This document shows, in pieces, positions 1-64,000 of a stretch of DNA of 64,000 bases. The stretch is from Macrostomum lignano (Eukaryota). The notes below the pieces were generated by a model. That model was not told the origin of the DNA and searched no databases. It saw nothing but the letters and a program-made list of their open reading frames with translations. The stretch lies in assembly GCA_002269645.1 (NCBI GenBank), contig NIVC01003194.1, positions 62,001 through 126,000 on the forward strand, written 5' to 3'. The position numbers were made by a program, and so were the translations under genes. Each line of letters begins with the position of its first letter. Positions within the stretch are counted from its first letter, which is position 1.

Positions 1-1379
1 TTCGATACGTCCGAAACGTAACGGATAACTCAAATCAACTCAATAATCCTCTAGGAATATATCCTAGGAAACAAGGAGGCCTTTCTCAAATGTGTCGACA
101 ACAAGTGGCTCTCGTAAACTCAATTAATCAACTTATTAGTGCTATAGCAAATAACTAAATCGGGTAACGCTTACCAATCTGTCCGGATTTCTTCTCTCAG
201 AGATGGGTCTTCTTAGTTAACGATTCCAAAGTCTTCCTTGAGACCGCTCCGAGTCGCTTATATTTATAGTAAAATTTTGGTGAAAACTGGTTTAAAATCT
301 GGTTATTTATTTAGGTCATGCGTGTTTGATTAAGGGGTCGTGAATGTTTGATCATCACAATATATGGAATTAAGCAAATACAACTCTCCAGAACCGGTTC
401 CTTGATCAAATAAACGTTGGTCTTACGTAGGGCTCTGAGTCACTTCTGTTTCCACATGACTCATTCTAAAAATAGATTGCGAGTTTTAATAGATTTTCTC
501 AGATGTTACTTGAAGTAGTGCAATACGGTATGATTAGCGGCTCTCTACACTGTCCCACATCAAATGTAAGCATGTATATTGATTCTGTAATAAAAAAGGC
601 ATTTTCTCTTATCTCTGCAGTGTTTTTTTTCCCAGGAAATCAGCCTCCAAAAAAGTACACAATGTTTTATAATGCAGTTGGTGTTTGAAAGAGAGTCAGG
701 CTGGGAACGGGGCGCAAGAGCGCTCGGAGGTCAGAGAGGCGACAGTTCAGACACAATAGAACAAAGGCAGCGCTTATAAATAGAAACGCTATGCAAAGCC
801 CTCTGTGAGGTGACATGAAGGAGAATACGAGACACCCATCGTAGAATCGATAGGCCGGATAACAGCAATGGGAGGAGAGTGTGTGACAGAACATTGACCC
901 CATTGAAACATTGTTACTAGACACTAGGAAAGGAACAGAGAAGTTGAGTGCTAACACCAAACGGCTAATTCTTCTGTATTAGATGCAGGGGTAAATGTTC
1001 AATAGTTACAGAGTGAAATTATTTTCCTAGATTTTTTCCTGAGCAGAAGAGGGTCTCAGTATAAGTCTGGAGAACAAGTCTGAGTATTTCTTACTCCTTA
1101 CTGGTAGCGTAATCAGTAACCGAGCGGTCTACTATTTGGCCCGAAAGTTCTTACACATGTAAATGTGTCTCTTGGAACAACTCTTCGTTTTGAATTTCCC
1201 AGTAGATACGCTCGTATCTAAGTATTCAATCATCCAGTCCTTAGTCGTTACGAATATTAGAGGGTCACGGCCTTCTTAATAATGTATATGTATTTCTAAG
1301 ATCGACTACGTTTCAATTCGATCTCCTTTAGTATTCTGTGTATCATTAGTAAATACAAAAAACAACAAAATATGCGGTG

Positions 1380-2705
1380 AGCGTCACAGGGCGGCGCGCC
1401 TCAAGGCCAGGTCGCGAATGAACGCCACGCCGCCTGCCGAATCCGGGGCGCCGGCGTCAGCCAGCGGGCAGTCGAGGAAACGCCGAGTGCGCGCCTGCCC
1501 CCGCAGGTAGGGTGCCTGCAGCAGCGTTAGCAGCGTACGACTCGTCGCGGATGATGTGGTCTTCCAGCTGGAGTCGCCGACGGCGCAACAGGTCGCTTGG
1601 ACAGACCACGACGGCGCCGTGTTGGTCACTCGCTAGTAGCCGATCTTGAAGGCGGCGCGCAGCAGACCAGCATCATGCAAAACGAAAGGCAGTCCAGGCA
1701 AGCCCGCGGCGACGCCGCAAATCTTCGCAGACGCCGGGAACCAGACCGCCGAGGTAGACGAACTGCTGACACGCGGAAGTTTGTCGCCTGTCCATCAGCG
1801 CCTCGGCACAAAATCGCTGTCTCGATGTCGTCCACCAGGCCGATGACCACCACGCCGACACTCGCCGCAACAGCAACTAGCTTGTCCAGTTGTCGCTGGG
1901 CGCCCTCGACAGTTGAGGACAGCAGGGCGAGGTCGTCAGCGTAGCCAAGCACGCTAAGCCGCCATTCCGGTTGACATCGACCCACGCGTCGCCGCAACAG
2001 AAAGCCGTCGTCGTTGGTAGGAAGAGCGGTCCGCAGCACCCAGTCAAGCTCCAGAACGAACAGGAACGGCGCAAGCGTATCTCCCTGAAGCATCCCGGAG
2101 GATGTCTCAAAAAAGTCCGATAGGCCGTCCGGTGTTTAAACAGCAGCTTTCGTATCACGGTACATCGCCATGATGGCGGAAATCAGCTGCTCTGGCACGT
2201 TGTACGCACGGAGCACCTTTGGAAGCACAGACCTGACGACCGAGTCGAATATGCCTTCTTGAAATCTATGAAGATAACAATCAGGATCAACTGGCGTATC
2301 CGGGCTTCCTCGATGACCCGCCGAAGAGCCAGAATCTGCGTCACTGTGCCGCGATGGGGCCGGAAGCCGTTCTGCTCAGGACGCAGGTACGGATCCAGCA
2401 CGGGCTGCAACCGCGATAACAGCATCCGGTTGAACAACTTCGCAGCGCAGGACTGGATGCAGATACCTCGATGCTCATCAAGCCTCGTGGTGCCCGCGGC
2501 TTCTTAGGAACTGCGACGATGTGCGCCGTGGTCCATTTGTTGTGTGCCTCCTCACCGAAGAGCGCGCGATTCATCACTCTGGCGCCCTCACTGGCCACAC
2601 AGTGGATGCGCAGCGCCTCGATGGGCACCTCGTCCGGACCCTGCGCTTTCCCGCCCGGTGACTGTAGGGCGAGCTTCACAACGTCGGCTTGTGCTGACTG
2701 GTGCT
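1380..2705 (-). mobile_element. Decayed, 5'-truncated non-LTR retrotransposon (RTE-like LINE) reverse transcriptase fragment
   Basis: RT motifs are split across frames: FNRMLLSRLQPVLDPYLRPEQNGFRPHRG..FIDFKKAY (2183-2437), LQGDTLAPFLF and LGYADDLALL (1626-2093), QFVYLGG..RRRGLAWTAF (1673-1876). Multiple frameshifts; a GC-rich island in AT-rich flanks. Boundaries approximate, no TSD found. Confidence 0.9.
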
Positions 2706-3694
2706 AGGCTGAAGCTTACGTCTGCCGGCAATGTATGCCGGCATTAGAATATACAGTGTATGACTTCCTTCTATTTCCTTCTTCGAAAAGATTTCCAAGT
2801 CTCAGGGTTATTTGAAAACAGTTGAAAAGATTAACTGAAACAAGTTGAAAACAAGATACAAGGTAACAATACTCAGTGCAACAAGTTGGTTGGCTCACTA
2901 GCCACTTCGCATCTATTTATACTATCCAAAAGACCTAGTCAATATATTAATTTTGAGATATGTATAATTAAAACAAACTAGCAGCATCATAACAAATCTA
3001 ATAGTAAAATATTATTTTACAGTTAAAAAATGTACTCAACTTAAATATGAATATTATTGTTAACTGTCAGAATAGTTAAACAAATATTTACTAAAAACGA
3101 ATTTGGCTTCTATTAGTAGCAAATAGCACAGCAACGAGGAACGCTTAGATTTCACGCAACCATCTCTTGTAAATGAAGTAGCTAAACACTGAGGAGAGGG
3201 AGCTAATGACGAAGAATACGAATAAGCAATCAGCCCGGCGGTCGAGAGAACGGCTCTGCAGTGGAGGGAAATAGTTAATGCTCATATATAGCATTCGAAG
3301 CTCATGGGCAACGCAACGTGGATATACGTACAGAGCGAGCGAGTTAGTAGTGAATATTAATGCCGATCAGGTAGACGAAATTGACCAAGAAAATACAGCC
3401 GCTTGAATTAACAATCACCTTGGAAACTGCGATAAATCAGCTATGCTGCTTGTTGAAAGTGGTACAAGAAACCTGAAAACTATCGAAGCTCTGATGTCCG
3501 TATCTATATTGTAAACATAATCTAAGCGTACAAAAATTGTTTATAACTCATTGTCGATAACCCAAACCCAACGTGCCAAGCTTGTGTAAATGTGAAACAA
3601 ACTATCAATTATAAGAAATTCTTTTATCAACGAAACACGAAAAAGGCATCTGAAATCATAAAATAGCCCTCCTCCTAGCTAGGAATCCTTTAAC

Positions 3695-4599
3695 TACGGG
3701 TGTCCAAAAAGTAGTGATACTTTTAACCGTAGCTCTCGTTCTATAGCTTCCTGTGATTTAAAATTTTATGAACTGATAGCGGAAAATCTCTTCTACAGAC
3801 TGCTTTTTGAATTTTTAAAATTGATACCAGAGAACAAAAGTTATACCCACGAAAGTAACAGTACCTGTATCATAGAGTTACACAAATTATAGGCTGAGCT
3901 TCACGAGATCCATGCCGAGTAAGCTTCGATGAATTGTTAATTTAGGCTTGTCCAACCTGTCAGCAATCTCTCTAATGGTCAATCGGGAGTCCTCGTCAAG
4001 AAGATTCAGAATGGAGTCCGCCAGTACATCAGGTCGATGAACGTATGGCCGCCCCGTCCGATGCTGATCTGCCAAGTCAGTCCTTCCCTCGCTGAACTGC
4101 TCCATCCATCGATAAACTGTCATTTTGCTGACCGCAGAGGATCCGTGCGCAGAGCAAAGTTTTGCGTGAATTTCTGAGGCACCATGGCCAGCACCCCAAA
4201 GAGTGAAGATGGTACTTTGCTGAGCAACAACTGAGTGCACATGCATGTGTGTTGTCGAGTATGGGCAATGAAATCAATTGCAAAATGCAAGCTCCTCTGT
4301 TTGCAAGTAAAGTAATGAATTTAATGCTTTTTTTTTCTGCGCATGATTCCGTCCATAGACAAATTTCAGTCACTCACAGTTAGCATCATTTTGCAATTGG
4401 GCTTTGGTATTGCTTAAACAAGACATTTAACTGTTACTTTTGTGGGTATAACTTTTGTTCTCTGGTATCAATTTTAAAATTAAAAAAGCAGTCTGTAGAA
4501 GAGATTTTCCGCTATCAGTTCATAAAATTTTTAATCACAGGAAGCTATAGAACGAGAGCTACGGTTAAATATATCACTACTTTTTGGACACCCCTCGTA
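3695..4599. mobile_element. Non-autonomous Tc1/mariner element with about 168 bp terminal inverted repeats and TA ends
   Basis: Left TIR 3695-3862 (TACGGGTGTCCAAAAAGTAGTGATAC...GAAAGTAACAGT) is the reverse complement, with a few mismatches, of right TIR 4430-4599 (ACTGTTACTTTTGTGGG...ACTACTTTTTGGACACCCCTCGTA). TA at both ends; internal ORF is a transposase HTH. Confidence 0.92.
3887..4246 (-). CDS. Truncated mariner transposase, N-terminal HTH DNA-binding region only (119 aa)
   Basis: IHAKLCSAHGSSAVSKMTVYRWMEQFSEGRTDLADQHRTGRP and LDEDSRLTIREIADRL match the two mariner HTHs. It stops before the DDD catalytic domain. Confidence 0.8.
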   Translation of the reverse strand: MHVHSVVAQQSTIFTLWGAGHGASEIHAKLCSAHGSSAVSKMTVYRWMEQFSEGRTDLADQHRTGRPYVHRPDVLADSILNLLDEDSRLTIREIADRLDKPKLTIHRSLLGMDLVKLSL

Positions 4600-4875
4600 A
4601 TCAAGTGACACATCTATGCGACCGAAAGGTAAAATATTCTCGAAGATTTTAGTGCACGGCATGGTATATTTACTTATTTTAGTTCTTAGTCAAACAGATA
4701 GTACAAATTTGATGCCAACTTTAATCGTTAGTTCTTATCATAAAACAGTAAAAATTGTCAACGGTAAGTGATGCGAGGTTATTTGCTCATATTCAAAAGT
4801 TCAGCTTAGTAATAAGGATACTAAGGAGAAGATGTGATGTTGTAAAACTCGAACATCCAGCTTCTTTTTCTGGAG

Positions 4876-6772
4876 TCAAGTCGACCCGTCAAGCAGACAC
4901 GGCGGTGCGGTGGACGGCCCAACCAGCTGCACCTCCGCTCGACCGTTCGGCTCCGAGTTCGCTCCGCTCGTCCTCACGACGATCGTCGCCTCGGTCGCTA
5001 CGAAGCTGCCGCCGCCGCCGCCGCCGCCGCATTTCCCAGAGCCGCCGCCGCCGCCCGAGAAGCCGCCGCCTCCACCACCGCCGGAGCTGCCGCCGCCGCC
5101 GCCGCCTCCGCCGCCGCCGCCGTAGCCGCCAAACGCGTCCTCGCCGTCGCCGCCGCTCCAGCTGCTGCCGAAGCTCTTACCGCCGTGGCCCTTCTTACCG
5201 CCGGAGCCGTCGTCGCCTGCCGATCTCCAACCAGCACCGGCGCCGCCGTTTCCTTTGCCCGATGTCCTCGCATGGCCGCCGTTGCCGTCTGTGCCGCCAG
5301 CGCCCGCTCCGTCGCCGCCGCCGCTGGTCCCGGGCTGGTCGCTGCTTCCGTCGATTCCGTCGCAGCTGTCACCGGATCCGCCGCCGCCGCCAGCCGCGAC
5401 CAGCGGCAGCGCTGACGACGTGTCGATACCGTCGACATAGACGAAGGTGCCACCGCCGCCGCCAGCGGCGTCATTTCCACCGCCAAGCTTGTCGCTGCCG
5501 ACCTTGCCAACGATAATCGCCAACGTGACTCCGGCGTCCAGTCTGAAGTAGCCGGATGCGAGGGCGCCCTTGCCGCCGACCGTGGAGCCGCCGGCGCTGC
5601 CGCCTCGAGCGCCCCAAGCGCTGATCTTGTAGCAGCCGGTGGCGTCGATCGGATGGGTCACGAGGCTGCCCGTCTGGGTGGTCACAGCCGCCGGGGCTGC
5701 ATTGGATTCAGCGAGTTGGTTGCTTTTTAAAATGAGATTAAGCGACAATGAGATTTTGACTACTTTGTATCTCAACACTTGCATGTAGGGAAAATATTTC
5801 TGTGTTTTAAACGCAATTGAGTCTTGAGCTCAATAACTCACCGGTCAACACTTGCGGGGCAGCAGTCGTTGTTGTTGTCGGAGTTGTGGTAGTTGTTGTT
5901 GTTGGAGTTGTGGTCGTTGTTGGAGTTGGAGTTGTGGTTGTTTCTGTTGTGGGAGTTGTGGTCGTTGTTGTTGTCGGAGTTGTGGTTGTTGTTGTTGTCG
6001 GAGTTGTGGTTGTTGTTGTTGTCGGAGTTGTGGTCGTTGTCGGAGTTGGGGTCGTTTTTGTTGTTGTTGGAGTTGTGGTTGTTGTTGTCGAAGTTGTGAT
6101 CGCTGTAATCGCAGTTGTGGTCGTTGTTGTCGGAGTTATGGTTGTTGCTGTTGGAGTTGTCGTTGTTGGAGTTGTCGTTGTTGTTGTCGGAGTTGTGGTT
6201 GTTGTTGTTGGAGTTGTCGTTGTTGTTGTTGAAGTTGTCGTTGTTGTTGTCGGAGTTGTGGTTGTTGTTGTCGGAGTTGTGGTTGTTGTTGTCGGAGTTG
6301 TGGTTGTTGTTGTCGGAGTTGTGGTTGTTGTTGTCGGAGTTGTGGTTGTTGTTGTCGGAGTTGTGGTCGTTGCTGTCGCAGTTGTTGCAGCTGTTGTCGC
6401 ACTGCATTCAGGCCGGTTATCCAGCAGCTGTGTCAGACAGCCCGAGCCCGACTTCCACTTGTCGGCGAGGTCGCACGAGGAGCCGAGCAAGCACTTTCCG
6501 CTGCTCAGCGTCACCGAGCCGACCGTGTCTCCCGGATGCAGCATCTGAAACACGGAGCAACTCAGCCGCCCTCTGGCTGCGCATTCCACGGCGCAGATCC
6601 GATAATCCGTGACCCCGGAGACCTCCTTGAACGTGGCATTGGTTGCACCTGGAAGGGGCAGTTCGACAGCGCAGAGGTTGACAGTCGGCACCGTGAAGGT
6701 GGCGCAGCGGACAGACTGGCAGCAGAGGGCGGACAGCAGGGCCAGAAGAGCTGCACTGCTAGCTGCAGACAT
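4876..6772 (-). CDS. Secreted protein: signal peptide + PAN/apple-like Cys module + Thr-rich mucin stalk + ALK/LTK-like glycine-rich domain; join(6772..5842,5696..4876), 583 aa
   Basis: Hydrophobic N-terminus MSAASSAALLALLSALCCQSVRC; CAVECAARGRLSCSVF; (PTTTTTT)n. Donor G|GTGAG at 5841 and acceptor AATGCAG| at 5697 are both phase 1. Exon 2 has YKISAWGARGG, TLAIIVGKVG, GGGGGTFVY, PLVAAGGGGG and poly-Gly, typical of the ALK/LTK Gly-rich module. No TM helix. Confidence 0.85.
5860..6370 (-). repeat. Coding 21-bp minisatellite (Pro-Thr6) with ACA trinucleotide substructure
   Basis: Plus-strand unit GTCGGAGTTGTGGTTGTTGTT repeated within exon 1. Confidence 0.9.
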
Positions 6773-6858
6773 GGTGCAACTTGGATTTTGGCTTCCGGAA
6801 TTGAGCTTGTGTGAGCAGTCAAGAGCTGTGATGAGTTGCCTGCCTTTGCTGCTGCAGG

Positions 6859-6864
6859 TTTATA
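6859..6864 (-). promoter_or_regulatory. Candidate TATA box of the secreted mucin/Gly-rich gene
   Basis: TATAAA on the minus strand about 90 nt upstream of the ATG at 6772, in GC-rich context. Confidence 0.4.
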
Positions 6865-7572
6865 GCGGCTGCTCTGCTTTTGCGCATGGGGTTGGCGGCA
6901 CGGGGTGAGGCAAATCACTGGGCCACTAGTTGCCAGTGGAAACGGCCACTAACAACTATTGCGGGGGTGGCAGGTTGCTGTCTGGCGATCTAAAAGAAGT
7001 ATCTGGAGTCGCAGAGCAGTTTCTCCTCATTCATTTTTATAGATTTGAAGAAGCTGCATGTTCTGTATGTCACAGATGCATGTGATACCATGACAGCTAC
7101 ATGCAGTCTTACTCGTAAAATACGAAATTTACGATTTTTTCCTCTATAGTCTTCATCAAGAAATGATATGGTGGAACAGCTTATTTTAAATTACCAATTT
7201 TACTCATTAAATGCAAGTAATTTTGTATGTATTCAAATTTAATACTTTGTCAAATTCCTGACGAAATCAAAAAAACAGTCCAGAGTCTGGGTTCAATAAA
7301 TATCCTTGGACTCAAACCCGCAGCTGCTGGGGGGGGGGGTTGGGAGAGAGAATTGATGACGGCCGGTATTTCGCAGTGAGCAGAGAGTTAGTTGGATGTG
7401 GATCAGGGAATCTAGTCGCCATGAAAAGCCAAGTTTTGGGATCGCAGGGAACATTTAGCAGCATTAGGGGAACAAGGTTGGACAGAGAGAGTCAGGGATA
7501 TCTAGGAAAGGCTGAAGATATCAAGTGGACTGGAAGCTTGAGTACCACAAAAAAGATGAGGCGCATACAAAA

Positions 7573-7582
7573 CAGACAGAAG

Positions 7583-7657
<75 letters not shown>

Positions 7658-7665
7658 GGACGGAA

Positions 7666-7725
<60 letters not shown>

Positions 7726-7731
7726 GGACAC

Positions 7732-7766
<35 letters not shown>

Positions 7767-7767
7767 C

Positions 7768-7826
<59 letters not shown>

Positions 7827-7847
7827 CACAGACAGACAGACAGACAA

Positions 7848-7890
<43 letters not shown>

Positions 7891-7947
7891 CACAGACAGA
7901 CAGACAGACAGACAGACACACAGACAGACACACAGACAGACAGACAC

Positions 7948-8030
<83 letters not shown>

Positions 8031-8031
8031 C

Positions 8032-8062
<31 letters not shown>

Positions 8063-8063
8063 C

Positions 8064-8114
<51 letters not shown>

Positions 8115-8165
8115 CACAGACAGACAGAAATACAGACACACGGACAGACAGACAGACAGACAGAC
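7573..8165. repeat. (GACA)n microsatellite
   Basis: Direct inspection; explains the QTDR and VCLS pseudo-ORFs. Confidence 0.97.
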
Positions 8166-8166
8166 A

Positions 8167-8405
8167 GGGTGAGATTTCCTAGCTTCTAGGAGTGAGATTT
8201 CCTAGCTTCTAGGAGTGAGATTTCCTAGCTTCTAGGAGTGAGATTTCCTAGCTTCTAGGAGTGAGATTTCCTAGCTTCTAGGAGTGAGATTTCCTAGCTT
8301 CTAGGAGTGAGATTTCCTAGCTTCTAGGAGTGAGATTTCCTAGCTTCTAGGAGTGAGATTTTCTAGCTTCTAGGGGTGAGATTTCCCAGCTTCTAGGGGT
8401 GAGAT
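8167..8405. repeat. 23-bp tandem array with internal hairpin
   Basis: Unit GTGAGATTTCCTAGCTTCTAGGA, about 10 copies, containing TCCTAG-CTT-CTAGGA. Confidence 0.95.
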
Positions 8406-9172
8406 TCCACCCCTAGAAGCGCTGGAACCAGCGTCAGCGCTGGTTCCAAGGACGATTTTGCGTCAGGTTGCGCCAAGCTGGGTTTCCAGTCCATTGGCGC
8501 TTTGCCTAGTAGTCCCTGGACAACGACTACTGCTGAGCTCCTGCTGACAGGCTTTAACAATGGAATTGAGAAAATTTTGATACAAAAAACTCAAGAGGAA
8601 TGATTAATTAGTTTTATTTCTACGTTCCTAGAGTTATCTTATAGCATTTTTTGCTAATTAATAATTTATCAGGGCCCGCCTCAGGCAGGCTTGGCGATTT
8701 TTGAGCTATTTTTAAAGATCAAGAATTTCTTAGAAAGCATCTTAGCCAACTAGCCAATTCGTTTTGCGGTCGTACTATAAAAATCTATAAATGATCACAA
8801 ATTCTGCTTTAGAGAAATTTAAGTGTATTTTTCAAGTACATCGTGTGCTTCGTGCAGACACTTGGATATGAGCTGGGAGCTGTATGCTAGAGTACAAAAG
8901 TAAACTCATGATTCTTAGAAATATGCTTGAAGACATAAAAAACTTGCATTCAGGACGCAATATAGAATAAATACTTGCAGGAGCTTTGCATTGTTAAGCG
9001 GAGACAAAGGCAGAATCTTTTTTAGTAACACTAATAAAATCACTGCTGGTCATACCGTACGACGTATTTTAGGCTAAATATAAACGTTGAGATGTTCTCA
9101 AATTTAGCTATTAAGGAAAGCAATTGTAAAACTAATGTGCCAGCTGTCCTCTTGTCAGCATCAGCGACGGCC

Positions 9173-9173
9173 G

Positions 9174-9205
<32 letters not shown>

Positions 9206-9240
9206 CAGACAGACAGACAGACAGACAGACACAGACAGAC

Positions 9241-9271
<31 letters not shown>

Positions 9272-9294
9272 GTCAGACAGACAGACAGACAGAC

Positions 9295-9329
<35 letters not shown>

Positions 9330-9354
9330 CAGACAGACAGACAGACAGACAGAC

Positions 9355-9443
<89 letters not shown>

Positions 9444-9470
9444 CAGACAGACAGACAGACAGACAGACAG
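9173..9470. repeat. (GACA)n microsatellite
   Basis: Direct inspection. Confidence 0.97.
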
Positions 9471-9742
9471 ATGAGACTGTCCAAGCAGGCACAGCTGAGA
9501 GGCTAGAGCGGCATTAAAATGAATTACATGTATATAAGTGCAAGCCTAAGACAAATAAAAAAATCAGGCGCAGTTGCTGGGGCCACAGGTGCGCGATAGG
9601 GGCATTGGGCAAGGTGCAGAAAGACAAACACGGATTTCTAAACATAAATACCTGGGTAAGTCAGTCGGTAAAATAACAAATCGATGAGTCATAGTAGGAT
9701 CTGAAGCCACACCGAATGGTCTGGCAGGTAAGAAGCTGGTAA

Positions 9743-15978
<6,236 letters not shown>

Positions 15979-18107
15979 TAGATGTGGTATGGGCAATCTG
16001 TTAAAGCCTGTAATTTACTGTATACAGGCAATCTGTTAAAGCCTGTAATTCAACTGTATTATAGACAGTCTCTTAAAGCCTATAACTTGCTGTTACTTAA
16101 TTAAAGCTATTTATTTTTTGTATCTAAGCTAAAACCAAATAAAATGCAATTCTATGTTAAATCTTAGATTAATTGATTGAACATTCAAGAATCAAGGTAT
16201 ACAAAAATAAGAAAACAATCATTATAATGATTCAAATAATTTGTTTTAGACTTGACATCAAAAAGTAATCCAAAGAAGTTTTAATAACTAAAATTAACAT
16301 ATATTTTTAGAACACTTGGCCTTTGGCTTATTTCTAAAAAATTGTATTTCAAAAAACTAGAAATATATACTTTGGGTATGTCATAACTTATGTCATTGCA
16401 TACCTATATAAAATAAAAATGCTTATGCATGTAGAGGTAAAGGTAGCGCAACAGCAAAGTATACTTTGTGAAATAATATCAGTGCATCTGAAACTGCACA
16501 AGACACCTGCTTTAGTGTTAAGTAACAAAGCTTGGACAAAATCCTAAATTTCCTATTTGTAAAGGATAAAACTTGGTACTACCTAGATGATAAAGGTAGC
16601 AGTGTAGGCAATTGCTATTGGCTAGGAACTAGGGACTCTAGGTCATACATGCTCAACCTCAAAATTTTACCCATCTAGTGCAACTTAGTTTTGTCCAGAT
16701 TTGTGACTTAGTTCCACCTAATTGCAACTTAATTTTCACTTTGTATATGATTTTTCTTGCCTTTTTCTCTTTTCTTCTCTTTCTTTCTCCTATTTTCCCT
16801 CACTCCCATCTGTTCTCCCTTCATTTATTTTCTTTTTATTTTTTTCTCCTTTCTTTCTTCCCCCAATTTTTCATTTTTGCCATTTTTGATTTTGCAACTT
16901 ACCTTGGCCAGCGGCCATTTTAACTATCTAGTTTGGATGGGTTGGACATTTCTTGGGCATGTATGCTCTAGGTCAACTATGACTAACAAGTCTATCTTGG
17001 TTAAGAAAACCATGTTAATAGATTTTATATCAAACAAACAATTCTTTATTAATATAACTTTACCAAACATCAAAGTCAATAATCAATATTTTATCAACTT
17101 TTGTCCAAAACATTAGAGGTCAAATAGGCTAGTTCCAAATTATGCTAGTTCCAAAAGCTAGAAAAAATATTTATAGCCTATATGAGCATTACCAAAAGGT
17201 TATTAATATTAAGGGACATTATGCTATATAATAGCTTATTTAACTACAATTGCAAGCTCTTTTATATTTATATCTATGATATTCATATTACTCATGATAC
17301 ACAATATAATATTGAGTTTAAAAAGGTTTTTTGTCTTTTAAAAATAATTTATAATAAAACATTTATTTATAAAAATAAAAGATTTAGAAAAAGTCAAACA
17401 ACTTAACTCAAGACTAAGTTAAAAACTCAAATAAGCTAGGCTTAATTAGAATATAAATTTAAATCAGTCAATTAGCAAAACTTTACAAAATATGCAGCAG
17501 GTAAAAAAGAAAAAAATGATATAAATCTAAGCATATTTTTTAATTTTCTAGATTGACATATTGGTGTATGCAACACTAAAATAAAAAATATATCCTACTA
17601 AATACTTAATCTTGGTCTCACGACTCTCACACTCTTACTCTTACTCTCTTCGCTTTTTAGGTTATGTGGACTAATTTGAAATCTTAAGCATTCAGTATAG
17701 TGTATAGCAGGATTCGATTAATTATTCTATAATAAATATTTAATATAGAACAAGTTTATTACGAAATAAAACAGAAAATTAAAACTTTAATCATGCCCTT
17801 AGGTTCTTAGAAGTGTATTTATCTTATTAATTATTAAACGTATAGAAAAATAGTAAGGTTTACTATTTTACACTTGGTACCAGGGTAGCGTCACAACTTT
17901 AGTGTAAAGGTTGTAGTTTCTTTGTTTAAGCGCAGCGATAACTAAGTATAGTAACAATTTTCAAATTGCAGACGAGGCAATTGTCAAGGTAAGGATCGAA
18001 CCGTGAGCCGTTTCTATAAATGACTGTCGGAAGGCACCAAAATTGCGCGTCGAATTATAAAAGAGAAGTTTTCTTTCTTTCGTAAGCTACTTTCGGTCGA
18101 CCATATT

Positions 18108-18714
18108 ATGTCTGCCGATAAAGATTGTCAAACAAAATCAGAAGTCGATTTGTGTATCTTCAAAGATATTTTTCGCCGGGCAGATAAAAACGGTAAATTC
18201 AACATTTCGCTCAGTTGTGATTATAAGTTTAAGAATCGAGTTTTATGTTTTAGGCAGGTTTTGAGTCTGAGTTTAAGCACCGACGCGCGATTTTGAATTG
18301 CAGACGATGGAGCAATTTCCTGGACTGAGTTTGTGTCATACTTTTCTGATGGGATCGTAACCGACGATGGAATGCGCAACCTGTTCAATGAAATCGATTC
18401 TCATAACACAAAGTGAGTAAAAACTAAGTAAAGCCTTATGGCTACGTGTTAAATGTACATATATGGTGTATTTATTTTAAGTTGGAGGCTAAATGCCACC
18501 TTCTCGAAAAAAATTATAGCTAGGCACAGTAAAAGGCGAGAAATGCGATCTAAATTCGAAAGATTATGTCGATCTAAGAGCCTCAGACTATATAAATTGC
18601 TTATAAAACATTAAAAACCTATTTAGGATTCTTCTAAAGCTTGAAACCGGCATTTCTGTAGAAGAGGCTCGCATTCCACGATCAATTTAAGCCCCAGAAT
18701 TTCTGACCACTTGA

Positions 18715-18751
<37 letters not shown>

Positions 18752-21700
18752 TGAGAGAGAGAGAGATAGAGAGAGAGAGTGAGAGAGAATTAATTCCCCG
18801 CGGGGGATTTGACACAAAACTTCTCTTGAAATCGAAGCCTAGGAAACTGATCGCCTGAAACCACAAAAAGTGCAATTTTGCCAGAGTCTGCTTCTCGGGC
18901 GGCTGCTTCAGTGCGATAAAATAAAAATGATGGTTATTGAATTCTCTGCCACCCATTTCATCCATTTAATTGCATTTTTACGATATCGATCCAGAGTCCA
19001 ACGCTCCGGGTTTTTGCTTCGCAGCTGCCTTCTTAATTCCGGAAAATAGCTATCTAAATCTAAACAGTCTGTGTCCATATGTGTCATAGGCCCCCATCTG
19101 TAAATTGGCGCCCTCATCTGTGGCGCCCCATCCATCCATACGTGGCGCCACTATCCATCCATAACTGTGGCGCCCCTATCCATCCATCACTGTGGCGCCC
19201 CATCCATAGCTGTGGCGCCCCTATCCATTCATCACTGTGGCGCCCCATCCATCACTGTGGCGCCCCCATCCATAACTGTGGCGCCCCCATCCATAACTGT
19301 GGCGCCCCTATCCATCCATCACTGTGGCGCCCCATCCATCACTGTGGCGCCCCCATCCATAACTGTGGCGCCCCCATCCATAACTGTGGCGCCCCTATCC
19401 ATCCATCACTGTGGCGCCCCTATCCATCCATCACTGTGGCGCCCCATCCATCATAACTGTGGTGCCCCCATCCATCCAAAACTGTGGTGCCCCCATCCAT
19501 CCAAAACTGTGGCGCCCCATCCATCACTGTGGCGCCCCATCCGTAACTGTGGCGCCCCATCCATCACTGTGGCGCCCCATCCATCACTGTGGCGCCCCAT
19601 CCATCACTGTGGCGCCCCATCCACCACTGTGGCACTCCCATCCATCACTGTGGCGCCCCATCCATCACTGTGGCGCCCCATCCATCACTGTGGCGCCCCC
19701 ACCCATCATAGCTGCGGCGCCCCTATTAGAAGAACTGTAGCGCCCCCATCCATTTCTGAATTCAGAGCCTTCGTCAAGACACAAATTATAAACCTAAAGT
19801 CACCCGGCTAACGGAGCAATGAATAACAGTATAAAAATCACACAAATATTTCAGTCGCTAGAGAAACCATACCCAGTCAAGCGCGAAGCTCCCAAACGAA
19901 CTGGATTTTTTATAATTCCTTCATTACCCAACTCTCACCCAATGCTCCCAAGCAAATGGATTTACTAATAATAATAGTAGACTCTAACGATATGACTGCA
20001 GGAGAAAGTGCAGATCAAGGAGGGAGAGATACAAGAGCCAGAGCTCAGCATCTGGGATCATCATCAGTAGCACGTTCTCCTATCATCAGCCTCTTCCCCA
20101 TGCGGCCCACCGGATCAAGTGTGACAGCTCCCAATTAGGGGAGAGAATGGGTTCGGTTGATTCCCCGTAATCCCAATCTGCACCGGGTAGGCTGTTCTCC
20201 TTCCCTCTTGGTGAGCACTGGTTCCCAGTTCCTGTCTTTTATTTGGCTTCTTCAACAATAATGGAGATTTACCTGACCATTTTCTGTTGAATTCGCAGCA
20301 ACTGAGCTGAAACTTATGGTTTTTAACTGAGGGAGTTAGAGTTCAGGCTCCTGGGGTGAAGCGTTACACCGCTGAAGCAACCCTGAGGTTGAAGGCAATT
20401 ATGGTAAACCTGACAACAATGAAGCGACCCCGAGGTCACGGAAGAAAAATTGTAATCAGGGAAATCCTGAAGCCTTATAAGCAACAATGAGGCCTTTAGA
20501 GTGACCCCGAAGTCATTAAGGCGACCCTGAAGGTCATAAAAGCGACACTGAAGTTATAAGGGCGACCCTAAGGTCATAAAGGCGATCCTGAGGTCATAAA
20601 GGCGACCCTGAGGTCATAAAGACGACCCTGAGGTTATAAAGGCGACCCTGAGGTCATAAAAACGACCCTGAGGTCATGAAGGCGACCCTGAGGTCATGAA
20701 GGCGACCCTGATGTCATAAAGGCGACCCTGAGGTCATAAAGGCGATCCTGAGGTTCAAAAGACGCTATGCGATCATAAAAGTGACCCCTGAGGTCATAAA
20801 GACGACCTTGAGGTCATAAAGGCGACCTTGAAGTCATAAAGACGACCCTGAGGTCATAAAGACGACCCTGAAGTCATAAAGGCAACCCTGAGTTCATAAA
20901 GGCGACCCTGAAGTCATAAAGGCAACCCTGAGGTCATAAAGGCGACCCTGAGGGCATAAAGGCGACCCTGAGGTCATAAAGACGACCCTGAGGTCATAAA
21001 GACGACCCTGAGGTCATAAAGGCGACCCTGAGGTCATAAAGACGACCCTGAGGTCATAAAGGCGACCCTGAGGTCATAAAGGCGACCCTGAGGTCATAAA
21101 GGCGACCCTGAGGTCATAAAGGCGACCCTGAGGTCATTAGGATGCCTCAACTTTCCGCCGCAGCAACATCGACACGCACGAGCTGTGCATCTACTTCACG
21201 GAGAGACTGGGCAGTCACGAGCCGGTGTTCGAATCGGCGGGTTCGCTCTGCCGGGCCGTGTCGGCCTCCGTCAAGTCGCTGGCCGAGACCCACGCCAGGA
21301 AGCCGCCCGCGGCGCAGTTTGTTGACCGGTTTCTGCTGCGCGAGATGTGCGCCCATCTGGAGGCTCAGCTGCAGGTTGGTAGTCTATTGCTTGATAGTCC
21401 ATGGCTGACATGATTTGATAGTCCATGGCTGAGATGAATTGATAGTCCATAGCTGACATGATTTGGTAGTCCATGGCTGACATGATTTGATAGTCCATGG
21501 CTGACATGACTTGATAGTCCATGGCTGACATGATTTGATAGTCCATGGCTGACATGATTTGATAGTCCATGGCTGAGATGAATTGATAGTCCATAGCTGA
21601 CATGATTTGGTAGTCCATGGCTGACATGATTTGATAGTCCATGTCTGACATGACTTGATAGTCCATGGCTGACATGATTTGATAGTCCATGGCTGACATG

Positions 21701-24700
21701 ATTTGATAGTCCATGGCTGACATGACTTGATAGTCCATGGCTGACATGACTTGATAGTCCATGGCTGACATGACTTGATAGTCCATGGCTGACATGATTT
21801 GATAGTCCATGGCTGAGATGATTTGATAGTCCATGGCTGACATGATTTGATAGTCCATGGCTGACATGATTTGATAGTCCATGGCTGACATGACTTGATA
21901 GTCCATGGCTGAGATGATTTGATAGTCCATGGCTGACATGATTCGATAGTCCATGGCTGACATGATTTGATAGTCCATGGCTGACATGATTTGATAGTCC
22001 ATGGCTGAGATGATTTGATAGTCCATGGCTGACATGATTTGATAGTCCATGGCTGACATGATTTGATAGTCCATGGCTGACATGACTTGATAGTCCATGG
22101 CTGAGATGACTTGATAGTCCATGGCTGAGATGACTTGATAGTCCATGGCTGACATGATTTGATAGTCCATGACTGACAAGATTTGATAGTCCATGGCTGA
22201 GATGACTTGATAGTCCATGGCTGAGATGATTTGATAGTCCATGACTGACAAGATTTGATAGTCCATGGCTTAGATGACCCTAACCGACCCTCCCAGGTGT
22301 TGCGCAACGCTCATGAGAGTCTGTGCCGACGTGCCCGCGAGTCCGCCTCATCAGCCGCGGGGCAGTCAGCCATGCCAGACGGTGGCCCAGCCGCCTCCTC
22401 CGTGATGATGCCGCCAACGCCGCAGTCGCCGCCACCACCACCACCGAGGCCGCCACCACCGGCCGGGTCAGAGCATCATCAGCAGCATCAGCAGCATCAA
22501 AATCAAGTAAACAAGCACCATCAGTCTCCGTCTCGAAGTCAGGAGCCGCTGAAGTCGCGTCCTCAGCAGCAGCAGCAGGCGCCGCAGTCGCCAAGAATCG
22601 TGGACGGCAGCGTGGACTCGGGTCCCGGAGACCTGGACCTGGACGGCTGCCTGCACTGGGAGGTGGCGCGGCTGCAGCGGCTGCTGGACCGGCTGGAAAG
22701 TCGGACAGCTCTGGTCACCGGGCGGACACGAATTGAGGAGGCTGTGCTGGATGAGGATGAAGCCATGGTGAGGCCCAGAAACGAGGTGTACATACAGGCT
22801 GCTCATACAGGGTGTAGTCGTTGTAGAGTCAGACCGCTGATCTTCTACGTACTTTGGTCTTTGACCAATGTATCGAGAAAGGCGTACAGGTGTAACGTGA
22901 GAAGCAGCAGGTGCTGGGGGCGATCTGCTGCATCATCCCCCAGTCTGCTCAAATCGATCGAGTCTGCTGAAGCAGCGGCTCACATCCTTTGAGCCAATAC
23001 AGGGGACATGAGGGAAATATTTCCCAATCATCTATTTCCCATTTATTCCCCTGCAACCTGTGCGGGGCACAGTGCCGGGTCACAGACACGGGTATTTAAT
23101 AATCATATATGCGACATCAAAGCTGCAGAGTGGATTTGCAGCAGGGAGTGCAGGGTGGCTGCTGGCAAAGCGCCCGGACTGCAATGGAAAACATTGGGGA
23201 TCGTAGGTGATGGGGGGTGCAGAAAAGTGCGCCTCTTGAACCTCCATTGCGCGCGCGCTCTCCCTCTGTCCCTCTCTCTCTGCATCTAGCTGGGTTGGAA
23301 AATTCTAACCCAGCGTTGCCTCAGTCTCCCTTGTGCATTTTCACTGGTGTGACTGTGCTTGTGTGTGTGAGTTCAGCTAGCATGAGCAGTGCATGCGGGG
23401 CCGCAAGCAGAGAACTCAGCTCAGAGAAAATTGAGGAATAAATCTCCCATGAGGCTGGTTAGGGGGAGCATGGGGATTTGAGATTGTGCTGAAAGAAGTA
23501 TGTGACGCCTCAGTGAATGGTTTCCCTTCTTCTGCAGTAATCCCGTTAGCTCAAATGGCTCAAGCTCAAAAAGGTTCTCTCCTACATGTTTTAGATAGCC
23601 GAATAGCAAATGGGAATTAAGTCAGTCAGTCAGTCAGTCAGTCAGTCAGTCAGTCAGTCAGTCAGTCAGTCAGTCAGTCAGTCAGTCAGTCAGTCAGTCA
23701 GTCAGTCAGTCAGTCAGTCAGTCAGTCAGTCAGTCAGTCAGTCAGTCAGTCAGTCAGTCAGTCAGTCAGTCAGTCAGTCAGTCAGTCAGTCAGTCAGTCA
23801 GTCAGTCAGTCAGTCAGTCAGTCAGTCAGTCAGTCAGTCAGTCAGTCAGTCAGTCAGTCAGTCAGTCAGTCAGTCAGTCAGTCAGTCAGTCAGTCAGTCA
23901 GTCAGTCAGTCAGTCAGTCAGTCAGTCAGTCAGTCAGTCAGTCAGTCAGTCAGTCAGTCAGTCAGTCAGTCAGTCAGTCAGTCAGTCAGTCAGTCAGTCA
24001 GTCAGTCAGTCAGTCAGTCAGTCAGTCAGTCAGTCAGTCAGTCAGTCAGTCAGTCAGTCAGTCAGTCAGTCAGTCAGTCAGTCAGTCAGTCAGTCAGTCA
24101 GTCAGTCAGTCAGTCAGTCAGTCAGTCAGTCAGTCAGTCAGTCAGTCAGTCAGTCAGTCAGTCAGTCAGTCAGTCAGTCAGTCAGTCAGTCAGTCAGTCA
24201 GTCAGTCAGTCAGTCAGTCAGTCAGTCAGTCAGTCAGTCAGTCAGTCAGTCAGTCAGTCAGTCAGTCAGTCAGTCAGTCAGTCAGTCAGTCAGTCAGTCA
24301 GTCAGTCAGTCAGTCAGTCAGTCAGTCAGTCAGTCAGTCAGTCAGTCAGTCAGTCAGTCAGTCAGTCAGTCAGTCAGTCAGTCAGTCAGTCAGTCAGTCA
24401 GTCAGTCAGTCAGTCAGTCAGTCAGTCAGTCAGTCAGTCAGTCAGTCAGTCAGTCAGTCAGTCAGTCAGTCAGTCAGTCAGTCAGTCAGTCAGTCAGTCA
24501 GTCAGTCAGTCAGTCAGTCAGTCAGTCAGTCAGTCAGTCAGTCAGTCAGTCAGTCAGTCAGTCAGTCAGTCAGTCAGTCAGTCAGTCAGTCAGTCAGTCA
24601 GTCAGTCAGTCAGTCAGTCAGTCAGTCAGTCAGTCAGTCAGTCAGTCAGTCAGTCAGTCAGTCAGTCAGTCAGTCAGTCAGTCAGTCAGTCAGTCAGTCA

Positions 24701-27700
24701 GTCAGTCAGTCAGTCAGTCAGTCAGTCAGTCAGTCAGTCAGTCAGTCAGTCAGTCAGTCAGTCAGTCAGTCAGTCAGTCAGTCAGTCAGTCAGTCAGTCA
24801 GTCAGTCAGTCAGTCAGTCAGTCAGTCAGTCAGTCAGTCAGTCAGTCAGTCAGTCAGTCAGTCAGTCAGTCAGTCAGTCAGTCAGTCAGTCAGTCAGTCA
24901 GTCAGTCAGTCAGTCAGTCAGTCAGTCAGTCAGTCAGTCAGTCAGTCAGTCAGTCAGTCAGTCAGTCAGTCAGTCAGTCAGTCAGTCAGTCAGTCAGTCA
25001 GTCAGTCAGTCAGTCAGTCAGTCAGTCAGTCAGTCAGTCAGTCAGTCAGTCAGTCAGTCAGTCAGTCAGTCAGTCAGTCAGTCAGTCAGTCAGTCAGTCA
25101 GTCAGTCAGTCAGTCAGTCAGTCAGTCAGTCAGTCAGTCAGTCAGTCAGTCAGTCAGTCAGTCAGTCAGTCAGTCAGTCAGTCAGTCAGTCAGTCAGTCA
25201 GTCAGTCAGTCAGTCAGTCAGTCAGTCAGTCAGTCAACTCTCTAGCGTGTCCTCTCCCTCATCACACCCCCTGACTTCATTCGCTTTTGAGCCCAGAAGA
25301 AAATTGGACTGCCGCTACACTAATTAGCGCCAGAGGAGAGGCATGCAGCCAGCATGGATTCCTACCGCCAGCTTTGAGCATTTCGGCTTTTTTCTCAACT
25401 CGTCGAGTCGATGATGAGGGAGCGCGTTAGACAGAACTCTAAGTGTAGCTGGGAAGGGACTTTTAGGGGACTAATGATGGGGGACTTTAGAGCATACACA
25501 GTCGCTAGTTTTGCAAGCGATAATGCATGGTCAAAGAGGAACTTTTCAACCACAGCAGGCGTACACGTGTACGCCTTTCCACATCTCAGAGGGCAGAGCA
25601 CATTTGCAAATCATTCAATTCACTTTCTTCTCACTTAACCTGCTGTAAAAGTTACAGCTGCATTTCCGCGCACTTGTCCTCACCTCAGCCTCCCCCCCCC
25701 CTTTCATCGCAGATCCTCATCGTGCGCCGCCGGCTGGCAGTCCAGGAAGAGCAGCTGGCCTCATTTCTGTCCGCCGTGAGGAAGTACTCGAGCCAGCTTG
25801 AAGGTGTCACATCCTGCCTCTTGTAAGTCGCGCGTGTGGACGCTTCGTTTGACCTGCCATGCCCGCATGTGCATGTATCTGTGTTCTCATCTCCGTGTTC
25901 TCCCTCCTCCTTCATCTGCCAGCTCTCATTCTCTCTTCCCCTAATCCCCTTCATCCGGGTTGTCGATACAATTGAACAAGAAAAACAAGAGCCTATCTGC
26001 TACATGTAGCTTGTAATTTTTGTGTCGGGGGGCTTTTTTGGAGGGTAGAGGGGGTAGGAAGGGAGAGAGCGGAGACGAATCTTGAGCTTAAGATGAGCAC
26101 TGCAATTTCTACTGCATGCATGTATTCACCGGGGTTGAAATGTGAGTCAGTTGATTAATGCAGACAAGTCCTGTGCCGTATTGTGCTTACATGTATGCAT
26201 GCTTTGACAGAAGGGACACATTAGGTACTAAATATTAGAGTTGCCTTTAAGGTGTACATTACGTACTTCAGTAGATAAAGGTTTTAGAAGCGAGTTTTCG
26301 GTGGGCTATGAGGTAGATAGCTTGAGTTTGCAGTGGAGTGTGAGGTAGATAGCTTGAGTTTGCAGTGGAGTGTGAGGTAGATAGCTTGAGTTTGCAGTGG
26401 AGTGTGAGGTAGATAGCTTGAGTTTTCAGTGGAGTGTGAGGTAGATAGCTTGAGTTTGCAGTGGAGTGTGAGGTAGATAGCTTGAGTTTTCAGTGGAGTG
26501 TGAGGTAGATAGCTTGAGTTTGCAGTGGAGTGTGAGGTAGATAGCTTGAGTTTGCAGTGGAGTGTGAGGTAGATAGCTTGAGTTTGCAGTGGAGTGTGAG
26601 GTAGATAGCTTGAGTTTGCAGTGGAGTGTGAGGTAAATAGCTTGAGTTTGCAGTGGAGTGTGAGGTAAATAGCTTGAGTTTGCAGTGGAGTGTGAGGTAG
26701 ATAGCTTGAGTTTGCAGTGGAGTGTGAGGTAGATAGCTTGAGTTTGCAGTGGAGTGTGAGGTAGATAGCTTGAGTTTGCAGTGGAGTGTGAGGTAGATAG
26801 CTGGAGTTTGCAGTGGAGTGTGAGGTAGATAGCTTGAGTTTGCAGTGAGTTGTGAGGTAGATAGCTTGAGTTTGCAGTGAATTGTGGGGTAGATAAATGA
26901 GTTTGCAGTGGGTTTAGGGAGATGGTTCTTGTATTAGGAGTGAGCTATGCAGAAGCAAATTAACCAGGGGCTTATAGCAGATACGGCCTAACAATGCCAG
27001 ATGATATCGCACAGCATCAACCCCCCCCCCAGCATGATGTATTGATTACTATCCCTGGGCAAAGCTCGCATGCGGAGCAGTTGGGATTAATATACAATCC
27101 TGTCAGGATCCTTTATGAAATTTAGAACATACTGGCACCAAATCTCCCACGTGAACAATAGAAAATCGCAATTACTCATTGACGCGTGCAAAAACATACA
27201 TTTTATGTATGGCTTTGATGAAGCTTAAGTTAACTGGGTTCTGCATGACAGAGTTTTCATGCATCTTAGGCAGTTATAAGGTGTATCCCCAATCGCTATA
27301 TAACCTGGATAAACAACATTAGCTATAAGTCAGGTTGGCAGTAGCTAGTCCTGCGCCAGATAACAGGGGCCAACATATTCATATATGCTCGGACTCTTCA
27401 AGACCAGAGTCTCTGGCTAAGCTCTCAGCTTCTGTATTATTCATAGTCTTTTTCTTTGACTTAGCCCTGATGAGGTCGCAGAGAGCCTCCTTGTCTCTGT
27501 CAACAGCCGCCCCTGGAGCCAGAAGTTTATTTGAGTAATTGCCTCAGCCAGGAGGCTCCATTGCTCTCTGTGAAAGAGAAACTTGAAATACAGTAGCCCT
27601 ATAGCAAACAAAAATAGCACCTAGCCCTGGCAATTATCCATTTGAAGCAATAAATACAGCAAATGTAAATACCCATAGCAACCATAAAATAGCCCTAGCA

Positions 27701-30399
27701 ATCATAAATAGCCCTAGCAACCATAAATATCCCTAGCAACTGTAAATACCCTTAAACAACCAAAAATTCCCTAGCAACTGTAAATATCCCTATCAACCAT
27801 AAAAAGCCCTAGCAACCAAAAATTCCCTAGCAACTGTAAATATCCCTAGCAACCATAAATAGCCCTATCAACCATAAATAGCCCTAGCAACCATAAATAT
27901 CCGTAGCAATTGTAAATATCCCTATGACCCATAAATATCCCTAGCAACTGTAAATACTCTAACAACTACAAATTCCCTAGCAACCATAAATATCCCTAGT
28001 AACCAAAAATAGCCCTAGCAACTACTCGTACAAATCCCTAGTAACCGTAATTGGGGAAAATGGAAAACCAGGATCATACGTACTAACCATAATTATCTTT
28101 TTACACACAAATCCATCCATCACTCCCCAACTCAGGCTGAGCATTCGGCAATACCGATCCACGGGCTCCGTCACCCTCTACGAATTCTGGGAGTCGCTGG
28201 GCAGCTGGAGAAAATTTCTGCCCAGCCCAGTCAGCCGGGACCTTCGCCGAGCTCTGGTGGACTGCACAGATGCGCCCGAGAGCACCGACACCATGCTCAT
28301 GCCTTGTGAGTAAAAAGTAACAGAGGCATACCGTCGTTTTCTTGTGTTCCAGAGGTCCTGGGTTCGATTCCCAGTGTCTCTGAGTTATTGTATTTTCGAT
28401 TTGAACTCCCACGATTCATGATTCCTTGAATTCCCCGACGAGATTACCACGCAATATTCTATTTTCTATGGAAAATTCCCCGAATTCTTCAATGGAATCT
28501 CCCCAGATTCTCCGACACGATTCCTCAGATTCTCTTGAATAATTCCCTAGCCTCCTAAAATATTCCCCGGATTCTCAATAAAGATTCCCCAGATTCTCCT
28601 AAATAATTTCCCAGATTCTCCTGAATGATTCCTCAAATTCTCATTAAAAGATTCCCAACATTCTCATAAAAGATTCCCTGGACTCGCATAAAAGATTCCC
28701 CGGTTTCTCATAAAAGATTCCTAAGATTCTCATAAAAGATTCCCTGGATTCGCATAAAAGATTCCCCGGATTCTCATAAAAGATTCCCTCGATTCTCATA
28801 AAGATTCCCCGGATTCTCATAAAAGATTCCCAAGATTCTCATAAAAGATTCCCAAGATTCTCATAAAAGATTCCCTGGATTCCCAAGATTCTCATTAAAG
28901 ATTCCCCGGATTCTCATAAAAGATTCCCAAGATTCCCATAAAAGATTCCCTGGATTCCTATAAAAGATTCCAAAGATTCTCATAAAAGATTCCCCGGATT
29001 CTCATAAAAGATTCCCAAGATTCTCATAAAAGATTCCCTGGATTCCTATAAAAGATTCCCAAGATTCTCATAAAAGATTCTCCGGATTCTCATAAAAGAT
29101 TCCCCTGATTCTCATAAAAGATTCCCAAGATTCTCATAAAAGATTCCCCGGATTCCCATAAAAGATTCCCAAGATTCTCATAAAAGATTCTCCGGATTCT
29201 TATATAGAAGATTCCCTGGATTCCCATAAAAGATTCCCAAGATTCTCATAAAAGATTCCTAAGATTCTCATAAAAGATTCCCTGGATTCCCATAAAAGAT
29301 TCCCAAGATTCTTATAAAAGATTCCCCGGATTCCCATAAAAGATTCCCAAGATTCTTATAAAAGATTCCCCGGATTCTCATAAAAGATTCCCAAGATTCT
29401 CATAAAAGATTCCCTGGATTCCTATAAAAGATTCCCAAGATTCTCATAAAAGATTCCCCGGATTCTCATAAAAGATTCCCAAGATTCTCATAAAAGATTC
29501 CCTGGATTTCTATAAAAGATTCCCAAGATTCTCAAAAGATTCCCCGGATTCTCATAAAAGATTCCCAAGATTCTCATAAAAGATTCTCCGGATTCTCATA
29601 AAAGATTCCCCGGATTCTCATAAAAGATTCCCAAGATTCTCATAAAAGATTCCCTGGATTCCCATAAAAGATTCCCAAGATTCTCATAAAAGATTCTCCG
29701 GATTCTCATAAAAGATTCCCCGGATTCTCATAAAAGATTCCCAAGATTCTCATAAAAGATTCCCTGGATTCCCATAAAAGATTCCCAAGATTCTCATAAA
29801 AGATTCCCCGGATTCTCATAAAAGATTCCCAAGATTCTCATAAAAGATTCCCCGGATTCTCATAAAAGATTCCCTGGATTCCTATAAAAGATTCCCAAGA
29901 TTCTCATAAAAGATTCCCCGGATTCTCATAAAAGATTCCCAAGATTTTCATAAAATATTCCCCGGATTCTCATAAAAGATTCCCAAGATTCTCATAAAAG
30001 ATTCCCCGGATTCTCATAAAAGATTCCCCGGATTCTCATAAAAGATTCCCCGGATTCTCATAAAAGATTCCCAAGATTCTCATAAAAGATTCTCCGGATT
30101 CTTATATAGAAGATTCCCTGGATTCTCATAAAAGATTCCCCGGATTCTCATAAAAGATTCCCTGGATTCTCATAAAAGATTCCCCGGATTCTCATAAAAG
30201 ATTCCCAAGATTCTCATAAAAGATTCTCCGGATTCTTATATAGAAGATTCCCCAGATTGTCCTGAAATCGCATATGAATTCGGAATCTGCAGAATTCGCA
30301 AAACTACCTGAACATTTCCGAAGTAATAAATCACTCAAACATGCACCCCCTCGCAATGAATAAATTTCAGCGAGCTGGTGGAAGAACATGGATCACTGA
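18108..30399 (+). CDS. NECAB: N-terminal EF-hand calcium-binding protein (NECAB) with C-terminal ABM-like domain; join(18108..18192,18304..18412,21164..21374,22297..22767,25713..25822,28136..28305,30371..30399), 394 aa
   Basis: IFRRADKNDDGAISWTEF, FNEIDSHNTNNIDTHELC, QFVDRFLLRE, EVARLQRLLDRLE, ILIVRRRLAV, TLYEFWES, TMLMPSSWW* follow the NECAB architecture. All six introns are GT-AG with matching phases. A possible 17-nt 5'UTR exon lies at 17972-17988. Confidence 0.9.
18715..18790. repeat. (GA)n microsatellite
   Basis: Direct inspection. Confidence 0.9.
19085..19750. repeat. Tandem array of about 20-25 bp, NECAB intron 2
   Basis: Unit about CTGTGGCGCCCCATCCATCA with length variants. Confidence 0.93.
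20500..21137. repeat. 20-bp tandem array, NECAB intron 2
   Basis: Unit GGCGACCCTGAGGTCATAAA, ending about 25 nt before the 21163 acceptor. Confidence 0.95.
21390..22270. repeat. 24-bp tandem array filling NECAB intron 3
   Basis: Unit GATAGTCCATGGCTGACATGATTT; explains the MDYQIMSA pseudo-ORF. Confidence 0.96.
23621..25236. repeat. Perfect (CAGT)n microsatellite, about 1.6 kb, NECAB intron 4
   Basis: Uninterrupted GTCA repeat of about 400 units; explains the 554-aa SQSV pseudo-ORF. Confidence 0.98.
26310..26910. repeat. 32-bp tandem array, NECAB intron 5
   Basis: Unit GTGTGAGGTAGATAGCTTGAGTTTGCAGTGGA. Confidence 0.96.
27590..28050. repeat. Degenerate tandem array of about 19 bp
   Basis: Unit about CCCTAGCAACCATAAATAG. 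Confidence 0.85.
28322..28381 (+). pseudogene. Degenerate tRNA-like fragment (acceptor stem and T-arm intact, D/anticodon region shortened)
   Basis: AGAGGCA pairs with TGTCTCT (7 bp, one G-T). AGGTC is followed by a perfect T-arm CTGGG-TTCGATT-CCCAG. Only about 60 nt; no anticodon arm found. Confidence 0.45.
28480..30260. repeat. 22-bp tandem array, NECAB intron 6
   Basis: Unit AAAGATTCCCAAGATTCTCATA / AAAGATTCCCCGGATTCTCATA. Confidence 0.96.
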
Positions 30400-30819
30400 T
30401 GGTATTGACAGCCAGCTGTTATAAACGGGGACTAACAAAGCCACACGCAGTACCGAACACACAAATTCAATTATAACAGTTTTACACATTGCTTGCTGCA
30501 CAATGTATTGCCGAAATTTATAAACACTGTTGAAAGTTTAATTCTTTTATTGCTTCATACATGTAGAAGTTCATAGAAGTCAAATTAGTTAGTTTATTAT
30601 TAAAATTAAATAAACGCTATATTACAACAAATAGATTATAAAAAAGCGTTCGGTGTTGTAAAACACACACAATAATAACTGAATTTCACTGTAATAACTA
30701 TCTTTATAGTGAGAATCTCATTTATCAATACCGAATTTGATCATTTATGGAATAAAACGTCTTAACAATTAATCCCTAATTTTGGCCCTCCAAAGATATT
30801 ATCCGAATATTTCATCTAG

Positions 30820-31460
30820 TTTCTCCCTGACTCTCACCCTTCTCTCTCTCCCTTTCGTCTCTCCCTGACTCACACCCTTCTCTCTCTCCCTGACTCTCAC
30901 CCTTCTATCTCTCCCTGACTCTAACCCTTTCGTCTCTCCCTGACTCTCACTCTTCCCTACCGACCTGACTCTCACCCTTCTCTCTCTCCCTGACTCTCCC
31001 TGACAGGGTCAGTCTCTCCCTGACTCTCACCCTTCCCTACCGAGCTGACTCTCACCCTTCTCTCTCTCCCTGTCTCTCACCCTTCTCTCTCTCCCTGACT
31101 CTCACAGGGTCAGTCTCTCCCTGACTCTCACCCTTCCCTACCGAGCTGACTCTCACCCTTCTCTCTCTCCCTGTCTCTCACCCTTCTCTCTCTCCCTGAT
31201 TCTCACCCTTCTCTCTCCCTGACTCTCACTCTTCTCTCTCTCCCTGACTCTCACCCTTTTCTCTCTCCCTGACTCTCACCCTTCTCTCTCTCCCTGACTC
31301 TCGCCCTTTCGTCTCTCCCTGACTCTCACCCTTCTCTCTCTCCCTGACTCTCACCCTTCTCTCTCTCCCTGACTCTCGCCCTTTCGTCTCTCCCTGACTC
31401 TCACCCTTCCCTACCGATCTGACTCTCACCCGGCCTCTCTCTCTCCCTGACTCTCACTGG
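30820..31460. repeat. Pyrimidine-rich array of about 25-27 bp between the convergent NECAB and PMVK ends
   Basis: Unit about CTCTCCCTGACTCTCACCCTTCTCT. Confidence 0.92.
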
Positions 31461-31546
31461 GAGTTATAGAGTTAGAAAGTATATAAAAAGGAAAAAATGC
31501 ACCACTATAGAAAATTCAAAGACAAGATAAGTCTCCAATCAATGTA

Positions 31547-32926
31547 TCAATCAATCAATCTATCAACAAACAGATCAATCCATCGATCAATCTCACTGTC
31601 GCACTCTCCGCCGCTATTATCCAACTCCGAGTCCCACCGCTCCCAGGAGTCCAGTGCGCACTCGGACTCCGCATCGTCAACCCCGGGAACGAAGGCCCAG
31701 CCGCGCCGGGTTCGAGTCTCGTCTGAGGCCCGCAGGCGGAGCAGGTGAACCCGGCCTGGGTAGGCGGACTGGAGTGACAGATCAGGGAGACTGAGGTCAT
31801 CCTTCACAAGCTCCAATTATCACTTTAGTAAAGAAAATGACTTATAGCAATCAAAATATCCTTAGAAACTAGGAATTATCCTAACAACTGGGAATAACCC
31901 TAGCAACCAGGAATAGCCCTAGCAACCCCTTAATATCCCTAGCAAACCGGAAATACACTAGCAACCGGGAGTAACCCTAGCAACTGGGAATAACCTTAGC
32001 AACCGGGAATAACCTTAGCAACCGGGAATAACCTTAGCAACCGAAAATAACCTTAGCAACCGTGAATAACACAGCAACCGGGAATGACGCTAGCAGTCGG
32101 GAATAACCCTAACAAACAATAATAACCCTAGCAACAGGAAATAACCTTAGCATAACCTTAGCAACCGAGCATGACCCTAGCAAACGGGTATAACCCTAAC
32201 ATCCGTAAATAGCCATAGCAACCGGGAATAACCCCAAAAAACCGTGAATAGCCATAGAAACCGGGAATGACCCTAGCAACCGGGAATAGCCATAGAAACC
32301 GGGAATGACCCTAGCAACCGGGAATAGTCATAGAAACCGGGAATGACCGTAGCAACCGGGAATAGCCATAGAAAAACCGGGAATGACCCTAGCAACCGGG
32401 AATAGCCATAGCAACCGGGAATAACCCTAGCAACCGGGTATAACATTAGCTACAAAGAAAAGAATCGCTACTTTGGAATAAAGCAAATCCTTATCAAACC
32501 CTAGAAACCGTAGACACACTCAAAAACAGTCAGTCAGGACAATACCCTCACCAGAAAGTATTGGATATCGGTAGGCCTGCGTACATCTGACACCACCCAG
32601 AGCCCGTCAGGAGGCGGTTGCGCCATCTGCACCGCCAGCCGGCAGAAGCAGCCAGGATCGGCAGCTCGCAGCCGCTCACCCCAGGCGATCATGTCAGCCC
32701 TGAAGGCCTCCTTGTACTCTGTGGAATCCGCCAGTCGGTCTGCATCGAGTTGGTGCAGCCTGGCGTACTCCGCCTTCAGCGGCTGGCTGACCCGAACGCA
32801 AGCGGCTGGAAAGTTGCGCTCAGCCGCGGCGGCTAATATTCGAGAGGTCACGTGATCTTTACCGGATTTGCGCTTGCCGGAGATCAGCAGCAGCTGGCGA
32901 GGCTTGAGACTGCAGTTTGAGGCCGA
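31547..32926 (-). CDS. PMVK: Animal-type phosphomevalonate kinase; join(32926..32552,31768..31547); initiator Met not adjacent (SL-derived or micro-exon 33704..33684)
   Basis: LLLISGKRKSGKDH P-loop, YKEAFRADMIAWGE, WVVSDVRRPTDIQYF, RRGWAFVPGVDDAESECALD. Intron 32551..31769 is GT-AG phase 0. Confidence 0.92.
31850..32450. repeat. Degenerate array of about 19 bp in the PMVK intron
   Basis: Unit about CCCTAGCAACCGGGAATAA. Confidence 0.9.
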
Positions 32927-33049
32927 CTGCAGTTGAGATGAAAGCGGTGGGGCGAATCCAGTTAATATCCTGTACGCACACTGGGACTTGGAATTGGCAT
33001 TTGGCGCTGATGCTTAACCTTCTTGAGGATGATATATGTATGAGGGAAT

Positions 33050-33620
33050 AAAAGATTAAGGGAGAAATGGGGGATGGGGAGCTGAAGGGAGAAATGGGGA
33101 GAGGAGATGGTGGAAATAGGGAGGGAGAGATGAAGGGAGAGATGAAGGGAGGAAGAGATGAAGGGAGAAATGAGATGGACGAGGGATGATGGGAGAAAAT
33201 GTTACAGAAAGAGATGAAGGGAGAGATGAAGTAAGAAATGGGAAAAGGGGAGGAGAGACGAAAAATGGGGAAAGGGGAAGATGCAGGGAGAAATAGGGAG
33301 AAATGAGGAGAGGGAGAGATGAAGGGAGAGATGGGGAGAGGGGGGAGATGAAGGGAGAAATATGGAGAGAAGGAGATGAAGGGAGAGATGAGGAGAGGGA
33401 TTGAGATAGATGAAGGCAGAAATTGGTAGAGGAGATGAAGAAAGAAATGAGATAGACGAGGGATGATGGGAGAAAAGGTTAAAGGTAGAGATGAAGGGAG
33501 AAATGAGGACAGGGACTGATGAAGGAAGAGATGACGGGAGAAATAGGGAAAGGGAAATGAAGGGAGGGATGAGAGAAACCGAAGAGATGAAGGGAGGATA
33601 GAAAGGGAGAGTTAGAAGGC
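33050..33620. repeat. Purine-rich degenerate repeat upstream of PMVK
   Basis: Recurring GGAGAGATGAAG blocks. Confidence 0.8.
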
Positions 33621-34139
33621 AGACGCATAGATAAGGAACTCATGTAGGAGAAGCCAACACCCCAACAGAGCCAGAAAGCTCACTAGCCATATAAAAGCTG
33701 CCATAAATTCAGGACTTTAAGCATATAACACATAGGCCTAGTGCTGTGGCCCCAGTATCTTTTTGTTAGTAAACTTTCAAGTTCCAGCACTATGAATTAT
33801 TACTATGAATATTAGTAGCCACTGGCAAGTTGAACACCAGCACAGTGAGAAAGGCAAACAAAACGCATAAAGTATACAGGCGTTAATGCTATTACTAATG
33901 TGGACAGATACTATAATTTATAAAACTTGTGTGCTCAACGATACGGGGCGTAGCTGAACTGCTGATTAGCAGGTTAATACGATGGATTTTAGATAATTCT
34001 CGACCTTCATTGTCCCGCAGAAGCGTTGTAACATTTCTGGATAGCACACGGACATTGCAGTAGGAATTTTGAAACATTTTCTAAGTGGGGCGCTTTATAT
34101 TCCCGAAGTTTTACAATCTCAAAGTTTTTTAATATCCTC

Positions 34140-35155
34140 AATAGTTCACAACCACAATGTTCACAATCCCCAATAGTTCACAACCACAATGTTCACAATC
34201 CCCAATAGTTCACAATCACGAATAGTTCACAATCCCCAATATTTCACAATCCCCAATAGTTCACAAAAATCCAATAGTTCACAATCCCCAATAGTTGACA
34301 ATCCCCAATAGTTGACAATCCCCAATAGTTCACAATCCCCAATAGTTGACAATCCCCAATAGTTCACCATCCCCAATAGTTCACAATCCCCAATAGTTGA
34401 CAATCCCCAATAGTTGACAATCCCCAATAGTTCACAATCCCCAATAGTTCACCATCCCCAATAGTTCACAATCCCCAATAGTTCACAATCCCCAATAGTT
34501 GACAATCCCCAATAGTTCACAATCCCCAATAGTTCACCATCCCCAATAGTTCACAATCCCCAATAGTTGACAATCCCCAATAGTTCACAATCCCCAATAG
34601 TTCACCATCCCCAATAGTTCACAATCCCCAATAGTTCACAATCCCCAATAGTTGACAATCCCCAATAGTTCACAAACCCAAATAGTTCACAATCCCCAAT
34701 AGTTCACAATCCCTAATAATTCACAACCACAATGTTCACAATTCCAACAGTTCACAATCCTTAATAGTTCGAAATCCACAATAGTTCACAATCCCAAATA
34801 GTTCACAATCCCAAATAGTTCACAATCCCAAATAGTTCACAATCCCAAATAGTTCACAATCCCCAATAGTTCACAATCCCTAATAGTTTACAATCCCCAA
34901 TAGTTCACAATCCCCAATAATTCACAACCACAATGTTCACAATTCCAACAGTTCACAATCCTTAATAGTTCGAAATCCACAATAGTTCACAATCCCTAAT
35001 AGTTCACAATCCCAAATAGTTCACAACCACAATGTTCACAATTCCAACAGTTCACAATCCTTAATAGTTCGAAATCCACAATAGTTCACAATCCCCAATA
35101 GTTCACAATCCCTAATAGTTCACAATCCAGAATAGTTCACAATCCCTAATAGATC
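34140..35155. repeat. 17-bp tandem array
   Basis: Unit CACAATCCCCAATAGTT. Confidence 0.95.
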
Positions 35156-36413
35156 ACAAAAGGTTTCATAAACGTGACTAATATTCCGAATTATAGTCTG
35201 TGAACTAACTCCATAAAAATTGGTAAAGTTTAAGCAGCCCATATTCTGTGTTTGAGGTGTCGAAAAATTGAATTTTATTTGATTATAATGTCAACCTTAT
35301 CAACTATATTTAGGCTAACGCAAGGAATGAAAACGAACACCCTAGCGGACTGCAAGCCGAAACAAAACTAAGTGCTTCTCCAACAAAAACAACAATTTTA
35401 CAAGATGAAAAACCTGCTAAAAACGCCCTGTTCATCAATTAGACTAATTGGATATTTTCCCTACACAAAAGAAGCAAAAGTCTGGCATGCATTCTACTTA
35501 ATGAGCTGGTTTTGTTGGCCAAGAATTGCCAAGAGCCTGGCTCAAAGGTTGCATAGAAATGATCAAGGTTGTTTTCTTAAAACTGTGTATGAGTGCTGTG
35601 CCTTCAGTGAATTTCCGTCAGTAGCTGGCTGTGAGCTTGAAGAAAAGCTACAGAATTACACAATTTTTTAATCATACTGCCAGTTTTTTAAATAAAATTT
35701 AATGAATGAATTCGCCAACAAGTTGCACAACTCGGAAGCTTTTGTTAGCTTCGGGACAATCTGCGAAAATTTATATTATTTAGCATAGCAAATATTAATT
35801 AACAAATTAATACACACGGTAAAATTTATCCATAAAAACTGCTTGCAAAACAACTGATGCTAAAACTCTCCCTTAGTGATTTTTAAAAAAATTCGATATG
35901 TTTGCATTCATGCTTAAACCAGATTAAAGAGAAGGCACAAATTCTTTTGGAGCCAAATATTTGTAGCATAACAGGTAGAAAAAGCTGAAAAAGTGATGGT
36001 AAAACAGGGGTAAAATGCTTACTAAATAAATAATGATGTACAATATTAGTAGCAATATATAATAAGTAATAAAGGTGAATAATCAGTTGTCGGTGTCAAA
36101 ATTTCGCAACTAAGTATTAATAAGTCATGAATCATGCAATTAAAAAATCTGGCCAAAAAACGGAGCACACAATATTGATTTTATTGACTTATTCCAAAGC
36201 TAAAATATAGAAAAAGAGCGTCATAAAAAATTCGATGCACATACACCTGTTGTTTCACTGCAAACAATAATACTGATATGATAGGATAAAGACTTCATGC
36301 AAATACCAGAACAAGGACTACTGACATTGCAAATAACAATTCTTTTAGCTGAGATGGCATTAAAAACGCACAGATGGCATAGAAGTTGATTGTCAATCCA
36401 TCACAACCAGCAT

Positions 36414-38357
36414 TCAGTCTGTCCCGCCGGTGTCCAAGCAGCCCCGCGCGCTCCACACCATCTTGACGCACTCTTCGGCGTCGTTAAACCACCGATGCGG
36501 CCGTCTGACACGACGCTGCAGCAGGCGGATTAGCGACAACAGTCGGGCCTCGAAACGCGAGTTCAGCTCGTTAGCTAAGAGTGGCGCGGAAGTGGAGAAT
36601 GAGGACACGAACTCGGCTACAACCCCGACAGTTGATTCCACCTCTGCTTTGATTGCTGGATCGACAACAAAATTGGCAACATCGTATAAATTGTTTTTAT
36701 CGGCACCCTCGACTTCGCTCTTATCGTCCTTAGCAATCGCATCAATCCATCTAGGCTGCAACGCCAACAAGCCATCATACAGTGGCCAATCATTCTCGCA
36801 AGCAACACAGTCGCAGTCGAACAAATACTGAGCTGCAAGACTTTCTTGACGCTGCTGTTTCGGATGCACAGCCCAATGCAAACCGTAGTTGTCAAGGAGC
36901 TCCTCGCCTTTAGCAATCGGTCGGAGAGCTCGAATCTCCAGTCTCAAACCGGGACAAGTGACTCGCGATACATTCGGATCGCAAGAATGATTAATTAAAC
37001 TAGCCGTTGGATACACAGCCGACCCAATGTCTCTGATAGTCAGTGCAGAAATATCCACTGAGCTGCCATTGTCAGTACTACTACTAGTAGTCAGCCTACT
37101 CGGCGGAGTGGACAATGCAGTTACATCGTGAGCATTGCACGGCACCAGCATCAGATGGCGCAGCAGTGCTGCAACAAGTGGGGCGGCTACATCTAGCTGA
37201 GAATTTGCCTCAGACTCAACACTGAGCAGCAGAGCCATCTGGCAGGCAACGGCGACTCGCTGAGCCAAATCGCGACTCTCTCGCTGTCGTTCTCCAGCTA
37301 CCAAAGCCAGCACCGATTGATAATCGCCAGCAGATCCGAATACCGATTCGAAATCTTTGAAATTCTTTGCCTTAGCAACAGCTTGAGCAACGGAAACCGG
37401 ACCGCCAGCAGCGATCACGGTGGCGAAAGCGAGCCGACCAATGCTCGCATTGAATGCGGAGTCCAACCAGCCAGCCAGCCAGCCGCATTCCACCCTGTGG
37501 ACCGGGTCGTTATCCCGACAATTCTCCGAGCAGAAGCCAACAACTGAGCAGTCGCTACAGGGCAGCAACCGTTGGCAAGGTGCCAAGCAGGCTGAGCAGT
37601 GACTATCGCGAAGATTTGACAGCAGAATGGCGCTAAAAGCCGGCTCAGAGACCAACAGGTCTCCAACATCGACGTCTTCAAGAGTAAGAAGACAGCGACC
37701 GCGACTTTCGTCTGCCAGAGCGAGCTGCACCTTGGCGCTGGCGTGCGGCAGCTGTTGATTAAAATCCCGCAACAACGATTGAGATGCTGCTGCTGGCTGG
37801 GAAACACTTGAGGATTTCGACACTGACATTCTCTTCTGACAGTCAGCGATGCGACCTGTCAGCTTACCGGCCCGCTCGTCGCCATACGGCAACCGTAGAG
37901 CCGCTTCAGCATCGGCTATGGCTTCCGCATAGCAACCGAGACGTTTGAACACCAGCGAACGGTTGGCGAAAGCCACGGCAAGATCCGAGCTACCTGGCTG
38001 GGCGTGCCGGATGCATTCAGAAAATCGCAGCGCCGCTAAACGCAGCAGGCCGCAGTCGAGGGCTTCCAGACCGGCCGAACGAGCTTCCGCTAGGCGAGCT
38101 GGACTCTTGGCGTCGCTAGGCAACGGACGCTGATGCTTTGTCCAGACGGTGGCACTTCTGGCAGCATAGTTAGACCAATCAATCGAGGCAAGCACTCGTT
38201 CGGCAAGGCGAAGTTCGAATTCCATGGATGCCGTGGAATCGTTGAGAATATTGGTTGCTTCGTTTGAGCCTAGCCAGTCAAGAGCTGCGGCTGCGGCTTT
38301 AGTACCGAGCGACTTCATGGACTGCAGCATGCTGCTGCTCTTGACTGGGGATGCCAT
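36414..38357 (-). CDS. SMYD4: SET and MYND domain lysine methyltransferase, SMYD4-like, single exon, 647 aa
   Basis: N-terminal TPR (LAVAFANRSLVFKRLGCYAEAIADAEAAL), split SET (RGRCLLTLEDVDVGDLL), MYND (CSAC..CSDC..FCSENC..HRVEC), LINHSCDPN, ELLDNYG, post-SET FDCDCVAC. The paralog assignment is less certain than the family. Confidence 0.88.
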   Translation of the reverse strand: MASPVKSSSMLQSMKSLGTKAAAAALDWLGSNEATNILNDSTASMEFELRLAERVLASIDWSNYAARSATVWTKHQRPLPSDAKSPARLAEARSAGLEALDCGLLRLAALRFSECIRHAQPGSSDLAVAFANRSLVFKRLGCYAEAIADAEAALRLPYGDERAGKLTGRIADCQKRMSVSKSSSVSQPAAASQSLLRDFNQQLPHASAKVQLALADESRGRCLLTLEDVDVGDLLVSEPAFSAILLSNLRDSHCSACLAPCQRLLPCSDCSVVGFCSENCRDNDPVHRVECGWLAGWLDSAFNASIGRLAFATVIAAGGPVSVAQAVAKAKNFKDFESVFGSAGDYQSVLALVAGERQRESRDLAQRVAVACQMALLLSVESEANSQLDVAAPLVAALLRHLMLVPCNAHDVTALSTPPSRLTTSSSTDNGSSVDISALTIRDIGSAVYPTASLINHSCDPNVSRVTCPGLRLEIRALRPIAKGEELLDNYGLHWAVHPKQQRQESLAAQYLFDCDCVACENDWPLYDGLLALQPRWIDAIAKDDKSEVEGADKNNLYDVANFVVDPAIKAEVESTVGVVAEFVSSFSTSAPLLANELNSRFEARLLSLIRLLQRRVRRPHRWFNDAEECVKMVWSARGCLDTGGTD

Positions 38358-38519
38358 TTGTCTGTTGGAGCTGCTTGACTGGCATGAGATAATGGGTTGG
38401 ATGGGTTACAGGTGAATAAGGCGTGCTCTGTACGACGAGAGTAGAAGCACGAGTACCTAAGAAGTACCTAAGACGTACGATATTCTTACATCTGCGAGTC
38501 TGTGACGCATAGGGTTTTA

Positions 38520-40680
38520 GGTTCGTGTTGCATCTATGGGGTGGTGGTGTATTTATGGCGTGGTGTTGTATCTAGATGGTGATGCTGTATCTATGGCGTA
38601 GTGTGGTGTTGTATCTAGATGGTGATGCTGTATCTATGGTGTGGTGTTGTATCTAGATGGTGATGCTGTATCTATGGTGTGGTATTGTATTTAGATGGTG
38701 ATGCTGTATCTATGGCGTAGTGTTATATTGTATCTAGATGGTGATGCTGTATCTATGGCGTGGTGTTGTATCTAGATGGTGATGCTGTATCTATGGCGTG
38801 GTGTTGTATTGTATCTAGATGGTGATGCTGTATCTATGGCGTGGTGTTGTATCTAGATGGTGATGCTGTATCTATGGCGTGGTGTTGTATCTAGATGGTG
38901 ATGCTGTATCTATGGCGTAGTGTTATATTGTATCTAGATGATGATGCTGTATCTATGGCGTAGTGTTGTATTGTATCTAGATGGTGATGCTGTATCTATG
39001 GCGTAGTGTTATATTGTATCTAGATGGTGATGCTGTATCTATGGCGTAGTGTTGTATTGTATCTAGATGGTGATGCTGTATCTATGGCGTAGTGTTATAT
39101 TGTATCTAGATGGTGATGCTGTATCTATGGCGTGGTGTTGTATCTAGATGGTGATGCTGTATCTATGGCGTAGTGTTATATTGTATCTAGATGGTGATGC
39201 TGTATCTATGGCGTGGTGTTGTATCTAGATGGTGATGCTGTATCTATGGCGTGGTGTTGTATCTAGATGGTGATGCTGTATCTATGGCGTGGTGTTGTAT
39301 TGTATCTAGATGGTGATGCTGTATCTATGGCGTGGTGTTGTATCTAGATGGTGATGCTGTATCTATGGCGTGGTGTTGTATCTAGATGGTGATGCTGTAT
39401 CTATGGCGTAGTGTTATATTGTATCTAGATGATGATGCTGTATCTATGGCGTAGTGTTGTATTGTATCTAGATGGTGATGCTGTATCTATGGCGTAGTGT
39501 TATATTGTATCTAGATGGTGATGCTGTATCTATGGCGTAGTGTTGTATTGTATCTAGATGGTGATGCTGTATCTATGGCGTAGTGTTATATTGTATCTAG
39601 ATGGTGATGCTGTATCTATGGCGTGGTGTTGTATCTAGATGGTGATGCTGTATCTATGGCGTAGTGTTATATTGTATCTAGATGGTGATGCTGTATCTAT
39701 GGCGTAGTGTTGTATTGTATCTAGATGGTGATGCTGTATCTATGGCGTAGTGTTATATTGTATCTAGATGGTGATGCTGTATCTATGGCGTAGTGTTATA
39801 TTGTATCTAGATGGTGATGCTGTATCTATGGCGTGGTGTTGTATCTAGATGGTGATGCTGTATCTATGGCGTAGTGTGGTATTGTATCTAGATGGTGATG
39901 CTGTATCTATGGCGTAGTGTTGTGTTGTATCTAGATGGTGATGCTGTATCTATGGCGTAGTGTTGTATTGTATCTAGATGGTGATGCTGTATCTATGGCG
40001 TAGTGTTATATTGTATCTAGATGGTGATGCTGTATCTATGGCGTGGTGTTGTATCTAGATGGTGATGCTGTATCTATGGCGTAGTGTGGTATTGTATCTA
40101 GATGGTGATGCTATATCTATGGCGTAGTGTTGTGTTGTATCTAGATGGTGATGCTGTATCTATGGCGTGGTGTTATATTGTATCTAGATGGTGATGCTGT
40201 ATCTATGGCGTGGTGTTGTATCTAGATGGTGATGCTGTATCTATGGCGTGGTGTTATATTGTATCTAGATGGTGATGCTGTATCTATGGCGTGGTGTTGT
40301 ATCTAGATGGTGATGCTGTATCTATGGCGTAGTGTTATATTGTATCTAGATGGTGATGCTGTATCTATGGCGTAGTGTTATATTGTATCTAGATGGTGAT
40401 GCTGTATCTATGGCGTAATGTTATATTGTATCTAGATGGTGATGCTGTATCTATGGCGTGGTGTTGTATCTAGATGGTGATGCTGTATCTATGGCGTAGT
40501 GTGGTATTGTATCTAGATGGTGATGCTATATCTATGGCGTAGTGTTGTGTTGTATCTAGATGGTGATGCTGTATCTATGGCGTAGTGTTGTATTGTATCT
40601 AGATGGTGATGCTGTATCTATGGCGTAGTGTTGTATTGTATCTAGATGATGTGATGTATCTATATTAGTATGTTGTATCT
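38520..40680. repeat. 38/43-bp dimeric satellite array
   Basis: Unit GTATCTAGATGGTGATGCT + GTATCTATGGCGTGGTGTT, with a variant 5 bp longer. Confidence 0.96.
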
Positions 40681-41198
40681 ATGTTTGTACCCTACATGTA
40701 TCTGTGTGTTGTATATGTAGGGTAGTGGGGCCTAGAGTCCTATCTGTATTGATTTCGACGTTGTGAGTCTGTTTCACTGAGCTGCAATAAATCATATCAT
40801 GGCATAAAATGAAAATAATGTAGCAATGTATCAAATTATTCCTACTTAAGCTACTTAAAGTAGGATAGTAGGCATTTTATTTTATACTTTAAAATATAAT
40901 AAAACTAGGAAAAATAATAACCGAAACAGCTTAAAACTATCGGAGATTTTATACGTATAACACAACAATTTTTTATAGAGAAAACTGATAATTGCATAGA
41001 TTTGTATAACACTATTGACATGCACGAAAAGCTAAAAACACACGCATTTGGTAACTGATTAACAGACTACTTGGTTTGTAAGTTAAATACTGGTACGAAC
41101 GTATTTGTACAAGACATAAATAAACCAAAACCAAGCGATATTTATAAATGCGAAAATGTCTATGTTTGAACGTTCAAACGGTACAAGAGAAATGTAAG

Positions 41199-42569
41199 CT
41201 AAGCAAGCTTTGAACGTTTAGTCGCGGTGGCAGAGTTAGACTCATCTGCGCTCGAATGTTCAAGTTTCTTTTTCATATCGGTGACAACTTCATCTTTGAT
41301 TTTGATACTTTGATTTGAACTCTCCGACGAGGTGCGTTGAGCACTTTCCAAAGTGCGCTCTGTACTTTCAGAAATGCGTTCCAAAGTGCGCTCTGTACTT
41401 TCCGAAGTACAATGTGCACTTTCCGAAGTGCATTTTGAACTTTCCAAAGTGCGTTCTGTACTTTCAGAAATGCGTTCCAAAGTGCGTTCTGTACTTTTCG
41501 AAGTACAATGTGCACTTTCCGAAGTGCATTTTGAACTTTCCAAAGTGCGTTCTGTACTTGGAATCTCGCATTTAGCTTCTTTTTGAGCTTCTCTATCGAT
41601 TTTTTGATTCTGATCAGACTCGGCGAATCGCCATGGAAACCGTTCACTCTTTCGCGTATGCTTAGAAAACAGTCTCAACGGTTGCAGGCGAAGCAACGGC
41701 CTCAGCATCTCTTCGGCATCAATGCCGAGCAGTTCTCTACAGACCAACGCCATGACAAGATCGCAACGAGCATTTATACGCAGATAACTCTGAGCATCTT
41801 TCTTTGTAGGCTGCAGATTAATAATGACTAATTTGCCGCCCATTGTGGGCAGATCGGCGGCCGGAACAATCTGCAAACTGGTGCCCAGAGTCAGATTAAC
41901 GGTAGCCCGACTGGAATGCTCGCGAGCTCGACGAAGATCTACCTGAGGCAGCTGATGCTCCCAGTCTAGCACCGTGTCCAGCATCTGGCCGCCGCAGATG
42001 CCGTCAACACTGTCACCAGCATCGCCACCGGCTTTGACGGATTTCTTTCTGCCTCGCCTAGCCGGAGCTCCGCACCGCCTCCCGGTGGCTTTCTGACCGA
42101 CCGTCTCCACCGGTTGGTCTCTCGCCCGGTGCAAGCCGCACCGGGCGCACCGCTCAACAAACATATCGCCATGCAAAATCGACAACCGATTGCGAGGAAA
42201 TCCAGACCGAAGGTGCAAACCGTCAACATTCTGCGTCACCAGGTAGTGAACGAATCCGGCCGTTTCCAAGGCAACCAGAGCGGCGTGAGTAAGTGTTGGC
42301 TGAGCCTCTTCAAACTTGGCCCCGGCTTCAACTGTTCGACCTTCGCGTTCTAGAGTCCAGACGCCGTTGGGGCCGCGGAAATCCGGGATTCCGGCCGAGG
42401 TGCTGACGCCGGCTCCCGTGTGGACAACGACTCGAGCTCCGGGCTGTCGAATCAGGTCCACCAGCTGACGAGCTTTCAACTCCCAATCGGCTTGGGACTC
42501 GTGAGTTTCGGGCAGGCCCAGAGTGCCTTTGTCCGAGTATTCGGACAGCCCGGCCGAGTAGTTAGCCGA
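41199..42569 (-). CDS. SIRT6: NAD-dependent deacylase sirtuin 6, single coding exon starting at an acceptor (Met supplied in trans or by an unseen exon; alternative in-frame ATG at 42650)
   Basis: SANYSAGLSEYSDKGTLGLPE matches the SIRT6 N-terminus (MSVNYAAGLSPYADKG type). Also HTGAGVSTSAGIPDFRGPNGVWT, TQNVDGLHLRSG, HGDMF, four Zn cysteines, LDTVLDWE, LGTSLQI and INLQPT. Confidence 0.93.
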   Translation of the reverse strand, partial: SANYSAGLSEYSDKGTLGLPETHESQADWELKARQLVDLIRQPGARVVVHTGAGVSTSAGIPDFRGPNGVWTLEREGRTVEAGAKFEEAQPTLTHAALVALETAGFVHYLVTQNVDGLHLRSGFPRNRLSILHGDMFVERCARCGLHRARDQPVETVGQKATGRRCGAPARRGRKKSVKAGGDAGDSVDGICGGQMLDTVLDWEHQLPQVDLRRAREHSSRATVNLTLGTSLQIVPAADLPTMGGKLVIINLQPTKKDAQSYLRINARCDLVMALVCRELLGIDAEEMLRPLLRLQPLRLFSKHTRKSERFPWRFAESDQNQKIDREAQKEAKCEIPSTERTLESSKCTSESAHCTSKSTERTLERISESTERTLESSKCTSESAHCTSESTERTLERISESTERTLESAQRTSSESSNQSIKIKDEVVTDMKKKLEHSSADESNSATATKRSKLA

Positions 42570-42669
42570 CTGGAGGTGGGAGGAAGGAGATGAACTGTTG
42601 GTGTGTTGCCGTACCGACTGTTTTTCTATAACGTTATGGACCCTAATCATCTCTATTCTCTCTAAAAAA

Positions 42670-44110
42670 TCCCTGCCATCTCTAAACCCCCTTAATCTCA
42701 TTTATCTGTTCTCTCCCCCAATCACAGCCATCTCTAATCCCCCTCAATCCCATTTATCTCTGTTCTCTCCCCCAATCACAGCCATCTCTAATCCCCCTCA
42801 ATCCCATTTATCTCTGTTCTCTGCCCCAATCACAGCCATCTCTAATCCCCCTCAATCCCATTTATCTCTGTTCTCTCCCCCAACCACAGCCATCTCTAAT
42901 CCCCCTCAATCTCATATATCTCTGTTCTCTCCCCCAATCACAGCCATCTCTAATCCCCCTCAATCCCATTTATCTCTGTTCTCTGCCCCAATCACAGCCA
43001 TCTCTAATCCCCTCAATCCTATTTATCTCTGTTCTCTCCCCCAATCACAGCCATCTCTAATCTCATTTATCTCTGTTCTCTCCCCAATCACAGCCACCTC
43101 TAATCCCCTTTAATCTCATTTATCTCTGTTCTCTACCCCAACCACAGCCATCTCTAATCCCCTTTAATCTCATTTATCTCTGTTCTCTACCCCAATCACA
43201 GCCATCTCTAATCCCCCTCAATCTCATTTATCTCTGTTCTCTACCCCAACCACAGCCATCTCTAATCCCCTTTAATCTCATTTATCTCTGTTCTCTACCC
43301 CAACCACAGCCATCTCTAATCCCCTTTAATCTCATTTATCTCTGTTCTCTACCCCAATCACAGCCATCTCTAATCCCCTTTAATCTCATTTATCTCTGTT
43401 CTCTACCCCAATCCCAGCCATCTCTAATCCCCTTTAATCTCATTTATCTCTGTTCTCTACCCCAATCACAGCCATCTCTAATCCCCTTTAATCTCATTTA
43501 GCTATGTTCTCTACCCCAATCCCAGCCATCTCTAATCCCCTTTAATCTCATTTATCTCTGTTCTCTACCCCAACCACAGCCATCTCTAATCCCCTTTAAT
43601 CTCATTTATCTCTGTTCTCTCCCCCAATCACAGCCATCTCTAATCTCATTTATCTCTGTTCTCTCCCCCAATCACAGCCACCTCTAATCCCCTTTAATCT
43701 CATTTATCTCTGTTCTCTACCCCAATCACAGCCATCTCTAATCCCCCTTAATCTCATTTATCTCTGTTCTACCCCAATCCCAGCCATCTCTAATCCCCTT
43801 TAATCTCATTTATCTCTGTTCTACCCCAATCCCAGCCATCTCTAATCCCCTTTAATCTCATTTATCTCTGTTCTACCCCAATCCCAGCCATCTCTAATCC
43901 CCTTTAATCTCATTTATCTCTGTTCTACCCCAATCCCAGCCATCTCTAATCCCCTTTAATCTCATTTATCTCTGTTCTACCCCAATCCCAGCCATCTCTA
44001 ATCCCCTTTAATCTTATTTAACTCTGTTCTCTCCCCCAATCACAGCCATCTCTAATCCCCTTTAATCTTATTTAACTCTGTTCTCTCCCCCAATCACAGC
44101 CATCTCTAGC
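42670..44110. repeat. 54-bp tandem array between DGAT1-like and SIRT6
   Basis: Unit CCCAATCACAGCCATCTCTAATCCCCTTTAATCTCATTTATCTCTGTTCTCTAC. Confidence 0.95.
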
Positions 44111-44480
44111 TTTTAATCTTAATTAATCTCAATTCTCTCAGAATCCCAGCCATTTCTAATCTCCAACTCAGTCTCAATTCATTTCTATTACCTTCCCTAA
44201 TCACAGTCATCTCTAGACTCACTCAATCTCCCTCAAATCTATTCTCTCCTGAAATCTAACATGGACTTTCATTTTAGAATCCAAGACATAATAATAGTAC
44301 AAAAAAGTATACAGAAAGTCTATATGGATAGGAAAACAAAATAAATGTTTATTGCCCCAACAGAATTGTTTATTTATAGAATTTTAATCAACAAAAATTA
44401 AAGAGTTAACAACAGAAAATTATATTGCTAATATAATGTCAATCGTTGCAAATATCTACACAGAAAACGTCAGTTTAATG

Positions 44481-47400
44481 TCAAAGATAGTACTGACAGT
44501 AGTCAGCATAGCCCAGTCTAGCTAGCACTGGCAGGCCAAGCACAAGGCAGAGCCAAACGAAGGCATTGTTGCCGAATCTGACGCAGGCGGCATCCAGAAT
44601 GGGCAGCACGATGGCCACAGTGAGCAGAGGCCACGGCTGGGGCGATCGAAGCACTGCGGACACAACCAGCTGGGCCAGGAGAGCCCAGGCTAGACTAGGC
44701 AGATTGAATTCCGCTGCGGATGGCCACACAGACTTCAGCAGGTTGGTCAGGCTTGAAGCATTCCACCAGAGTCGCTTGGTTTGAGTTAGTTTGCTACTGA
44801 TAGTAGTGTCCTCAGCTGAGGGTTTCTGCTGCTGAAAATATTTTTTTGGTGAAAAATGATTTCTTATGTTTCTTTTTGTGGAATTCTTGCGTTACAATGA
44901 TTGGCATGGAAAGGCATTTCCCAAGCAACTTTTAAAGACGATTCCTAAATAACTTCAAAGGGCGATTCCTAAATAACTTCAAAGGGTGATTCCTAAAAAT
45001 CTTAAAAGCTTACACTAAACTTAGAAACGAACAATGAAAAGCTAAAAATAAAGAAATAGCACTTACAAAGTCACTGCCAGACTGAAAGCAGCAATCCATC
45101 AGTTTCAGAATCCGATCCATTGCCGCTCCTGCAGCCAAGCAGACGGCAATAACAGGAGGCGACAGGCGCAGTTGCCTCTCAACCATTACCAGCCAGTAGG
45201 ACGCATTGTACTCGTAGCTATTAGCAGCTGGATCAGATGAGGCGGCAGCTAGAGAAGGCATTAACCACTGTTGAGTCAGAGCCACTATAGCAACTAATAG
45301 TCCTGCTAGTTGAGCAAAGCTAATTAGTAGCATTCTGTTGACACTGACAACCCGAAGTTCAACGAGTTGCCTAGCAATGCGCTGACGCTGCAGGTGCAAA
45401 TTGGTCAGCTTGAGGAACAGAGCCACACTGATTGACATTCCTGCGAAGCCGACAACTGTTGAAGCGGGAATAGCGAGACGGAGGGTTATATTACACCTGA
45501 GTTTATGGAGTGCATTAACACACCTGGGTTTTATATGGGGTACATTAACACACCAGGGTTTTAAGGGTACAGAGAAGTATTTCAAAAAAGCTTTAATAAA
45601 TCAAGGTATTCAAGGCTGCTCATAACACACTACTCAACCCAAGTTTAAAGATAATAGGAAATACTCACTGGGCGAAGGCCTAGACCACAGCACAATGCAA
45701 GCGGGAGCCACCAGAAGCAGACAGGCACTGCTGGCCACTCCGAGCCTCCGATAGCCAGAAGAAGCGGCAAAAGCAGACGCATTCAGAGCGGCAAAAGCAA
45801 CGCAGACCAGGCCGGCAATGCAGGCTGGACCGCCTCCAACAGCCAGGCAGCTAAGAGGATTTCCAGCCAGAGGGCCGTATCTTAGATGGGACTCTAACAG
45901 ACAGCGAGCGATGCACATCGATAGAAGGATTAGCAATGGGCTTAGTAGGCCTCTGAAAGCGCCTCTGCTTTGGCCTAATTGGCCTGGCCGACTTAGCAGA
46001 CTGTCTGCTGGACTGTGGATCTGCCGACGCCTGGAAGCATTTCCAGCAGGGAAGAGATGCGTCAGGTGAACTATTGAGTATGTTGATATTCAATTAATGG
46101 GATTTAATTTAAGATTTCATTTAAGGTTGTTTAAACATGTAAATTAAAAGCAAGCCCAGGTCTTTGGATTTTTTGTACAGATTGTAAAATCGAATTATAA
46201 TTTTAAGATAAGTAAATGAAATTAGAGCATTATCTAAATTAGCCTGTAACCTAGGTCCTAGATTTGATACTTGAGACAGAAGATACCACCTGAGAGAGTA
46301 GATACCACCTGAGACAGTAGATACCACCTAAGAGACTGTAGATACCACCTGAGAGACAGTAGATACCACCTGAGAGACAGTAGATACCACCTGAGAGAGT
46401 AGATACCACCTGAGAAACAGTAGATACCACCTGAGAGACTGTAGATACCACCTGAGAGACAGTAGATACCACCTGAGAGACTGTAGATACCACCTGAGAG
46501 ACAGTAGATACCACCTGAGACAGTAGATACCACCTGAGAGACAGTAGATACCACCTGAGAGACAGTAGATACCAACTGAGACAGTAGATACCACCTGAGA
46601 CTGTAGATACCACCTGAGAGACTGTAGAGTGTAGATGCCACCTAAGAGACAGTAGATTCCACCTGAGAGACAGTAGATACCACCTGAGACAGTAGATACC
46701 ACCTGAGACTGTAGATACCACCTGAGAGACTGTAGAGTGTAGATGCCACCTAAGAGACAGTAGATACCACCTGAGAGACTGTAGATACCACCTGAGAGAC
46801 AGTAGATACCACCTGAGAGACAGTAGATACCACCTGAGAGACTGTAGATACCACCTGAGAGACAGTAGATACCACCTGAGAGACAGTAGATACCACCTGA
46901 GAAACAGTAGATACCACCTGAGAGACAGTAGATACCACCTGAGACTGTAGATACCATCTGAGAGACTGTAGAGTGTAGATGCCACCTAAGAGACAGTAGA
47001 TACCACCTGAGAGACTGTAGATACCACCTGAGAGACTGTAGATACCACCTGAAGAGACAGTAGATACCACCTGAGAAACAGTAGATACCACCTGAGAGAC
47101 AGTAGATACCACCTGAGACTTTAGATACCACCTGAAAGACTGTAGAGTGTAGATGCCACCTAAGAGACAGTAGATACCACCTGAGAGACTGTAGATACCA
47201 CCTGAGAGACAGTAGACACCACCTGAGAAACAGTAGATACCACCTGAGAGACTGTAGAGTGTAGATGCCACCTAAGAGACAGTAGCTACCATCTGAGAGA
47301 CAGTAGATTATGTAGATACCATCTAAGAGACAGTAGATGCCACCTAAGAGACAGTAGATACCACCTGAGAGACTGTAGATACCACCTGAGAGACAGTAGA

Positions 47401-48233
47401 TACCACCTGAGAAACAGTAGATACCACCTGAGAGACTGTAGAGTGTAGATGCCACCTAAGAGACAGTAGCTACCATCTGAGAGACAGTAGATTATGTAGA
47501 TACCATCTGAGAGACAGTAGATGCCACCTAAGAGACAGTAGCTACCATCTGAGAGACAGTAGATTATGTAGCTACCATCTAAGAGACAGTAGCTACCATC
47601 TGAGAGACAGTAGCTACCACCTAAGATGAGACAGTAGATACCTCTGGCACCCTGGTTTTAAATTTGGCATCCTGAATTCGGACACAGGTAACTAGTGATT
47701 TGTCCTAGGTTTTAAAAGATGTAATACAGCAATGCTGATTGCTGGGTAGGACTTGCTTCATTAGCAACAACAGACTACATTTTAATTAGGCCAACTAACC
47801 CATCTTGATCTTCCGGTACGCTTTGCTGCTCCCAGTCGCATTTCAGCCACGCTAGCAACTGCCTACCAACTATACCAACAGCATTGGCTAGGGCAGACGA
47901 TTTCACAATCGATTTTGCACGACTCCTCAAATCGATGTTTAGATAGGACCGACGACTCAAAGTAGACACCGAATCGAACGAATTTGAACGCCTATGACGA
48001 CGCTTCGGTCGAGAACGTTCAATAACGGTTGACGCAGCGGCGCTACTTGATGTAGAATTCGAAGGCTTAGAAGATTTTTCCGGTGTTTTATCAAGGACAT
48101 TCTTCTTTGGCTGAGCAAGTTTAGTAGAGCTCAGAAGGCGATAATGCGAAGGCGACGGAGCAACAGCAGTCGATCCTTCATCATTAGCGTGAACCAAAGG
48201 CGCCACGGCTATAATACCGCTAGTGAGATGCAT
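44481..48233 (-). CDS. Divergent DGAT1-like MBOAT membrane protein lacking catalytic residues; join(48233..47800,46030..45669,45455..45067,44774..44481), 492 aa
   Basis: HSPADSLLS, FRGLL..IARCLLESHLRYG, LFLKL, TQQWLMPSL, VERQLRLSPP, DFRLWWN, FGNNAFVWLCLVLGLPV..YADY align collinearly with DGAT1. Introns are GT-AG with matching phases 2, 1 and 0. Confidence 0.8.
46265..47640. repeat. 21-bp tandem array, DGAT1-like intron 1
   Basis: Unit GAGACAGTAGATACCACCTGA. Confidence 0.95.
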
Positions 48234-49599
48234 CGAAATGATGTGTTTCTATATTTTACTGACAAACTGACGACAGACCTGACTTCGCTTGATCTATTTG
48301 GAAGGAACGCAAGGGTCTCAAGTGTGATTTATATACTCCTTTTACTGTGCCCAATCCAAGGGGAGTAGGCAGACGCTAACCAAGGCCAATACCTACAGAC
48401 TGACTGACTTGGCTTAAGGAAACAAGCACGCAGCAGAGGGTGGCCGGCGGCGTGGCTGTGCGTGGCATCGTGTGCTATATTTAGAAACAGACTAAAAACG
48501 GGAATCCCCCTACAAGTAGACAGGGGTTTTGAAATGACCTAGAAATAGAAACCCGTCCAGTCGCGCACGCGTGAAGGTCACGCTATGGCTGCGTGGCACA
48601 TGCTATCCTAGTGTAAAATTCTGGGAATTTCGTCATTCTTGCGTTTAGGCTCGGTTGCGTGTTTTGGCGGCAATGGGTTTTTCACTTGTTTATGTACACA
48701 TCAATCATTCCTATTCTGCGTGGCTTGGCTTCAACCCTCGGGACTGGCGTGCTAACTGCGTGATTTTAAATCGATTACATAAAACGAGTACGACCAGATC
48801 TTATTTTCTCTTATCTACTTAGCTTAGCTAGCTAGCTTATACCATTCATGTTCACGTCTCGCTCACGCATCAAATGCATGCGGAGACCAAAATATTAAGT
48901 TATAAACCCAGTCAGTGGGACAGAGTTATATGATTTACCGATACTGTACATAAAAACTTTCAAACTTGTAAAAGTCCACTAGATATAGAAAACTAGTTTT
49001 GTACTTTTTTCTCTCTTTTACTAAGTTAACCTTAACCGCGAGGACCTGTTTTGATTTGAAACACAGCTGCGAGTGGCACCGAGGTGATAACAGCCTCAAA
49101 TTAAAATTGCAATGGCACCCCCACCCCTCAAGTGACACGCGTGTGTAGCTCGTAATAAACAGATAACAACTAGACTGGAGATTAAAATCGCTCCTTAAGT
49201 GAAGTGACTGACTGACTGCCCTTCTTGCTAGTGAAAGACTAATTGTCACCGCACTGAGTTGACAACATAAAGCTAACGCTGATGGAAAATTTCCTTACTA
49301 GATTAGATAATACCCTGTTTGATTATAAAGACTATTTAGTAGGCTAGGTAGATAGTCCTTGGCCAGATACAAAAAAACTTTATTAGCTTTGGCCGTCTGT
49401 AGCTACCCAATCAATTCAAAAAAGTACTTCTATTTTGCTTGACTGGAAAAAAAACCTGACGCGTAGGAAAAATAAGATAAGGCCAGGTCCTAACTGCTGA
49501 TTAGGTTAGGTGGAGAGATAAAAACATAATGACACGGACAGACAGAATTGAGACAATAAATTTAGAAACAAGCAATAACAACTCACATTAAACGTGAGG

Positions 49600-50940
49600 A
49601 GGAGGAGGAGACAAGAGGAGGGAGACATGAGATAAGAGAGGAGACAGGGGACAAGAGATGGAGGCAGAAGACCAGGGAAGGCAGGAGACTAGTGAGGGAG
49701 ACAGGAGATAAGAAATGGAGACAGGAGACAAGAGAGAAGGCTGGGACAAGAGAGCAAGGCAGGAGACAAGAGAGGGAACAGGAGACAAGAGAGCAAGGCA
49801 GGAGACAAGAGAGGGAGACAGGAGACAAGAGAGGGAGACAGGGGACAAGAGAGGGAGACAGGGGACAAGAGAGGGAGACAGGAGACAAGAGAGCAAGGCA
49901 GGAGACAAGAGAGGGAGACAGGAGGACAAGAGGGAGACAGGGACAAGAGAGGGAGACAGGGGACAAGAGAGGGAGACAGGGGACAAGAGAGGGAGGCAGG
50001 GGACAAGAGAGCGAGACATGGGACAAGAGAGGAAGACAGGGGACAAGAGAGGAGACAGGGGACAGGAGGGGAGACAGGGACAAGAGAGGGAGACAGGGAC
50101 AAGAGAGGGAGACAGGAGACAAGAGAGGGAGACAGGGACAAGAGAGGGAGACAGGGACAAGAGAGGGAGACAGGGACAAGAGAGGGAGACAGGGGACAAG
50201 AGAGGGAGACAGGGGACAAGAGAGGGAGACAGGGGACAAGAGAGGAGACAGGGGACAAGAGAGGAGACAGGAGACAGAGAGGGAGACAGGGGACAAAGAG
50301 AGGGAGACAGGGACAAGAGAGGGACCAGGGACAAGAGAGGGAGACAGGGGACAAAGAGGGGAGACAGGGACAAGAGATGGGAGACAGGGGACAAGAGAGC
50401 GGAGACAGGGACAAGAGAGGAGAACAGGGGACAAGAGAGGAGACAGGGGACAAGAGAGGGAGACAGGGAAGAGAGGGAGCAGGGGACAAGAGGGAGACAG
50501 GGACAAGAGAGGAGACAGGGACAAGAGAGGGAGACAGGGACAAGAGAGGGAGACAGGGGACAAGAGAGGGAGCAGGGGACAAGAGAGGGAGACAGGGACA
50601 AGAGAGGGAGACAGGAGACAGAAGGAGACAGGGACAAGAGAGGGAGACAGGGACAAGAGAGGGAGACAGGGGACAAGAGAGGGAGACAGGGACGAAGAGA
50701 GGGAGACAGATGCGGACTAAGAGAAGGAGACAGGGGACAAAGAGGGAGACAGGGGACAAGAGAGGGAGACAGGGGACAAGAGAGGGAGACATGGGACAGA
50801 GAGGAAGACAGGGGACAAGAGAGGGAGACAGGGGACAAGAGAGGGAGACAGGGGACAAGAGAGGGAGACAGGGGACAAGAGAGGGAGACAGGGGACAAGA
50901 GAGGGAGACAGGAGACAGAGAGGGAGACAGGAGATAAGCG
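49600..50940. repeat. 19/20-bp purine-rich array between MICU1 and DGAT1-like
   Basis: Unit GAGGGAGACAGGGGACAAGA. Confidence 0.95.
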
Positions 50941-51451
50941 GGGAGACAGTATCAATGTTTAGCACTATTTTGTAGCCAGGATAGTAACTACCTAGCAAGG
51001 AATACAAATAAAAGTACAATAAGAACTACAATGTCAGTATCAACTACAGGGACATTATCGTAAATTGTTTCTGTGTATTTTGTTTTACAAATTGAAAACA
51101 AAAACAAAATAGTAATAAAATGGGTAAGAACTTAGAAGCAAAAAGCCGCCATCAGATTTTAAGAAAAGCGCTGACTAAACAGCGAATTGAAAAATAACTA
51201 TATTGGCCAGTAGTGAGGAGGACTCAAAAAAACTCACAGACAATGAATGGGAAGATACCTATGATAAAATTAGCCGATTATGTAAAAATATAAATATAAA
51301 TACTTGTTTGCATATAACAGTATTAATACCAATGGATTCATTGCACAGTATTTCAGTTTACTAGCTATGCAGCTGTCTGGTTAAAATCAAAGCTTAAAAA
51401 TAAATAATTAAATGAGTCTATAATAAGCGGCCTATAATTCAAAATCATAAA

Positions 51452-54400
51452 TCAACGATTGCCACCTCTGATCCAATCGAACAGCTGCTCCTGAGCACAG
51501 CTGCTCAGGGCGGACAGCATTCGAATAGCTCCGGTGTCCATCGATTTATCCAGACCGCGAGACAGCCGGTGCTTCATCACCGATACGAATTCTTTGTTGC
51601 TGAGGTACCCGTCGCCGTCTTCGTCAAACAGGACAAAGACGACGTCCAGTAGGTGACTGTCCAGCTCGATGCTCGCCACGGTAACAGCCATGTGCCGAAA
51701 TGTGGCCTTGTCGATGGAGGCGCCAGCTGTCCATTTAGAGTTGAAAAAATGAGAATAAATTTAATCAAAATGTCTGTTTAAAATTGCTTATTGAAGTTAC
51801 TGAGGATCTGGGAGGCTGGCCCAGCAGCTGAGGATCTGGGAGGCCGGCCCAGCAACTGACACTCTGGAAGGCTGGCCCAGCAGCTGAGGATCTGGGAGGC
51901 TGGCCCAGCAGCTGAGGATCTGGGAGCTGGCCCAGCAACTGAGGATCTGGAGGCTGGCCCAGCAGCTGAGGATCTGGGAGGCTGGCCCAGCAGCTGAGGA
52001 TCTGGAGGCTGGCCCAGCAGCAACTAAGGATCTGGGAGGCTGGCCCAGCAACTGAGGATCTGGGAGGCTGGCCCAGCAGCAACTGAGGATCTGGGAGGCT
52101 GGCCCAGCAACTACTGAGGATCTGGGAGGCTGGCCCAGCAACTACTGAGGATCTGGGAGGCTGGCCCAGCAACTACTGAGGATCTGGGAGGCCGGCTCAG
52201 CAGCAACTGAGGAATCTGGGAGGCTGGCCCAGCAGCTGAGGATCTGGGAGGCTGGCCAGCAGCTGAGGATCTGGGAGGCCGGCTCAGCAGCAACTGAGGA
52301 ATCTGGGAGGCTGGCCCAGCAGCTGAGGATCTGGGAGGCCGGCTCAGCAGTAACTGAGGATCTGGGAGGCTGGCCCAGCAGCAACTGAGGATCTGGGAGG
52401 CTGGCCCAGTAACTGGGGATCTGGGAGGCTGGCCCAGCAGCTGAGGATCTGGGAGGGCAGCTGAGGATCTGGGAGGGCAGCTGAGGATCTGGGAGGGCAG
52501 CAGAGAAGCTCAAGGAGACGCTGAGGCGAGCTCACAGATGTGGTGAAACGTGAGCGCGGTGTCCACGTCAGCGATGGACTTCAGCAGGCGGGAGAACTCG
52601 GCGTACTGCTTGAACGAGATGCCCTGGCGCCGCCAGAGCCGAATGCCTCTCGAACGCGGCGCAGCATTCTGCGCTTTTTAATGTCCGGGAAACCGGCGTA
52701 AGCGATGAGGAGGCGAGCGAAGCTGAGCTCGGTGATGCAGTCGCGCTGATCTGGCCGGTAGCGATCGAACTCGATTCGATTCAGTTCGCGTTGTAGTCGG
52801 GCCTGGACGAGAAATAAAATCGATTGGTTGATTTATGCAATATGATTTTAATAATGACTGATCATTCTTTGACAGCTATAGTCGCATCGGAGTCATAATT
52901 CTCGACATCATTCTTGGGACCGAAACAATGCATTGCACTGCATCAGATATGATTCAATAATGACTCAGATCCGTCAGATGTGACTCACTACTGACCCAGG
53001 TGTGACTCACTACTGACCCAGATGTGACTCACTACTGACCCAGGTGTGACTCACTACTGACCCAGATGTGACTCACTACTGACCCAGATGTGACTCACTA
53101 CTGACCCAGGTGTGACTCACTACTGACCCAGATGTGACTCACTACTGACCCAGGTGTGACTAACTACTGAACCAGGTGACTCACCACTGAAGAGTTAATT
53201 GTGGCTCATCAATGACTCACTGAGATGTGACTCATGACTCAACTGATTCCGTAGCAATCAAAAAATGCTTGTAGATACACGGGATCAGAGGTGCAATTCT
53301 AGCTGCATTAAAGCCAGTTAGATTTCAACTATCTAACAGAACTGCACACTGAACACCAACCTGAAAGTCCAGCATCCGAGCAATGCTCAGTAATCCATGA
53401 CCAGATTGGCCAAAAAAGTAACACGCCAAGGCGGAGTTCAATTCGGGTTTCAGCGTACTGCCAGTCACGCTGTGATCCCGGTGACGCTTGCCAACATTGG
53501 TCTGGTCGCGAAGGATTGTCTGAAGATTAAGACAAGGGTTATGGGTGTGCGCAGGGCTCCTTTAGGCCCTAACAGAGATTCAATCTTAAACCTGTTTAAT
53601 TACCAACACATTTTTGGTTATTAGTGACACCTCAAGTTAATCCTTGGTAATACATGAAGCCTATTACTGGTAATATTTGAAGCCTATTACTGGTAATATT
53701 TGAAGCCTATTACTGGTAATATTTGAAGCCTATTACTGGTAATATTTGAAGCCTATTACTGGTAATACATGAAGCCTATTACTGGTAATACCTGAAGCCT
53801 ATTACTGGTAATACCTGAAGTCTGTTGCTGGTAATACCTGAAGCTCATTACTAGTAATACCTGAAGTCTATTACTGGTAATACCTGAAGCTCATTACTGG
53901 TAATACCTGAAGCTCATTACTGGTAATACCTGAAGTCTATTACTGGTAATACCTGAAGTCTATTACTGGTAATACCTGAAGTCTGTTGCTGGTAATACCT
54001 GAAGCTCATTACTGGTAATACCTGAAGTCTATTACTGGTAATACCTGAAGTCTATTGCTGGTAATACCGCAAGCTACGAGTACATACATAGGCTACCTGA
54101 AGTTTATTTTATGCGCCATCTGAAGCCAAGTTTGACACTTCAAAGACTTCTATTCTCGTAATTATCTCAGCAAAAAATAGCAAAATTTACTAGTTATACT
54201 ACTGATAAGAAAGAAAGTTTTCTCAGAGACAAACCTGCACGTGCATAAAGTCGTCAATATCCAAATTCCCGTCCGCATTGGAGTCGAACATGCGAAAAGC
54301 AATCTCAAATTGCCTGGGCGGAGTGCTAAGCACGGTGAGTAGGAATATGTAGTCACTAAACGAGATTAAAGCTTCGTTGCCGAGAGTTCGAAATACCGAA

Positions 54401-55692
54401 TCTCGAGGTCGAAGTTCGAACAGGCGAGCCGGCTTCTCAATTGCCGGGTCGTAGCGTTCGAAGGAATCGAGCCCGAGACCTTCGGGTTGACGAACACCCG
54501 GAGTCAGGCTGCGAACAAAATCTGCCGGAGTCATGAATATCTGAGGGGACGGATTGTGAGAGCATGAGGGACTTGAAGTCTTAGTTTGGGGATTCGGGAA
54601 CCCCTAAAACCTGGGGATCTGGGAAATCCCAAAACATGAAGGTCTGGAAAACCCAAAAAACCTGAGGATCTGGGAAATCCCAAAACCTGAGGATCTGGGA
54701 AATCCCCAAACCTGAGGATCTGGGAAATCCCAAAACTTGAGAATCTGGGAAATCCCAAAGCCTGAGAATCTGGGAAACTCCAAAGCCTGAGGATCTGGGA
54801 AATCCCAAAACTTGAGAATCTGGGAAATCCGAAAACCTGAGAATCTGGGAAATCCCAAAGCCTGAGAATCTGGGAAACTCCCAAAACCTAAGGATCTGGG
54901 AAATCCCCAGAAGACCTGAGGATCTGGGAAAACCCAAACCCGAGATCTGGGAAATCCTAAAACCTGAGAATCTGGGAAACCCCAAAACCTGAGAATCTGG
55001 AAAATCCCAAAACCTAAAATCTGGGAAATCCCAAAACCTAAAATCTGGGAAATCCTAAAACCTAAAATCTGGGTAATCCTAAAACATGAAGGTCTGGGAA
55101 ACCCCAAAAACCTGAGAATCTGGGAAATCCCAAAATCTGAGAATCTGGCAAATCCAGAGCCTGAGAATCTGGGAAACTCCAAAGCCTTAGGATCTGGGAA
55201 ATCCCAAAACCTGAGGATCTGGGAAACCCCAAAACCTGAGAATCTGGAAAATCCCAAAACCTGAGAGTCCGAGAAACGCAAAATAACCCGAGGATGTGGG
55301 ATTTTCAAACAGAAGCAAAAGAAATCCCAATCACTAACAGTGGTGTTGCCATCAGAATCAACAGTCTGCAGCGTGGCAAAGTAGCGAAATATTTTGTCTG
55401 GCGTGCTGTAAGCTCGGATTCGGTCCTCGTAAGCAATTATTCGACGCTCGCGAAAGCCCAGCCTCTTTCGCTTCGAAGCGGCAGCCTCATTATTGGTTAC
55501 ATTTTCGTCCTCTTTAGACAGTTCCTTGGCCTGAACAACTCGACGAAAAGCGAGGACAAGACCGCCAAAAGTTACAGCTGCAACAGTGGCGGCGGCCAAC
55601 CCCAGACCCGTTCGCCTTGGCCTTTGATCTTCGCCGCCGCAGTAATTGGCAGTGTCCTCAGTCCCGCCACTATCGCATTGGCATATTGACTC
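51452..55692 (-). CDS. MICU1: Mitochondrial calcium uptake protein 1; join(55692?..55339,54540..54235,53519..53361,52802..52536,51726..51452), apparent 1-nt frameshift near 52621
   Basis: [49 protein letters not shown]-hand [30 protein letters not shown]-hand [13 protein letters not shown]. Introns are phase-consistent. The 5' end and targeting peptide are unresolved. Confidence 0.9.
51797..52500. repeat. Array of about 28 bp, last MICU1 intron
   Basis: Unit about AGCAGCTGAGGATCTGGGAGGCTGGCCC. Confidence 0.94.
52975..53190. repeat. 22-bp array, MICU1 intron
   Basis: Unit TGTGACTCACTACTGACCCAGR. Confidence 0.92.
53640..54070. repeat. 23-bp array with internal inverted repeat, MICU1 intron
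   Basis: Unit GGTAATATTTGAAGCCTATTACT; junctions form TATTAC-TG-GTAATA. Confidence 0.92.
54580..55285. repeat. Array of about 25 bp, first MICU1 intron
   Basis: Unit about CCCAAAACCTGAGGATCTGGGAAAT. Confidence 0.92.
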
Positions 55693-55959
55693 CTAATTGG
55701 CGATGAGTGGCAAAGTTTAATCGGCTGCCTATTGATTATCGAGATAATTGCGCCTATTTGATTAAATAATTTATTCTGACCGCGTGCAGAGGCAGCCGTA
55801 GCCGCTGTAACTTTTATGAGGCCGCGCATGCAATAATAAATAGGCCGCAATATTATTATTACGGTTTATGAGCATTATAATATTGAGGAGTAAGGCACGG
55901 TTCTCTTATCGCCCTGTACAAATTGAAGTCGATTACCTGATTCCTACCCATCCAGAGCC

Positions 55960-56830
55960 TGTACAGTTACTTTCTTATTCATCTAGAGCCTCTACAGTCT
56001 CTTTCTCATCCATCTAGAGCCTCTACTGTCAGTTTCTCATCCATCTAGAGCCTTTGTAGTCCCTTTCTCATCCATCTAGAGCCTCTACTGTCAGTTTCTC
56101 ATCCATCTAGAGCCTCTACTGTCAGTTTCTCATCCATCTAGAGCCTCTACTGTCAGTTTCTCATCCATCTAGAGCCTCTACTGTCAGTTTCTCATCCATC
56201 TAGAGCCTCTACTGTCAGTTTCTCATCCATCTAGAGCCTCTACTGTCAGTTTCTCATCCATCTAGAGCCTCTACTGTCAGTTTCTCATCCATCTAGAGCC
56301 TCTACTGTCAGTTGCTCATCGTTCAAAAGCCTCTACAGTCTCTTGCTTATCCATCTAGAGCCTCTACTGTCATTTTCTCATCCATCTAGAGCCTCTACTG
56401 TCATTTTCTCATCCATCTAGAGCCTCTACTGTCATTTTCTCATCCATCTAGAGCCTCTACTGTCATTTTCTCATCCATCTAGAGCCTCTACTGTCATTTT
56501 CTCATCCATCTAGAGCCTCTACTGTCATTTTCTCATCCATCTAGAGCCTCTACTGTCAGTTTCTCATCGTTCAAAAGCCTCTACAGTCTCTTGCTTATCC
56601 ATCTAGAGCCTCTACTGTCATTTTCTCATCCATCTAGAGCCTCTACTGTCATTTTCTCATCCATCTAGAGCCTCTACTGTCAGTTTCTCATCGTTCAAAA
56701 GCCTCTACAGTCTCTTTCTTATCCATCTAGAGCCTCTATTGTCAGTTTCTCATCCATCTAAAGCCTCTATAGTCCCTTTCTCATTTATCATCAATCTTCC
56801 CTCTCCATAGTCCCTTTCTCATTTATCTAG
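55960..56830. repeat. 31-bp array between the ZnF gene and MICU1
   Basis: Unit CATCCATCTAGAGCCTCTACTGTCAGTTTCT. Confidence 0.94.
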
Positions 56831-57232
56831 AGTCTCTATAGTCGGGATCTCATTCATCTTAACTGTAATACTTCATGCCCCTTTGCGTCCGTTTCTTATG
56901 TCTTATGAGAAGTAAAAAATTCGCATTATCCTATAAAACTTTTCTTAATTAATTTTCCTGCTAGTTAATATCAAGCCCTTATAATAATAAATGCGATATT
57001 GATCTCAACAGCGAAAATCAAGAAAGCCGTCATCAATATTAAAGCGAGGAACATACATACCTGTACACTAGACTGTGTGCTTGCTATATGTTTATTTTTA
57101 AAAACATACAAATATACAAATTACTTGACAATGACACCAACAAAAGCGTAGATGAGGTAAGCTTTACCTATTTTTGTTCACTGACTATTAAGTATAGAAA
57201 TCTTCGATTGGTTTGAGTGCCTAGGCAGCAAT

Positions 57233-59658
57233 CTAGGTGGGACAATAGGTTTTCACGGTAACCTTAGCAACAGGCGACGCCGTTAAAACCGGTGCTTCAC
57301 CAATCGAGACGGACACAGGTAAACCAGCAGGTAAACTAGGATTAATATCCTCTTCTTCATCAACAATACTATCGGCATCTTCTAAATCGTCCATGTCAAT
57401 TTCGTGATGGTCACCTGTGAGCAGTAGTGCTCCAGTCTGCTGCTCCTGCTGCCGCTGTTGCTCCTGCTGCGACAGCATGTGCTGCCTAATATGCCAGGTG
57501 CAAGAATACTTACAGGTGAATGGCTTAGCGCAAATAGTGCACTTGTACCGAACGCCCAGGTGACTATTCATATGCCGTTTCACCTGGTAGGAGGTGAAAA
57601 ATGATTTGCCGCAAATTTCGCAACGAAAAAATCGACCGCCAGTGTGCGTGTGAAAGTGCCGGGTCAGGTTGCCGATCCATTTGAACGGCTTGGAGCAGGC
57701 TGGGCACAGGTAATACCGGATGCCGTTCACCTCCTGCTGTTGCACCTGCACCGGGCGAATGGGGATTGCTATTCCGACTGATTTAACTGGTTAATTTAAC
57801 ATTCTGCTTTAGGGACTGGGATCTTGGGTTTATAGGGACTGGGATCTTGTGTTTATAGGGACTGGGATCTTGGGTTTATAGGGACTGGGATTTTGGGTTT
57901 ATAGGGACTGGGATCTTGGGTTTATAGGGACTGGGATCTTGGGTTTATAGGGACTGGGATCTTGGGTTTATAGGGACTGGGATCTTGGGTTTATAGGGAC
58001 TGGGATCTTGGGTTTATAGGGACTGGGATTTGGGTTTATAGGGACTGGGATCTTGGGTTTATAGGGACTGGGATCTTGGGTTTATAGGGACTGGGATCTT
58101 GGGTTTATAGGGACTGGGATCTTGGGTTTATAGGGACTGGGATTTGGGATTTATAGGGACTGGGATCTTGGGTTTATAGGGACTGGGATCTTGGGTTAAT
58201 AGGGACTGGGATCTGGGGTTTATAGGGACTGGGATCTTTGATTCATAGGAACTGGGATCTTGGGTTTATAGGGACTGGGATCCTGGGTTTATAGGAACTG
58301 GGATCTTGGGTTTATAGGGACTGGGATCTTGGGTTTATAGGAACTGGGATCTTGGGTTTATAGGAACTGGGATCTTGGGTTTATAGGGACTGGGATCTTG
58401 GGTTTATAGGAACTGGGATCTTGGGTTTATAGGGACTGGATACTCCTTATCTATTAATAAGGAGTTAGAGATAACAAGATCTTGGGTTTATAGGAACTGG
58501 GATCTTGGGTTTATAGGGACTGGGATCTTGGGTTTATAGGAACTGGGATCTTGGGTTTATAGGGACTGGGATCTTGGGTTTATAGGGAATGGGATCTTAG
58601 GTTGATAGGGAATGGGATCTTAGGTTTATAGGGAATGGGATCTTAGGTTTATAGGGACTGGGAGCTTGGGATTATAACTACTGGGATCTTGGGTTTATAG
58701 GGACTGGGAGCTTGGGATTATAACTACTGGGATCTTGGGTTTATAGGGACTGGGAGCTTGGGATTATAACTACTGGGATCTTAGGTTTATAGGGACTGGG
58801 AGCTTGGGATTATAACTACTGGGATCTTGGGTTTATAGGGATTGGGATCTTGGGATTATAGGGGCTGGGATTTTGGGTTTATAGGGACTGGAATTTTGGG
58901 TTTATAGGGACTGGAATTGCGGGTTTATAAGGACAGGGATTTTGAGTTTATATGGAATGGAATTTCAGGTTTATCCAGACAGGGATTTTGTGTTTATAAG
59001 GTTTATATACCTGCTGCCTGCTCAGCTGTTTCCGCCTAGGCGCACAGATATGATGCTCCAACGAATACAGATTGCGAAAATGCTTGCCACACTTGGAGCA
59101 CTGCAGCATCTTTGGCGGCACCTTAGTCGAGCTGAACTGATCCGATGACGCGGCGAGTTTCGGAGAGATTGGCGTAGGCAGCGGAGTCATTGTTGTACTA
59201 CCTGACGAGACCCCTTCCGGACCGAGACTGTACCGGAGCAAGCGACTCTGCCTACCAGACGATGCTGACAAGCCTTGGCCAACTCTGCCGCTGTCAATGA
59301 CTAGATGAGTGAATGACTGCGACGCTGCAGATGTGCCAGCCTGTAGCTGCCTGCCAGACCCAGGAGCCACGTCCATGACTGGATCGCAGCCCATATCGTC
59401 AATCCAGAAAGACTCGCCATAGATGTCAGCGCCGCTGTTTGAGTCTTCTTGAGCACCGGCGCTAGACAATGATGACAATGTAGCAGTAGCAGTAGTCGAT
59501 GGTTGAGAAGCTTCAGGAGCGGCAGCAGTAGCGGAACTGGATACTGATGGTTTCCGTACAATAGTAAACACTGGACGAGAGGAGCCGTCAGGATTGGCAG
59601 TTCGTCTAACCACTAGCATGTCGCTAGTGGGAACCGGCATCTGCTGCTGTTCAGTCAT
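57233..59658 (-). CDS. C2H2 zinc-finger protein; join(59658..59011,57745..57233), 386 aa
   Basis: One finger-like motif in exon 1 (CSKCGKHFRNLYSLEHHIC) and three C2H2 fingers in exon 2 (CPAC..HFHTH TGGRFF CEIC..HMNSH, CTIC..HIRQH). Intron 59010..57746 is GT-AG phase 0. Confidence 0.88.
57825..58945. repeat. 23-bp array filling the ZnF intron
   Basis: Unit GGTTTATAGGGACTGGGATCTTG. Confidence 0.95.
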
Positions 59659-59809
59659 CGATTTCCTTAACTCTGCTGTTTACTGTAGGTAATAGATAAG
59701 GAGTATCCTTTAAAAATTTACAAATTGACAAATTTTAAAACGCATGTATAATATTCAGAGCTCTTCTAAATGGTGGGTGCACGTTGGAGTAGTGGGGCTT
59801 TACTAATTG

Positions 59810-60350
59810 AAACGAGTGTACATTGGCGGCTTGCTAATTAGAGAGCGATTGGACATTGGGAGATGACTAATTGGAGAGCGAGTGTACATTGGGGGAGGGG
59901 GTTGACTAATTGGAGAGCGAGTGTATATTGGGGGAGGGGGTTGATTAATTGGAGAGCGAATGTACATTGGGGGAGGGGGTTGACTAATTGGAGAGCGAGT
60001 GTACATTGGGGGAGGGGTTGACTAATTGGAGAGCGAGTGTACATTGGGGAGGGGGTTGACTAACTGGAGAGCGAGTGTACATTGGGGGAGGGGGTTGACT
60101 AATTGGAGAGCGAGTGTACATTGGGGGAGGTGGTTGACTAATTGCCGTAATTGGAGAGCAAATGTACATTGGGGGAAGGGGTTGACTAATTGGAGAGCAA
60201 ATGTACATTGGGGGAATGGGTTGACTAATTGGAGAGCAAATGTACATTGGGGGAAGGGGTTGACTAATTAGAGAGAAAATGTACATTGGCGGAAGGGGTT
60301 GACTAATTGGAGAGCAAGAGCAAGTGTACATTTAGAGTGTACATTACGAG
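59810..60350. repeat. 39-bp G-tract array upstream of the ZnF gene
   Basis: Unit GACTAATTGGAGAGCGAGTGTACATTGGGGGAGGGGGTT. Confidence 0.93.
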
Positions 60351-61069
60351 TGTAGTGACTAATTGGAAAGCGAGTGCACATAAGATACTTAAATAATAGT
60401 TCACGAAATTTAAGAAGCATAAAAATGAATTCAACACGGAAGGCAATGATTTGACAGGCAAGATTTGCCTAATTTAACAAAAAAACTATTTGAATACTAA
60501 AAGAACCCTTATACTGATACTAAACACCACGTAGGAGCTTTAATAAATTAGTGAAAATAATAAAATTTATGCAATACTACGAGTAAGAATACTATCGATT
60601 TTTAAGCAATAAAATATCGCAAATAGTGCATGGCTTAGTAGAAAGTGCAGCAAAATAACTATTGCTGAATATATTAGTAAAATACAATACTATGTTTACT
60701 GACAAAAGTCAGTCTAAAGTGTAAGATTATTGTTCTTAGAAGTTCTTAGAAGTTACATAGAAATACTATATGTAAACTTTAAACAGACTCATTGTGTTGT
60801 AAGCTTAGCACGATCAAATGCATCGCGAAAGCATAACGATTGAAAAAAATGTTAAAGTAAATATTCTCACGAATGATTATAAAGTTTGTGAAAATGTCAC
60901 TGCGAGTGATCTTTTGGAAAAAAAAACAAAATCATTCAAAGGTGAGTGCAGGAGGTCGGTCAGTAAATTGAGTTGACAATTTATTTCCTGACCTTTAGCA
61001 TGTCTTAACCCTACTCCGAAATAAAGAATAACAAAATAATTAGTATAGCAGTTTATGAAATGCTACAAA

Positions 61070-62245
61070 ATACATCACTCAGCCTCAAAGCTACTAATCA
61101 CTCAGCCTCAAAGCTACTAATCACTCAGCCTCAAAGCTACTAATCACTCAGCCCCAAAGCTACTAATCACTCAGCCAAAGCTACTTATCACTCAACCAAA
61201 GCTACTAATCACTCAGCCAAAGCTACTAATCACTCAGCCAAAGCTACTAATCACTCAGCCAAAGCTACTAATCACTCAGCCAAAGCTACTTATCACTCAA
61301 CCAAAGCTACTAATCACTCAGCCAAAGCTACTTATCACTCAGCCAAAGCTACTTATCACTCAACCAAAGCTACTTATCACTCAACCAAAGCTACTAATCA
61401 CTCAGCCCCAAAGCTACAAATAACTCAGCCAAAGCTACTAATCACTCAGCCAAAGCTACTAATCACTCAGCCCCAAAGCTACTAATCACTCAGCCATAAG
61501 CTACAAATAACTCAGCCAAAGCTACAAATAACTCAGCCAAAGCTACTAATCACTCAGCCCCAAAGCTACTAATCACTCAGCCCCAAAGCTACTAATCACT
61601 CAGCCCCAAAGCTACTAATCACTCAGCCCCAAAGCTACTAATCACTCAGCCCCAAAGCTACTAATCACTCAGCCCCAAAGCTACTAATCACTCAGCCCCA
61701 AAGCTACTAATCACTCAGCCCCAAAGCTACTAATCACTCAGCCAAAGCTACTTATCACTCAGCCAAAGCTACTTATCACTCAACCAAAGCTACTTATCAC
61801 TCAACCAAAGCTACTAATCACTCAGCCCCAAAGCTACAAATAACTCAGCCAAAGCTACTAATCACTCAGCCAAAGCTACTAATCACTCAGCCCCCCAAAG
61901 CTACTAATCACTCAGCCATAAGCTACAAATAACTCAGCCAAAGCTACAAATAACTCAGCCAAAGCTACAAATAACTCAGCCAAAGCTACAAATAACTCAG
62001 CCAAAGCTACAAATAACTCAGCCAAAGCTACTAATCACTCAGCCCCAAAGCTACTAATCACTCAGCCCCAAAGCTACTAATCACTCAGCCCCAAAGCTAC
62101 TAATCACTCAGCCCCAAAGCTACTAATCACTCAGCCCCAAAGCTACAAATAACTCAGCCAAAGCTACTAATCACTCAGCCAAAGCTACTAATCACTCAGC
62201 CAAAGCTACTAATCACTCAGCCAAAGCTACTAATCACTCAGCCAA
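61070..62245. repeat. 21/23-bp array immediately 3' of PRELID3
   Basis: Unit CACTCAGCCAAAGCTACTAAT, with a CCCC variant. Confidence 0.95.
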
Positions 62246-62255
62246 AGCCAATAAC

Positions 62256-62825
62256 TCAGGACGAAGCATCAGCAGTGGTATCTGCTATTCGATTAGCAAT
62301 GACCCACTCAATAGCCCTGGGACCTTTGGCAGCCATTCTGTCGTACACAAAATCTTCTAAAATAGTTTCCACTAGGCCACCAATAGGCCACCAAGGACAG
62401 CAGATTCTGGCAGACTGCTGCAGAACTGTCCTTTCTGTGGGATTGTCTGGATGAGGTTTATACTCCAAGCGTTCCTCAAGTGTGATGCCTCTGCTAAATG
62501 TAATATTCTTACTGTGCAATAGGTAACTCCTAGCTCTAGGATCTACCATAGTGTGCTCGCTACCGTACCAGACGTCAACATCCAGATCAATCAAGGAGTT
62601 AAACAGTCTGTAAAATCCTAGATTAGTCAACCGGTGTACCACACCTGTAAACAGCAGGCCGAATAATCTGTGAGTTCGAAGAATGCCGTCCTTACTGACT
62701 GACCGAGACACCACATCTTGGCTTAAAACGCCATTAAACATTGGATTAGGATATTTATTCATAGCCGCTTCAACCACAGTCTCCCAGCTGTGCTCGAACA
62801 CGTGGCTACGCTCCCACACTCGCAT
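62256..62825 (-). CDS. PRELID3: PRELI/MSF1-domain mitochondrial lipid-transfer protein (SLMO/PRELID3-like), single exon
   Basis: MRVWERSHVFEHSWETVVEAAMNKYPNP, LRTHRL, SEHTMVDP, SKNITF, EERLEYKPHPDNPTERTVLQQ, KGPRAIEWVI. Confidence 0.9.
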   Translation of the reverse strand: MRVWERSHVFEHSWETVVEAAMNKYPNPMFNGVLSQDVVSRSVSKDGILRTHRLFGLLFTGVVHRLTNLGFYRLFNSLIDLDVDVWYGSEHTMVDPRARSYLLHSKNITFSRGITLEERLEYKPHPDNPTERTVLQQSARICCPWWPIGGLVETILEDFVYDRMAAKGPRAIEWVIANRIADTTADASS

Positions 62826-63330
62826 GGCTGCCAAATTAACATGAGATTTCTGAAAAGTAAGTAATAAAGTTGGTTTTGTTTATTTGTACCGTAGGATTAA
62901 AAAAATTATTTAACACCTAGCACCTTGCATTTTTTAATCGTCAGGGCATGTACCCTCTCAGTACCTTGGGGTTGGCCCAAATGGGTGTGACTGTGAATTA
63001 CACAACCCACTGGCAAATTTTCGTACAGAAACTTTTCGTACCAGTCCACAAACTACAGATTTTTTGTCAACTAATGCTTTAAACCCCTATCTTAGCACTT
63101 TTACTTCTCATCTGAAGACAGAAAAAAATTAATAAAAAAACAAAACATAATCAGAAGTCATTAGAAACTAAACAATAACAGCTAGCAGATTTAATAGAAC
63201 CTAACAGTTCATATTTTATTGAAAAGTGACTACACAAGAATGCAAGCGATCCTGCAGTATCATTAACTTAAACTTAATTCGAAAAAAATCTAAAATCCTA
63301 GAATGGTAAAGTGTGTTTAGGATGCTGTTC

Positions 63331-64000
63331 AAGTTAAGGTTCAGGTGCAGTTTAGGTTAGAGTGTAGTTTAGGGTTTAGGTTACGGTTCAGATCAGGGTC
63401 TAGGTTAGGGTCCAGTTTAGGGTTTAGGTTACGGTTCAGATCAGGGTCTAGGTTAGGGTCCAGTTTAGGGTTTAGGTTACGGTTCAGATCAGGGTCTAGG
63501 TTAGGGTCCAGTTTAGGGTTTAGGTTACGGTTCAGATCAGGGTCTAGGTTAGGGTCCAGTTTAGGGTTTAGGTTACGGTTCAGATCAGGGTCTAGGTTAG
63601 GGTCCAGTTTAGGGTTTAGGTTACGGTTCAGATCAGGGTCTAGGTTAGGGTCCAGTTTAGGGTTTAGGTTACGGTTCAAATCAGGGTCTAGGTTAGGGTC
63701 CAGTTTAGGGTTTAGGTTACGGTTCAGATCAGGGTCTAGGTTAGGGTCCAGTTTAGGGTTTAGGTTACGGTTCAGATCAGGGTCTAGGTTAGGGTCCAGT
63801 TTAGGGTTTAGGTTACGGTTCAGATCAGGGTCTAGGTTAGGGTCCAGTTTAGGGTTTAGGTTACGGTTCAGATCAGGGTCTAGGTTAGGGTCCAGTTTAG
63901 GGTTTAGGTTACGGTTCAAATCAGGGTCTAGGTTAGGGTCCAGTTTAGGGTTTAGGTTGCGGTTCAGATTAGGGTCTAGGTTAGGGTCCAGTTTAGGGTT
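63331..64000 (+). repeat. 48-bp telomere-like higher-order repeat, running off the window end
   Basis: Unit TTTAGG GTTTAG GTTACG GTTCAG ATCAGG GTCTAG GTTAGG GTCCAG: eight hexamers, with two exact TTAGGG per unit. Confidence 0.92.

What the first reader, a model, noticed from the sequence alone, without database searches (positions are those of the whole stretch)
32926..42572. Genes with no start codon of their own: initiator AUG probably donated by the spliced leader
Seen: SIRT6 starts at CCACCTCCAG|TCG GCT AAC TAC, exactly one residue after the conserved Met (M-S-x-N-Y), and I found no ATG|GT micro-exon in the upstream spacer. PMVK starts at CAACTGCAG|TCG GCC with an in-frame stop upstream and no Met until mid-protein. 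Acceptors before SMYD4 (21 nt), PRELID3 (24 nt) and MICU1 (TAG|GAG) are also phase 0 with the ORF. Established: flatworm SL exons end in AUG, which can act as initiator. Inference: a locus where SL-AUG initiation is obligatory for some genes and phase is conserved for others.
Basis: partly seen in the sequence, partly recalled or inferred. Interest (0 to 1): 0.8.

Follow-up and report, generated by a model that had tools for sequence, protein, structure and literature searches.

The report
Flatworm genes borrowing spliced-leader start codon
Two conserved enzyme genes (SIRT6 and phosphomevalonate kinase) of the flatworm Macrostomum lignano have no start codon of their own and almost certainly get it from the ATG at the end of the trans-spliced leader. 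This mechanism has been known in parasitic flatworms since 2006, so these are new examples of a known kind.

Summary
The window is Macrostomum lignano (Mlig_3_7, NIVC01003194.1:62001-126000). Its 35-nt spliced leader ends in ATG.

**Confirmed.**
- SIRT6 begins at 42569 directly after CTCCAG. Its first residue aligns with residue 2 of human SIRT6.
- PMVK begins at 32926 directly after CTGCAG. There is an in-frame TAA upstream and no Met before residue 79.
- Both acceptors fit the published M. lignano trans-splice motif [T/C]TNCAG.
- The deposited gene models were built by cutting transcripts at peaks of SL-containing reads. They start exactly at these bases in every homeologous copy. An independent UniProt model of PMVK does the same.
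- In one SIRT6 homeolog a 3-nt insertion puts a TAG between the upstream in-frame ATG and the conserved acceptor. The ORF there stays under purifying selection (dN/dS about 0.25).

**The "phase conserved" half is weak.**
- PRELID3 is a supported SL site in phase (24 nt).
- The SMYD4 acceptor is unsupported and is out of phase in a homeolog (20 nt).
- The MICU1 claim is an artefact of a 1-nt deletion in this copy. MICU1 has its own ATG.

The mechanism is already established for Schistosoma and Echinococcus. Verdict: real, but a new member of a known kind. Interest is low to moderate.

The parts
42570..42575 (-). SIRT6 trans-splice acceptor CTCCAG, preceded by a pyrimidine tract (ttcatctccttcctcccac)
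   Evidence: Sequence. It matches the [T/C]TNCAG motif of M. lignano SL acceptors. It is conserved in homeologs L005, L006 and L009.
41199..42569 (-). SIRT6 single-exon coding sequence without an ATG (456 codons plus stop). It starts at Ser2 of the conserved M-S-x-N-Y N-terminus. The first internal Met is residue 136, after the catalytic His.
   Evidence: The deposited protein P0001 starts SANYSAGL in three contigs.
42576..42701 (-). Outron segment with in-frame ATGs at 42701-42699 and 42650-42648. The first lies in the last copy of the 54-nt minisatellite.
   Evidence: In homeolog L009 an ATT insertion creates an in-frame TAG between these ATGs and the acceptor.
42668..44108 (.). 54-nt minisatellite (about 27 copies) filling most of the spacer upstream of SIRT6
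32927..32932 (-). PMVK trans-splice acceptor CTGCAG
   Evidence: It matches [T/C]TNCAG. It reads CCGCAG in L005 and L009, and the AG is kept.
32552..32926 (-). PMVK exon 1 (starts SASNCSLKPRQLLLISGKRKSGKD; no ATG before codon 79 at 32692-32690)
   Evidence: The deposited P0127 and the independent UniProt A0A1I8GE39 (P0128) both start SASNCS.
31547..31768 (-). PMVK exon 2 with stop codon. The intron 32551..31769 (GTGAGG...CTCCAG) contains a 19-nt tandem repeat.
   Evidence: The splice model reproduces the deposited 198-aa protein exactly.
33014..33016 (-). In-frame TAA upstream of the PMVK acceptor
33060..33650 (-). About 600 nt of 80-92% pyrimidine low-complexity sequence (ctcccttcatctc-like) upstream of the PMVK acceptor; presumed outron
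   Evidence: Its length varies between homeologs.
33684..33704 (-). Rival candidate cis exon ATG GCA GCT TTT ATA TGG CTA (MAAFIWL), followed by a GTGAGC donor at 33683. It would be in phase with PMVK exon 1.
   Evidence: It is present in all homeologs, but so is all non-repeat flanking DNA. No deposited model uses it.
62256..62855 (-). PRELID3: acceptor TTTCAG (62855-62850); exon from 62849; 24 in-frame nt (KSHVNLAA); own ATG at 62825-62823; single-exon CDS to 62256
   Evidence: The deposited 197-aa 'partial' proteins (window copy P0124 and PAA85775.1) begin KSHVNLAAMRVW.
36414..38380 (-). SMYD4-like SET gene: candidate acceptor AG at 38380-38379 (TGCCAG, does not fit the motif); own ATG at 38357-38355; single-exon ORF to 36414
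   Evidence: The deposited CDS starts at 38354, directly after the genomic ATG. The acceptor-to-ATG distance is 20 nt in L009.
55623..55836 (-). MICU1 5' end: genomic ATG at 55829-55827, preceded by TTATTGC (matching the last 10 nt of the SL). A 1-nt deletion next to 55675 shifts the frame in this copy.
46021..46022 (-). AG acceptor (ggcag|ATC) of an unnamed 357/362-aa multi-pass membrane protein gene. The ORF is open in phase 0 from this site.
   Evidence: The deposited CDSs of L005 and L006 start directly after it. The window copy is annotated 15 nt further down.

Best explanation
SIRT6 and PMVK of Macrostomum lignano are transcribed as pre-mRNAs whose 5' part (the outron, largely minisatellite or pyrimidine-rich sequence) is removed by spliced-leader trans-splicing. 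The acceptors are CTCCAG|TCG (42570|42569) and CTGCAG|TCG (32927|32926).

The 35-nt SL exon (...UUAUUGCAUG) is joined so that its terminal AUG sits directly in front of codon 2. The mature mRNAs then read cap-32 nt-AUG-UCG-GCU-AAC (M-S-A-N-Y...) and AUG-UCG-GCC-UCA (M-S-A-S...). A scanning ribosome meets the SL AUG first and starts there. This gives proteins whose N-termini match their orthologues.

The genes encode no usable initiator of their own, so trans-splicing is obligatory for making functional protein. The genes lie in a same-strand cluster: PRELID3, a zinc-finger gene, MICU1, a 357-aa membrane protein gene, SIRT6, SMYD4 and PMVK. The spacers of this cluster are mostly tandem repeats, so some of these genes may be downstream members of polycistronic units.

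- **Shown:** the sequence anatomy, the organism, the SL sequence (from the literature), the annotation 5' ends and the homeolog comparison.
- **Inferred:** that SL-bearing reads exist at exactly these sites, and that translation starts at the SL AUG.
For: - **Organism and SL.** Searches identify the window as NIVC01003194.1:62001-126000. One search gives the SL as CGGTCTCTTACTGCGAAGACTCAATTTATTGCATG, followed by a GTAAG donor.
- **Acceptors.** Both fit the enriched trans-acceptor motif [T/C]TNCAG positioned at the junction.
- **N-termini.** SIRT6 residue 1 aligns with human residue 2. Orthologues start MSVNY or MSLDY. With one added Met, the PMVK P-loop Gly is residue 18, within the range of 12-21 seen in five orthologues.
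- **No usable genomic start.** PMVK has an in-frame TAA upstream, and its first Met is residue 79, after the P-loop. The first internal Met of SIRT6 is residue 136, after the catalytic His. The SIRT6 spacer holds no ATG-donating exon.
- **Annotation.** The Mlig_3_7 pipeline cuts transcripts at peaks of SL-containing reads and then runs TransDecoder. The deposited 'partial' CDSs start exactly at 42569 and 32926 in all copies. An independent UniProt PMVK model from the earlier assembly does the same.
- **Homeolog L009.** An in-frame TAG lies between the upstream ATG and the conserved acceptor, while the 435-codon ORF is intact. There are 16 synonymous against 14 non-synonymous differences (dN/dS 0.27, or 0.24 over the first 300 codons).
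- **Precedent.** SL AUG initiation is reported in S. mansoni, including SmSirt7, and in E. granulosus.
Against: - I saw no SL-containing read or cDNA directly. Trans-splicing at these two sites is inferred from where the deposited models begin.
- These models are noisy at other genes. Annotated 5' ends differ by 3-15 nt between identical copies (PRELID3 in L011; the 357-aa gene). SMYD4 starts oddly, right after its genomic ATG.
- 7 of the 8 gene models in the region are 'partial', so a missing Met in a deposited protein is not informative on its own.
- For PMVK, a plausible cis exon (MAAFIWL plus a consensus GTGAG donor, in phase) exists 757 nt upstream and cannot be excluded by conservation.
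- In the window copy of SIRT6 the upstream ATGs at 42650 and 42701 are in frame and open.
- Use of the SL AUG by ribosomes is untested here. Its context (U at -3, U at +4) is weak by vertebrate Kozak rules (my own knowledge).
Confidence: 0.85

Rival explanations
1. PMVK (and possibly SIRT6) gets its ATG from an unannotated upstream exon joined in cis to the same acceptor. For PMVK this would be ATG GCA GCT TTT ATA TGG CTA|GTGAGC at 33704..33684, giving MAAFIWL-SASNCS...
For: The exon-like element exists, with a consensus GT[G/A]AG donor, and is in phase. It is retained in all three homeologs. In parasitic flatworms, cis- and trans-splicing extensively share 3' splice sites.
Against: No deposited model in any of at least four PMVK copies, nor the independent UniProt model, contains it; all start at the acceptor. 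Conservation is uninformative, because all non-repeat flanking DNA is equally conserved. The hydrophobic 7-residue extension has no counterpart in orthologues. For SIRT6, no such exon exists anywhere in the 1.9-kb spacer.
Confidence: 0.07
2. SIRT6 is translated from a transcript that is not trans-spliced. It would use the in-frame genomic ATG at 42650 (or 42701) and carry a 27- or 44-residue N-terminal extension.
For: Both ATGs are in frame with no stop in the window copy and in L005 and L006.
Against: In homeolog L009 a 3-nt insertion creates an in-frame TAG downstream of these ATGs, while the ORF stays intact and constrained and the acceptor is unchanged. The ATG at 42701 is part of a minisatellite copy. 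The extension runs through the polypyrimidine tract and acceptor. All deposited models start at 42569. The orthologue N-terminus M-S-x-N-Y is reproduced exactly only with the SL AUG.
Confidence: 0.03
3. The missing start codons are defects of assembly or annotation, or the copies are decaying pseudogenes. MICU1 in this same window shows that kind of defect.
For: The assembly is PacBio-based, and most models are 'partial'.
Against: The same ATG-less junction is present in four separately assembled SIRT6 copies and in at least three PMVK copies. The sequence at the junction is a canonical acceptor, not a truncated ATG. The ORFs are intact, and SIRT6 has dN/dS of about 0.25 between homeologs.
Confidence: 0.03

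Closest known systems
Schistosoma mansoni / S. japonicum mRNAs that use the SL 3'-terminal AUG as initiator methionine (Cheng, Cohen, Ndegwa & Davis 2006, J Biol Chem 281:733; seen here only through citing papers)
   Same: The SL exon ends in AUG. The acceptor sits in phase 0 directly before codon 2 of a conserved protein. No genomic initiator is present, so more than 40 cDNAs were reported to need the SL AUG.
   Different: The organism differs: this is a free-living macrostomorph, not a neodermatan parasite. The SL sequence differs apart from its 3' end. Here the evidence is genomic plus annotation, not cDNA or translation assays.
SmSirt7 of S. mansoni (Lancelot et al. 2013, PMC3772001)
   Same: It is a class IV sirtuin whose full-length transcript starts with the SL and whose initiating ATG is provided by the SL.
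   Different: It is the paralogue Sirt7, not Sirt6. SmSirt6 was not reported there to use the SL AUG. That case was demonstrated by RACE; this one was not.
Echinococcus granulosus SL-bearing transcripts (Parkinson et al. 2012, PMC3510090)
   Same: 143 of 187 SL clusters are full length when the SL ATG is taken as the start. In some, the SL AUG is required to match orthologue N-termini. Use of the SL AUG is conserved among Neodermata.
   Different: That was a cestode EST survey, and SIRT6 and PMVK were not named. E. granulosus SIRT6 is predicted with its own Met (MSLDY).
slORFs: reading frames created by start codons inside spliced leaders in nematodes, Oikopleura and trypanosomes (Song et al. 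2023, PMC9851317)
   Same: Trans-splicing supplies the initiation codon.
   Different: Those cases mostly use near-cognate codons and alternative or extended ORFs. They are not the sole initiator of conserved enzymes.

Membership tests
Flatworm mRNAs initiating at the SL 3'-terminal AUG (Cheng et al. 2006 class) | The organism's spliced-leader exon ends in AUG, followed by a GU donor | tested here: met
   The organism was identified as M. lignano. The published SL is ...TTATTGCATG, followed by GTAAG. The ATG is conserved in M. cliftonense and M. hystrix.
Flatworm mRNAs initiating at the SL 3'-terminal AUG (Cheng et al. 2006 class) | The mRNA is SL trans-spliced at the acceptor in question | tested here: met
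   The evidence is indirect. The deposited CDSs come from a pipeline that cuts at SL-read peaks. They start exactly after CTCCAG and CTGCAG in all copies. The acceptors fit [T/C]TNCAG. No SL-junction read was seen directly.
Flatworm mRNAs initiating at the SL 3'-terminal AUG (Cheng et al. 2006 class) | The acceptor is in phase 0 with the main ORF, with no stop between the junction and the conserved protein | tested here: met
   SIRT6: S1 aligns with human S2. PMVK: the ORF is open from the first exon base.
Flatworm mRNAs initiating at the SL 3'-terminal AUG (Cheng et al. 2006 class) | No genome-encoded AUG can give a functional protein (the obligatory subclass) | tested here: met
   PMVK: TAA upstream, and the first Met is residue 79, after the P-loop. 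SIRT6: the first internal Met is residue 136; the outron ATGs are cut off by a TAG in homeolog L009; no ATG-donating exon lies in the spacer. Caveats: a possible PMVK cis exon, and the window-copy SIRT6 outron ATGs remain open.
Flatworm mRNAs initiating at the SL 3'-terminal AUG (Cheng et al. 2006 class) | Ribosomes actually initiate at the SL AUG (protein N-terminus Met/Ser-Ala-...) | not testable with these tools
   This needs N-terminal proteomics, ribosome profiling or reporter assays.
M. lignano operon (Ustyantsev & Berezikov 2021 criterion) | Adjacent same-strand genes, the downstream one SL trans-spliced, with repeat-adjusted intergenic distance under 1 kb | tested here: inconclusive
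   The genes are on the same strand. The spacer from the 357-aa gene to SIRT6 is 1,911 nt, of which 1,441 nt is minisatellite. The SIRT6-to-SMYD4 spacer is 2,842 nt, of which 2,101 nt is repeat. These were measured from CDS ends, not from poly(A) sites, which I do not have.

The most novel reading that the evidence does not exclude
Start codons may move in both directions between the spliced leader and the genome within this one gene cluster. SIRT6 and PMVK have lost their genomic ATG and depend on the SL. The genomic ATG of MICU1 (55829-55827) sits at the end of TTATTGCATG, the last 10 nt of the SL. That could be a fossil of an SL-bearing cDNA copied back into the locus. If so, a once SL-donated initiator would have become genome-encoded.
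Probability: 0.1. Interest if true: 0.6.

Novelty: new member of a known kind. Interest (0 to 1): 0.25.

Why it matters
- **Phylogenetic reach.** It extends obligatory SL-AUG initiation from parasitic Neodermata to an early-branching free-living flatworm, a laboratory model that can be made transgenic. This argues that the initiator role of the conserved SL AUG is old within Rhabditophora.
- **Annotation.** GenBank and UniProt entries for such M. lignano genes are labelled 'partial' and lack Met1, although the proteins are complete once the SL is added. Any N-terminal analysis, expression construct or knock-in design needs to take this into account.
- **Reporter design.** The genomic region upstream of these genes cannot drive an ATG-less reporter unless the acceptor is kept in phase.

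Tried and rejected
- **Direct transcript evidence.** Exact look-ups of M+SIRT6 (457 aa) and of the two upstream-ATG versions of SIRT6 found nothing in the protein collection. No Logan or other transcript-derived Macrostomum relatives of SIRT6 or PMVK turned up in the homology searches. SL junctions could therefore not be seen directly.
- **Systematic first-codon stripping.** I suspected for a while that the deposited proteins lack Met because the database or annotation drops the first codon, since SMYD4 is deposited starting right after its ATG. I rejected this: the zinc-finger gene is deposited from its ATG, and the SIRT6, PMVK and PRELID3 models start after CAG, not after ATG.
- **Conservation test of the PMVK cis exon.** This was uninformative, because the homeologs are nearly identical throughout the non-repeat spacer.
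- **Phase-bias test.** It was not possible. The look-up tool shows CDS extents, not mRNA 5' ends. SL sites can therefore only be recognised when they are already in phase and open, which makes the test circular.
- **Papers.** Wasik 2015 and Cheng 2006 are not held in the library. Cheng 2006 is cited only through papers that describe it.
- **SL RNA gene in the window.** No copy was found. The last 13 nt of the SL have no match better than 2 mismatches, which is the chance level.

Full report
**Identity of the window.** The SIRT6 ORF was used as a probe. It returned an identical 456-aa protein present on three contigs of GCA_002269645.1, the Macrostomum lignano Mlig_3_7 assembly. Locus L004 from NIVC01003194.1 is the exact reverse complement of window 31199..52569. 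The window is therefore NIVC01003194.1:62001-126000.

M. lignano has a single 35-nt spliced leader, CGGTCTCTTACTGCGAAGACTCAATTTATTGCATG, followed in the SL RNA gene by a GTAAG donor.

**The two core genes: SIRT6.**
- The minus strand reads ...ttcatctccttcctcccacctccag|TCG GCT AAC TAC.
- The encoded SANYSAGLSEY... aligns from its very first residue with residue 2 of human SIRT6.
- Orthologues, including Echinococcus, start MSVNY or MSLDY.
- The first internal Met is residue 136, beyond the NAD-binding motif and the catalytic His.

**The two core genes: PMVK.**
- The strand reads ...tcaactgcag|TCG GCC TCA.
- An in-frame TAA lies at 33016..33014.
- The first in-frame Met is residue 79, after the GKRKSGKD P-loop.
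- A two-exon model (32926..32552 and 31768..31547) reproduces the deposited 198-aa protein. That protein matches human PMVK at E = 1e-47.
- With one added Met, the length of the N-terminal leader before the P-loop falls within the range seen in orthologues.

Both acceptors, CTCCAG and CTGCAG, fit the motif [T/C]TNCAG. Ustyantsev and Berezikov found this motif enriched exactly at M. lignano SL acceptor junctions.

**Independent support from the deposited annotation.** The Mlig_3_7 gene models were made in three steps. [quoted passage not shown] Transcripts were cut at the resulting peaks (TBONE). TransDecoder was then run. An ORF that is open to the 5' end of such a transcript is deposited as a 5'-partial CDS starting at the first in-frame base.
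- The deposited SIRT6 CDS starts at 42569 in all three annotated copies.
- The deposited PMVK CDS starts at 32926 or its equivalent in every copy.
- An independent UniProt model from the earlier assembly (A0A1I8GE39) also begins SASNCS.
- The same holds for PRELID3.

These models are not perfect. 5' ends scatter by 3-15 nt between identical copies of two other genes, and 7 of the 8 models in the region are partial. A missing Met alone therefore means little. What carries weight is the exact coincidence with a consensus acceptor in all copies of SIRT6 and PMVK.

- *SIRT6 starting at the unspliced ATG at 42650.* The window copy and two near-identical copies leave this open. The more diverged homeolog on NIVC01001474.1 (L009) has a 3-nt insertion that creates an in-frame TAG between that ATG and the acceptor. 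Its acceptor is unchanged, and its 435-codon ORF is intact. It differs from the window copy by 16 synonymous against 14 non-synonymous changes, giving dN/dS of 0.27. The upstream stretch is therefore not coding. The whole 1.9-kb spacer also lacks any ATG|GT and any ATG-started phase-0 exon with a GT[AG]AG donor.
- *PMVK cis exon.* MAAFIWL|GTGAGC at 33704..33684 is real and in phase. It is the only serious rival. It is conserved among homeologs, but so is all neighbouring unique DNA. No model uses it. I give it about 7%.

**The remaining claims.**
- *PRELID3* is a supported SL site. Its SL AUG would be in frame 24 nt upstream of the gene's own ATG. It would add MKSHVNLAA unless ribosomes scan past the SL AUG.
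- *SMYD4.* The AG 21 nt upstream exists. However, it does not fit the motif, it is not where the deposited model starts, and it lies 20 nt from the ATG in homeolog L009. Phase is not conserved there.
- *MICU1* is refuted. The exon looks ATG-less and in frame with TAG|GAG only because this copy lacks one C next to 55675. With that C (L010), or in L011 where the 497-aa model is in this frame, the ORF runs from a genomic ATG at 55829..55827. It passes through a presequence-like MRGLIKVTAATAASARGQ... into the transmembrane segment and the conserved MICU1 core.

Of the three 'phase-conserved' genes only one survives, which is what chance predicts.

**Mechanism.** The pre-mRNAs may be parts of polycistronic units. 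All eight genes from PRELID3 to PMVK are on one strand, and their spacers are mostly minisatellites. Ustyantsev and Berezikov subtract such repeats when calling operons.

The pre-mRNAs are trans-spliced at the two acceptors. The SL contributes the cap, 32 nt of leader and the AUG. The first codon of the body is codon 2. Translation from that AUG gives full-length SIRT6 and PMVK.
- Shown here: the anatomy and the annotation-level support.
- Inferred: SL junction reads at these sites and ribosomal use of the SL AUG.
- Confidence: 0.85.

**Comparison with what is known.**
- Cheng et al. (2006) reported that the S. mansoni SL AUG is in frame in 28% of trans-spliced transcripts and is required by more than 40 cDNAs (as summarised).
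- SmSirt7 takes its ATG from the SL.
- In E. granulosus, 143 of 187 SL clusters are full length with the SL ATG, and this use is conserved in Neodermata.
[quoted passage not shown] They do not list genes that depend on the SL AUG.

The finding is therefore a new member of a known kind. These are new, well-defined examples in a basal free-living flatworm, with a practical consequence for how its 'partial' proteins should be read.

**Limits.** I could not see RNA reads or read Cheng 2006 itself. I could not test genome-wide phase bias, because only CDS extents of a handful of genes in three homeologous regions were accessible.

Noticed in passing
window 55827-55836 (- strand); L010 about 17182-17197; L011 about 16926-16941: The MICU1 genomic start codon is the end of TTATTGCATG, identical to the last 10 nt of the M. 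lignano SL. This 10-mer occurs once in the window (0.11 expected). In an SL-anchored alignment, this ATG scores best of all 1,970 ATGs, though only narrowly (22 against 21, 21 and 20). In homeolog L011 it reads TTATTTCATG. It could be chance in an AT-rich promoter, or a relic of an SL-bearing cDNA.
   Followed up: partly
window about 55675 (- strand), compared with L010: The window copy of MICU1 lacks one C (CCAATGC-GATAG against CCAATGCCGATAG). This shifts the frame between the presequence and the rest of the protein. The deposited models are fragmented accordingly: 323 aa from 55623 here, 252 aa from an internal Met in L010, and 497 aa in L011. I cannot tell an assembly indel from a real frameshift allele.
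   Followed up: partly
window 38354-38357 (- strand); also L005 12857 and L009 10001: The deposited SMYD4-like protein (646 aa, 'partial') starts at the codon directly after the genomic ATG in all three copies. The L011 MICU1 model likewise starts two codons after its ATG. Possible causes are a very short 5' UTR with a truncated transcript assembly, or reads that begin with ATG being treated as SL-containing. This is unexplained.
   Followed up: partly
window 31872-32459, 34134-35159, 38563-40663, 42668-44108, 46273-46972, 56000-56400, 63340-64000: Every intergenic spacer of the same-strand gene cluster, and the PMVK intron, is filled with a different minisatellite array (units of 17-54 nt, up to 61 copies). 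Array lengths differ between homeologs.
   Followed up: partly
window 41199-41560 (- strand); L009 7867-9171: The C-terminal tail of SIRT6 is built from tandem 96-nt units (STERTLE.../SSKCTSESAHCTSE). Copy number differs between homeologs (456 against 435 aa). The L009 copy is intact but has no separate deposited gene model.
   Followed up: partly
window 44481-46022 (- strand): An unnamed gene for a 357/362-aa multi-pass membrane protein, with no Pfam hit on record, lies between MICU1 and SIRT6. In two homeologs its deposited CDS starts directly after ggcag|, with the ORF open in phase 0. It may be a third SL-AUG user. Its first genomic in-frame ATG is about 30 codons downstream of the window copy's deposited CDS start. 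No orthologue was available to fix the N-terminus.
   Followed up: partly
window 15780-15940 (- strand): The first kinase-domain exon of an AMPK-alpha-like gene is preceded by two TTACAG acceptors that fit the trans-acceptor motif. Both are out of phase with the ORF. The only in-frame ATG (15938) lies upstream of them, so its true 5' structure is unclear.
   Followed up: no
window 1629-2703 (- strand): Reverse-transcriptase-like ORF fragments, probably from a LINE-type retroelement.
   Followed up: no
window 42569-42565 and 32926-32922 (- strand): Both ATG-less genes start with the same five bases after the acceptor (CAG|TCGGC, giving Ser-Ala). Both mature mRNAs would therefore read UUGCAUGUCGGC. 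This may be a coincidence.
   Followed up: no

What the first reader, a model, noticed from the sequence alone, without database searches (positions are those of the whole stretch)
44481..48233. Intact DGAT1-like gene that has lost its catalytic machinery (candidate MBOAT pseudoenzyme)
Seen: four exons, open frame, DGAT1-collinear helices. However, FYxDWWN is DFRLWWN, the FWQNWN segment is LLKSVW, the FFHEY segment is LLAQL, the last exon contains no histidine at all, and the APTLCY loop region is missing. Established: DGAT1 catalysis needs the His of FFHEY (human H415) and the Asn of WQNWN (N378). Inference: a non-catalytic ER scaffold, lipid sensor or dominant-negative dimer partner kept under selection.
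Basis: partly seen in the sequence, partly recalled or inferred. Interest (0 to 1): 0.7.

Follow-up and report, generated by a model that had tools for sequence, protein, structure and literature searches.

The report
Catalytically dead DGAT1 relative in flatworm
This is an intact, transcribed gene of the flatworm Macrostomum lignano that descends from the fat-making enzyme DGAT1 but has lost its catalytic histidine and its acyl-CoA entrance, so it is most likely a non-enzymatic membrane protein, an uncommon but not unprecedented fate for this enzyme superfamily.

Summary
The gene is real: four exons on the minus strand (48233 to 44481), GT-AG introns and a 511-codon open frame. The organism is Macrostomum lignano. 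RNA-seq-derived GenBank models confirm exons 2-4.

Ordinary searches do not find DGAT1 (phmmer against PDB and against 1.84 billion proteins; no Pfam domain). Directed tests do: hhalign gives 95.5% probability, E=1.5e-8, over 328 collinear columns covering human DGAT1 63-477. 42 of 126 animal/plant-invariant DGAT1 positions are kept.

Catalytic losses:
- H415 is Ala448, E416 is Gln449 and Q465 is Leu495.
- The acyl-CoA entrance helix and most of loop IL1 (including APTLCY) are deleted.
- There is no His after residue 286.

- Exon 4 starts at 44831, so the motif reads TKRLWWN, not DFRLWWN.
- The Asn378 equivalent appears to be kept (N438).

Selection: against a 1.5%-diverged paralogue, dN/dS is 0.54. 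The CDS has no indels where about 10 are expected (P=3e-5). This indicates relaxed but real constraint.

The best-kept element is TM1, the dimer-swap helix of DGAT1, which fits a dimerising regulator. That role is untested.

Verdict: a DGAT1-branch MBOAT pseudoenzyme, well supported by sequence. Its function is inferred, it is known from one species only, and interest is moderate.

The parts
47800..48233 (-). Exon 1 (codons 1-144 plus 2 nt). It encodes a Ser/Arg/Lys-rich N-terminal region with the basic cluster RPKRRHRR and has no counterpart in the DGAT1 alignment. ATG at 48233, donor GG|GTTAGT.
   Evidence: ORF and junction. Conserved with an intact frame in all four genomic copies. The join to exon 2 is inferred (in frame, GT-AG). 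It is not covered by the 5'-partial GenBank transcripts.
46031..47799 (-). Intron 1 (GT..AG, GC 0.43). It holds a 21-bp minisatellite at 46273-47642.
   Evidence: Repeat length differs between genomic copies.
45669..46030 (-). Exon 2. It encodes the DGAT1 N-terminal contact segment (HSPADSLLS, like human 69-77; 46017-45991), TM1 with ARCLLESHLRYG (like ARLFLENLIKYG; 45909-45874), and TM2-TM3.
   Evidence: BLASTP HSP2 E=1e-3, hhalign, GenBank transcript models P0002, P0243 and P0244, coordinates.
45456..45668 (-). Intron 2 (GTGAGT..CAACAG, GC 0.39).
   Evidence: The junction matches the GenBank proteins.
45067..45455 (-). Exon 3. It encodes TM4 with LFLKL (45420-45406), a short remnant of loop IL1 (45408-45337; human 244-274 including APTLCY is absent), TM5 with QQWLMP (45273-45256) and TM6 with ERQLRLSPP (45180-45154).
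44832..45066 (-). Intron 3 (GTAAGT..TTTCAG, GC 0.31). It ends in a NAGNAG acceptor (CAGCAGCAG, 44837-44829).
   Evidence: Both QQK and QK forms occur in database proteins.
44481..44831 (-). Exon 4. It encodes the IL2 remnant with RLWWN (44774-44760) and FNLPS (44708-44694, N438 = human N378), then TM7 with WALLAQL in place of SxxxHEY (44687-44667). A448 (44675-44673) replaces the catalytic His and Q449 replaces Glu. TM8 follows, then TM9 with GNNAFVWLCLVLGLP (44573-44529, L495 replaces Q465). Stop TGA at 44483-44481.
   Evidence: No His codon in this exon.

Best explanation
The locus is an expressed four-exon gene of Macrostomum lignano. It encodes a 511-residue membrane protein with nine predicted transmembrane helices that descends from DGAT1, the DGAT1/ACAT branch of the MBOAT acyltransferases. 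It can no longer carry out the DGAT reaction by the known mechanism.

**Shown**
- It is homologous to DGAT1 along the whole membrane domain.
- The catalytic His-Glu pair is replaced by Ala-Gln.
- The thioester-holding Gln is replaced by Leu.
- The amphipathic helix that forms the acyl-CoA entrance is deleted.
- Most of loop IL1, which forms the floor of the reaction chamber, is deleted.
- The reading frame and splice sites are intact in four genomic copies.
- Constraint since the copies diverged is relaxed but detectable.

**Inferred**
- The protein sits in the ER membrane like DGAT1 and keeps the MBOAT-like helix bundle.
- Its best-kept parts are TM1/EL1 and the preceding N-terminal segment, which are the domain-swapped dimer elements of DGAT1, together with TM6 and TM9. 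It therefore probably still dimerises, with itself or with a catalytic DGAT1.
- It would then act as a non-catalytic regulator or scaffold of neutral-lipid synthesis, much as HHATL is a histidine-less MBOAT that restrains HHAT signalling.
For: **Homology**
- hhalign gives 95.5% probability, E=1.5e-8, 328 columns, query 144-507 against human 63-477.
- BLASTP and MAFFT give the same register.
- The DGAT1 HMM scores 13.4 bits, E=1.4e-6 at Z=1, with four collinear domains. 0 of 6000 shuffles reach it.
- 42 of 126 animal+plant-invariant positions are kept.
- It belongs to the DGAT1 branch, not the ACAT branch: against SOAT2 only the WWN motif matches.

**Loss of catalysis**
- Residue map. No His after residue 286.
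- In human DGAT1, H415A and E416L abolish activity. Mutating W377, N378, H382 or S411 loses more than 80% of activity. Q465 holds the thioester. IL2 forms the acyl-CoA entrance.

**A real gene**
- 0 internal stops against about 20 expected (P~2e-9). Introns are GT-AG and low in GC.
- The GenBank models are RNA-seq derived.

**Constraint**
- dN/dS is 0.54. The non-synonymous rate is below the neutral rate (P=0.03). The CDS has 0 indels against 10.4 expected (P=3e-5).

**Architecture**
- AF2 with a DGAT1 alignment gives nine TM helices, two of them about 40 residues long. pLDDT is 67, and 70-90 in TM5-9.
- The only Foldseek hit of note is human ACAT2, E=4e-3.

**Dimer element**
- TM1 has 17/27 positives and EL1 10/15, the highest of any element.
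- TM1 is the swapped dimer helix that contacts TM6 and TM9 of the partner.

**Precedent**
- HHATL has His replaced by Leu (PMC5831804).
Against: - No database-level sequence search finds DGAT1, and no Pfam MBOAT hit is on record. Homology therefore rests on directed comparisons.
- dN/dS of 0.54 is not significantly below 1 on its own (P=0.12) and is higher than the neighbouring SET gene (0.30).
- No orthologue outside M. lignano was found, so long-term conservation is unknown.
- The AF2 model is guided by DGAT1 sequences and is only moderately confident. TM1 itself has low pLDDT.
- WWN, N438 and the P496 kink are kept, so some acyl-CoA or lipid binding cannot be excluded.
- The presence of a catalytic DGAT1 partner in this species was not checked.
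- The exon 1-exon 2 join lacks transcript proof.
Confidence: 0.7

Rival explanations
1. A duplicated DGAT1 gene drifting towards pseudogene status. It is transcribed and still open by luck or recent history, but has no function of its own.
For: - All catalytic parts are gone.
- No homologue was found outside M. lignano.
- dN/dS of 0.54 is not significantly below 1 (P=0.12).
- 3 of the 4 differences between near-identical copies are non-synonymous.
Against: - Divergence from DGAT1 is extreme (27% identity over aligned columns, about 20 in-frame indels), yet the 511-codon frame has no stop against about 20 expected.
- All four copies keep the frame and the splice sites.
- There are no indels in the CDS against 10.4 expected from flanking non-coding DNA (P=3e-5), and the non-synonymous rate is half the neutral rate (P=0.03).
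- The hydrophobic helix pattern and 42 invariant DGAT1 positions are preserved.
Confidence: 0.15
2. It is still an acyltransferase, or another lipid-modifying enzyme, that uses a non-canonical catalytic centre.
For: - WWN of FYxDWWN, the N378 equivalent (N438), T371, the P466 kink and the overall helix bundle are kept.
Against: - The MBOAT-invariant His is Ala and its partner Glu is Gln. In human DGAT1, H415A and E416L each abolish activity.
- There is no His in the last 225 residues.
- Q465 is Leu. The acyl-CoA entrance helix with H382, Y390 and K400 is deleted, as is IL1.
Confidence: 0.06
3. It is not a DGAT1 relative at all. It would be an orphan multi-pass membrane protein whose resemblance is chance plus shared hydrophobic composition.
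For: - phmmer against PDB at E<=10 gives no DGAT1, and the best hit is an unrelated viral p7 channel at E=0.73.
- There is no Pfam hit.
- The HMM bit score is low (13.4), and window-shuffles reach 10.6.
Against: - hhalign gives E=1.5e-8 over 328 collinear columns, end to end.
- Three alignment methods agree on the register.
- Four HMM domains fall in strict order.
- 42 of 126 invariant positions are kept, including the DGAT1-specific LFLKL, QQWxxP, ERxLxLxxP, WWN and GNxAxVWLxLxxGxP motifs.
- The reversed sequence scores -1.8 bits.
Confidence: 0.04
4. It is a gene-model artefact. The real mRNA would contain further exons that supply the His motif and the missing loops.
For: - The GenBank models are 5'-partial.
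- The UniProt models of the same gene are spliced differently.
Against: - The positions of the missing or substituted segments (IL1, IL2 helix, SxxxHEY) lie inside continuous exons 3 and 4.
- The junctions of those exons are the ones used in three independent RNA-seq-derived GenBank proteins.
- The annotation was built from transcripts.
Confidence: 0.03

Closest known systems
DGAT1 (acyl-CoA:diacylglycerol O-acyltransferase 1; MBOAT family; human structures 6VP0/6VYI/6VZ1)
   Same: - The two align collinearly over the whole membrane domain (human 63-477).
- The DGAT1-specific motifs are kept: TM1 ARxxLExxxxYG, LFLKL, QQWxxP, ERxLxLxxP, WWN and GNxAxVWLxLxxGxP...DY.
- Nine predicted TM helices, with two long central helices.
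- A disordered basic N-terminus.
   Different: - The catalytic H415 is Ala, E416 is Gln, S411 is Trp and Q465 is Leu.
- The IL2 amphipathic helix (380-394) with H382, Y390 and K400 is deleted.
- IL1 is largely deleted, including APTLCY.
- F, Y and D of FYxDWWN are lost.
- Neither the Pfam MBOAT model nor phmmer detects it.
HHATL (hedgehog acyltransferase-like, mammalian Gup1 homologue)
   Same: An MBOAT-family member in which the invariant catalytic His is replaced by a hydrophobic residue (Leu) while the homologous regions are kept. It is described as a negative regulator rather than an enzyme (PMC5831804).
   Different: - It belongs to a different MBOAT branch (protein acyltransferases).
- HHATL is conserved across mammals and keeps its loops. 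Here the loops are also deleted, and the gene is known from one flatworm species only.
SOAT1/SOAT2 (ACAT1/2), sister enzymes of DGAT1
   Same: The FYxDWWN-type WWN motif is shared. Human ACAT2 is the only meaningful Foldseek hit of the model (7n6r_A, E=4e-3, TM 0.43).
   Different: Apart from WWN, nothing in the C-terminal half aligns with SOAT2 (E=0.006 over 15 residues). DGAT1 gives a 216-residue HSP. The DGAT1-specific motifs are absent from SOAT2.

Membership tests
MBOAT superfamily / DGAT1 | Invariant catalytic histidine in a hydrophobic helix (human DGAT1 H415, SxxxHEY motif) | tested here: not met
   SAFFHEY aligns with WALLAQL, so H415 is A448, E416 is Q449 and S411 is W444 by hhalign, BLASTP and MAFFT. 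There is no His after residue 286.
MBOAT superfamily / DGAT1 | Conserved Asn/Asp/His 30-50 residues upstream of the catalytic His (human DGAT1 N378) | tested here: inconclusive
   Three aligners pair WNIPV with FNLPS, making N378 equivalent to N438. The local alignment sits next to a 7-residue insertion and a 27-residue deletion. N438 lies only 10 residues before A448.
DGAT1/ACAT | FYxDWWN motif in loop IL2 | tested here: not met
The sequence is TKRLWWN.
DGAT1 | Acyl-CoA entrance and tunnel: IL2 amphipathic helix 380-394 with H382 and Y390, K400, and Q465 on TM9 | tested here: not met
   Human 382-408 has no counterpart and Q465 is L495. The P466 kink is kept.
DGAT1 | Structured loop IL1 (222-261) with APTLCY, forming the floor of the reaction chamber | tested here: not met
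   27 of the 40 IL1 residues, together with 262-274, align to gaps. None of the 7 invariant IL1 positions is kept, and 6 of them are deleted.
MBOAT superfamily / DGAT1 | Significant match to the family model (Pfam PF03062) or to family members in a database search | tested here: not met
   Precomputed Pfam is '-' for P0001 and P0002. phmmer against PDB finds no DGAT1 at E<=10. phmmer against 1.84e9 proteins finds only itself.
DGAT1 (descent, not activity) | Profile-level, end-to-end collinear homology to DGAT1 rather than to ACAT | tested here: met
   hhalign gives 95.5% probability, E=1.5e-8. The HMM scores 13.4 bits and 0 of 6000 shuffles reach it. 42 of 126 invariant positions are kept. Against SOAT2 only WWN matches.
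DGAT1 | Nine-TM architecture with an isolated TM1 and two ~40-residue helices (TM5, TM6) | tested here: inconclusive
   The AF2 model shows nine TM helices, including H153-190 and H204-245. It was built from an alignment with DGAT1 sequences, so it is circular, and mean pLDDT is 66.7. The hydropathy profile is consistent. The Foldseek top hit is ACAT2 with TM 0.43.
DGAT1 | Acyl-CoA:diacylglycerol acyltransferase activity | not testable with these tools
   This needs expression in TAG-deficient yeast or a microsomal assay.
Pseudoenzyme (as a category) | Homologue of an enzyme, lacking catalytic residues, yet maintained by selection and expressed | tested here: inconclusive
   Homology and residue loss are met. 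Transcript-derived models exist. The ORF is intact in four copies. dN/dS is 0.54 (P=0.12 alone), the non-synonymous rate is below neutral (P=0.03), and the CDS has no indels (P=3e-5). No cross-species orthologue was available.

The most novel reading that the evidence does not exclude
This would be the first DGAT1-branch MBOAT pseudoenzyme. It would be a histidine-less, loop-deleted DGAT1 paralogue kept in several copies in Macrostomum. It would pair with catalytic DGAT1 through the swapped TM1 helix and tune or cap triacylglycerol synthesis, or serve as a lipid or acyl-CoA sensor through the retained WWN/Asn pocket. That would be a DGAT1 counterpart of HHATL.
Probability: 0.15. Interest if true: 0.6.

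Novelty: new variant of a known kind. Interest (0 to 1): 0.42.

Why it matters
DGAT1 is the main triacylglycerol-synthesis enzyme and a drug target. Its dimer is built by a swapped TM1 helix, and regulation through that dimer is poorly understood.

A natural DGAT1 derivative that keeps the dimer element but has shed the active site would be a ready-made probe for non-catalytic roles of the MBOAT fold. It would also be a second example, after HHATL, of a dead MBOAT. M. lignano offers RNAi and transgenesis to test it.

The case also shows that an 'orphan' transmembrane protein without Pfam hits can be placed in a family by profile comparison.

The limits are plain. There is one species, no functional data and only modest evidence for selection.

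Tried and rejected
1. **phmmer against PDB.** The whole protein and exon 4 alone gave no DGAT1 hit. NCBIfam gave nothing.
2. **phmmer of P0002 against 1.84e9 representatives.** It found only itself, so no intermediate relatives were available to build a family profile.
3. **AF2 on the single sequence.** pLDDT was 47, which is unusable, so it was not fold-searched.
4. **dN/dS against NIVC01000305/5049 copies.** There were only 4 substitutions and no non-coding divergence, so this was uninformative. It was replaced by the 1.5%-diverged paralogue on NIVC01001474.1.
5. **Spliced-leader idea.** I considered that the mRNA is SL trans-spliced 10 nt inside exon 2, with the SL AUG in frame (SL sequence from PMC8629364). 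I rejected it because the three GenBank partial models start at three different residues (I149, H150, D153). That points to ragged assembly ends rather than a single acceptor.
6. **UniProt models A0A1I8GF47 and A0A1I8G4D6.** They skip TM1 through a weak internal acceptor, and one has a frame-shifted patch. I treated them as prediction artefacts, because the RNA-seq-derived models contain that region as one exon. The name 'GPI ethanolamine phosphate transferase 3' attached to one of them has no support here.
It is in frame but weak, and no database model uses it.
8. **The last protein search, with human DGAT1.** It returned only tetrapod DGAT1s, so M. lignano's own canonical DGAT1 could not be looked for.
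9. **The long blastn of window against loci.** It was swamped by minisatellites and added nothing.
Full report
**What is there**

The finding's coordinates are exact for a minus-strand gene. The ATG is at 48233 and the stop TGA at 44483-44481. Only one combination of canonical splice sites keeps the frame open with strong acceptors: exons 48233-47800, 46030-45669, 45455-45067 and 44831-44481, giving 511 codons.
- The three introns are GT..AG and lower in GC (0.31-0.43) than the exons (about 0.53).
- The coding frame has no internal stop, while the other five frames of the same spliced sequence have 19-33. From base composition about 20 stops are expected, so P is about 2e-9.
- Intron 1 carries a 21-bp minisatellite at 46273-47642.

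**Organism and annotation**

The protein matches only Macrostomum lignano entries. These are GenBank 'hypothetical protein BOX15_Mlig015824g1, partial' (P0002) and UniProt 'Transmembrane protein' A0A1I8GF47 (P0001). Neither has a Pfam domain.

The GenBank annotation of assembly NIVC01 was built from genome-guided RNA-seq transcripts with TransDecoder ORFs (PMC5730564). P0002 and its cluster mates P0243 and P0244 are therefore transcript evidence for exons 2-4 and their junctions.
- They use the exon-4 acceptor at 44831 or 44828, a NAGNAG site giving ...SDF|QQKPS or ...SDF|QKPS.
- The GenBank models are 5'-partial and start at three different residues (I149, H150, D153). This looks like ragged assembly ends next to the repeat-filled intron 1.
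- The exon 1-exon 2 join is therefore my inference. It is in frame, uses a CTTCCAG acceptor, and without exon 1 the first Met would fall inside TM1.

**Is it DGAT1-like?**

Unbiased searches say no.
- phmmer of the whole protein or of exon 4 against all PDB sequences finds no DGAT1 even at E<=10.
- phmmer against 1.84 billion representative proteins finds only the protein itself.
- NCBIfam finds nothing.

Directed comparisons say yes, and consistently. I first checked that my human DGAT1 sequence is identical to PDB 6VP0 over residues 1-488.
- BLASTP gives two collinear HSPs: query 291-506 against DGAT1 272-476 (E=2e-6), and query 150-209 against 69-123 (E=1e-3). The second includes ARCLLESHLRYG against ARLFLENLIKYG.
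- A Smith-Waterman score for exon 4 against the DGAT1 C-terminus is 70, against 28 +/- 4.7 for 2000 shuffles.
- A 58-sequence C-terminal DGAT1 HMM scores 11.3 bits, E=1.8e-5 for one target.
- A full-length DGAT1 HMM (human, plant and nine tetrapods) scores 13.4 bits, E=1.4e-6, in four domains in strict order. None of 3000 global and 3000 window-preserving shuffles reaches it (maximum 10.6), and the reversed sequence scores -1.8.
- hhalign against the same alignment gives 95.5% probability, E=1.5e-8, with 328 aligned columns covering query 144-507 and human DGAT1 63-477.
- MAFFT of P0002 with 68 DGAT1 sequences reproduces the same register on its own.
- Of 126 positions invariant between human, plant and tetrapod DGAT1, 42 are kept.
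- Against the C-terminal half of human SOAT2, only the WWN motif aligns. DGAT1-specific motifs that SOAT2 lacks (LFLKL, QQWxxP, ERxLxLxxP, GNxAxVWLxLxxGxP) are present. The protein therefore derives from DGAT1, not ACAT.

I take homology as well supported. It is not visible to standard annotation.

**What has been lost**

This uses the hhalign map and the human DGAT1 structure paper (bioRxiv 10.1101/2020.01.06.896332).
- SxxxHEY has become WALLAQL: S411 is W444, H415 is A448 and E416 is Q449. In the human enzyme, H415A and E416L each abolish activity.
- Q465, which holds the thioester carbonyl, is L495. The P466 kink is kept.
- Human 382-408 has no counterpart. This removes the IL2 amphipathic helix (380-394) that forms the acyl-CoA entrance, together with H382, Y390 and K400.
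- Loop IL1 (222-261), part of the floor of the reaction chamber, is mostly gone. So is 262-274, which includes APTLCY.
- None of the seven His residues lies after position 286.
- All these sites lie inside continuous exons 3 and 4, so a hidden exon cannot restore them.

- WWN of FYxDWWN is present (W417, W418, N419).
- In all three alignments, the N378 equivalent is kept (FNLPS against WNIPV, N438).

**What has been kept**

Scored by element (boundaries are taken from the loops given):

| Element | Positives / aligned residues |
|---|---|
| TM1 | 17/27 |
| EL1 | 10/15 |
| IL2 remnant | 15/30 |
| TM7-9 | 31/65 |
| TM5-6 | 35/77 |
| TM2-4 | 28/81 |
| IL1 | 3/13 |

- TM1 is not part of the catalytic MBOAT fold. 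It is the domain-swapped helix that packs on TM6 and TM9 of the partner. The N-terminal residues 64-80 touch the partner's loops. The query keeps HSPADSLLS against HRLQDSLFS at that position.
- An AF2 model made with a DGAT1-containing alignment is circular by construction. Its mean pLDDT is 66.7, with 70-90 over TM5-9 and low values over TM1. It shows nine TM helices, including two of about 40 residues as in DGAT1.
- The model's only meaningful Foldseek hit in PDB is human ACAT2 (E=4e-3, TM 0.43).
- The single-sequence AF2 model was useless, with pLDDT 47.

**Selection**

The DV1 assembly holds four copies.
- One (NIVC01003194.1) has a CDS identical to the window.
- Two (NIVC01000305.1 and NIVC01005049.1) differ by four substitutions, all in exon 3, with no substitution in about 1.8 kb of surrounding non-coding DNA. 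This comparison is uninformative.
- One paralogue (NIVC01001474.1, Mlig030436g1) differs by 23 substitutions and no indel.

Against that paralogue:
- dS=0.023, dN=0.012 and dN/dS=0.54, from 14 non-synonymous and 9 synonymous changes.
- On its own this is not significantly below 1 (binomial P=0.12).
- The neighbouring SET gene gives 0.30 over the same paralogous pair.
- Alignable introns and flanks diverge by 2.4% (39/1618), matching dS. Non-synonymous sites are slower than synonymous plus non-coding sites (Fisher P=0.03).
- The CDS has 0 indel events where 10.4 are expected at the non-coding rate (P=3e-5).

Both paralogues keep A448/Q449. The constraint is relaxed but real, at least on the reading frame. 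Together with the extreme divergence from DGAT1 and the intact frame, this argues against a dead pseudogene. No orthologue from another species was available.

**How it most likely works**

Shown: this is a DGAT1-derived multi-pass membrane protein without the known catalytic centre or acyl-CoA entrance. It is transcribed and kept open.

Inferred: it is an ER membrane protein that still forms TM1-swapped dimers, with itself or with an active DGAT1, and acts without catalysis as a regulator, scaffold or lipid-binding protein.
- I give about 0.7 to 'non-catalytic DGAT1 derivative under some constraint'.
- I give about 0.15-0.25 to the specific dimer-partner mechanism.

Rivals:
- Near-neutral decay: 0.15.
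- Residual non-canonical enzyme: 0.06.
- No true homology: 0.04.
- Gene-model artefact: 0.03.

**Comparison with what is known**

- The nearest family is DGAT1. Membership as an enzyme fails on the defining His, on SxxxHEY, on FYxDWWN (partly) and on the Pfam model. Descent from DGAT1 is supported.
- The nearest functional precedent is HHATL, described as the one MBOAT in which the conserved His is replaced (by Leu) and which restrains rather than catalyses (PMC5831804).
- The paper library holds no article containing both 'DGAT1' and 'pseudoenzyme', and none combining M. lignano with DGAT1. Only one incidental paper contains both 'MBOAT' and 'pseudoenzyme'.

I rate this a new variant of a known kind. 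Interest is moderate (0.42). The placement of an orphan protein in the DGAT1 lineage and its clean loss of the active site are solid. The gene is known from one species, its function is untested, and the presence of a catalytic partner was not checked.

Noticed in passing
window 45067-45455 (exon 3), codons 272, 351, 352, 355; L001/L002/L003: The window (and NIVC01003194.1) differs from NIVC01000305.1/NIVC01005049.1 by four substitutions, all in exon 3 (M272I, S351P, Y352C, V355 synonymous). About 1.8 kb of surrounding introns and flanks has none. Three of the four lie within 13 bp. At those three, the diverged paralogue L003 agrees with L001, so the window allele is the derived one. This could be a multi-nucleotide mutation, a conversion tract or an assembly-polishing difference.
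   Followed up: partly
window 44829-44837: The exon-4 acceptor is a NAGNAG site (CAGCAGCAG), giving QQK or QK forms in database proteins. In paralogue L003 the first CAG is CAA, which forces the downstream site.
   Followed up: partly
window 46273-47642 (intron 1) and 42668-44108 (just 3' of the gene): There are two large minisatellites: a 21-bp unit with about 49-65 copies, and a 54-bp unit with 27 copies. Copy number differs between the genomic copies. The intron-1 array probably explains why the RNA-seq gene models are 5'-partial.
   Followed up: partly
L003 (NIVC01001474.1:187198-202102): The diverged paralogous locus has introns 2 and 3 about 700 bp longer. No SIR2 gene is called between the DGAT1-like gene and the SET gene, unlike the window, L001, L002 and L004.
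   Followed up: no
UniProt A0A1I8G4D6 (P0245) and A0A1I8GF47 (P0001): The same protein carries the name 'GPI ethanolamine phosphate transferase 3' in one UniProt entry, which nothing here supports. Both UniProt models splice exon 1 to a weak internal acceptor (CTAAG|ATACGG) and skip TM1. P0001 also has a frame-shifted patch.
   Followed up: partly
window 41199-42701 (-): A single-exon SIRT6 orthologue (500 aa; E=3e-78 to human sirtuin-6 structures). Its C-terminal tail is built from 21/96-bp tandem repeats (41343-41559) encoding STERTLE-like peptides.
   Followed up: partly
window 54604-55599 (-): An exon of a MICU1-like EF-hand gene (E=1e-15 to mitochondrial calcium uptake protein 1). The ORF runs on into a repeat-derived tail.
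   Followed up: partly
window 36414-38357 (-); 13519-14046 and 15429-15938 (-); 1626-2093 (-): Other genes in the window: a 647-aa SET/SMYD-type ORF (Pfam SET in the public annotation), two exons of an AMPK/SNF1-like protein kinase, and a fragment of a LINE-type reverse transcriptase.
   Followed up: no
window 7340-8182, 21271-22307, 23610-25274, 40000-40663, 49606-50949, 63341-63919: The window is crowded with long minisatellite arrays that create spurious long ORFs in several frames, for example (SVSQ)n over 1.6 kb and a 20-bp unit repeated 69 times. This fits the 15% simple/tandem-repeat content reported for this genome (PMC5730564).
   Followed up: no
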